Assembly (NCBI GenBank): GCA_947626175.1
Contig: CANQRE010000002.1
Span: 1 to 38,859, forward strand
Source of the DNA: an uncultured Clostridia bacterium
GTDB lineage: Bacteria > Bacillota > Clostridia > Christensenellales > UBA1242
Length of the DNA: 38,859 nucleotides
Reading direction: 5' to 3'
The translations under genes and the position numbers were made by a program. The notes beneath the pieces are model-generated. The model made no database searches. It had not been told where the DNA came from and saw only the letters and a program-made list of their open reading frames with translations. Below, one piece after another: positions 1 through 38,859 of this stretch. Position 1 is the stretch's first letter, and each line of letters starts with the position of its first letter.

Positions 1-96
1 CTTGCGATGCGACATCGCTTTGTTCACACTTGCAAGCAAGTTCGCCAAGCTTGTCTTAAATCCTGCGCGTCTGCCAATTTCGCTTTCGTCCGGCAT
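1..96 (-). CDS. possible 5' end of an unidentified CDS running off the left edge (MPDESEIGRRAGFKTSLANLLASVNKAMSHRK...)
   Basis: Minus-strand ATG at 96-94 with an in-frame TAA immediately upstream (105-103). The frame is open to position 1. Local GC is visibly higher than the flanks. No convincing SD and no family recognised. Confidence 0.3.
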   Translation of the reverse strand, partial: MPDESEIGRRAGFKTSLANLLASVNKAMSHRK

Positions 97-145
97 GTCA
101 TTTTATCATTGTTTTTGCCCAAAGACCGGCTAGCAAGCATTTATG

Positions 146-173
146 ATTATATCATATTTTGAAAAATTTTCAA
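146..173 (-). promoter_or_regulatory. sigma-A type promoter (TTGAAA - 16 nt - TGaTATAAT) firing leftwards
   Basis: On the minus strand, TTGAAA lies at 173-168 and an extended -10 TGaTATAAT has its hexamer at 151-146. It sits just downstream of the cysS terminator. Confidence 0.5.
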
Positions 174-191
174 TAAATTTTCATGTTTAAA

Positions 192-216
192 CAAAAAAAG
201 GTGCTTTTTGCACCTT
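192..216 (-). terminator. rho-independent terminator of cysS
   Basis: Minus strand reads TAA-GGTGC-AAAAA-GCACC-TTTTTTT. The hairpin starts in the stop codon and is followed by a T-run. Confidence 0.75.
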
Positions 217-1573
217 AATTTTTTATTATTTCATATCCTGAAGGATTATCCTTTATGGAAAAGCCAAGTTCAGTGATTTTTCCTCGAAGTTCATCGGCTT
301 TTGCATAATTTTTTTGCTGTTTTGCTTCCCATCGATCTTTTGCAAGTTGTTGAACTTCAGTTGGAATTATTTCTCCGTCAAAGTTAAATCCAAAAATTGA
401 ATTAAATTTCATAAGCAAATCATATATTTGCCTGTCTCTTGGCATTCGGAGCATTGTCCAAACAATGCCAAGTGCCTTTGGAAGATTGAGATCGTCATTT
501 ATGGCATCTTCAAAATCTTTTTCAACTTTTTTTATTTTGATTTTTGTTTTTTCATTTGATTCTTTATGCTCTTTTGCAATTGCTTTAAGACTTTTCAAGG
601 CATTTTTTGCGCTTTCCATGCCTTCCCAAGTGAAATTTTGTTGCTTTGCATAATGTGTTGTGAAAAAGAAATAACGATAGTCTTCTGGCGAATATCCACG
701 TTTTGCAAGGTCATCCAAAGTGTAAACATTACCCAAGCTTTTGCCCATTTTTCCGCCATCAACCAAAAGGTGTTCAAAGTGAACCCAGTTTTTCACAACT
801 TGATGGCCAGCGTAGCCTTCATCTTGTGCAATTTCATTTTCATGATGGATGGTTTTGTGTTCAATTCCGCCGGTGTGAATGTCAATATGATCTCCAAGAT
901 ATTTCATTCCAATTGTTGAGCATTCAATGTGCCATCCAGGATATCCTTTTCCCCAAGGGCTATCCCATTGCATGATATGCTCTTTTGGCGCTTTTATCCA
1001 AAGAGCAAAATCGGCAGGGTGGCGTTTTTCATCATCAATGTCAATTCTTGCTCCAGCCAATTTGTCGGCAATATTCATTCCGCCAAGTTTGCCATAGGCT
1101 GGAAAAGTTGCAATGTCATAATAAATTCCTTTGCTTGTTTCATAAGCATGACCATTTTCAAGCAATGTTTTGACAAAAACAATAATTTCTGGAATCACAT
1201 CGGTTGCCTTGCAAATATGTTCGGGCATGTCAATTCCAAGTTTTTTTGTTTCGGCCATAAAAATATTTGTGTAATATTCGGCAATTTCCCAAGGCGATTT
1301 ATGCTCGCGTTTTGAAGCCACAATCATTTTGTCTTCGCCCTCATCAGCATCACTGACAAGGTGGCCAACATCGGTTAGGTTCATAACGCCTTCAATTTTG
1401 TAGCCGTTATATTTCAAAACTCTGCGAAGCATATCCATAAAAAGATAAGCCCGCATATTTCCAATGTGAGGGTATGAATAAACGGTTGGACCGCAAGAAT
1501 ACATTTTGACAACGCCTTCTTCATAAGGCACGAGTTCTTCTTTTTGCCTTGTTAAAGAATTAAAAAGTTTCAT
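215..1573 (-). CDS. cysS: cysteine--tRNA ligase
   Basis: 452 aa. Class I synthetase signatures are present: CGPTVYSYPHIGN (HIGH-type) and KMGKSLGN (KMSKS-type). Full-length CysS-like layout. Confidence 0.95.
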   Translation of the reverse strand: MKLFNSLTRQKEELVPYEEGVVKMYSCGPTVYSYPHIGNMRAYLFMDMLRRVLKYNGYKIEGVMNLTDVGHLVSDADEGEDKMIVASKREHKSPWEIAEYYTNIFMAETKKLGIDMPEHICKATDVIPEIIVFVKTLLENGHAYETSKGIYYDIATFPAYGKLGGMNIADKLAGARIDIDDEKRHPADFALWIKAPKEHIMQWDSPWGKGYPGWHIECSTIGMKYLGDHIDIHTGGIEHKTIHHENEIAQDEGYAGHQVVKNWVHFEHLLVDGGKMGKSLGNVYTLDDLAKRGYSPEDYRYFFFTTHYAKQQNFTWEGMESAKNALKSLKAIAKEHKESNEKTKIKIKKVEKDFEDAINDDLNLPKALGIVWTMLRMPRDRQIYDLLMKFNSIFGFNFDGEIIPTEVQQLAKDRWEAKQQKNYAKADELRGKITELGFSIKDNPSGYEIIKN

Positions 1574-1574
1574 A

Positions 1575-1958
1575 TCAAATCCTTTTATTTAGGTAAGTGC
1601 AAATTTTGTCAGCAGCGTCTTCAGTTTCAATGTCTATTTGTGAAAAACTTTCTTCAAGTGAATCAAAAAAGTTTTCCAAACATTGTTTTCCCTTTTCTGT
1701 TAAAAACAACGACCGACATCGCCTGTCAACGCTTGCTTGTTTTATTTCAAGCAAACCTTCTTTTTCAAGTTGAGCAGCAAGAAGGGCAAAGTTTGATTTT
1801 TTTATTCCAAGTTTTTCAATAATCATGCTCACCGACAAATTTTCGTAAACTGAAGCATAAGAAAGCACCTTGTATTTCAAAAGTCCGCCTTCAGCGTGCT
1901 TTTTCAGCAAGTTTTCAATCAAAGTTTCAATTTCCAAAAATTTTTGTGCTATTTTCAT
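1575..1958 (-). CDS. MarR-family winged-helix transcriptional regulator
   Basis: 127 aa with a MarR-like core (SVSMIIEKLGIKKSNFALLAAQLEKEGLLEIKQASVDRRCRSLFLTEKG). The stop lies 1 nt from the cysS start. Confidence 0.75.
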   Translation of the reverse strand: MKIAQKFLEIETLIENLLKKHAEGGLLKYKVLSYASVYENLSVSMIIEKLGIKKSNFALLAAQLEKEGLLEIKQASVDRRCRSLFLTEKGKQCLENFFDSLEESFSQIDIETEDAADKICTYLNKRI

Positions 1959-2007
1959 AACTAATATATATTATATACATTTTTTTTGTTCGTTGCAACT
2001 GTTTCGC

Positions 2008-2036
2008 TTGTTTTTATTTTTTTGGAATGATAAAAT
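2008..2036 (+). promoter_or_regulatory. candidate promoter of recD2 (TTGTTT - 17 - TGaTAAAAT), -10 ends 6 nt before the ATG
   Basis: TG at 2028-2029, TAAAAT at 2031-2036, ATG at 2043. There is no SD in between. Confidence 0.4.
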
Positions 2037-2042
2037 TATTAT

Positions 2043-4277
2043 ATGCAAATCGAAGGCAGTTTGGAAGAGATTATTTTTCGCAATGACGACAATGGTTACA
2101 CCGTTGCCGTGCTTTCATACAATGGCACTCCAGTAACAGTGGTGGGCAAGCTTGTTGCCGCAAATGTGGGTGAAAACTTGTCGTTGGAAGGCGAGTTTGT
2201 TCAAAACAAAAAGTTTGGATATCAGTTTGCTTTTTCAAATTATGAAATCATTCTTCCAAAAACGCTTGTTGGCATTGAAAAGTTTCTTTCTTCAGGGCTT
2301 ATCAAAGGCGTTGGAAAAGTGACAGCCAAAAACATTGTTGAAAAATTTAAAGAAGACACCTTCACAGTGATTGAAATGGCACGCGAAAGGCTTTGTGAAG
2401 TGAAAGGGGTCAGCGCAAAAAAAGCACTTGAAATCTCCGCCAAGTTCACAGAGCTGAAAAGCATTCAAAACTCGGTTATGTTTTTGCAAAATTACAACAT
2501 TTCAGTGAATATGGCGATGAAGATTTTTGAAATATATGGGGCAAAAACAGTTGAAATTGTCAAACGCAATCCTTACAAGCTTGTGGAAGATGTTGAAGGG
2601 ATTGGCTTTGCAACTGCTGACAAAATCGCTCAAAATTTGGGCATATCTTCAAGCCGTGAATTTAGGATTCGAGCAGGAATTGTTCACACCCTTCAAACAT
2701 CAACAGAAAAAAATGGCAACACTTTTCTTCCAAAAGGGATGTTGATTTCATCATCGGCAGAACTTTTGGAGCTGGACGAGCAAAATTGTGAAGACAAATT
2801 TTTGCAGGCGCTGGATGAACTTGTTGCTGACAAAAGCATTATGGATTTTTGGCATGGAAAAACTGAAGTTATCATGCTGACGAAATATTATCGATATGAA
2901 TATTCGATCGCTCAAAAATTATGCTTGCTTTGCAATGGTGTTGAGGACAAAAAACTTGATGTAAGCCGCGAAATTGCAAACTTTGAAATGCGCAACAAAA
3001 TCATTTTTCATGAAGAACAAAAAAAGGCTATTGAGCAAGCGGTGAACAGCGGCGTTTCAATCATAACTGGCGGCCCAGGAACAGGAAAAACAACAATTGT
3101 TAAATGTATTATCGAAATTTTGGGGCAAAACAAGGAAGAAGTGTTGCTTTTGGCTCCAACTGGAAGGGCAGCAAAGCGACTTTCTGACAGCACCGGGGCG
3201 GAGGCAAAAACAATTCACAGGGCTCTTGAAGTTACGGGAGATAATCCAAATGGCGGAAGGTTTTTGCACAATGAAAACAACACACTCAAAGTCAACGCTG
3301 TGATTGTTGATGAAGTCAGCATGGTGGATGTCATGCTTTTGTCAAGCCTTTTGAAAGCTCTTCCACGTGACGCAAGACTTGTGCTTGTTGGCGACAAGGA
3401 TCAACTTCCAAGTGTTGGGGCTGGAAATGTGCTTGGGGATTTGCTTAAAAGTCAAGTTTTCCCTGTGACAATGCTAACAAAAATATATCGTCAAAGTGAT
3501 GAAAGCCTGATCATTTCCAATGCGCACATGATAAACAGCGGCGTTATGCCAATCATTGACAACAAATCAAAGGATTTCTTTTTTGAGCAAAAATCGGATT
3601 TAAATGAAATCCATCAAACAATAATAAACATGGTCACAACCAGAATTCCAAGCTTTTTAAACATTTCTTCGCAGCAAATTCAAGTGCTTGCTCCGCTTAA
3701 GGCAGGGGTGTGTGGAATAGACAATCTAAATCGCACCCTTCAGCAAATATTAAATCCACCTTCACAGCGAAAGGCTGAAATTGTTGTTGGGTCAACAATA
3801 TTCCGTGAAGGCGACAAAGTTATGCAAACATCAAATGATTATGACCTTGTTTGGGAGCGCAAAACAAAATTCACGGTTGAGCAGGGCGAAGGCGTTTTTA
3901 ATGGGGACATTGGCAAAATTGAAATGATAGATTTTCAAACTGGCGAAACTGTTGTTATGTTTGAAGACGGAAGAAGATGTGTTTATGCTCGAACTGATGT
4001 TGGCGAACTTTCGCTTGCCTATGCAATCACAATTCACAAAAGTCAAGGCTCTGAATTTGATGTGGTTGTGATTCCAATAATTGCTGGAACAAGTTTGATT
4101 TTGACAAGAAATTTGATTTACACAGCAGTGACACGTGCAAAAAAGATGGTGGTGCTTGTTGGTGAAAAGAAAAATCTTAGGCGCATGGTTTCAAACAGTT
4201 ACACCGTCAAACGTTTCACACTTTTGGCGGACCTTGTCAAAGAGCAGCAAAAATCGATAAGTGAGTTGTTTAAATAA
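2043..4277 (+). CDS. recD2: RecD2-type SF1 ATP-dependent DNA helicase (RecD/TraA family)
   Basis: 744 aa. It has Walker A GGPGTGKTT, Walker B IVDEVSMVD, LVGDKDQLPSVGAG, the C-terminal YAITIHKSQGSEF motif, and the RecD2-type N-terminal domain (IIFRNDDNGYTV). Confidence 0.9.
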   Translation: MQIEGSLEEIIFRNDDNGYTVAVLSYNGTPVTVVGKLVAANVGENLSLEGEFVQNKKFGYQFAFSNYEIILPKTLVGIEKFLSSGLIKGVGKVTAKNIVEKFKEDTFTVIEMARERLCEVKGVSAKKALEISAKFTELKSIQNSVMFLQNYNISVNMAMKIFEIYGAKTVEIVKRNPYKLVEDVEGIGFATADKIAQNLGISSSREFRIRAGIVHTLQTSTEKNGNTFLPKGMLISSSAELLELDEQNCEDKFLQALDELVADKSIMDFWHGKTEVIMLTKYYRYEYSIAQKLCLLCNGVEDKKLDVSREIANFEMRNKIIFHEEQKKAIEQAVNSGVSIITGGPGTGKTTIVKCIIEILGQNKEEVLLLAPTGRAAKRLSDSTGAEAKTIHRALEVTGDNPNGGRFLHNENNTLKVNAVIVDEVSMVDVMLLSSLLKALPRDARLVLVGDKDQLPSVGAGNVLGDLLKSQVFPVTMLTKIYRQSDESLIISNAHMINSGVMPIIDNKSKDFFFEQKSDLNEIHQTIINMVTTRIPSFLNISSQQIQVLAPLKAGVCGIDNLNRTLQQILNPPSQRKAEIVVGSTIFREGDKVMQTSNDYDLVWERKTKFTVEQGEGVFNGDIGKIEMIDFQTGETVVMFEDGRRCVYARTDVGELSLAYAITIHKSQGSEFDVVVIPIIAGTSLILTRNLIYTAVTRAKKMVVLVGEKKNLRRMVSNSYTVKRFTLLADLVKEQQKSISELFK

Positions 4278-4330
4278 ATTTGGCGCATTGTTTTGTGCCA
4301 AATTTTTTGTGAAGAACGTTTTTTGAATTT

Positions 4331-4807
4331 TTGGAATATAAAATTTTTGTGATATATGACAGAAGCAAAGCATCTTTATATGCCCAAAAATTTGCTCTTT
4401 CTCCAAATCCAAATTATTATTTTTTTGGCGAAATAGGTGGTGACTGCACAAATTTTGTAAGCCAATGCTTGCATGCTGGCGGATTTAAGATGATATATGG
4501 CAATTTTGATGGATGGTTTTATGTAAGTCCTGATTTTCGCTCGGCAAGTTGGAGTGGGGTCAGCTTTTTTCGCAAATTTTTGCTGGACGATGTCAATTTT
4601 CCAAAAGGTGAAATCGTTGATGAAAAGGACATTGAAGTGGGGGATGTTGTGTTTTTGTTTGATGGCGAAAAATATTATCACACATTGATTGTTTCGCAAA
4701 TTCAAAATGGCGAAATCTTTGTTTGCGCGCATTCATCCGCGGCTTTAAATCGCCCCCTTAAATCCTATTTCCCAGTCAAATTTGAATTTGTTCACATTTA
4801 TTCTTAA
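4331..4807 (+). CDS. putative amidase-domain protein (Amidase_6-like, cell-wall/NlpC-like fold)
   Basis: 158 aa with a YDRSKA..YAQKFA..NPNYYFF..GGDCTNFVSQCLHAGG..SASWSGV motif pattern typical of the 'putative amidase domain' family. The start is TTG at 4331 (GTG at 4349 is possible). Confidence 0.65.
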   Translation: MEYKIFVIYDRSKASLYAQKFALSPNPNYYFFGEIGGDCTNFVSQCLHAGGFKMIYGNFDGWFYVSPDFRSASWSGVSFFRKFLLDDVNFPKGEIVDEKDIEVGDVVFLFDGEKYYHTLIVSQIQNGEIFVCAHSSAALNRPLKSYFPVKFEFVHIYS

Positions 4808-4814
4808 TCATACA

Positions 4815-4838
4815 GACGATAACCAATTGGTTGTCGTC
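4815..4838. promoter_or_regulatory. inverted repeat with perfect 12-bp palindromic core AACCAATTGGTT; candidate operator or weak terminator
   Basis: The sequence GACGATAACCAATTGGTTGTCGTC lies 54 nt upstream of the XRE-regulator start. Confidence 0.3.
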
Positions 4839-4891
4839 AATCGTTTTAATGCGTATTGGTATATATTTTTGTTATCAGTTGGAGAAAAGAG

Positions 4892-5101
4892 ATGTTCCAA
4901 AGCAAATTTCCAGAAAGGTTAAAGGAATTAAGACAGGAAAGCGGCCTAACGCTTAAAGAACTTGCAAAACATTTGCAAGTGAGTGATATTGCAATTTCAA
5001 GATGGGAAAATGGATTAAGAATCCCAAATATTGAAAATTTGGCAAACATTGCAATATTTTTTAAAGTTTCAACTGATTATTTGATTGGACTTGAAGATTA
5101 A
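4892..5101 (+). CDS. XRE-family helix-turn-helix transcriptional regulator
   Basis: 69 aa from the ATG at 4892, behind GGAG at 4881-4884. It has a Cro/C1-type HTH (LKELRQESGLTLKELAKHLQVSDIAISRWENGLRIPNIENLANIA). I rejected the upstream extension to 4856. Confidence 0.85.
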   Translation: MFQSKFPERLKELRQESGLTLKELAKHLQVSDIAISRWENGLRIPNIENLANIAIFFKVSTDYLIGLED

Positions 5102-5127
5102 ATCTCGCCTTAAAGCGAGATTTTTTA
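5102..5127 (+). terminator. rho-independent terminator
   Basis: The hairpin ATCTCGC-CTTAAA-GCGAGAT is followed by TTTTTT. Confidence 0.7.
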
Positions 5128-5613
5128 TTCGGCCATAAACTTAACTTTGTCAGCAATTTTAATTATGTAGTTTTGCTCGTTTGATTCAGGTGTCCATTTC
5201 ACAACAACGGTGAATTTTTTTGTTTGCTCGCTTACAAGCGGAGTGAGAACAAAATAATTCATTTGTTGATCATAAACTGTTTCCATAAAACTTCCGTTTG
5301 TGTATTGAGTGCCTTGAAAATCCAATTTGGATTTTGAAAAATCATTTATTGAGCATGGCGCAAAAATTTTAAAGCCAATTCGATTGCCTTTTTCTCTTCC
5401 CGCCGCTTCATCTTTTGGATAAAACGCAATTGTTTCGCCCTCTTTTCCAAAAGTTGCAGTGTGCGTGTTTTCGTCCCACACAAAGCTCAAGTTTCCGCCA
5501 GTGAGCGCGCTGTCACGCTCAACTTTGCCATATGGCTCATCCTTTCCACAACCAGCCACGGGAAGCATGACGGCAAACAAAAAAGCCAAAACACAAACAA
5601 GTCCTTTTTTCAT
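5125..5613 (-). CDS. lipoprotein of unknown function
   Basis: Start at ATG 5613 behind GGAGGA. The signal peptide MKKGLVCVLAFLFAVMLPVAGC carries a lipobox. I recognise no family for the mature part. Confidence 0.75.
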   Translation of the reverse strand: MKKGLVCVLAFLFAVMLPVAGCGKDEPYGKVERDSALTGGNLSFVWDENTHTATFGKEGETIAFYPKDEAAGREKGNRIGFKIFAPCSINDFSKSKLDFQGTQYTNGSFMETVYDQQMNYFVLTPLVSEQTKKFTVVVKWTPESNEQNYIIKIADKVKFMAE

Positions 5614-5643
5614 AAATCCTCCAAACTTAGTTTGTGTTTTTTT

Positions 5644-5686
5644 AAAAAAATTATCGAAAAAACCAAAAAAATTATCGAAAAAAACC
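5644..5686. repeat. tandem 21/22-bp direct repeat (AAAAAAATTATCGAAAAAA(A)CC x2)
   Basis: Two adjacent copies differ by a single A. They lie between the lipoprotein start (5613) and the MFS stop (5696). Confidence 0.8.
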
Positions 5687-5695
5687 AAAAAGATT

Positions 5696-7147
5696 TCAAT
5701 ATTTTTGCATATTTTGCGAATTTTCCTTCAAATCTTCTGAAATTTTCATTTGCGCCTTCAAAACATCTGCCCGCTTGATTTTGTATTGTGAAAAAATCAA
5801 AATTGCGCTTGCAAGAGCAATTCCACATCCGCAAAAAACAATAATTCCAAGGCCGTTTTGCACACTTAGTGCTTGAATTGGCTGCGAGGAGTCAAATTTT
5901 ATTAGGTCAAGCAAAATTCCAATAAAGAGCATTGAAACTGAATTTGAAAGGTTGTAAGTGAAGGAATAATATCCCAAAAACGCCCCAGCCTTGCTTTCCT
6001 TTGTTCGATATTGTTCAAGGGTGACAACGTCGGCATACATGGAAATTGGCAGTGATTGCATCGCCCCCAGCCCAAGTCCGCAAACAAAAATGCAAAACAG
6101 GGCAAAGATATATATGCTTTCAAGCGGAACATATTGCCTAAACAAAAATGAAACAAGTGTCAGTCCAATTCCAAGCAGCAAAAGCGAAAGGGCGGAAATG
6201 AGCGCGCCTTTTTTGTCAATTCGCTTTGAAAGAGCCACCCAAAATGGCTGCGAAACAATTGCCCCAACAAAAAGCAAGACCAAAAGGATTGAAATTTGCG
6301 CAGTTGAAAAATGATAGCAATATGTGAACAGGTGCATTCCAACTCCTGTCAAAAAGGACGAAGCAATTTGTGCGGTGGAATAACCTGCAATGATTGCTGC
6401 AAAACCGGGATGTTTGAAAACTTCAAAGTAGCCAAGTAAAAGTTTTTTTAGCGAGTGTTTTTCTTTGGGCGGAGGCGGAGCGTAAGAAACAAATTTTCTA
6501 ACTCTGTGCAAGTTGCCAAAAATGGTTATCATTCCAAACAAAATCATGAGCAGAGAGTTTATGATTGCAAGCGTGACAAATCCACCTTGATTTGCCGAAG
6601 AAGCATTTTCGCCAAGAGCAAGTGAAGGCATGATGAAAAACATCAAAACGCTTGGCAAAATCATTCCGAAAATGTTGAAAGTTGTTTTGAATGATTGAAC
6701 TTTGGACTGTTCGTTGTAGTCAGGGGCAATGTCAATTGCAAGAGCAGAAAAAGGGGTTGCCCAAAATGTGTTTGCAGTTTCAAGCAGCAGCAAAAACACG
6801 AGCAGCCACAAAAACATTGAAAATTGATTGCCTTTTGGCATGCTCCACAGCAAAATATTGCACGCCGCAATAAAAAAGATTGCAAAAATCATAAATTTCA
6901 ATCTTTTGCCCCAAGGTCCGTTTTTTGATCGGTCGGAAATTTGCCCCACAAGCGGATCGCTTATGCCATCCCAAAGCGAAGCAACTCCAATTGCAATTCC
7001 AACCAAAAAGCCTTTCAGTCCCATGATTGACGTGCAAAAAAACATAAGGAAGGAGCCAATTGTTTGTCCAATACTGTTGTAGCCAAGGCCGCCCATTCCG
7101 TATGTGAGCTTGTTGAAAAATGGAAGATTTGTTCGCGATTTTTTCAC
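5696..7147 (-). CDS. MFS transporter of the glycoside-pentoside-hexuronide (GPH) cation symporter type
   Basis: 483 aa and about 12 TM segments. The N-terminal motif GQISDRSKNGPWGKRLKF matches the GPH/MelB-like signature loop. The start is GTG. Confidence 0.8.
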   Translation of the reverse strand: MKKSRTNLPFFNKLTYGMGGLGYNSIGQTIGSFLMFFCTSIMGLKGFLVGIAIGVASLWDGISDPLVGQISDRSKNGPWGKRLKFMIFAIFFIAACNILLWSMPKGNQFSMFLWLLVFLLLLETANTFWATPFSALAIDIAPDYNEQSKVQSFKTTFNIFGMILPSVLMFFIMPSLALGENASSANQGGFVTLAIINSLLMILFGMITIFGNLHRVRKFVSYAPPPPKEKHSLKKLLLGYFEVFKHPGFAAIIAGYSTAQIASSFLTGVGMHLFTYCYHFSTAQISILLVLLFVGAIVSQPFWVALSKRIDKKGALISALSLLLLGIGLTLVSFLFRQYVPLESIYIFALFCIFVCGLGLGAMQSLPISMYADVVTLEQYRTKESKAGAFLGYYSFTYNLSNSVSMLFIGILLDLIKFDSSQPIQALSVQNGLGIIVFCGCGIALASAILIFSQYKIKRADVLKAQMKISEDLKENSQNMQKY

Positions 7148-7226
7148 AAAATAACTTATGCTTGAACTGCAAAAAAAAGGACGAAGGCGTTTAAATTGTT
7201 TTTAAAATGATTTTATATATGATATA

Positions 7227-8066
7227 ATGTCTAACATGAAAAAAGAAAACACAACATTCAAAAACAAAGAAGAATTTTTTAGGGCCTTAAAATTTTTGCT
7301 CTTTTCACTTTCTGCGGGGATAATTCAACTTGTCAGCTCCACAGTGTTAAAATTGATTTTGGATTATTGCATAAATCCGCAAATCACTTTTTATTTTATC
7401 AATCAGCAGGATTTAAGCACTTTTGTTGCTGACACTGTTGGACTTGCGCTTTCTGTTATATGGAATTTCACATTCAACCGCAAATTCACATTCAAAGCGG
7501 CAACCAATGTTCCGCTTGCAATGTTTTTGGCGTTTTTGTTTTATGTTCCATTTTATCCATTCCAAATTTGGTATGTTCAAATGGTTGAAACAAGCCTGGC
7601 ATGGGGATTTTGGGGATATCTTATTGGCCTTGTAACTTGCATGATAATCAACTTTGTGCTTGAATTTTTGTGGCAACGATTTTTCATTTTCCGCAAATCG
7701 CTCAACACCAAGCCGCTTGCAAAAACAGTTGAAATGCACCTTGACCCAAAGCCGTTTGAGCAAATAAAAAGCGGTGAAAAAACAGTTGAAATGCGCTGCA
7801 ATGATGAAAAACGCAAATCGTTAAAGCCGCTTGATCACATTGTTTTCACAAACACAAAAACAGGCGAAAAACTGAAGGCAACAGTTGACAAAATTGTAAA
7901 TTTTGAAAATTTTGACGAGCTGATAAAAAAATACGACAGGCAAAAACTTGGCATAAGCGAAAACGCCAAAAATCCTGCAAAAACAGTTGAAAAATATTAT
8001 TCTGCACAGGATTTAAAAAACGGCGTTGTTGCAATTGAGTTAAAAGACATAAAACACACAAAATAG
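7227..8066 (+). CDS. GtrA-family membrane protein fused to a C-terminal ASCH domain
   Basis: The N-terminal part has 4 TM segments and the GtrA signature WNFTFNRKFTFK. From about 7728 there is an ASCH-like domain (VEMHLDPKPFEQIKSGEKTVEMRCNDEKRKSLKPLDHIVFTN...GVVAIELKDI). The real start may be the second ATG at 7236, because the -10 box overlaps the first one. Confidence 0.8.
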   Translation: MSNMKKENTTFKNKEEFFRALKFLLFSLSAGIIQLVSSTVLKLILDYCINPQITFYFINQQDLSTFVADTVGLALSVIWNFTFNRKFTFKAATNVPLAMFLAFLFYVPFYPFQIWYVQMVETSLAWGFWGYLIGLVTCMIINFVLEFLWQRFFIFRKSLNTKPLAKTVEMHLDPKPFEQIKSGEKTVEMRCNDEKRKSLKPLDHIVFTNTKTGEKLKATVDKIVNFENFDELIKKYDRQKLGISENAKNPAKTVEKYYSAQDLKNGVVAIELKDIKHTK

Positions 8067-8092
8067 CTTTGTTTGTCCGCCTTGAAAATGAT

Positions 8093-8121
8093 TTGGTGAA
8101 AAATTAAAAGTGTTATATAAT
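8093..8121 (+). promoter_or_regulatory. candidate promoter (TTGGTG - 17 - TATAAT) ending 7 nt before the ATG at 8129
   Basis: The hexamers lie at 8093-8098 and 8116-8121. There is no SD before the ATG. Confidence 0.4.
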
Positions 8122-8128
8122 AATATAT

Positions 8129-11119
8129 ATGAAAGAAAAAAGGCTTAACCAAACAAAATGTAACACGAAGGCACATTTTTGCCGACCAAACTTTGTTTGC
8201 CGCAAGGTTGATTTTCGCAAACAAAGCCTTTTTATTGTCACGGTCACATTATGTTTTGTTTTGCTGGCGTTGTTTGTAAGTTTTATTCCTTTTGGGGGCT
8301 TCACAAGATTAAAAGCCGATTGGCCACAGCAACCAACCGGCAGAGGCAATTTCACTCTTTCAAGCACAACCTTGAACGGCAACACTTTTTATTACACAAA
8401 TTTGGGCTTATTTCCCCAAACCTATGTTGGAAATGATCTCAATTCAATCTTGGAAGAAGAGTATGCTTGCAGCCAAGGCTTTCAAACTCAAACAATTTAT
8501 GGCCACACTTACAAATACATATATCTTGGCAAATATCCACAACGCTATGTGGGTGATTCTTTAAACGCAACCCTTGAAGCAGAATATTCCGCTGGGAATC
8601 TTGAAAATTCGAACTATAGTTTTTCAGGCAGCATGGGGTGTTATATATATCAAAATAGAGATTATGCTCGAGTTTTGCAAAAACCTTATACCGCCAACAC
8701 AAATTATTTGACTGTTGATGGAACGGTTGTCAAATCTGGTTCTCGTGGTGCGGCAAAATGGTTTAAGGTTGAACCAATCAAATGGTGGGTGATGGATGGC
8801 CTTAATGAAGGTGCTATTGATAGCAATGTCGTAGGTGGCGATGATGTTGGCAATTATTCATATTTAATGGCAGATCTTATTTTAAATGCTTATTATTGGT
8901 ATAATAGAGAAAGTAGTGGTGCGGAATATGAAAACACTTGGTTTGCTGGTTGCGTAGAAAGTTTTTCGCGGGATGCGAGATTAACGTCTTTTGCATATGA
9001 GGTCGGAATTTGTAGTTCTATTGTTAGCACAAGTAATTGTATGCTTTGTGCTCCAGATGCTTCATCTGCCGTAATGACCGCTTATGCATATCCGATGAGC
9101 AATATGGAACTTTTATTAGCTTATAGTTATGGTCTAAGTTATCCTCAAATTTTTTATGATGAACTTAAGAACTATCCATTATCAACATGGACAGTTTCGC
9201 CATATGCAATTGCAAATGGTTTGATTGTGGGCTCAGCAACTTCAGTTCCAACGGCAAAATTTTACTTGCGTTATGGGGAAGAAGGAACTTATGATGATGG
9301 CAAAGCACATAAATTAGGGATAGTTGACACTGGAGTAAAACTAACAAACGATAAAGCTACCAATGAACAAGTATGGCTTTATGATCAAAGTTATGGAAAG
9401 CCAATCGTAGATTCAGAGGGGAACATTTTTAGCCAAGCTGGATTTAGACCTTGCATGCTTGTTGAAAATGCCAAAGTTGATGCAAAAAGCAACACAGAGT
9501 TTTATAAAACAGGCAAAAAATATTCCATTTACAATGGACAAGCAGACGAATGGTATTATTCAAAAAGCGGTTCTTCCGGCAATTATGTCAGAGTCACACA
9601 AAAAGTGTCATCTTCAACTGCAACTTTTTCAACTGGCGAAACAGTTGGCTCTTCTGGCGTGGCAAAGTGGTTTAAGGTTGATTCAATCAAGTGGTGGCTT
9701 GTTGATGAAAAGGACCCAACATCTTTGGACAAAACAACAAATTTGCAATTTATCAGTGACGTTTGTTTGATGGCGGGCGTTGCAGGAGCATCTTCTTACA
9801 GCACAAGCGCACTTGCAACCTATGCAACCAACTTTTTTGAAACATCAGGTCTGTCAGCCCAAAAGGACACATTGATTCAAAACGTTACAATTGGCATTGG
9901 CAGTTATTCAGGGCAGGACACAACAAGCACAATGCAAACATATTGTTACATTCCGTCTTATTATGAAATGCAAACAAAATTTGCAAAATCGGGGTTATAT
10001 TTATATAGCAGCGGGACAAGCGCATCTGCATCAAGGATGGCTTCGCCTTCTGACCTTGCAATAGCGTGTGGTGCAAGAGTAAGCACTTCTTACAAAACAA
10101 ATGTCCGGCCAAATGGCGGAACATCGTCATATTATCTGCGTTCAAGTGGCAGCTCTTCCGCCCGCACCACTTGCGTTGCAGAATCAGGTGGCTTAAGTTA
10201 CAGTGCAACGCCTGCAACATCTATTGCTTTTCGTCCGCTGATCACTTTGAAATGGATTCCAACCATGGGTTATATGCCTTTCAAAGATTATGTTTTGGAT
10301 CTTCCAAATCGAAATGACATTTATTTTGATGAAGCTGAATCGGTGTTCCATCTAAAAACCTATCACGCATTGGAGCTTATGAGTGAATTTACAAATGCAA
10401 GTAATCAAAGATTAAGTGGAAGCTTCAAGCTTGACAATTCAATCAATTGCGATGGAAAAACATTGCTGGCAACAAAAAGCTTTGGCGGAACTTTTGATGG
10501 GGCAGGATGGTCAATTTTAAATCTCAATGTCACAGGTAGGGGATTTTTTGATACCATTGACGCTGCAAGTGTGAAAAACATAAATTTCCTTAGCGTCAAC
10601 ATCACTTCGTCAGCAACCGCCGGGGGAATTTTTGGATACGCCGCATCTTCATTTTCATCAAATGTGATTGACAATGTGTATTTTGAAGGAAAAATCAAAG
10701 GAACGCTTGTTGGAGCTTTTGCAGGCTTTCAAAATCAAGACTTAAGCATCACAAACAGCGGCGCAACTGTGAGCTATGATGCCACAAGTGCAAGTTATGG
10801 ATTTATTGCAGACATAAGCTCAGGAATTTTCACAAAAAGGACCATCAAAATTCAAAACAGTTATGTTAATGTGCTTTCTTCAAACGTGAGCGTGCCGATG
10901 TTGTTTGAAAGCTCGTCCGACACGTCAAAAACCACCGCAACTGGAGCATATCTCGCTTCACCTGATGCAAAACTGTTTTATTCAGGCTTTGACAACACTC
11001 TTTGGTGGCGAGCCGCAGGAAACTTGCCTTTCCTGCGCGAAAAAATTTGGGCGGGAGACAGCTTGCCGCAAATCGATGTTGAAAGCGTTTTGACAGGGCT
11101 TGGATTTACAAAAAAATAA
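8129..11119 (+). CDS. membrane-anchored surface protein: DUF6273-like repeats plus a C-terminal GLUG-like module
   Basis: 996 aa with a basic N-terminus and one TM segment (LFIVTVTLCFVLLALFVSFIPF). Motifs are duplicated: G(L/K)(F/Y)PQ.YVG..LN..LE.EY, and AKWFKV(E/D)(P/S)IKWW(V/L)(M/V)D. There is a YYLRSSGSS motif. The C-terminus reads FGGTFDGAGWSILNLNV...AGGIFGYA...WWRAAGNLPFL. Confidence 0.85.
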   Translation: MKEKRLNQTKCNTKAHFCRPNFVCRKVDFRKQSLFIVTVTLCFVLLALFVSFIPFGGFTRLKADWPQQPTGRGNFTLSSTTLNGNTFYYTNLGLFPQTYVGNDLNSILEEEYACSQGFQTQTIYGHTYKYIYLGKYPQRYVGDSLNATLEAEYSAGNLENSNYSFSGSMGCYIYQNRDYARVLQKPYTANTNYLTVDGTVVKSGSRGAAKWFKVEPIKWWVMDGLNEGAIDSNVVGGDDVGNYSYLMADLILNAYYWYNRESSGAEYENTWFAGCVESFSRDARLTSFAYEVGICSSIVSTSNCMLCAPDASSAVMTAYAYPMSNMELLLAYSYGLSYPQIFYDELKNYPLSTWTVSPYAIANGLIVGSATSVPTAKFYLRYGEEGTYDDGKAHKLGIVDTGVKLTNDKATNEQVWLYDQSYGKPIVDSEGNIFSQAGFRPCMLVENAKVDAKSNTEFYKTGKKYSIYNGQADEWYYSKSGSSGNYVRVTQKVSSSTATFSTGETVGSSGVAKWFKVDSIKWWLVDEKDPTSLDKTTNLQFISDVCLMAGVAGASSYSTSALATYATNFFETSGLSAQKDTLIQNVTIGIGSYSGQDTTSTMQTYCYIPSYYEMQTKFAKSGLYLYSSGTSASASRMASPSDLAIACGARVSTSYKTNVRPNGGTSSYYLRSSGSSSARTTCVAESGGLSYSATPATSIAFRPLITLKWIPTMGYMPFKDYVLDLPNRNDIYFDEAESVFHLKTYHALELMSEFTNASNQRLSGSFKLDNSINCDGKTLLATKSFGGTFDGAGWSILNLNVTGRGFFDTIDAASVKNINFLSVNITSSATAGGIFGYAASSFSSNVIDNVYFEGKIKGTLVGAFAGFQNQDLSITNSGATVSYDATSASYGFIADISSGIFTKRTIKIQNSYVNVLSSNVSVPMLFESSSDTSKTTATGAYLASPDAKLFYSGFDNTLWWRAAGNLPFLREKIWAGDSLPQIDVESVLTGLGFTKK

Positions 11120-11149
11120 ATAACATCATTTTAAAACACAAACAAAAAA

Positions 11150-11173
11150 ACGGCGCTAAAAGTGCCGTTTTTT
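11150..11173. terminator. bidirectional rho-independent terminator
   Basis: An A-run is followed by ACGGCGCT-AAA-AGTGCCGT and then TTTTTT. Confidence 0.7.
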
Positions 11174-11183
11174 GTTAACCGCA

Positions 11184-11205
11184 AAGGCGGGAACGAGCCT
11201 TCAGC
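11184..11205. repeat. 22-nt direct repeat, copy 1 (AAGGCGGGAACGAGCCTTCAGC)
   Basis: It matches 11351-11372 at 21 of 22 positions. Confidence 0.85.
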
Positions 11206-11315
11206 AAACGACACCCTAGCTCGAGTGCCTAATCAAACGCTTCGAAGAAAAAGCCTTTCAAAAAAGCGATTGCGCAAAATCGCCAAGCTTGCTGCGATTT
11301 TCAACGGCGCAAGAC

Positions 11316-11343
11316 AAAAAAAACAAGCGTCCGAGCGACGCTT
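11316..11343 (-). terminator. rho-independent terminator of the tRNA-Glu unit
   Basis: Minus strand reads AAGCGTC-GCTCG-GACGCTT followed by a T-run (GTTTTTTTT). Confidence 0.7.
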
Positions 11344-11350
11344 TTCGCCG

Positions 11351-11372
11351 AAGGCGGAAACGAGCCTTCAGC
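11351..11372. repeat. 22-nt direct repeat, copy 2 (AAGGCGGAAACGAGCCTTCAGC)
   Basis: It lies in the 3' trailer between the tRNA-Glu gene and its terminator. Confidence 0.85.
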
Positions 11373-11385
11373 GCAGTTTTTTTTG

Positions 11386-11460
11386 TGGTAGCCTCCAGGG
11401 GAGTCGAACCCCTCATTCCGCCGTGAAAGGGCGGCGTCTTAACCGATTGACCAGGAGGCC
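11386..11460 (-). tRNA. tRNA-Glu (anticodon UUC), CCA encoded
   Basis: Minus strand: GGCCTCCTGGTCAATCGGTTAAGACGCCGCCCTTTCACGGCGGAATGAGGGGTTCGACTCCCCTGGAGGCTACCA. It folds as a cloverleaf with anticodon loop CTTTCAC, T-arm GGGGTTCGACTCCCC and a 7-bp acceptor stem. Confidence 0.9.
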
Positions 11461-11494
11461 ACAATTTTTGTCACTTTATGTAGCGACGCAAATC

Positions 11495-11523
11495 ATTATA
11501 TTGGAAAACAGGGTGAAAGTCAA
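11495..11523 (-). promoter_or_regulatory. consensus sigma-A promoter for tRNA-Glu (TTGACT - 17 - TATAAT)
   Basis: On the minus strand the hexamers lie at 11523-11518 and 11500-11495, about 35 nt upstream of the mature tRNA 5' end. Confidence 0.6.
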
Positions 11524-11538
11524 GCGTTTTTTCCAATT

Positions 11539-12264
11539 TTATAAATTTTTGTAATCCCTGCGTGCAAATGCCAAAACATAAACTCGCTTTGCATACTTTT
11601 TAAGTGTTTTTGCACATTCATTTGATGTTGCACAAGTTGTGATAACATCGTCAACAAGCAAAACATTTTTGCCAAAAACGCTCTTTTTGTCTGTCACTGA
11701 AAATGCACCATTAAGATTTTTTTGGCGATTTACAAAATTCAGGTCTTTTTGCGAAGACGTTTCCTTTGTTTTTGTAAGGCTGTTTGTCACGGGAACCTTT
11801 AAAATTTTGCTAAGCTCAGTTGCAAGAAGTTGCGATTGATTGAAATGCCTCTTTTCCATTGAGCGATTTGAAAGGGGAACGGGAACGATCACGTCCACAG
11901 ACAAATTTTCTTCCAAAAAGCGAGTCGCCATAAGTTGAGCCATTTTTGGCGCAAGATATTTTTCGCTTTTTGTCTTTAGCCTTATCACAACATTTTTGGC
12001 TTTGTCGGCATAAAGGCAAGGAGCCATTGCTTTGTCAAAAGCCTTGTGGTGGCTTATGCAAAAGTCACAAACATCTCCATCGCCGCAAATTGGCATATCA
12101 CAAAGAATGCATCTTTTGCCTTTGTTAAAAGATGCATCTTGCAAACATTCATTGCAAATGATTTTTCCTTTTTCCACGTCATTGTCACAAAACAAACATG
12201 AAAAATTGGACGGAAAAAACAAATTTGACAAGGTTGTCAAAACTTTTGAAACAAATTTTTTCAT
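11539..12264 (-). CDS. comFC: ComF-family protein (ComFC-like; zinc-ribbon plus phosphoribosyltransferase domain)
   Basis: 241 aa. The N-terminus carries CxxC pairs (CLFCDN..CNEC..CILCD..CDFC). The C-terminus has the PRTase motif VLLVDDVITTCAT. Confidence 0.85.
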   Translation of the reverse strand: MKKFVSKVLTTLSNLFFPSNFSCLFCDNDVEKGKIICNECLQDASFNKGKRCILCDMPICGDGDVCDFCISHHKAFDKAMAPCLYADKAKNVVIRLKTKSEKYLAPKMAQLMATRFLEENLSVDVIVPVPLSNRSMEKRHFNQSQLLATELSKILKVPVTNSLTKTKETSSQKDLNFVNRQKNLNGAFSVTDKKSVFGKNVLLVDDVITTCATSNECAKTLKKYAKRVYVLAFARRDYKNL

Positions 12265-12282
12265 TTGTCAAAAAAACATTGA

Positions 12283-12310
12283 AAAAAAATGGTGAAACTC
12301 ACCACTTTTT
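12283..12310 (-). terminator. rho-independent terminator
   Basis: Minus strand reads TGGTGA-GTT-TCACCA followed by TTTTTTTT, directly after the stop at 12311. Confidence 0.7.
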
Positions 12311-12541
12311 TTAGCAATTGATCAAACGCCAGATTTTGCCTTTGACAATCATCAAAACAAGGTCAACAACCCAGATGATGCCCCAGCCAAGAAGCAATCT
12401 AACAATTCCGGCAACGAGTTTGCCTTCTGTGAATCTAACGATAGCTCCGCAGATCCAAGAAGTGAATGGAATGATTGCAAGAATAAGGCTTACAACTCTT
12501 CCAAGACCAAAATAATCTTTAGCTGCTGCTGCTTTTGCCAT
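12311..12541 (-). CDS. small two-TM membrane protein, unknown function
   Basis: 76 aa from the ATG at 12541 behind GGAGGA (MAKAAAAKDYFGLGRVVSLILAIIPFTSWICGAIV...). I rejected the upstream extension to 12592. Confidence 0.6.
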   Translation of the reverse strand: MAKAAAAKDYFGLGRVVSLILAIIPFTSWICGAIVRFTEGKLVAGIVRLLLGWGIIWVVDLVLMIVKGKIWRLINC

Positions 12542-12610
12542 GTTTTTATCCTCCTTCATCCTTATAATAAACGTTTTAAAAAATTTTGGCAAGCAAAACG
12601 ATATATTTTT

Positions 12611-12781
12611 TCAATCATTTTTATGTTTTGTTATGGACAATATCACTCCTTCTTTGATTTGCGATGGAGTAATAAAGTTTTCCACCAAGATCTGCGTTTC
12701 GTTGATCTCAAATTTTTCAGCAATTGACGAAAGAGTGTCGTCCCTTTTCACGATATAAAACCGATCGAATATTTTTTTCAT
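12611..12781 (-). CDS. LysM-domain micro-protein (56 aa), not in the ORF track
   Basis: My own translation is MKKIFDRFYIVKRDDTLSSIAEKFEINETQILVENFITPSQIKEGVILSITKHKND. It has a LysM-like Y.V..GDTL..IA..F......L...N......I..G pattern, a GGAAGG SD and a TGA stop at 12613-12611. Confidence 0.6.
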   Translation of the reverse strand: MKKIFDRFYIVKRDDTLSSIAEKFEINETQILVENFITPSQIKEGVILSITKHKND

Positions 12782-12848
12782 AAATGCCTTCCACTGTTTA
12801 TTGTATTAAATGCTTTGCACGAATAATACAATAATTTTGGAGGAAAAA

Positions 12849-14381
12849 ATGAAGTCAATTGTGAAAACAGTGGTCTTGATCACAGGCTTTTCCATTTTAA
12901 CAAGAGTGCTTGGCTTTTTGTTTCGAATTTATCTTTCTCGCACAATCGGCCCGGAAGCTTTGGGACTTTATCAAGTTGCTTTTTCTGTGTTTTCAGTTTT
13001 TCTCACCATTGTTTCAAGTGGACTTCCTTTTGTTATTTCTCGCTTAACTGCCAGCTATCGCATTGGAAACAATCAAAAAAAACAGGGCATGCTTTTGTCA
13101 TCGGGGCTTATCATAGGTTTGCTTGCAAGCCTTTTGCTATGTGGAATTGTTTTTGTTTTTAGAAATCTTTTTTCAAAACTGTTCACCGATTCAGCTTGCA
13201 TCGTAATTTTGCTTGTCCTTTTGCCGGCTGTTGTTTTTTCGGCTGTTTACAGTGTTTTTCGCGGGGCGTTGTGGGGGCAAGACAATTATTTTGCCCTTTG
13301 CATAAGCGAGTTTGTTGAGCAAGTTGTCAGAATTTTGTTATGCGTTTTGTTGATTGCTCCTGCGGCAAGCATATTGTCAAAAGCTGTTTCGGTTGCTTGG
13401 TCACTTACAATTGCATGTGCCTTTTCAATGATTTTTGTTGTGCTATTATTTTTTATTTGTGGCGGGAAAATGTCAAAGCCAGGAAAGGAATACCGCCAGC
13501 TTCTTCGCAGGTCGATTCCCATCACTGGAGTCCGAGTTGCCGGCAGTTTTGCTCAGCCGCTCACTGCGTTAATCATTCCGGCAAGGCTCACTGCGATTGG
13601 CTACACATCATCACAGGCGATGAGTTTGTTTGGAGTGGCTGTTGGCATGACGATGCCGCTTTTGTTTGTTCCGTCAACGCTTATCGGTTCGCTTGCCACA
13701 GCACTTGTGCCAGACATTTCAATGGCGGTGGCAAAAGAGGATTCATCGCACATTCAAGCTCGCATTAGCTCATCAATAATTTTTGCTCTTTTCATTTCCG
13801 CAATGGTTGTTCCTTTGTTTGCAGGGGCGGGCGAGATAATTGGCAATGTGCTATATGGCAACAGTTTGAGCGGAGTGATTTTGGCTTCGTCAGCTTGGAT
13901 TATGTTGCCAATGGGGCTGACAAACATCACGTCATCACTTTTAAATTCACTTGGATATGAAATAAGAGCTTGCGTCAATTACTTTGCCGGGGCAGTTGTA
14001 ATGTTTTTGTGCATGTGGTTTTTGCCTGCAATATGCGGGGTGAGCGCACTGTTTTATGGAATGGGATTATGTATGTGCGTGTCGGGGGCTCTTAACTTTT
14101 TCATGCTTCGCCGCAAAACAAAAGTCAAACTTAAGCTTTTTAGGCCGCTTGTTTTGTTGTGTTTGACAACAATTCCTTGTGCTGCAATTGTTTCATTTGT
14201 GTCAAAACTATGTTGCTTTTTAATGCCTGAGTTTGTTGCATTGATCATTGCCTGCGTTGTGGGAGTTGTGTTTTATTTGCTTTTATGTGTGGTGTTTAAT
14301 ATCGTTGATGTGAAAGGCTATTTTGACATGGTTTTAACAAAATTTAAGGGCAAAAAACTTAAGAAAGCCACAAAAGCATGA
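12849..14381 (+). CDS. MOP-superfamily flippase (MurJ/SpoVB/YabM-like polysaccharide or lipid II flippase)
   Basis: About 510 aa from the ATG at 12849 behind GGAGGA, with about 14 TM segments. The N-terminus is MurJ/SpoVB-like (ITGFSILTRVLGFLFRIYLSRTIGPEALGLYQVAFSV). Confidence 0.8.
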   Translation: MKSIVKTVVLITGFSILTRVLGFLFRIYLSRTIGPEALGLYQVAFSVFSVFLTIVSSGLPFVISRLTASYRIGNNQKKQGMLLSSGLIIGLLASLLLCGIVFVFRNLFSKLFTDSACIVILLVLLPAVVFSAVYSVFRGALWGQDNYFALCISEFVEQVVRILLCVLLIAPAASILSKAVSVAWSLTIACAFSMIFVVLLFFICGGKMSKPGKEYRQLLRRSIPITGVRVAGSFAQPLTALIIPARLTAIGYTSSQAMSLFGVAVGMTMPLLFVPSTLIGSLATALVPDISMAVAKEDSSHIQARISSSIIFALFISAMVVPLFAGAGEIIGNVLYGNSLSGVILASSAWIMLPMGLTNITSSLLNSLGYEIRACVNYFAGAVVMFLCMWFLPAICGVSALFYGMGLCMCVSGALNFFMLRRKTKVKLKLFRPLVLLCLTTIPCAAIVSFVSKLCCFLMPEFVALIIACVVGVVFYLLLCVVFNIVDVKGYFDMVLTKFKGKKLKKATKA

Positions 14382-14413
14382 AAATATTTTAAAACTTTGC
14401 TCATACTATCAGC

Positions 14414-15124
14414 ATGATAACAATCATAATTAGGGCAGTGATAATATATTTGGTGGTGTTGTTGCTTTTTCGCATTATGGGCAAAAGGCAGCTTGGGCAA
14501 ATGCAGCCTTTTGAACTTGTTTTAACATTGATTATCGCTGACCTTGCAACAATTCCAATGGCGGAAGTGGCAGTTCCTGTTTTGCACGGAATTGTGCCTT
14601 TGTTCACGCTTGTGATTTTGCATTTTGTTTTAACTTTTTTCACGCGGCTTAGCACAACTTTTTCAAGCATTCTCAGTGGCAAGCCAGTGATTGTTGTAAA
14701 TCCCAAAGGCATTGATTATCAAGCAATGAAAAAACTTAATATCACCGTTGATGACATTTTGGAATCAATGCGTGGGCTTGGCTATTTTTCGCTTGAACAA
14801 GTTGAATATGCAATCATGGAAACAAATGGAAAATTAAGTGTAATGCCAAAGGCTGAGGAATCGGCGGTTGTGAACAAAACAATTGATGCAAAAGTTGAGC
14901 CAAATGTCATTCCAATCAATTTGGTCAGCGAAGGGAAGCTTATGAAAAAAAATTTGCCAGTTGCCAAAGTGGATGAAAATTTTGTGCTTGATTTTGTCAA
15001 ACAAAAAACAGGCAAATCAAAATTGAAAGATGTGCTTGTGATGACAATTGACAAAAACGGCCAAGTGTTTTTGCAACTTAAGCAGGGAGAAAAACAAATA
15101 TTTGAAAATGTGAGGTCAAGATGA
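14414..15124 (+). CDS. DUF421 (YetF-family) membrane protein
   Basis: 236 aa. The N-terminus has the characteristic motif LLLFRIMGKRQLGQMQPFELVLTLIIADLA, followed by a soluble C-terminal domain. Confidence 0.85.
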   Translation: MITIIIRAVIIYLVVLLLFRIMGKRQLGQMQPFELVLTLIIADLATIPMAEVAVPVLHGIVPLFTLVILHFVLTFFTRLSTTFSSILSGKPVIVVNPKGIDYQAMKKLNITVDDILESMRGLGYFSLEQVEYAIMETNGKLSVMPKAEESAVVNKTIDAKVEPNVIPINLVSEGKLMKKNLPVAKVDENFVLDFVKQKTGKSKLKDVLVMTIDKNGQVFLQLKQGEKQIFENVRSR

Positions 15125-15516
15125 AAATATTTTCCAAAATTATGCTTGTCCTTATGTTTTTGTTTTTGATTGCAATAAGCGTGACTGAAGATTTGGTTGT
15201 CACAAATTCGCTTAAACAAGCAAAAACCGATTGTTTGTATATCGAAGCGCTTTCTGAAGGGAAAGAAGATGTGCGAGAGATGGACATTTCACTTGCGGTG
15301 GATGATTTGGAAGAGCATTGGAAAAACAATGAAAGTGGAATGTGTTATCTTGTAAATCACAAAAACATTCAGGAGATTGGAACAGAAATTTCAAAACTCA
15401 AAGTTTATCAAATGGAAAATGAGCTAAGCGAATTTTATGCAAGTTTGGAAGCAATAAAAGCCTACAGTGAAAGTTATTTGCATTTTATGGGTGCAAGTTT
15501 GCATAATGTGTTTTAA
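15121..15516 (+). CDS. DUF4363-like small membrane-anchored protein
   Basis: 131 aa with an N-terminal TM segment. Its start overlaps the DUF421 stop (ATGA), the usual DUF421/DUF4363 pairing. A GAGG SD is present. Confidence 0.65.
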   Translation: MKIFSKIMLVLMFLFLIAISVTEDLVVTNSLKQAKTDCLYIEALSEGKEDVREMDISLAVDDLEEHWKNNESGMCYLVNHKNIQEIGTEISKLKVYQMENELSEFYASLEAIKAYSESYLHFMGASLHNVF

Positions 15517-15547
15517 AAAAAAGCACCGATTTCGGTGCGTTTTTTTT
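15515..15547. terminator. bidirectional rho-independent terminator between convergent genes
   Basis: The sequence is AAAAAAAA-GCACCGA-TT-TCGGTGC-G-TTTTTTTT. Confidence 0.8.
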
Positions 15548-16664
15548 AATAAACTTTTTCTCGCCTGATTGAAACCACAATCACAACTGCCACAACAATG
15601 GCTGCTGCCAAAGCGGCTGCAACAACAATCCAAATAATGCTTTGTGTTGACAAGCCTTTAACTGTTGAAACTGAATCGCTGTCGGAAGTTATATAAACTG
15701 TTGTGCCATCGTCTTGGAAAATTGTGCAGGTCACTGTCCAAGTTCCTTCATAAGGTGGGTCAAAACGGAAGGTTGGGCCATTTCGATCAATTGATTCGGT
15801 TGAATAAATTGCGTTCAAATCTTCTTGATCTCCAATGTCGCCTTGTGAAAGCACAAAGTCACGCCCGTCTTTTGCTTTTCCTTTCACCGACCAACGAATT
15901 TGATATGCAGGAACATATTGATATGATTGGTCAACTGAAAAGATGTAAGCATTGTTAAGTCCTTGATCACTTGATGTTTTTTGAACTGAAATATCTGGCT
16001 TTGACAAAGTTGTCACATTTTTTGGAGTTATTTCAAACAGTTCGCTGTAAAAATTTGTGTTGCCAATTTTCAAGTTGAACATGTAAAGTCCCCAGCCTTC
16101 GGTGTATTTTTCGCCCAATATGTTTTTGGCATTAAAATTTAAACCAGATTGAACGGTGTTGTCCACAAAAAGCTGAACGGATGAAGGCACATCTTGAGCA
16201 CTTGAGCATTTTCCTGAACGGATTGTTTGTTCAGTCACAGCTTCATCGCTCCATAGCAAGTTTGCTTGTCCCGACGGCGAAACTCTGTTTGGTGCCCAAG
16301 AAACGGTGTAGGTGTAAGTTGTTTCTTCGTTGAAAATTGATTGGTCAATTTCGCTTGCATTAAATGAAACAACAAATTTCTTAAGTTCGCTCCATTCAAA
16401 TGATTTGCGAGGATAATTTTCTTTGTTGTTTTCCGCTTCGCCTGGCACGATAAGTGTTACAGGGTCTGAATTGGTTGCAGCCATTGCAGCCCCTTCGGCG
16501 TTGAAAGCTTCAACAGTCATAGAAGAGGATCTTTCAACATTTTGTAAAAGTATTTCAGCTTTTGCGGTGTTAACTGAAGGCATAGCCAGCCCAAGACCGC
16601 AGCCAAAGGTTGCCAAAAACGCCAAAGCCGAAATTCCACATAAAATTTTTGTTTGTTTTTTCAT
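15546..16664 (-). CDS. type-I membrane/surface protein of unknown function
   Basis: Start at ATG 16664 behind GGAGA. It has a signal peptide (MKKQTKILCGISALAFLATFGCGLGLAMP), a C-terminal TM segment (IIWIVVAAALAAAIVVAVVIVVSI) and a short basic tail. Confidence 0.7.
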   Translation of the reverse strand: MKKQTKILCGISALAFLATFGCGLGLAMPSVNTAKAEILLQNVERSSSMTVEAFNAEGAAMAATNSDPVTLIVPGEAENNKENYPRKSFEWSELKKFVVSFNASEIDQSIFNEETTYTYTVSWAPNRVSPSGQANLLWSDEAVTEQTIRSGKCSSAQDVPSSVQLFVDNTVQSGLNFNAKNILGEKYTEGWGLYMFNLKIGNTNFYSELFEITPKNVTTLSKPDISVQKTSSDQGLNNAYIFSVDQSYQYVPAYQIRWSVKGKAKDGRDFVLSQGDIGDQEDLNAIYSTESIDRNGPTFRFDPPYEGTWTVTCTIFQDDGTTVYITSDSDSVSTVKGLSTQSIIWIVVAAALAAAIVVAVVIVVSIRREKVY

Positions 16665-16753
16665 ATCATTTCTCCATACACGATTATAGTATATCATACT
16701 TTTTCGCGTTTACAAAAAGGTTTTTAACATTTTTTTAAAAAATAATAAATGGT

Positions 16754-16782
16754 TTGACTTTAAAGTTTTTTGAAATTATAAT
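16754..16782 (+). promoter_or_regulatory. consensus sigma-A promoter (TTGACT - 17 - TATAAT) for the glmU-like/pth/mfd unit
   Basis: The hexamers lie at 16754-16759 and 16777-16782, about 95 nt upstream of the ATG at 16878, which has an AAGGAGA SD. Confidence 0.6.
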
Positions 16783-16877
16783 ATTTTATGTGCAAGGGCA
16801 GCGGCCCACAAAAAAGCAAAAATAAACCGTCAAAAGCCTAAAAGTTTGACAAAAAAATATAAATCAAGGAGAAAAAT

Positions 16878-17618
16878 ATGATTGACGAAATGATGTTAAC
16901 TGAAACGGTGGTGATTGAAAAGCCAATTGTTTCACCAAAAAATTATGATTGGGTGCAAGACGAAGCCATGGCAATCATTGTTAAGTCCGAAATGTTCGAT
17001 TTTGATCTTTGCGGCAAAAGCATGCTTGATTGGCTTAAACTCGCATGCGTGAGAATGCTTACAAAAGTGATTGAGCCTTGCAGTGATGAAGAACTTGTGT
17101 CAATCATCAAAAAAGAAGCGGTTGGCAAAAAAATAGTTGTTGTGCTGTATAGCGATACTCCTTTGCTTGAACAAGAAACAATTTTGAAAGCACTTGATTA
17201 TTTTTCATCAAAGGACATCAACGTGCTTGCCTTGGCAAGGGGATATATAATCAAGGTTGACTATTTAAACACAGTTAATGAAATTTTTTCACCAGCCAGA
17301 AAATATTTTTCTCCTGAACAATTTTTGATTGTTTCAAGTCCTTTGTCAATAAGCAAAGCCACCGATGTTTTGTGGCAACGCATAAGAAAATATCACATGG
17401 AAAATGGAGTTATCTTAAAGGGCGAAAACACAATTTTTATTGATGCCGATGTTCAAATTGAAAGCGGAGTTGTGATTGAGCCAAACAATGTTATTGTTGG
17501 CCAAAGCGTGATTGAACAAGGCGTTTGGCTTAAGAGCGGAAATTACATTGAAAATTCACTCATCAAAGCAAACAGCATTTTGCAAGGCGAAAATATTGTG
17601 GAAGGAAAATCAAAATGA
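16878..17618 (+). CDS. truncated/degenerate GlmU-like protein (nucleotidyltransferase-like fold plus a short left-handed beta-helix)
   Basis: 246 aa. It aligns by eye to GlmU landmarks (VVVLYSDTPLLEQETILKAL ~ ..GDTPLI..ET...L; MENGVILKGENTIFIDADVQIESGVVIEPNNVI ~ hexapeptide start). It lacks the LxxGxGTRM loop and the C-terminal ~200 aa. It occupies the syntenic glmU position upstream of pth-mfd. Confidence 0.6.
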   Translation: MIDEMMLTETVVIEKPIVSPKNYDWVQDEAMAIIVKSEMFDFDLCGKSMLDWLKLACVRMLTKVIEPCSDEELVSIIKKEAVGKKIVVVLYSDTPLLEQETILKALDYFSSKDINVLALARGYIIKVDYLNTVNEIFSPARKYFSPEQFLIVSSPLSISKATDVLWQRIRKYHMENGVILKGENTIFIDADVQIESGVVIEPNNVIVGQSVIEQGVWLKSGNYIENSLIKANSILQGENIVEGKSK

Positions 17619-18118
17619 AAATAATTGTCGGGCTTGGAAACCCAATCAATCAATACAAAAACACAGGACATAACATTGGCTTTGAAGTTGTGGACAATCT
17701 TGCAAAAAAACTGGACATTCCACTAACAAAAAAAGGCTTTAAGTCAATTTATGGCCAAGCAAAAGTTGGCAATGAGCTTGTCATGCTCGTCAAACCGCAA
17801 ACATACATGAATTTGTCTGGCGAAGCAGTGATTTTGCTCAAAAAAAAGTTTAAGGATGCCAAACTTTTGGTCGTTGTTGACGATATTGACATTGACCGCG
17901 GCACTGTTCGATATCGCGAGCGTGGAAGCGGCGGAACTCACAACGGCCTAAGAAACATTGTTTCGCTCATTGGCGAAGATTTTGAAAGATTGAAAATCGG
18001 AATTGGAAAACCTGAAGGTGAACTAAGAAGCTTTGTTGTTGAACACAAACTTGATCAAGAATTTCAAACAAAACTTGTTGAAAGTGCAATTGAAAAAATA
18101 AGCGAGTGGCTGAATTGA
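17615..18118 (+). CDS. pth: peptidyl-tRNA hydrolase
   Basis: 167 aa. The N-terminus MKIIVGLGNPINQYKNTGHNIGFEVVD and the later THNGLRNI are canonical Pth motifs. The ATGA overlaps the upstream stop. Confidence 0.95.
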   Translation: MKIIVGLGNPINQYKNTGHNIGFEVVDNLAKKLDIPLTKKGFKSIYGQAKVGNELVMLVKPQTYMNLSGEAVILLKKKFKDAKLLVVVDDIDIDRGTVRYRERGSGGTHNGLRNIVSLIGEDFERLKIGIGKPEGELRSFVVEHKLDQEFQTKLVESAIEKISEWLN

Positions 18119-21100
18119 AAAAAATTTTTGACCTAATTGCTCAGTCGGGCATTTGTGAAAAAAAAGTTATAAGCGGAGTAAAGGAAGGTGAAAAATCGCT
18201 CATCATTGCGTCAAAAAAGAGGGGCGTTGTTTTGTCAAGCGATTTTGTTCAGGCAGTCAAGTTAAAACGAAACTTAAATTCGCTTGGCTTTTCTTGTGAA
18301 GTGCTAAGTTCTGGCCGCGAAGTTGGAGCAAGGGAAGATGATGAAAATCTCACTTCCTTTGCAGCAATGACAAGTGCGTTTTTGCAAGGCGAAATTGATT
18401 TTTTAATTTTTTTGCCAAATGCAATAATTTCAAAATTTGATTTGCAGTTTTTGCAAAAGCCATTAATTCTTGAAAAAGGAAAAACAATTCCGCCACAAGA
18501 GCTTTCTTTGGCTCTTTCAAAAATGGGATATGAGCGGGTGAGCCTTGTTTCAAGTGAAGGTGAGTTTGCCCTAAGAGGGGATATTTTGGACATATTTCCC
18601 TTGTCAAAAGAGCTTCCAGTTCGATGTGATTTTTTTGATGAAGAAATTGAAAATTTGAGTTATTTTAACCCAAATGACATGAAAAATGTTGAAAAAATTG
18701 AAAAAATTTGCATTTTTCCGCGAATTTTGCCAAAAGGCAACAACAATGTCACCGACCTAAGTGAAAATATTTTTGTTGATCAGCAGGAGCGCATTGAAGG
18801 CCAAATTGAATTGCTGTTTAAAAGTTACAGGGTGATGACGGGATTTGATCAAAACGATTTTGCCTCTTTTGAAGAATTAAAAAAAGGTCAAAGTTTTGTC
18901 ATCGGCGGCGGTGAAGATGTTGGGTCAGGTGCAGAGATAAATTATGTTCACAATTTTGTGGAACTTGGCGAAGATTTGAAAATTTTTGATTCGCATTCAA
19001 AAAGAATGGTGCTTTTTGCGGGAGATGAACAATCCAAAAATCGAATTAAAAACTTTTTGCTGGGAAAAGATATTTCATTTTATGACTATGAGCAGTCATC
19101 TTTTTCAGCTTGCGGAATTTATGTGAGCGAAAAATATTTTCCAAGCTCATTTTCTTTTCCAAAACTTATGCTTTATGCAATAGGCTCGGACAATTTGACA
19201 AGGCAAAAGCCAAGCATTGCAAGAAGGGCAAAAAAAGATGCGTTTTATGCCCCAAAAGTTGGCGAATTTGTTGTGCATGATTTTCATGGCATAGGCAAAT
19301 GTGTTGGCGTGCAGCGCATGAAGCTTGCCGGTTTTGAAAAAGACTATTTTGTCATTGAATATCGCGGCGGGGGGATGCTGTATCTTCCAAGCGAGCAAGC
19401 AAATTCACTTTCAGCCTATGTTGGCGAAGGCGAGCCAAAAATGAATGCCCTTGGCGGGAGAGAGTTTGAGCAGCTAAAAGCCAAAGTCAAGGAAAAGCTT
19501 GAAGGTTTTGCCCTTGAACTTATGAAGGAATACAAGGCAAGGCAAGATGCAAAGGGATTCAAGTTCAAAAGCGAAGAATTTTTGGAAAATGCTTTTGCAA
19601 GCAAATTTGAATTTGAGGAAACTTTTGATCAGATTGTTGCCATAAAGGAAGTGTTGTCTGACATGCAACAAGGCAAAGTGATGGACAGATTGCTTTGCGG
19701 AGATGTTGGATTTGGCAAAACCGAAGTTGCTTACAGGGCAGCGTTTAGGGCAATCATAAATCAAAAGCAAGTGGCATTTTTGTGCCCAACAACAATTCTA
19801 AGCGAGCAGCATGCCCTAAGTGCAAAAAAGAGAATGCAAGATTTTGGCGTGAAAATTGAACTTTTGAACAGATTTAAAAAGCCAAATGAAGTTAAGGACA
19901 TTTTGGAAAAAATAAAAAAGGGCGAAGTTGACCTTGTCATTGGCACGCACAAACTTCTTTCCAAAAATGTTGTGTTCAAAGATTTGGGACTTTTGATTGT
20001 TGACGAAGAACAGCGTTTTGGCGTGGCAGACAAAGAAAAAATCAAATCGATAAAAAACAATGTGGATGTTTTGTCGCTTTCGGCAACTCCAATTCCGCGA
20101 ACGCTCCACATGTCGCTTTCAGGCATAAGGGACATTTCTGTTTTAACAACTCCGCCAAAGGAAAGATTGCCAATTCAAACCTATGTCACAAATGAAGATG
20201 ATGAAGTTGTTGCATCCGTGATAAAGCGAGAGCTTGCAAGAAATGGCAAAGTTTTTGTGATATACAACCGAGTTCAAACAATTGACAAAGTCGCTTCGCA
20301 TATCAGGCATTTAGTGCCAGCTGCAAAAGTGGGTGTGGCTCATGGGCAAATGGCGGAAAGAGAACTTCAAAACGTTATAACCAAACTTTTCAAAAATGAA
20401 TATGACGTGTTTGTTTCAACTACTCTTATCGAAAATGGCATAGATCTTCCATCCGCCAACACAATGATAATTTATGACGCTGACAATTTGGGGCTTGGCC
20501 AGTTATATCAACTTCGTGGAAGAATTGGCAGAAGCGACAAGCTTAGCTATGCCTATCTCCTGTTCAAGGATGGAAAACTTTTAACAAATCAGGCTTACAA
20601 ACGCCTTGAAGCAATTCAAGAGTTCAAAGAGCTGGGAAGCGGATTTAAAATTTCAATGCGAGACCTTGAATTGCGTGGGGCAGGAAATGTTTTTGGAAAG
20701 GAACAGCATGGGCATATCGAAAAGGTTGGATATGACATGTATGTCAAACTTTTAAACGAAACAATTGGCAAACTTCAAGGCAAACAATCAAAACTTTCAA
20801 AGCCAGTTAAAATTGATCTTCCTGTTGACGCGTTTATTCCTGAAGATTACATTTCAGACGAAGATGACAGAATTTCTTATTATGTCAAAGTCAGCCAGTG
20901 CGACAGTTTTGCTTCTATGCAAGAACTTTTGTCAACTTTTGCTGAAGGCTTTGGCACTGCACCACAAAGCATTGTGAATCTTGTCAAAATTGCTGTGATC
21001 AAAAACTTGGCAGGCGAATTTGACATAAAAACAGTAAAGCTTGAAGGCGGAGTGATTGTGCTTGAGCTTTACAAATTGGAAAATGTGATCGATGAAAGGC

Positions 21101-21255
21101 TTGTTGGAGTTTTGGGAAAATATAATGCAAGTTTAAAATTTGAAAACTCGCCAATAATCAGAATTGCAAAGGACGGCGCTTTGGCAAAAATGCTGGACAA
21201 AATTATTGCAATGCTTGAAGAAGCAAAAAATGAAAAAGTTGAAAAAAAGGTTTAA
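18106..21255 (+). CDS. mfd: transcription-repair coupling factor Mfd
   Basis: 1049 aa. It has an RNAP-interaction/CarD-like segment (GEFVVHDFHGIGKCVG), an SF2 translocase (LLCGDVGFGKTEVA, DEEQRFGV, TATPIPRTL, QLRGRIGRS) and the TRG motif region. The GTG start overlaps the pth end. It is about 100 aa shorter than the Bacillus protein, mostly at the N-terminus. Confidence 0.95.
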   Translation: MAELKKIFDLIAQSGICEKKVISGVKEGEKSLIIASKKRGVVLSSDFVQAVKLKRNLNSLGFSCEVLSSGREVGAREDDENLTSFAAMTSAFLQGEIDFLIFLPNAIISKFDLQFLQKPLILEKGKTIPPQELSLALSKMGYERVSLVSSEGEFALRGDILDIFPLSKELPVRCDFFDEEIENLSYFNPNDMKNVEKIEKICIFPRILPKGNNNVTDLSENIFVDQQERIEGQIELLFKSYRVMTGFDQNDFASFEELKKGQSFVIGGGEDVGSGAEINYVHNFVELGEDLKIFDSHSKRMVLFAGDEQSKNRIKNFLLGKDISFYDYEQSSFSACGIYVSEKYFPSSFSFPKLMLYAIGSDNLTRQKPSIARRAKKDAFYAPKVGEFVVHDFHGIGKCVGVQRMKLAGFEKDYFVIEYRGGGMLYLPSEQANSLSAYVGEGEPKMNALGGREFEQLKAKVKEKLEGFALELMKEYKARQDAKGFKFKSEEFLENAFASKFEFEETFDQIVAIKEVLSDMQQGKVMDRLLCGDVGFGKTEVAYRAAFRAIINQKQVAFLCPTTILSEQHALSAKKRMQDFGVKIELLNRFKKPNEVKDILEKIKKGEVDLVIGTHKLLSKNVVFKDLGLLIVDEEQRFGVADKEKIKSIKNNVDVLSLSATPIPRTLHMSLSGIRDISVLTTPPKERLPIQTYVTNEDDEVVASVIKRELARNGKVFVIYNRVQTIDKVASHIRHLVPAAKVGVAHGQMAERELQNVITKLFKNEYDVFVSTTLIENGIDLPSANTMIIYDADNLGLGQLYQLRGRIGRSDKLSYAYLLFKDGKLLTNQAYKRLEAIQEFKELGSGFKISMRDLELRGAGNVFGKEQHGHIEKVGYDMYVKLLNETIGKLQGKQSKLSKPVKIDLPVDAFIPEDYISDEDDRISYYVKVSQCDSFASMQELLSTFAEGFGTAPQSIVNLVKIAVIKNLAGEFDIKTVKLEGGVIVLELYKLENVIDERLVGVLGKYNASLKFENSPIIRIAKDGALAKMLDKIIAMLEEAKNEKVEKKV

Positions 21256-21319
21256 TTTGCTTGAAAAAGTTGTTTAATTATTATATACTAATAAGGACTA
21301 TTTTAAAAGGGCTTTAAGA

Positions 21320-23146
21320 ATGCACAAATCTCGAACAAGCAAAATCATCACTTCGCTCACATTATCTCTAATGTTAGGGGTTTCTCTTTTTGCGGGCTGC
21401 AACATTGTTAGCAGAAATATGGATAGATATTACAACGCAGTTGTGGCATCATACACCTATGAAAATGGCGAAAAGGTTACAATCAACAAAAGAGAACTTA
21501 TAACATCCTTCAATAGTTTTGGCTATCAATATGTTCAAAGTTATGGAATGAGCGAAAAAGATGCTTACAAGGAAACAATCAAGCGAATTGTTGACAAAAA
21601 ACTCACAATAAGGGAAGAAGAAAACGCTTGCAAGCAAGAAAACGGCGGACAAATTTTGCTGGCAAAGGAAAAAACATATCTTTGGGAACAAACCTATGAT
21701 GCCATCAAAACAAACATTGAGCAATATTATAACGACCTAAATCACATCACAAATCCTGACAGTGAAGACTCGTCAGATGGGGCTGTGAGCCAAACAATTT
21801 TCACTCCAAATGCAATTCTTGTTCCACAAACAATCACCAATCCGTATGGCGACAGTGAAGTGGTTTACACAATTCAAGTTGAAAACAAAATTGAAAATGA
21901 GGTTGAAAAATACATTCCTTGGAACGGAAGCGACAGGGATATTGAAACTGAAAACGACCTTAATGCACTTTACAATCAAATGACAAAGTTTGTTGAAGAC
22001 AATTCTCAATACACATCTGCCTTAAACAAATATTTCAGTGATGCAAAAAAATCTGAGGAAGGGCTCAAACTTGCTTCCGACAAAGAAGCTGTGTTCAAAA
22101 GGGAAATAAAGCGAATATACACTTCAATTTATGAATCCTTTATGGTCACAAAATATTCGCAAGCTCATCAATATTCCAACTCATCTGTAACACTTTCCAA
22201 CCTTCAAGATTTGTATCAAAGCAAAGTTGTGAACGACTATAACAAATATATGGTTGAACAAGCTTCAGGCTATGACGATGCGGTGCTTTCAAATGTTGCA
22301 AGTGTAAATTATATCAAGCCTGACTCAGTTGGAACGCAATATTTTTATGTGTCACACATTCTTGCAAAGTTTTCGGATGAAGACCAGGCAAAATACAATG
22401 AATATATGAAAGTTGTAAATGGCGAAAGCAAGCGTTACACGGTTGGCCAAGCAAAACAACTTATTGAGCAGCTTTACACAAATTTAACTTTCCCAGTAAG
22501 AGAAAAAGTTGAAAATGAAGATGGCACTGTTGAATGGAAGGAAACAGGAAAAACAAAGCCAGTTTCCGCTGTGATGGCTGAGCTTAAGGCATCACTTGAA
22601 ACAGCTGGTGACAATCAGTATAAAAAAGCCGAAATCTTTAATGACTTTATTTATAAATACAATCAAGATGACGGAATGTTTAACGCTGAAAGAAATTATG
22701 TGATTGGCATTGACTATCACACACCTGATGAAGAAAACAATTTGCCATACACGATCAGATCAAACATGGTTGAGCCTTTCACAAACGCAGCAATCAAACT
22801 TTACGATGACAACAAAGCAAAAATTGGCGACATATATTCAGATGTTGAAGATGACGGTCTTATCCGAACAGAATATGGAATCCACATCATGATGTATGAA
22901 GGGCGTGTGAAAAACCTGTTTGAAGGCATTGGATCATCGTTTGAACTAAGAGGTCAGGAAATTGGCCGTTTGGCATCAAATGAAGCAAGGCTTAAAGCTG
23001 GCGAAAGCAAAACAATTTTTGACAGTTTGTTTGATGAAATCAACAAAGATAATTCTTCTGTTTTTGAAAACATGAACCTTGAGTTCTTAAGATCAAAAAT
23101 AAAGTTAACTTTCTATCCTGATGAGTATAAAGATTTATATGAGTAA
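21320..23146 (+). CDS. PrsA/SurA-like lipoprotein with a parvulin-type PPIase domain
   Basis: 608 aa with a lipobox (SLFAGC). The parvulin landmarks are FYVSHILAKF and EYGIHIMMYEG. The position after mfd is typical for Clostridia. Confidence 0.7.
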   Translation: MHKSRTSKIITSLTLSLMLGVSLFAGCNIVSRNMDRYYNAVVASYTYENGEKVTINKRELITSFNSFGYQYVQSYGMSEKDAYKETIKRIVDKKLTIREEENACKQENGGQILLAKEKTYLWEQTYDAIKTNIEQYYNDLNHITNPDSEDSSDGAVSQTIFTPNAILVPQTITNPYGDSEVVYTIQVENKIENEVEKYIPWNGSDRDIETENDLNALYNQMTKFVEDNSQYTSALNKYFSDAKKSEEGLKLASDKEAVFKREIKRIYTSIYESFMVTKYSQAHQYSNSSVTLSNLQDLYQSKVVNDYNKYMVEQASGYDDAVLSNVASVNYIKPDSVGTQYFYVSHILAKFSDEDQAKYNEYMKVVNGESKRYTVGQAKQLIEQLYTNLTFPVREKVENEDGTVEWKETGKTKPVSAVMAELKASLETAGDNQYKKAEIFNDFIYKYNQDDGMFNAERNYVIGIDYHTPDEENNLPYTIRSNMVEPFTNAAIKLYDDNKAKIGDIYSDVEDDGLIRTEYGIHIMMYEGRVKNLFEGIGSSFELRGQEIGRLASNEARLKAGESKTIFDSLFDEINKDNSSVFENMNLEFLRSKIKLTFYPDEYKDLYE

Positions 23147-23157
23147 AATAATATATG

Positions 23158-23193
23158 CAAGCTCTTGTTTAATTGACAAGAGCTTGTTTTTTT
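23158..23193 (+). terminator. rho-independent terminator of the PrsA-like gene
   Basis: An 11-bp perfect stem CAAGCTCTTGT/ACAAGAGCTTG is followed by TTTTTTT. Confidence 0.8.
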
Positions 23194-23201
23194 GTTAAAA
23201 T
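23173..23201 (+). promoter_or_regulatory. consensus promoter (TTGACA - 17 - TGtTAAAAT) embedded in the terminator hairpin
   Basis: TTGACA lies at 23173-23178 (loop and descending arm of the hairpin), TG at 23193-23194, TAAAAT at 23196-23201. The ATG at 23210 is 8 nt downstream. Confidence 0.5.
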
Positions 23202-23209
23202 TTATGAAC

Positions 23210-24496
23210 ATGAAAAAAAATGCGGAGAAAAATTTAAACGAAAACAAAGAGCCTTCTGGCTCAAATTTTTCTCAGCTTGAAATCGAAATCCCTGTGATTT
23301 CGCAAGAAGAAAAGGCAAAACTTGACGCTTCGCAACAAGCAGTTGCAAAACAAAAAGGAAAGCGAAAAAAGGTTTGGAACGCACTTTTGCTGGCGTTTAA
23401 CATTTGCGTTGTGGCTGGAATTTTGCTTTATCAAGTTTTTCAAAGTGAATTTGTGCCTCTCAGCGATTTGGACATAAACATTGGCTATATTTTTGTTTGT
23501 GTTGCTGTTTTTTGCACATTGGTCTTTTTTGACACGCTTTCAATTTCATATTTAATCAAAAAAAGTTGCAAACATTCCAGATTTATTTTGTCATTCAAAA
23601 CAAACTTGTGTGGAAGATATTATGACGCTGTAACTCCATTGTCAACAGGCGGACAGCCATTTCAAGTGGCATATTTGATGAGCAGGGATGTGCCATCAAC
23701 AAAAGCACTTTCCATCCCAATTGCAAAGTTGTTTTTTCAGCAACTGACATGGTTTATCATTTCGCTTGTTTCACTTATAATTTCATTTGTGAATTATTCT
23801 TCATTCAGTTCATTTGTTAACATTTCGTCATACATTGGCTTTGTGCTTAGCTTTGCAGTGCTGTTTTTCACATTGTTTTTGTCAGTTAGCAAAAATGTTG
23901 GAAAAAAGCTTGTTGCCAAATCATTAAAGCTTTTGCAAAAGATGAAAATCGTCAAAAACTATGAAAAACAATATCAACGCGTAACGGCTTATGTTGAAGA
24001 TTATCAAAACATAATGCGTGAATATGTCAAAAGCAAAAAGGACTTTTTTGTGATGTTCTTTTGCATGGCAGCCAAAACGCTTTTAACATATTCGTTGCCA
24101 TTTTTCATTTATTGCGTGTTCAACGGCTTTGACGGCTCGCTGTATGGCAGTTTTCTTGTTATGGGTGTGCTTGTTGACCTTGCTTCCAGCTTTATTCCGT
24201 TGCCGGGCGGAACAGGTATGAATGAAGTTTCATTCAGCATGATGTTCCAGCCATATTTTGCACACGGACCACTTATTTGGGCGCTGCTTTTGTGGAGATT
24301 TTTCACATATTATGTGTATTTGATCCTTGGATTTGGAATGGTCACATATGACGTTGCTTATGGAAACAGAAAATATCGCTGGCTTAAAGTTGAAAGGCGT
24401 TTGCAACAGGAAAGCAAATCCTTCAAGGAAGAGCAAATTTCAACTTTCAGAAAGGCAAGGGAATATCGCCGCCGCCGCCAACTTAGGAAAAGCTGA
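23210..24496 (+). CDS. UPF0104 / lysylphosphatidylglycerol-synthase-TM-region family membrane protein
   Basis: About 428 aa, multi-TM, with the signature LPGGTGMNEVSF near the C-terminus. Alternative in-frame starts exist at 23204 (ATG) and 23192 (TTG), but they overlap the -10 box. Confidence 0.75.
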   Translation: MKKNAEKNLNENKEPSGSNFSQLEIEIPVISQEEKAKLDASQQAVAKQKGKRKKVWNALLLAFNICVVAGILLYQVFQSEFVPLSDLDINIGYIFVCVAVFCTLVFFDTLSISYLIKKSCKHSRFILSFKTNLCGRYYDAVTPLSTGGQPFQVAYLMSRDVPSTKALSIPIAKLFFQQLTWFIISLVSLIISFVNYSSFSSFVNISSYIGFVLSFAVLFFTLFLSVSKNVGKKLVAKSLKLLQKMKIVKNYEKQYQRVTAYVEDYQNIMREYVKSKKDFFVMFFCMAAKTLLTYSLPFFIYCVFNGFDGSLYGSFLVMGVLVDLASSFIPLPGGTGMNEVSFSMMFQPYFAHGPLIWALLLWRFFTYYVYLILGFGMVTYDVAYGNRKYRWLKVERRLQQESKSFKEEQISTFRKAREYRRRRQLRKS

Positions 24497-24532
24497 CAGA
24501 ATATAAAAGTCAAAATTGCAAACCATAAGGGC

Positions 24533-25066
24533 ATGAAAAAACTTTCAAAATCCACTTATGGTTTTATTTTTGCAATAATAGCACTTGTGATCTTGCTGGG
24601 AGTAACGCTTTATCTTGGAATTTCCGGTTGGTTTTATGCCAATGTCACAAAGCTTGAAAGCGATGTCACGCTTGGTCAAACGTTAAATTTAAACATCACC
24701 GAAACGGGTGCAAAAGTTGCAAGTTTCACATTTCCTGGCTCATTTTTGCCGGGACAAAAGCTTGATCAAAACATAAACATCACAAATTCTTCAGAAAATG
24801 ACATGTTTGTGCGGGCAAAAGCGGTTATTTTTGATTGCTCGGACCAAGATATGAATCTTGAGCTTGGCATAAGTGAGCATTGGACGGAAAACGGGGATTA
24901 TTTTTATTTTGACCAGCCACTTTTAAAGTCAAACAAAATTTCGCTTGCATCATATGTTCGCCTAAGACCTGACAAATATTACAATTCCACAAAAACGTAT
25001 GTATTCACGATTGTTGTCGAAGCAATTGACTCAAATTTGTCTAGAAGTGAAGTTTGGGGATATTAA
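24533..25066 (+). CDS. secreted or membrane-anchored protein; weak resemblance to SipW-type-signal TasA/camelysin-like proteins
   Basis: 177 aa with an N-terminal anchor ending LGISGWFYAN, then a beta-rich domain (LPGQKLDQNINITNSSENDMFVRAKAV). The family call is tentative. Confidence 0.55.
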   Translation: MKKLSKSTYGFIFAIIALVILLGVTLYLGISGWFYANVTKLESDVTLGQTLNLNITETGAKVASFTFPGSFLPGQKLDQNINITNSSENDMFVRAKAVIFDCSDQDMNLELGISEHWTENGDYFYFDQPLLKSNKISLASYVRLRPDKYYNSTKTYVFTIVVEAIDSNLSRSEVWGY

Positions 25067-25094
25067 ATGGCGCTTTTTTGTCAAAAACTAAAGC

Positions 25095-25550
25095 ATGAAA
25101 AAAATCATGTTTTTATTTTTTGCTGCGGTGGCAGTTGTTGCAAGTCTTTCTTTTCCAAGGATAGATTTGTTTGAAATGCAAAATGTCAAGGCAATAAATG
25201 TTGTGGTTGATCAAAAAGTTGCAGTGGACAACAAACTTGATTTCATCGCAAACGGCAGTGATGCAATTGTGACTTTTGATGACAAGGAAAAAGCAAAAAG
25301 CTTTTGCAAAAACAATCAGCCAAAATGCGTTGTTTTTGTGCTGCCTAGCTTTGAAAGAAAAAATGTTGAAAACTTTTTAAACATTTCTTATGCTTTCACA
25401 CAAGAATTGGGACAAAAACAAATTGTTTATGGCTGGAGCAGCAAGGGAATGGATGAAAAAATTGTTGACTGCAAAAAAATAAATGTTCAACTTGTTGTTG
25501 ACGGCGAAAACATGCTTGTTGGCTTTCCAATGATTATGACAGGTTTTTAA
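25095..25550 (+). CDS. small secreted protein, possibly YwmB/DUF1779-like
   Basis: 151 aa with a signal peptide. The C-terminal NVQLVVDGENMLVGFPMIMTGF is reminiscent of YwmB-family ends. The family call is tentative. Confidence 0.5.
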   Translation: MKKIMFLFFAAVAVVASLSFPRIDLFEMQNVKAINVVVDQKVAVDNKLDFIANGSDAIVTFDDKEKAKSFCKNNQPKCVVFVLPSFERKNVENFLNISYAFTQELGQKQIVYGWSSKGMDEKIVDCKKINVQLVVDGENMLVGFPMIMTGF

Positions 25551-25605
25551 AAAATGTGAGTATACAAAATTTTGATTTGGCAATAATTGGCTCAGGAGGT
25601 AAGAA

Positions 25606-26184
25606 ATGGAAATCAAAAAGCAAAACAAATTCTTCACTTTTTTCAAAAGGTTTGGTGCTTACATCATTGCGGGGGTGGCGATTGTTGTGATCGTGATTGC
25701 AGCCACACTTGTGGGAGTTTTGTCAAACAGGAAAACCAATGACGATCACCCTGTTGACACAACGCCGCTTGTGTTTGGATTGCCAACGACAAATGCTTCG
25801 GTGATCAAGGATTTCAACAACACAAAGCTTCAATACAATGAAACGCTCAACAAATGGGAAGCACATTATTCAGTTGACCTGACAAGTGAAGACTCAACAG
25901 TTATGTCAGTTCTTGATGGAACAGTCACCGACGTGTTTTACAAATATATGTCTGGCTACATTGTGTCAATAAAACATGACGATGGATTTGTGAGCGTTTA
26001 CAGCTCGCTTGATGAAAATGTTGATGTGAAAAAAGGCGATGTTGTCAAAAAGGGACAAAAAATTGGATCAATGTCAACATCTGCTGCAGGTGAGGCATCT
26101 TATGGCAAACACGTTGACTTCAGCTTATATAAAGACGGCGAATCGGTTGATCCAAACAATTATATTTCTTTGCAAAACAAGTGA
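25606..26184 (+). CDS. membrane-anchored M23/LytM-domain protein, SpoIIQ-like
   Basis: 192 aa behind a GGAGG SD, with one N-terminal TM segment. The LytM core is HYSVD ... GTVTDV ... GYIVSIKHDDGFVSVYSSL ... KGQKIGSM ... HVDFSLYKDGESVDP. It lies immediately upstream of spoIIID, as spoIIQ does in Clostridia. Confidence 0.75.
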   Translation: MEIKKQNKFFTFFKRFGAYIIAGVAIVVIVIAATLVGVLSNRKTNDDHPVDTTPLVFGLPTTNASVIKDFNNTKLQYNETLNKWEAHYSVDLTSEDSTVMSVLDGTVTDVFYKYMSGYIVSIKHDDGFVSVYSSLDENVDVKKGDVVKKGQKIGSMSTSAAGEASYGKHVDFSLYKDGESVDPNNYISLQNK

Positions 26185-26240
26185 CAAATGCTTGTTTTTG
26201 GCTCCACGATTATGATATAATCATTTCATGGAGGCAGAAT

Positions 26241-26465
26241 ATGAAAGAAAAAATCAAACAGCTTATCGCTGATCAGCTTTGCATCTCTCCTGATGACATA
26301 AATGATAATGCTGACATTGTCAATGACCTTGGGGCCGATTCACTTGATGTTGTTGAAATGCTTATGACACTTGAAGATGAATTTGGAATCAAAATCAAAG
26401 ATGACGAAGTCAACAAAATTCGTTCTGTCAATGAAATTTGCAAAATAATAGAAGCAAAAAAATAA
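26241..26465 (+). CDS. acpP: acyl carrier protein
   Basis: 74 aa from the ATG at 26241 behind GGAGG. The phosphopantetheine site is DLGADSLDVVEMLMTLEDEFG. Confidence 0.9.
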   Translation: MKEKIKQLIADQLCISPDDINDNADIVNDLGADSLDVVEMLMTLEDEFGIKIKDDEVNKIRSVNEICKIIEAKK

Positions 26466-26469
26466 AAAA

Positions 26470-26494
26470 ACGGGATTTAATCTCGTTTTTTTTA
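26470..26494 (+). terminator. rho-independent terminator
   Basis: ACGGGAT-TTA-ATCTCGT (one G-U pair) is followed by TTTTTTTT. Confidence 0.7.
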
Positions 26495-26564
26495 AAAATA
26501 TGATTTAATTTGACATAAAACGACAAATCCCCGAATAGAGATATTTCCAAGGAGGGGGGTTGTC

Positions 26565-26813
26565 GTGAATGAGGGCATAACAAGGCGTGTTTTGCTGGAA
26601 GCGGAATATATTTTAAGCACGAGAAGCACACTTAGGCAAACTGCACATTTGTTTGGCGTGAGCAAAAGCACTGTTCATGTTGACATGTCAGAAAGATTGA
26701 AAAAATTAAATGCAAAAAAATATCAAAAAATTGAAAAAATATTGCTTATAAATTTTTCTGAAAAGCACATAAGGGGCGGTCAAGCCACTCGAAAAAAATA
26801 TTTAACAGCATAA
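26565..26813 (+). CDS. spoIIID: sporulation transcriptional regulator SpoIIID
   Basis: 82 aa with a GTG start behind GGAGGGGGG. It is close to the Bacillus SpoIIID pattern (..A..FGVSKSTVH.D..ERL........I..IL......H.RGG.AT..KY). Confidence 0.9.
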   Translation: MNEGITRRVLLEAEYILSTRSTLRQTAHLFGVSKSTVHVDMSERLKKLNAKKYQKIEKILLINFSEKHIRGGQATRKKYLTA

Positions 26814-26816
26814 AAT

Positions 26817-26852
26817 TATTTGCCTTTGAAATGAAGGCAAATAATTTTTTTA
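26817..26852 (+). terminator. rho-independent terminator of spoIIID
   Basis: An 11-bp stem TTATTTGCCTT/AAGGCAAATAA is followed by TTTTTTT. Confidence 0.8.
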
Positions 26853-26918
26853 ATCAATTTTAATCAATTTTTTGCAATTTTTTGCGTTTTTTTTGCCATT
26901 TTTTTTGATTTTTTTGGC
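26851..26918. repeat. T-rich low-complexity tract with exact 10-bp tandem TAATCAATTT x2 followed by iterated TTTTGC(A/G/C) units
   Basis: Read directly from the sequence. It lies between the convergent spoIIID and ttcA genes. Confidence 0.7.
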
Positions 26919-27623
26919 TTATTTCCACAAATTATAGCGTTTTGGGTGTGTCAGGGCATTGAAAATTTTTTCTTTTGCATTAGGATATATTTCATTCAAG
27001 GTTTTTAAAATATTTTTTGCTTTTTCCCGTTGCGAGAAATGGTCTTTTGGGCAAATGTTTTTTATCACTGGAAATTTTTTCGCCGCCACAATTATGTCAC
27101 TTTCTTCGCACAGCAGCATTGGCCTTATCACCGTTAAATTTGTCCTTGACAAATATGATTTTGGCTGAAGGACATAAAGCCGTCCTTCAAAAAACATTCC
27201 CATTAAAAATGTTTCAATCAAATCATCGCTGTGATGTGCAAGAGCAACTTTGTTGCAGCCCATTTGTTTTGCGGCAGAATTCAACAGTCCTCGGCGCATA
27301 TTTGCACACAGCGAGCATGGATTTTTTTCCTTTCTGATATCGAAAATAATTTCAAAAACATTTGATTTTTCAACTTTGAATTCCACTCCAATTTGATTGC
27401 AAAAATCCTCAATTTTTGAATAATCCATTTTTCCATTTGAAAGATCGATTGCAATGCCCACAAGTTCAAACTTTAAATTTGAAAACAATTGCAGTTGCCT
27501 TAAGGCAAACAAAAGGGTTAAACTGTCTTTTCCGCCAGAAACGCCAACGGCAATTTTGTCGCCATTTTCAATTAAATTTTGGTCGAAAATCAATTTTCGA
27601 ATTTGTGAAAGTATTTTTTTCAT
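26919..27623 (-). CDS. ttcA: PP-loop ATPase, tRNA 2-thiocytidine synthetase TtcA-like
   Basis: 234 aa from the ATG at 27623. It has the PP-loop VGVSGGKDSLTL, the Cys motif PCSLCANMRRG and a later NICPKDH. Confidence 0.8.
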   Translation of the reverse strand: MKKILSQIRKLIFDQNLIENGDKIAVGVSGGKDSLTLLFALRQLQLFSNLKFELVGIAIDLSNGKMDYSKIEDFCNQIGVEFKVEKSNVFEIIFDIRKEKNPCSLCANMRRGLLNSAAKQMGCNKVALAHHSDDLIETFLMGMFFEGRLYVLQPKSYLSRTNLTVIRPMLLCEESDIIVAAKKFPVIKNICPKDHFSQREKAKNILKTLNEIYPNAKEKIFNALTHPKRYNLWK

Positions 27624-27639
27624 AATTTTTTCGCTTTTT

Positions 27640-27668
27640 ATTTTAACAAAAAAAATATTTTTTTGCAA
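27640..27668 (-). promoter_or_regulatory. candidate promoter of ttcA (TTGCAA - 17 - TGtTAAAAT)
   Basis: On the minus strand the hexamers lie at 27668-27663 and 27645-27640. The ATG is 16 nt downstream with no SD. Confidence 0.45.
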
Positions 27669-27692
27669 CTTAATTATAAAAGCCTTTTTTAT

Positions 27693-27722
27693 TTGACAAT
27701 TTTTTCAAATTTGTTCTATAAT
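27693..27722 (+). promoter_or_regulatory. consensus sigma-A promoter (TTGACA - 18 - TATAAT) of the giant gene
   Basis: TTGACA lies at 27693-27698 and TATAAT at 27717-27722, about 80 nt upstream of the TTG start. Confidence 0.6.
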
Positions 27723-27808
27723 CTTATTGTCCAAAAATCTATAATTTTTGCAATAAAAAATTTTATAAATTTTTGTAATTTAAAAATAATAAATTGGGAG
27801 GAAAGTTT

Positions 27809-30800
27809 TTGAAAAGTAAAATTAGCAAAGTTTTCGTTGTTATATTTGGCGCTTTTCTACTTTTGGGTGGCCTTGTTTTTTCCGCATGTGGAAAAAAAGA
27901 AGTTCACGCCACAATTTCTGTTTCCTCTCAAAGTTTTGACGAAAATGGAGTGATCAATCTTGACATTGGCTCAGGAGAGGCAAAAGCGGAAATTTCCGCA
28001 AAGGTTGAAGGCACTTCAGGTGGCAGCATTTCTGTCAACAACGAAAATCAAACAATTGTTTTCACTGAAAGCACTTATGACAGCAAAACAAACGTCACAA
28101 CAATCAAAATCACAGCAAAAAGTGAAGGCGATGCAACGCTTATGCTTCGAGCTCATGGCAATGCGGAGCGAGAAATCAAAGTGTTTGTTTACAGCGATAT
28201 CACTGCCTTGGAGCAAAATCCAGATGCAACAAAGCAATATGTTGTTCGTGGCGAGCAAACACCACTTGATCCATCCAGATATTTGAAATTCACATCGCGC
28301 AAAAATGGCGAAAGCAATCGAAAGGATGTCACATGGTCGCTTCAAACTCAAAGCGAATTTGTCACGCTGGATGAATCAAACAGGCTTACAGTTTCGGAAG
28401 ATTATGACCAATCACAAGTTGTGCTTGTTGCTTCGTCAGTTTACACAAATCTCAGTGCCACAGTAACTTTGGATGTTGTCAAAGCTCTTCCAAAAGAAAT
28501 TGTCCCGGGTTATTTTGTTGGGGATGAGCAAACAGAAGGCCAAGCCTATATTCCAACTTCTGAAGAAGTGGAAAACGCAATAAGCCTTGAAGTTAACAAC
28601 AACAAAAGCCTGTATTTGGAAATCAATGTTGGAAGTGAATTTTTCCCACTTGTTGAGCTTCCAAAAGCAATCGTAAAAATTGACGGGAAGGAAGATTCTT
28701 CAATTTTTGAAATAACTCGCCGCAGCTATTCAGACAAACCAATTGACGTGCAAGATGCTTTCTTTTTCAAGCTAAAGCCAAAAAGTTCAAAAAAAGTTGG
28801 GCTTGTCGAGGTTTGCTTTGAAATCAAATATTCAAGTTACAATCTTTACAGCGTTCAAACAAAGTCGTTTTACATAAATCTTGAACAAATTGTAAATCAA
28901 ATTTCAGTTTCGTCAAATGGCGAAGACCTTGTCGATGGCGAAAAAATTAACATTTATGACCATTATACAACAGTAGGGCAAGCAAATGGAAGACCAATAT
29001 ATGTTGAGCTTGGCCCGGACACAATTCAAAATGACAAAGCAACTTTCAAAATCAAAGTTTCGCCTCAGATTAGCATGGCACTTGAAAAACTAAGCGATGC
29101 ACTTTCAATTGTTTGCATAAGCGATGGCGGACAAGCCAAGGAAATTGAGTTTGACAGGGAAGGCAGCTCGTTTGTGACAAAAAGCTCGCTAACCAACAAA
29201 ACAACAATTTTTGTAAAAGTCAATCAAGAAGCCGCTGAAACATATGACGGAAGTGAATTTAAAATTGAATTTATTGCTGATCAAAACAAAAACGTCAACA
29301 GCGGTTTGACTCTTGTTTGTGGCAGATCTCCTGGCACTGATTTTGTGGTTGAATCAGAGAATTTCAAACCTGAAACACGCGGCGAAAATCAAGTTTATGC
29401 TTATTATTTGCCAATAAACATTTCAAACAGCCAAACTTTCACATTCACAACAAGTGAAGAGCTTAATGGAATAAAAGGTTTTTATATTAAGCCTATTTCA
29501 TCAAATCAAAATTTGTTTAGCGTGAGCGGATTTAGCTTTAATCAAAACGACTTCAATTTCACAATTTCAACAACCTTAACGCAGCAAGAGCTTGCCACCG
29601 CACAAAACACAACATTTGAATTTCAAATTTGCCATGAAAATGGCTTTGTTGGAGTGATTGATCAAACCAACAGCTTTATTATTCAGCCGTTCATTTCAAT
29701 GGAAGATGCTTCTGTCAAGGTTGACAATCTTTTGTCAAGCGGCGTAATCAGGGAAGAAAACAATCAAAACAGCGAGGGAATGGCCGATACTCAGCAAAGC
29801 GGAACAGGAACACTTTCCAATTTGATCATGCAAACAGGCAGCACAGTTGTGCTAAACTTTTTCAGCAATGCCGGCATTGTGGATTTGTCAAACAATGGTG
29901 TTATATTTGTCAGCGGCGAAGGGCTTGATGAAAATCCAACTGCCGGAATGCTTATAGCTGCTTATCAAGGTCAGCAAGGTCAGCCTGACAATGTTGAGTT
30001 TTCGATTGATGGCCATCTTTCAATAAATTCCGACTTCAACGGTTATTGCCTTGTCACATTTAGTGGCTATGATCGAAGCCATGAAGACACGGTTATTTAC
30101 AGAATTTTCCATGTTGAAGCTTACACCGCTCCAACAAGGCTAACTGCTGACGAGCAGGGCGTAACTTTGCCTGCGCTTGACTCGATTTCAACAAGCGAAG
30201 CAAATCTTGCGCGAGCAACAATAAATGTAAGCTACAGGCCGGACAACAAGCCTGTAACTTATGCAAGCGGTGACGCAACGCAACCACAGGGACAAGTCAC
30301 AATTTATTCGCAAAATTATTATAATGATGTCAATGGTGTGCAGCCACAGCCTGGAAAAGATAATTTCAGCGGCTATAAATATATAAAATGTGAAAATATT
30401 ATTGTAACAAACAAATCTATTAGCTTTGACGTTGTTGCGCTCACAACCGATGGCTATGATATTTGGTCAGATCAAATTGTTGTAACCTATGAAGTTCACA
30501 ACAGAAAATATTACACCACAATTGATGTTTTGATTGAAAACGCACAGCGAGTTGAAAACATCCGATGGATCAATGAAACCGCAGACGGCGAAATTTATTT
30601 GGATTTGAACGGAATTGAAAACAGTGACAGGTCTGCAATGATCATAACATCTGTCACGCCGCTTTCTGCACGCAACACAAGTTTGTGTTACAAATTTGTT
30701 CCTGATTCCACCTCCAACAAGGGACTGCTTGATTCTCAAGCTCTTGAAAATGGAATTGTCACAATTGCCCCTTCTTTGACTGAAGGCGGAACAGGCTATG

Positions 30801-33800
30801 TATACATTTTCCCACAGGATGCAATCAAACTTTCATCTGGCTTTGAGCAAATCGTTTATTATGTTGACAACCGATATGGCCAACCTGAAGAAAGAAGTTT
30901 TTCAATTGACAATATTGGCGAAAACTTTGAACAAGCTTTAAATGGATATTTCTATAGGCGTGTTTCAGCAGATGAAATCACGAAAGTTTATTTTTCAAAC
31001 ATCTTAAAACGCATCAAAGTTGTTGTTGCAGATGGTGCAACCGAAGAGCGGGCAACAAGAATTTATGATGAAAACGAACTTAAAAACATTTCTATTTCAA
31101 ATCATTATGTTTTGATGAACAGCTTGACCTTAAACAATTGGCAATCAATTGGATTAGGGCAGGAATTTACAGGTTCTTTAAAGGGATATTCAAGCGACAT
31201 TTCGATCAATTTCGCTGGAGAATCAAATCCTTTGTTTGACACAATCGGCGAAGGTGGAAAAGTTGAAAACCTGAGTGTGAGCGGCTCTGTAAATGGCGGA
31301 GGCTTTGTTGCAAATCAAAACAAAGGTCTTATTCACTTGATAAAAGCAACTGTTAACATAACATCTGGGCAAAACACTCAAAGCGTGACAAAGAGCATAG
31401 TCACTGGAACTGAATATGCCGGCGCAATTGTTGGCATAAACAATGGACTGATTTCATCAGTTAGTGTTGAAGGTGTTGAAATCAGCGCAACTGATTATGC
31501 CGGCGCAGTTGCAGGCTTAAACAATGGCAGAATTGGAATATATAATTCTGAAAATGGCGGCTTTGGCGCAAAAGTTGAATTTTACATTTTCAAAGATGGC
31601 GAAAACACCGCCACCAACACAATAACAGCCGCCCATGTCGGCGGAATTGTTGGCAAAATTTCCTCTAACGGCGTGATTGAAAGCAGCTATGCTTACAATT
31701 ATTCTTCTTTCGATGTTTTGATTTCAGAAAACAAAGGCTCTTTTGCTGCTCAAGCAGAAGGTGAGCCAACCATAAAACAAAGCTTTGCTTGGAATTTGAC
31801 ACCGCAAAACGATTTGCCTGCAGTTGCATCTGGCGATGAAAATGTGATTTATGAAGATGTTTATTTCAATGCGGATGCAAATTCTGACGAAATCACCAAT
31901 CGCTCAAATTGGATTTATCCAGGCGAAATTGGCTACTATGGATATGTAAGAAAATCTGGAGAACAAAACCTTCCATATCTATCCAATTTGTATCAAGCTC
32001 AAACAGTGTCAAGTTTGGATGCAATCGCTGTTCAACAAAACGTGAAAGATGGCGATCATCAAAAAGTTTATGTAAACGGCGCAACAAACATTTTGTTCCT
32101 TCATGCCGTTGAACAAGTCAACTTGACCGGAGCTGAAACAAGTGCTCTTAACGCGCTTAACACAATCAGCCTTTCAGACTTGTTTGAAAGTGACGGAAAC
32201 AATTTGATTGCTTTGTCAAGTAGGTCTGATATTGCCGAAGTTCGTGGCAGCGCATTGATTGTCAAGCACACGGGCGAATTCAAGCTCACAATTTCAGCAA
32301 AACAGGATTACAGCAAATATAGAGAAATTGATTTTGTTGTTTTGAATGCTTTGGATTTGTTTGGCGTTGTTTTTGAAGGAGATGTGACAACTGGCTTCCA
32401 AATTCAAGCAAACAGATCGTCAGAAGTTGAATTTACCATTGAAAACACAATTTATCTTGCAAACAATCCAATTGCCTTTGTTTTGCAACAAACAAAGTTT
32501 GAAATTCAAACATCTGTTGAACAAACTGAAGGCCCTGACAAGTTAACATTCCAGCCAAATGGAATGCAAGCAACATTGTTTGCACAAATAGAGTCGCAAG
32601 ATGGCAAAGCAAAAAGCTTTAATGCAAGTGTGAACATAAAGCTTTCATCATATCCTGACGGCGATGTTTACGATGCAATCAAAAAATATTCGCAAAAAGA
32701 TCTTGTGATAAGTGCTTCCAAGGGAGCAAACGAAATTGGTGTAAGCAACGAAGAACTCACAATTGAGCCATCTTTTAATTCGCAGCTTTATGTTTGGCTT
32801 GACACCGATTATGAAAATGACGACATTGAACTGTCATTTGCCGAAAGAGAACTTTCAGTTGAAAGAGTTGTTTCTTCGAATGATGTTGTAACTTGGCATG
32901 TGAAACGAGGTGGCGACATAATAATGGAAATTGTTCAGTTAACAAAAGGAAATGAATCTGAGATTCATCCACGAACCTATGTTCTCACAATCAAAGTCAG
33001 TGAAAGCTATCGCTCACAAATTTCGGCAGATCAATCATTCCATTTGCAAATTTCATCAAAAAGCAAAACTGCAATAAATGAAAATCGACAAGTTGTCATC
33101 AATTTGTCAAGGCAAAACATCAACTACATTGACATGACAAATTACAAGCCAGGTGCAAATGTGCTTGATGGTAACACATTCTATTACACACGCATGGATA
33201 CACTTACATCTGGCATCTCGCCGGGAAGAACATCAATCATGAATGTGTTTGTTGATCCTGATTATGCTTATTACAAGTATATGACTCTCACTTATTCACG
33301 AAGCGGACAAACTCAAACAAACTTTGCTTTGGGAATCACAAGTCTTGAGTTTGACGGTGGCAAAACTTCATCAACGCGTTACACACAAAGCGCAACAACT
33401 TCAACTGCGCCAGTTCCAAATGGCATAAGGGTTGAACGCAAACAAAATGGCGCTTATGCTTTCTTGATTTATGCGGGAGCGAATATCAATCAAAATTCAA
33501 CATTTATTCTCACTGCGGCATTTTATGATGAAAACGGCATTGAAGTAAAACACAATTCATTCAATTTGTTTGTTGCTGCTTTGCCAATTGCCGAGCTTCA
33601 AGTCAACGGCAGTGATGAGGAAGTTGTTGTTGCAAAAGGCTCAAGTGCAAGGCTTAGCATAATGCTTGACAATGATCAACAAATTGAAAGCTTGGTCGCA
33701 AGCAGCATTGGCGGCTCGGGAGTTAAGGGAATTGAACTCACTCCTGAAAACGGCTGGGAAATCGTTGAAAACTATCAAGGCACCGGCAAAAAAATGATTT

Positions 33801-36800
33801 ATTTGACTGTGAAAGTCAACATTGATGCTGGCATTCAAGTTGAAGAAGAAGGGAAGATAAAATATGTCAACGGAATGTTCCAAATTGAAGCCACCGTTGC
33901 AAGGATTTATAATGGCGTGCGTGAAATACGAAGGTCTTATGCTTATATTGTGATTGCCGATTTTATGCCAGCTCCAGCAGTTCTTGAAAGGGCAGAATAT
34001 TCAGATTCGCTTGATGCCTATGTTTTTGAAGCTTACAACAACATAAATCTAAGCCTTGATTTTGAATATAATTTTGATCCACAAGATTATGCTTATGATC
34101 AAACAAACGATGAAGATCGAGAAGTTGTTGACAAGCTTATGAGCGCAAGAAACGATTTTGCAAAAAATTTGTTCTATTATAACGCAAATTCTGAATTTTC
34201 AATAAACTATAGGGATGGCCAACCTGTTCCGCTCACACAAAGAATTTATGATGCAAACAACAATCAGCTGCAGTTCAATTTGTCTTCAGACGGAAAAACT
34301 TATGTTTATGAAGGCTTTAACTTTAAACTCAATTATGTGATCGGCGAGGACAACGTGCCACAATTCAGTGTTATTGGCCTTCGCACAACTGCCAGCCCGG
34401 TTGTTTTGATTATGCGTGATTTAATCAACATTGCACAAGACGGAAGAGATGTGAACAGATATGTTGACACTCGATTTGCAATCAGAATCACCGATTTTTC
34501 AAGTGGCGATCGTCCACATATGATCACTTCGGCAGAAGAGTTTTTAAGTGTTGACAGTGAAGGCGAAGCTCATGACTACATTCTTATGAATGACATAACC
34601 CTTGTAAATTACACTCCAATAAGTGCAAGCAAGTTCCGCAGCCTTGATGGAAACGGACAAACAATTCACATTGAAAGCTTCAACACATCTGGCTCTGGCA
34701 ATTTGGATCTTGCTCTTTTCACAACAATTCCACAAGCAACGGTTATCAAAAACTTGAGAGTCAACCTTTACAATGGCGGAAACATTGTTGTCAACACAGC
34801 TCCAACAACTGGATATAGAAACATAAGGGTTGCTGCAATTGCACTTGACAACTATGGAATCATCACCAACACTCAAGTTGTTGCATATCAAAATCCAGAA
34901 GCGCTTCGCGTTAACACTGGTGAGCTTGGGCTTCAAGTCACTCTTCTTCGCGGCTCAAGTCAATATTACATTGCAGATGAGTCGGTCACAAGTGAAATTG
35001 CTGGCTTTGTTTTGAACAACCACTCTGAAGGATCAATCACAAATTCAACTGTCGGCGGACAGGAAATTGTTGTTATCGGCGAGCAACAAGGCTCAACCGA
35101 CAAGTTCTATTATTCCACCGAAAAACTTGGCCAGTTCACTCTTTATGGACAAGGCAACATGGCAGGCTTTGTTTTGAACAATGATGGCCAAATTGCATCA
35201 TCCGGCGCAGAACAAATTCAAATCACCAACGACACACATCTCAATTCATCTGAAACAGCAGGCTTTGTTGGCAGAAACACAGGAAAAGTTCGCATGAGCA
35301 TGGTTGCCGGCGTTCAAGAACAAATGGAAACAGGAAGTGAAAAATATTATCTCAGCGGCAGCAACATAAAATCGCAAGGCAAAATTGCTGGTTTTGTGAT
35401 CAACAACGGCGAGCAAGGTGAAATTTCAAATTGCTATTCAAACATAAGCTTGGTGGATTTGTCCAACAACCCAATCAAAGGAAGGACGGCTGCCGGATTT
35501 GTTTATGAAAACAAAAACCTTATTTCAACATCATATTCAGCATCGTTTGTTGAAAAATCGGATTTATTGAACTTGAACTTCTCAGGTGTTGATGAAAACG
35601 GAAACAGCTTGAACACCGGAAAAATTGAGTTGTCATATTATTACAATCCATCAACCGACACCAATGTTGATGACCTTGAAAAGGTGATAACAAATCTTGC
35701 AACTCCAATCATGCAAGATGAAGTTAAAAACAAATCGGCTTATTATGGCTTTATTTTCCAAACATCATCAACAAAACAAGACGGAATTTGGCGAATGGTT
35801 GATCCATCGCAAGATGGCTCTGCCATAGCGCTTGGCTTAAGGCTTGTAAGCAGAGATATTGTCACACTCAGCCATCGTTATTATGTTGGCAGAAGCGACA
35901 ACACATATGATCTTCCTTTTGCACAACTAACAAGTGTCTCCGCCGTTGGAAGGGGATATGACACAACTTATGGCTCAAGCGACAACCCAATTTTGATCAC
36001 TTCGGCAAAAGACTTCAAGGAAGCGGTTGGCGAATCTTCATCCACAAATGTGCGAAAATATTACACCAACACCGAAGTCAAAGGCTCATATCGATTTGTT
36101 TCAGATATTGACATGTCGGCTCTTAATGATGAGTTTGGCAATGCCACAATTTCATCAATTAGCAAAGCCTTCACCGGAACACTTGAAGGAAACGGCTTCC
36201 AAATCAAAAAACTTTCACTTGGCTCACAGGAAGGTGTTGGATCTGTTCCAAACGCAGCAGGCTTGTTTGGGCAAATCAAAGCCCCATCTTCAATTTCACA
36301 GCAAGATCAGGCACTTGTTCAAAATCTTGACATTGAAATCAACAACGTAACGTTTGGAAGGTCAAACATTGTTGGTTCGCTTGCCGGAATGGTGTCCGAT
36401 GCAATCATTTCAAACATAAATGTAACGCAAAACAGTGCATTGGAAAGCATTTCAAGCAGGAAGGGCGTTCAAGGTGGAAACTTGACCGGCGGAATTATCG
36501 GTGCAGTTTTTGGCGAAACAAAACTTAATGGCCTTTCAGCAAAAGATATTGTTGTTCAGTCATCATATTCTTCATCGTCAGAAGACAATGACAAGTATAT
36601 TTCGTTTGACCCACAACCTGTTCGTGAATCACAGGTAAATCAAAAGGGATTCTATGATGCTGGTCCAGGCGGTGTTGGCAGTCTGTCAGTTGCCGGCGGA
36701 ATTGTTGGCTATTATGATGGCTATTTGTCCATTGAACGCACAAGCAGCAGCTTTAACTATCAACAAGGCCTTCAAGCTGAAGCATTTGACACGCAGCGAC

Positions 36801-38859
36801 TTAACGTGAACGGGGTTATTGACATTCGCGGCGAAGTTGTTGGCGGAGTTATTGGCTTCACTGGCGTGAAAACAAAAGTAAAGGACGCTTCGCTTCAAAT
36901 TGAAAATGGCTCCAAAATTTTGTCATACAATGGCTTTGCCGGCGGAATTGTTGGCTTTGCAAACGGTCAATTTGAACAAATATATTCCGAATATGATGAA
37001 GAGTTGCAGGCCAATATTGAAGGAACTGGCACTTTAACAAACAACATTTACTCATATTATCAAGGCAATCTTTCAGCTGAACGCGGCGCACTTGACATTT
37101 TTGTGCTTGAAGCTGAAGATGAAGCGGGACAAGTGGCTGGCGAAACAGCTGTTCGTTACAAACCAAAATATATCGGCGGATTGTTTGGCGGCATAAAATC
37201 AGCTGCTGTGGCTGTTTCATACAGCAAAATCAATGTGATCAACGCTTATGAAGGCGGCTTTGCAGGCGGAATTGCCGGCGGAGTTTTCCCAAACAAAACA
37301 ACATTTATTGTGCAAGCAGATGAAAACTCAGCACGTGAGCAGTTCACAACATACCTTCATGAAGTTTACACTTCGTCAGACGTGTTTGTTGTTGACGGTG
37401 GAAATGATGAAGATTGTCTTGCAGCTGACGATTTGCGTTATGGCGGATTGTTTGGCAAAATTGATGCCACAAGCGGTGATTCAACAAACAAAATTGCTTT
37501 GTCGTCAGTGAACGCTGTCAACCATTACGGAATCAACAACAATCGTTATGGTGTTAATGACAAAATTTATGCCATTGCGGGAAGCGGTGTTCAAACAGAA
37601 GCTCAAGACATGACAAGGACAACGTATAACGAACATGGTGAAGAGTTAAAAGAAGTGGTAAGATTAGTCGAGCCAACAAATGTGGGAATCATTGTTTCGG
37701 CAGTTGCAAATCAGGACAATGCTTCTGCAACCGCAGATAACAAATCTGGAAAATCATTTGGCTTTATGGAAACCTACGTAAGCAGCAACGGCACAACTTT
37801 GACAGTTGTTCCATTCAATGGGATTGATACGCAAGGTAATATAGACAGTGACGATGGTTGGTATGACTATCTGGAGAAAGAGAAAGGTGATGATCTCACC
37901 ACCACTCAAAATCAAGCAAACTCTTACATGGAAGCTTATCAAAAAATTTATGATGACCTGTATTTCACAATCAAAGCGATTTCTGAATTTAACAATGTTC
38001 AAACAGCTTATTCTGAAACAAATGGAGCATTTATCAACTCAAGGGCATGGAATGCCCGTAATTGGAAGCATTTGACAAACACATTGTATCCACAAATCAA
38101 CTTTGCCCATTCTGAAAGTTACATGTATCTTGATGTATACAACAAGGCTGAAGTTTTGGCTGAAATGCAGGAAAATCCAAACCTTGAAATTCGTGTTCGT
38201 GGCCTTGAAAAACCAACCGACAGTGCTGGACAAATGACTTTTAAAAATATTGTATTGACAAAACAGGATTTAGCTGCCTTTCAGAATTTCAAAGGCACAA
38301 TACTTGGAGCAATTGACAGGTCTTGGGGATCCAACAAAATTGACACCCCAATTGGTGATAGGAGCATAACCGCTTACCCAGGGCTTGAAATTAGTGACTC
38401 AATGTTTTTAGGTGGCGGTGCCAATGAAGGCCTTGTTATAAGAAATTTAAACATATTCATGAAGCCTGCAAATGGAGAAGACCATATAAATTATCCTCTT
38501 TTCGCTGGCACAGCACAAAAAGTTTCACTTGAAAATGTTGATTTCTATATATATAATCAAGTTATGCTTTCCGGCGATGACAATAATGCCGGCATAATCG
38601 CTCCGAACGCAGATAGCGGTGAAACAGGGACAAGCACAAAGTTTGTTGACATTTCGCTTAATTTCTTTGCTAATATCACAGAGAGCAATCCTGCCGTTAT
38701 ACTTAAAGCCAACAATGCCGGACTTCTTGTTGGAACATTCACACAAAGCTCAAAATATTCATCTTTGCGTGTTCAAAACATTGTTGTTAGATATGATGAT
38801 TCGGGAAATGGAGATTTCTTGGAAGTTCAACCATCTTCTAGTGCGGAAGTTAACGTTGG
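27809..38859 (+). CDS. giant surface lipoprotein with multiple GLUG-like repeat modules (5' partial; no stop within the window, >3,683 aa)
   Basis: The frame was walked codon by codon from 27809 to 38859, including line junctions, with no stop. An in-frame TAA lies upstream at 27776-27778. The TTG start is 7 nt after GGGAGG. The signal peptide is MKSKISKVFVVIFGAFLLLGGLVFSAC. Repeated F.G.L.GNG..I entry motifs and GG(I/L)(V/F)G / AGFV strands are present. The ORF is absent from the supplied track because it is open-ended. Confidence 0.9.
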   Translation, partial: MKSKISKVFVVIFGAFLLLGGLVFSACGKKEVHATISVSSQSFDENGVINLDIGSGEAKAEISAKVEGTSGGSISVNNENQTIVFTESTYDSKTNVTTIKITAKSEGDATLMLRAHGNAEREIKVFVYSDITALEQNPDATKQYVVRGEQTPLDPSRYLKFTSRKNGESNRKDVTWSLQTQSEFVTLDESNRLTVSEDYDQSQVVLVASSVYTNLSATVTLDVVKALPKEIVPGYFVGDEQTEGQAYIPTSEEVENAISLEVNNNKSLYLEINVGSEFFPLVELPKAIVKIDGKEDSSIFEITRRSYSDKPIDVQDAFFFKLKPKSSKKVGLVEVCFEIKYSSYNLYSVQTKSFYINLEQIVNQISVSSNGEDLVDGEKINIYDHYTTVGQANGRPIYVELGPDTIQNDKATFKIKVSPQISMALEKLSDALSIVCISDGGQAKEIEFDREGSSFVTKSSLTNKTTIFVKVNQEAAETYDGSEFKIEFIADQNKNVNSGLTLVCGRSPGTDFVVESENFKPETRGENQVYAYYLPINISNSQTFTFTTSEELNGIKGFYIKPISSNQNLFSVSGFSFNQNDFNFTISTTLTQQELATAQNTTFEFQICHENGFVGVIDQTNSFIIQPFISMEDASVKVDNLLSSGVIREENNQNSEGMADTQQSGTGTLSNLIMQTGSTVVLNFFSNAGIVDLSNNGVIFVSGEGLDENPTAGMLIAAYQGQQGQPDNVEFSIDGHLSINSDFNGYCLVTFSGYDRSHEDTVIYRIFHVEAYTAPTRLTADEQGVTLPALDSISTSEANLARATINVSYRPDNKPVTYASGDATQPQGQVTIYSQNYYNDVNGVQPQPGKDNFSGYKYIKCENIIVTNKSISFDVVALTTDGYDIWSDQIVVTYEVHNRKYYTTIDVLIENAQRVENIRWINETADGEIYLDLNGIENSDRSAMIITSVTPLSARNTSLCYKFVPDSTSNKGLLDSQALENGIVTIAPSLTEGGTGYVYIFPQDAIKLSSGFEQIVYYVDNRYGQPEERSFSIDNIGENFEQALNGYFYRRVSADEITKVYFSNILKRIKVVVADGATEERATRIYDENELKNISISNHYVLMNSLTLNNWQSIGLGQEFTGSLKGYSSDISINFAGESNPLFDTIGEGGKVENLSVSGSVNGGGFVANQNKGLIHLIKATVNITSGQNTQSVTKSIVTGTEYAGAIVGINNGLISSVSVEGVEISATDYAGAVAGLNNGRIGIYNSENGGFGAKVEFYIFKDGENTATNTITAAHVGGIVGKISSNGVIESSYAYNYSSFDVLISENKGSFAAQAEGEPTIKQSFAWNLTPQNDLPAVASGDENVIYEDVYFNADANSDEITNRSNWIYPGEIGYYGYVRKSGEQNLPYLSNLYQAQTVSSLDAIAVQQNVKDGDHQKVYVNGATNILFLHAVEQVNLTGAETSALNALNTISLSDLFESDGNNLIALSSRSDIAEVRGSALIVKHTGEFKLTISAKQDYSKYREIDFVVLNALDLFGVVFEGDVTTGFQIQANRSSEVEFTIENTIYLANNPIAFVLQQTKFEIQTSVEQTEGPDKLTFQPNGMQATLFAQIESQDGKAKSFNASVNIKLSSYPDGDVYDAIKKYSQKDLVISASKGANEIGVSNEELTIEPSFNSQLYVWLDTDYENDDIELSFAERELSVERVVSSNDVVTWHVKRGGDIIMEIVQLTKGNESEIHPRTYVLTIKVSESYRSQISADQSFHLQISSKSKTAINENRQVVINLSRQNINYIDMTNYKPGANVLDGNTFYYTRMDTLTSGISPGRTSIMNVFVDPDYAYYKYMTLTYSRSGQTQTNFALGITSLEFDGGKTSSTRYTQSATTSTAPVPNGIRVERKQNGAYAFLIYAGANINQNSTFILTAAFYDENGIEVKHNSFNLFVAALPIAELQVNGSDEEVVVAKGSSARLSIMLDNDQQIESLVASSIGGSGVKGIELTPENGWEIVENYQGTGKKMIYLTVKVNIDAGIQVEEEGKIKYVNGMFQIEATVARIYNGVREIRRSYAYIVIADFMPAPAVLERAEYSDSLDAYVFEAYNNINLSLDFEYNFDPQDYAYDQTNDEDREVVDKLMSARNDFAKNLFYYNANSEFSINYRDGQPVPLTQRIYDANNNQLQFNLSSDGKTYVYEGFNFKLNYVIGEDNVPQFSVIGLRTTASPVVLIMRDLINIAQDGRDVNRYVDTRFAIRITDFSSGDRPHMITSAEEFLSVDSEGEAHDYILMNDITLVNYTPISASKFRSLDGNGQTIHIESFNTSGSGNLDLALFTTIPQATVIKNLRVNLYNGGNIVVNTAPTTGYRNIRVAAIALDNYGIITNTQVVAYQNPEALRVNTGELGLQVTLLRGSSQYYIADESVTSEIAGFVLNNHSEGSITNSTVGGQEIVVIGEQQGSTDKFYYSTEKLGQFTLYGQGNMAGFVLNNDGQIASSGAEQIQITNDTHLNSSETAGFVGRNTGKVRMSMVAGVQEQMETGSEKYYLSGSNIKSQGKIAGFVINNGEQGEISNCYSNISLVDLSNNPIKGRTAAGFVYENKNLISTSYSASFVEKSDLLNLNFSGVDENGNSLNTGKIELSYYYNPSTDTNVDDLEKVITNLATPIMQDEVKNKSAYYGFIFQTSSTKQDGIWRMVDPSQDGSAIALGLRLVSRDIVTLSHRYYVGRSDNTYDLPFAQLTSVSAVGRGYDTTYGSSDNPILITSAKDFKEAVGESSSTNVRKYYTNTEVKGSYRFVSDIDMSALNDEFGNATISSISKAFTGTLEGNGFQIKKLSLGSQEGVGSVPNAAGLFGQIKAPSSISQQDQALVQNLDIEINNVTFGRSNIVGSLAGMVSDAIISNINVTQNSALESISSRKGVQGGNLTGGIIGAVFGETKLNGLSAKDIVVQSSYSSSSEDNDKYISFDPQPVRESQVNQKGFYDAGPGGVGSLSVAGGIVGYYDGYLSIERTSSSFNYQQGLQAEAFDTQRLNVNGVIDIRGEVVGGVIGFTGVKTKVKDASLQIENGSKILSYNGFAGGIVGFANGQFEQIYSEYDEELQANIEGTGTLTNNIYSYYQGNLSAERGALDIFVLEAEDEAGQVAGETAVRYKPKYIGGLFGGIKSAAVAVSYSKINVINAYEGGFAGGIAGGVFPNKTTFIVQADENSAREQFTTYLHEVYTSSDVFVVDGGNDEDCLAADDLRYGGLFGKIDATSGDSTNKIALSSVNAVNHYGINNNRYGVNDKIYAIAGSGVQTEAQDMTRTTYNEHGEELKEVVRLVEPTNVGIIVSAVANQDNASATADNKSGKSFGFMETYVSSNGTTLTVVPFNGIDTQGNIDSDDGWYDYLEKEKGDDLTTTQNQANSYMEAYQKIYDDLYFTIKAISEFNNVQTAYSETNGAFINSRAWNARNWKHLTNTLYPQINFAHSESYMYLDVYNKAEVLAEMQENPNLEIRVRGLEKPTDSAGQMTFKNIVLTKQDLAAFQNFKGTILGAIDRSWGSNKIDTPIGDRSITAYPGLEISDSMFLGGGANEGLVIRNLNIFMKPANGEDHINYPLFAGTAQKVSLENVDFYIYNQVMLSGDDNNAGIIAPNADSGETGTSTKFVDISLNFFANITESNPAVILKANNAGLLVGTFTQSSKYSSLRVQNIVVRYDDSGNGDFLEVQPSSSAEVNV

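Follow-up and report, generated by a model that had tools for sequence, protein, structure and literature searches.

A giant lipoprotein gene held at one chromosomal position in uncultured gut Clostridia encodes a candidate wall-spanning surface fibre

Introduction

The window analysed here, a 38,859-nucleotide stretch of a contig from an uncultured Clostridia bacterium, ends inside an open frame of more than 11 kb that was missing from its list of open reading frames (ORFs). The initial annotation read this frame as one giant lipoprotein gene running off the window, and regarded it as an unusual feature of this genome. Is it part of a genuine single gene, and, if so, what kind of protein does the gene specify, and what might that protein do at the cell surface? 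We analysed the frame, its transcription and translation signals, its chromosomal surroundings, its relatives and the predicted folds of its product. The features are collected in Table 1.

Table 1. Features of the giant gene and its 5' region in the window
Feature	Coordinates	Strand	Basis
Sigma-70/sigma-A-type promoter: TTGACA (27693-27698), 18-nt spacer, TATAAT (27717-27722)	27693-27722	+	12/12 consensus match
AT-rich 5' leader of about 85 nt	27723-27808	+	Tandem repeats and Shine-Dalgarno sequence GGGAGG (27796-27801)
Giant lipoprotein gene, 5' part: 3,683 codons, about 58% of the gene	27809-38859	+	Stop-free frame up to the window end; collinear BLASTP alignment with relatives
Lipoprotein signal peptide, residues 1-27: TTG start, K-rich n-region, 17-residue hydrophobic core, lipobox F-S-A-C, Cys27 (27887-27889)	27809-27889	+	Lipobox rule
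About ten predicted tandem all-beta Ig-like (beta-sandwich) domains, residues 28 to about 1070; proposed wall-spanning stalk	27890-31018	+	AlphaFold2 and Foldseek
Beta-helix module 1, residues 1071 to about 1330, GLUG-like AGxIVG.NxGxI rungs	31019-31798	+	hhalign to module 2, cap HMM cross-matches, motif positions, sub-threshold GLUG and Peptidase_M26_N
Family-specific spacer region, residues 1331-2225	31799-34483	+	Collinear with relatives
Beta-helix module 2, residues 2226-2700, most conserved part of the protein	34484-35908	+	AlphaFold2, Foldseek, conservation profile
Beta-helix module 3, residues 2719 to about 3300	35963-37708	+	hhalign, cap HMM
Linker with family motif ETNGAFINS.AW..NW.H, then probable start of a fourth beta-helix, residues 3301-3683	37709-38859	+	Motif; cut by the window end

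Results

Open frame, start codon and 5' region

The frame with codon starts at positions equal to 2 mod 3 contains no TAA, TAG or TGA from 27809 to 38857, with two bases left over at the window end, and is closed on its upstream side by an in-frame TAA at 27776-27778. At a stop probability of 0.069 per codon, calculated from the base composition of the window, the chance of a stop-free run of this length is approximately 1e-114, in full support of the unlisted frame described initially. Exactly 24 closed ORFs (60 aa or longer counted) overlap this frame, each of 130 aa or fewer and either antisense or in a different frame; the initial annotation had taken them for shadows of this gene. The relative synonymous codon usage of the giant frame correlated with that of 15 neighbouring genes at r 0.93, compared with 0.49-0.55 for the two other frames, and the codon-position GC stayed even throughout the gene. 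No DNA repeat within the gene is longer than the one of 46 nt, and there is thus no sign of a collapsed repeat.

Two in-frame start candidates were present, TTG at 27809 and TTG at 27794. The former follows the Shine-Dalgarno sequence by 7 nt and lines up with the relatives' start codons (ATG or TTG) and their GGAGG. Several close relatives likewise begin with TTG, and the start assigned initially was thereby supported. The candidate at 27794 was rejected, since it lies inside the Shine-Dalgarno sequence and out of line with the starts of the relatives.

The promoter, described from the outset as a textbook element, is kept in sequence and position among the relatives: of 25 related loci, most have TTGACA-N17/18-TATAAT approximately 83-86 nt 5' of the start codon. 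The leader contains two to three tandem copies of a repeat of about 25 nt each (27733-27795). Its length, a AAAATAATAAA box and the GGAGG are kept across the leaders of the relatives, while the remainder varies. The leader matched no Rfam family and its interior is poorly conserved, and a riboswitch was discarded as a candidate on both grounds.

Relatives and full length of the gene

An exhaustive protein search identified 176 relatives, of which 139 had E<1e-30; giant proteins make up almost the whole set. Nearly all are lipoproteins of 5,200-7,137 aa, collinear with the window protein from residue 1. The closest relatives, of 6,076-6,372 aa, share 35-38% identity with the window protein in a single BLASTP HSP, which pairs query residues 1-3683 with their first 3,560 residues or so, and they extend for another 2,530-2,810 aa past the end of the window part. 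From this alignment, the full gene probably has a length of 6,200-6,500 codons by extrapolation, or roughly 6,300. The window thus contains the promoter, the leader and the N-terminal part, approximately 58%, of one gene about 19 kb long.

As delimited here, full-length members of the family have 5,200-7,100 aa and a Gly-rich C-terminal motif, KAGDGGNG...GNDGWGGLNL, and the family comprises at least 140 clusters at 50% identity. A cluster look-up of the relatives gave no family name in any source. Pfam and NCBIfam searches of the whole window protein, of its 400-aa pieces and of the C-terminal half of the relative P0001 gave only chance-level or sub-threshold matches, and sequence and profile searches of the window part against the PDB gave nothing even at E<=10. 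A word-index protein search with residues 3101-3683 and 2226-2700 also returned nothing; given the 176 relatives found by the exhaustive search, these word-index negatives carry no weight. The related loci were retrieved with a six-sequence alignment, a single-protein search of genome and metagenome contigs having found none. Because the global family alignment stretched the truncated C-terminus of the window protein out of place, the conservation profile was used only up to about residue 3350. Judged by these comparisons, the window protein is a member of an unnamed new family of giant lipoproteins of uncultured gut Clostridia.

Chromosomal neighbourhood

The giant gene is flanked upstream by spoIIID and a divergent ttcA, and in the relatives it is followed downstream by radC and then uvrBA. 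The divergent ttcA was detected upstream in at least 22 related loci. Five species have the same order, namely, LPG_synthase_TM, a 177-aa gene, a 150-aa gene, M23 peptidase, ACP, SpoIIID, ttcA (on the minus strand), the giant gene, radC, uvrB and uvrA. This order holds even where the identity of the giant protein falls to 29%; between species, TtcA is 60-70% identical, compared with 29-38% for the giant protein. All relatives examined are uncultured gut Clostridia, and each has the giant gene at the same place in the chromosome. The initial view of an unusual feature of this one genome therefore gives way to that of a gene conserved at a fixed position throughout a lineage.

Lipoprotein signal and anchoring

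The N-terminus, MKSKISKVFVVIFGAFLLLGGLVFSAC, carries a lipobox under the PROSITE PS51257-type rule, with its Cys at position 27, and the core of the signal peptide is the sole hydrophobic segment of the window protein. A lipobox was present at 34 of the 37 related genome loci and in almost all full-length relatives, so that the lipoprotein-type signal peptide recognized initially proves to be common to nearly the whole family. A second lipobox protein (…LFAGC) is encoded in the window at 21320-23146, suggesting that the lipoprotein pathway is in use. By motif scan, HExxH was found neither in the window protein nor in seven full-length relatives, and a metalloprotease was rejected on this ground; likewise, no LPXTG (LP.TG) was found, and a sortase-anchored protein was rejected. 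Among the anchoring signals sought, the lipobox is the sole recognizable one.

Ig-like array

The region following Cys27 was modelled by AlphaFold2 (residues 27-1075, 12-sequence alignment), which gave strands throughout, with a mean pLDDT of 77 and a pTM of 0.41. Foldseek detected 398 matches to this model in the PDB at E<=1e-3, and the best 50 were all multi-domain beta-sandwich proteins, mostly Ig-like strings. The matches include NUP210, protocadherins, contactins, Sap and EA1 of B. anthracis, and SbsC S-layer proteins. By sequence, the region had no Pfam match, and no Big family was detected at E<=5 in any piece of the protein. The Big_2 domains guessed initially accordingly went undetected by sequence, although structure prediction does give an array of Ig-like domains. 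The models suggest that residues 28 to about 1070 form tandem beta-sandwich domains of approximately 100 residues.

Beta-helix modules and spacers

Module 2 was modelled by AlphaFold2 with a pLDDT of 85.8 and a pTM of 0.89, and showed short strands throughout in a regular beta-solenoid pattern. Its Foldseek matches in the PDB were weak, and almost all were right-handed parallel beta-helix proteins. The best by both probability and TM-score was IgA1 protease (6xja_P, probability 1.00, TMq 0.38), and a search of the viral structure library returned a 'putative IgA1 protease' (E 1.8e-4). With TM-scores of 0.38 or below, module 2 is without a close structural relative. At the level of the fold, these results bear out the pectate-lyase-like beta-helix guessed from the sequence. 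Two other guesses fared less well. GLUG (PF07581), for which the cut-off is 20.5 bits, is present only as sub-threshold matches: three of the 400-aa pieces scored 13.0-14.5 bits at best, and the whole protein gave no match; DUF6273 belongs to a different window protein (8129-11119), and is below the Pfam cut-off there too. Peptidase_M26_N (PF05342) reached 13.1 bits against a cut-off of 27.7.

The hhalign probability was 94-96.5% between modules 1 and 2, 88-96% between modules 3 and 2, and 92% between modules 3 and 1. The cap HMM placed beta-helices at about 1070, 2230 and 2720 in the window protein and likewise in P0001, P0003 and P0014. BLASTP of the window protein against itself detected no repeats, and the modules were seen by profile methods only. 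The spacer region between modules 1 and 2 matched no Pfam or NCBIfam family, and its sole internal similarity was between residues 1464-1519 and the end of the first Ig-like domain (probability 32%). The motif of the linker after module 3 was found in the window protein and in all eight relatives listed; further on, the cap HMM matched weakly at residues 3547-3587 (iE 0.077), and a fourth module probably begins before the window end. Thus, the window protein has at least three mutually homologous right-handed beta-helix modules with family-specific spacers between them.

Distal end of the relatives

The data on the distal end come from the relatives, as the window ends at residue 3,683, before that end is reached. 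Among strains of one species, the membrane-proximal half, corresponding to the window part, was 98-99% identical, compared with only 77-90% for residues 3,600-5,000. In relatives that are otherwise 98-99% identical, the tail was wholly different directly after the conserved GNDGWGGLNL motif, and the breakpoint of the recombinant P0152 was located at the same motif. In two of the five related species, an exchangeable end covers approximately 250-300 residues, consisting of a repeat-encoded stretch and a variable tail of 130-190 aa.

The same two species have a silent alternative C-terminal cassette in inverted orientation, with inverted repeats on either side, and their strains, although nearly identical, carry different tips. 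Inverted repeats and a silent in-frame inverted cassette were present at L038, L039 and L040, with both states found among strains; the silent cassette was absent from the three other species (L041, L042 and L043). No recombinase family was detected among the genes within 8-10 kb of the relatives' loci or among the window proteins scanned against Pfam or NCBIfam; a recombinase may be encoded elsewhere. At L038, L039 and L040, we infer tip switching by DNA inversion from differences between strains rather than within one sample. Taken together, the constant membrane-proximal half, the divergence over residues 3,600-5,000 and the exchangeable last 250-300 residues or so suggest a stalk that stays constant and a tip that varies under selection.

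Discussion

From its architecture, we consider it likely that the window gene is the 5' part of a gene for a giant lipid-anchored, wall-spanning surface fibre or adhesin. In the proposed mechanism, Sec would export the precursor, Lgt and Lsp would lipidate Cys27, and the lipidated protein would stay in the outer leaflet of the cytoplasmic membrane. From there, the Ig-like array would reach through the cell wall as a stalk, and the beta-helix modules and spacers would make up a long fibre, whose distal half may contact the outside (host or other cells, glycans or phages) as an adhesin or contact fibre.

One alternative is that the frame is no genuine single gene and reflects a chimeric assembly, repeat collapse or the decay of a pseudogene. 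In its favour, the ORF is interrupted by the contig end, and an exact look-up of three neighbouring window proteins in public collections gave no record, leaving no second copy for comparison. Against it stand full-length single ORFs, collinear end to end, in more than 100 independent assemblies, as well as the lack of long DNA repeats, the native codon signal, uniform along the gene, and the vanishing chance of such an open frame; this explanation is next to impossible, and is effectively already refuted, and the single giant lipoprotein gene proposed initially stands. If the gene is genuine, its product might instead be a structural component of the envelope, that is, a lipid-anchored spacer, sheath or S-layer-like coat needed by every cell of the lineage. 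The fixed syntenic position in every relative examined, a strictness across the lineage that is unusual for an adhesin and might indicate a structural role, agrees with this idea, as do the perfect and conserved housekeeping-type promoter and the match of the Ig-like array to Sap, which gave the top TM-scores, with EA1 and SbsC also matched. However, cadherins, contactins and NUP210 were matched equally well, so the S-layer match reflects Ig-like strings in general; the identity between species is low beside that of TtcA, and no SLH or other wall-binding domain was found by Pfam or NCBIfam. The hypervariability between strains and the tip switching also suit an interaction surface better than a lattice, and we regard a purely structural role as unlikely.

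Rather less probable still is that the protein tethers a series of carbohydrate-active enzymes to the membrane, with the beta-helix modules acting as polysaccharide lyases or glycoside hydrolases on host or dietary glycans at the cell surface. Such enzymes also use the beta-helix fold, and the Foldseek matches of module 2 with the lowest E-values were PL6 chondroitinase B, fucoidan lyase FdlA, pectate and pectin lyases, GH110 and GH28-type enzymes and phage tailspike depolymerases. These matches were weak (E>=1.3e-3, TM 0.15-0.30), though, whereas the best by probability and TM-score was the non-catalytic N-terminal domain of IgA1 protease, and the non-enzymatic adhesins PfbA and L. reuteri SRRP scored similarly. 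No CAZy-type Pfam family was detected even at E=1, and the majority of the invariant residues of module 2 are Gly, Asn, Phe or aliphatic residues of the repeated AGFV..N.G.I rung, a pattern that looks structural rather than catalytic. The replacement of the tail right after GNDGWGGLNL in 98-99% identical relatives, the P0152 breakpoint at this motif and the alternative cassettes stored downstream would also be compatible with a contact-dependent polymorphic toxin, of which the variable C-terminal domain is the delivered effector. Yet no immunity-like gene follows either cassette, radC being next, and the stored cassettes are inverted, startless and flanked by inverted repeats, which is the layout of tail fibres and shufflons and not that of orphan toxin-immunity modules. 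Moreover, five variable tails contained no toxin family at E<=1 and are rich in Tyr, Asn and Gly. A toxin is accordingly very improbable, and the lipid-anchored fibre or adhesin remains the preferred reading.

With respect to known proteins, the best structural match of module 2 is the N-terminal GLUG-type beta-helix of the M26 IgA1 proteases (IgA1P/ZmpA of S. pneumoniae, 6xja and 7jgj; G. haemolysans, 7uvk), with which the window protein shares the repeated aGG/aGF-hydrophobic-G-x-N-x-G-x-I rung motif. Unlike these proteases, it has no HExxH domain and no LPXTG, its Pfam scores are sub-threshold, and it has several modules, an N-terminal lipid anchor and three to five times the size.

The giant Gram-positive adhesins, namely, Ebh, Embp, the serine-rich repeat proteins, PfbA and Giant1-5, are largely tandem-repetitive, LPXTG- or C-terminally anchored and patchy in distribution. 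In contrast, the window protein has no detectable sequence repeats beyond its diverged modules, an N-terminal lipid and a fixed position across the lineage. It resembles these adhesins (serine-rich repeat proteins, PMC6973325; Giant1-5 of Apilactobacillus kunkeei, PMC12863079) in its thousands of residues, its predicted extracellular location, its Ig-like and beta-solenoid parts and its presumed role in adhesion or cell contact, and the beta-solenoids of PfbA and L. reuteri SRRP are among the fold matches.

As regards the relatives' distal end, L038, L039 and L040 resemble known invertible C-terminal cassettes, in which one 5' body is joined by inversion to startless alternative cassettes. In one such system, Vsa of Mycoplasma pulmonis, the constant part bears a lipoprotein signal, as does the constant part of the giant gene. 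Other systems of this kind are the tail fibres of phages Mu (G segment) and P1 (C segment), the R64 shufflon and the intragenic invertons of the gut (PMC10028968). The relatives differ from all of these in a constant part of about 6,000 aa, in having only two cassettes, arranged tail to tail, and in the absence of a recombinase gene within 8-10 kb.

Giant proteins of 10,000-85,000 aa, with many transmembrane regions or with recognizable repeat domains such as RCC1, dockerin and Listeria-Bacteroides repeats, have been described in Omnitrophota and gut Clostridia (West-Roberts et al., bioRxiv 10.1101/2023.11.21.568195). Those proteins are likewise known from metagenomes, are confined to a limited phylogenetic range and contain long beta-helix regions, and their structures had to be predicted in segments. 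The present family differs in its size of about 6,300 aa, its one lipid anchor and the lack of any recognized domain.

Giant surface proteins are usually viewed as repetitive, fast-changing accessories. The present gene contrasts with this view, with some 19 kb of coding sequence under a consensus promoter at a fixed position in every relative examined. The analysis provides a first domain map of the family, comprising a lipid anchor, a predicted Ig-like stalk and beta-helix modules of the IgA1-protease type, and offers a testable idea of how uncultured gut Clostridia contact their surroundings. With their invertible C-terminal cassette, the relatives would provide one of the largest known cases of a protein recoded by DNA inversion, and inversion calling from long reads of gut metagenomes has in this cassette a concrete target. 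More tentatively, and with the balance of probability against it, the family could constitute a lineage-defining surface organelle, a single-lipid fibre exceeding 6,000 residues, in which the stalk through the wall is constant and the distal tip is reprogrammed by intragenic inversion, with the same switch at the 3' end of the window gene. If so, one conserved giant gene would let a lineage of gut Clostridia switch its ligand, host or phage specificity, as a cellular counterpart of the phage tail fibre with its G segment.

A single open frame of more than 11 kb

From its start at TTG 27809, the frame ran for 3,683 codons without a stop, as far as the final complete codon of the window (38857); the closest in-frame stop upstream was TAA 27776-27778. 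Based on the composition of the window, a stop is expected approximately every 14 codons, and the probability of an open run of this length is approximately 1e-114. The gene is overlapped by 24 closed ORFs of 60 aa or more, none of which exceeded 130 aa; all lay in other frames or on the opposite strand, in agreement with their earlier reading as shadows of the gene. The synonymous codon usage of the frame correlated with that of 15 neighbouring genes at 0.93, compared with 0.49-0.55 for the two shifted frames; GC content at each of the three codon positions was even along the 11 kb; and the longest DNA repeats (20-46 nt) merely encoded a recurrent AGGIVG-type peptide motif. The native codon usage, the even GC content and the presence of short repeats only gave no sign of repeat collapse or foreign origin, and the chance that the frame is an artefact rather than a real single gene is negligible. 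Both the observation and the interpretation of the initial annotation, namely, one giant lipoprotein gene leaving the window, hold, and we are nearly certain of its identity as a giant lipoprotein gene of an unnamed family.

Features of the giant gene and its product, the upstream genes and the 3' ends of related loci (L038, L039 and L040, on the contigs of relatives P0001, P0151 and P0003, respectively)
Feature	Position	Strand	Basis or remark
SpoIIT-like protein gene	25095-25550	+	similarity and position relative to Pfam-labelled gene in a relative's locus, where the SpoIIT match is weak
M23 (SpoIIQ-like) peptidase gene	25606-26184	+	similarity and position, as above
Acyl-carrier-like protein gene	26241-26465	+	similarity and position, as above
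SpoIIID gene	26565-26813	+	similarity and position, as above
ttcA ORF as listed	26919-27668	-	start TTG 27668; alignment of most homologues begins only at residue 16 (MKKILSQ...)
Promoter TTGACA-18-TATAAT	27693-27722	+	12/12 positions match
Lipoprotein signal peptide	residues 1-27		only hydrophobic segment
About ten Ig-like beta-sandwich domains	residues 28 to ~1070		structure model and structural matches
Beta-helix module 1	residues 1071 to ~1330		profile-profile comparison, cap HMMs
Family-specific spacer	residues 1331-2225		no Pfam/NCBIfam match; a further Ig-like domain faintly hinted at
Beta-helix module 2	residues 2226-2700		model, structural matches; most conserved
Beta-helix module 3	residues 2719 to ~3300		profile-profile comparison, cap HMMs
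Linker motif followed by the probable start of module 4	residues 3301-3683		motif and weak cap HMM match
3' end and stored cassette	L039:24231-25907		relative, outside window
3' end and stored cassette	L038:28268-29438		relative, outside window
3' end and stored cassette	L040:26261-27007		relative, outside window

Promoter, leader and start codon

The promoter proposed for the gene recurred in its relatives: in most of 25 loci, TTGACA, a spacer of 17-18 nt and TATAAT preceded the start codon by approximately 83-86 nt. GGGAGG lies 7 nt ahead of TTG 27809, GGAGG and the start codon align across related loci, and TTG is also used by several close relatives. Taken together, these alignments support a sigma-A-type promoter, the proposed start at TTG 27809 and a leader of approximately 85 nt. 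The divergent ttcA probably starts at ATG 27623, in which case the two genes would share a promoter region of 185 nt. The interior of the leader was not conserved among relatives and matched no Rfam family. Downstream of the -10 box and ahead of the Shine-Dalgarno sequence (27733-27795), it contains two or three copies of an AT-rich unit of approximately 25 nt with the core TATAA(A)TTTTTG(C/T)AAT. These repeats, not clearly conserved in relatives, could be a regulator binding site or mere AT-rich drift.

Relatives and full length

A word-indexed search with 8,000 candidates gave no match for two segments of the protein, while an exhaustive HMMER search with an overlapping segment (residues 2226-3425) detected 176 proteins (E<1e-30 for 139), indicating that negatives of word-indexed searches are unreliable for such proteins. 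Almost all of these relatives were 5,200-7,137 aa, the query falling on their residues ~2,150-3,300. In BLASTP, the closest relatives each aligned as one collinear segment (query 1-3683 against subject 1-~3,560, 35-38% identity) and extended 2,530-2,810 residues further; the most likely length of the window gene is therefore 6,200-6,500 codons (approximately 19 kb), with 58% inside the window.

The whole protein gave nothing meaningful in Pfam, and 400-aa pieces gave only sub-threshold GLUG (13-14.5 bits against a cut-off of 20.5) and Peptidase_M26_N (13.1 against 27.7). GLUG, one of the families that the initial annotation proposed to search for, thus appeared, but below the cut-off. NCBIfam matches were at chance level, PDB sequences gave none even with the family profile at E<=10, and neither cluster nor database annotation named any relative. 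The carrier genomes were all metagenome bins from animal and human gut samples, assigned to uncultured Clostridia or Firmicutes with one exception titled Eggerthellaceae. The giant protein represents a new family, as yet unnamed, within a known kind of protein.

Domain organization of the giant protein

The N-terminus MKSKISKVFVVIFGAFLLLGGLVFSAC conforms to the lipobox rule with Cys27, in agreement with the predicted lipoprotein-type signal peptide, and a similar signal with Cys at position 23-27 opens nearly all full-length members. Neither LPXTG nor HExxH was found in the protein. A model of residues 27-1075 based on a 12-sequence family alignment (mean pLDDT 77, pTM 0.41) showed a chain of approximately ten all-beta domains of about 100 residues each, of which the single domains are confident and their mutual arrangement is not. 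Among its 398 significant structural matches, the best 50 were multi-domain beta-sandwich proteins, mostly Ig-like strings, including NUP210, protocadherins, contactins and the S-layer proteins Sap, EA1 and SbsC.

The model of module 2 (16 sequences; pLDDT 85.8, pTM 0.89) consisted of short strands throughout in a regular beta-solenoid pattern. Its matches to PDB structures were weak (best E 1.3e-3, TM <=0.38), and almost all were right-handed parallel beta-helices; the top match by both probability and TM-score was the non-catalytic N-terminal domain of pneumococcal IgA1 protease, and a phage 'putative IgA1 protease' was among the top matches in viral structures. These matches agree with the sub-threshold Pfam hints, and the earlier suggestion of a pectate-lyase-like beta-helix was borne out at the level of fold only. 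In profile-profile comparison, residues 1071-1295, 2225-2576 and 2719-3138 were homologous (probability 88-96.5%). The cap HMMs, profiles of the module caps, recovered the same three positions in the relatives P0001, P0003 and P0014, with weaker sub-threshold matches near 4440 (P0001, P0003), at ~4605-4704 (P0014) and at ~5650 (P0003). A weak cap match (iE 0.077) points to the probable start of a fourth module close to the window end. Within the family, conservation is highest in the modules.

Elsewhere in the window, a 996-aa protein (8129-11119, +) has an N-terminal hydrophobic segment, likely membrane-spanning, and a sub-threshold DUF6273 at residues 554-709. Its C-terminal module shares the GLUG/Peptidase_M26_N type with the giant protein (E 8.8e-5; iE ~1e-4 with the cap HMMs), and the 996-aa protein may be a small relative of the module.

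Genomic setting

The window neighbours of the giant gene are housekeeping and sporulation-lineage genes, including cysS, recD2, mfd, a MurJ/SpoVB-like flippase gene and ttcA. As in the window, at least 22 related loci had a divergent ttcA ahead of the giant gene, and the small genes preceding it were likewise conserved. Five species shared the order LPG_synthase_TM, 177-aa gene, 150-aa gene, M23 peptidase, ACP, SpoIIID, ttcA(-), giant gene, radC, 120-aa gene (-), uvrB and uvrA. This order persisted even at 29% identity of the giant protein, whereas TtcA identity in the same comparisons was 60-70%, indicating that, among the relatives examined, the giant gene evolves faster than housekeeping genes yet is fixed in place. 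The ACP-like, SpoIIID, SpoIIT-like and M23 (SpoIIQ-like) genes upstream indicate an organism from a spore-forming lineage.

A second lipoprotein of 608 aa with its own lipobox (...LMLGVSLFAGC) is encoded at 21320-23146 (+), adjoining mfd in all related loci; it matched no NCBIfam family, and the corresponding genes of relatives have no Pfam match on record. A 383-aa ORF (15546-16697, -), with an N-terminal signal-like segment and a C-terminal hydrophobic segment that is likely membrane-spanning, matched no Pfam or NCBIfam family.

A putatively switchable tip in some relatives

Three proteins of one species, P0001, P0151 and P0152, shared 98-99% identity in their first ~3,400 residues but only 77-90% at residues 3,600-5,000, and their last 150-190 residues were wholly different. 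The proximal half, which lies in the window, is thus the constant scaffold, and diversifying pressure acts on the distal half. Homology between P0001 and P0151 stopped exactly at the conserved motif GNDGWGGLNL, at which P0152, a recombinant, has its breakpoint. Directly after the stop codon on the P0151 contig (L039), an open, start-less cassette lay on the opposite strand, recorded in the database as a separate 222-aa gene; it opened with the same ...ISSQNVDSANIYNHGIVKAGDGGNGRRGADG... sequence, closed with the P0001-type C-terminus ...LSAVCRGPEIEIIQ, and the segment was flanked by inverted repeats of 147 nt (97% identity). Conversely, the P0001 contig (L038) stored an inverted, shortened P0151-type tail bordered by a perfect inverted repeat of 32 nt. 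A second species (P0003, L040) was organized likewise, its repeat being 127 nt long and its stored tail a different one; three other species lacked a stored cassette.

Inversion between the repeats would join the silent stored cassette in frame to the giant gene. Together with this layout, the expression of different C-terminal cassettes by near-identical strains suggests that the tip is switched by DNA inversion in some relatives. No recombinase was found among the nearby genes of these loci. For the window's own gene, such a switch is possible but rather doubtful. Vsa lipoproteins of Mycoplasma pulmonis follow the same inversion logic, as do the phage Mu G segment and shufflons. Intragenic invertons in gut bacteria also share it (PMC10028968).

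Proposed function and comparison with known systems

The giant gene has a conserved strong promoter, and its product carries a lipobox as the sole recognizable anchor among the signals sought, an Ig-like array adjoining this anchor, and then beta-helix modules and spacers. On the basis of what is generally known about Gram-positive lipoproteins and fibrillar adhesins, the precursor would be exported by Sec, its signal cut by Lsp and Cys27 acylated by Lgt, holding the protein in the outer membrane leaflet; the Ig-like array would form a stalk crossing the wall, and the rest a long projecting fibre. The variable distal half would fit a surface meeting ligands, immune factors or phages, and an adhesin or contact fibre is the reading that we somewhat favour. 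A structural envelope layer, a role with which the S-layer proteins among the structural matches may be compared, is unlikely. A tethered array of glycan-degrading enzymes, in which the beta-helix modules would be catalytic, is less likely still; most of the invariant module residues belong to the rung motif and are Gly, Asn, Phe or aliphatic. The least probable of these alternatives is a polymorphic toxin, and the variable tails matched no known family.

The modules would work like the GLUG-type beta-helix of M26 IgA1 proteases, which they resemble weakly. The protein failed each test that defines that family (Pfam thresholds, HExxH, LPXTG). In kind, it can be grouped with other very large surface proteins of Gram-positive bacteria, among them Ebh, Embp, SRRPs, PfbA and the A. 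kunkeei Giants (PMC12863079, PMC6973325). Four features set it apart from these: its N-terminal lipid anchor, the lack of tandem repetition, its invisibility to Pfam, and a chromosomal position that is fixed in all relatives examined. Nor does it resemble the Omnitrophota and Oscillospiraceae giants of 10,000-85,000 aa (West-Roberts et al., bioRxiv 10.1101/2023.11.21.568195). What is notable in this family is a giant gene held in place across its lineage and, in some members, a tip that appears to be switched by inversion.
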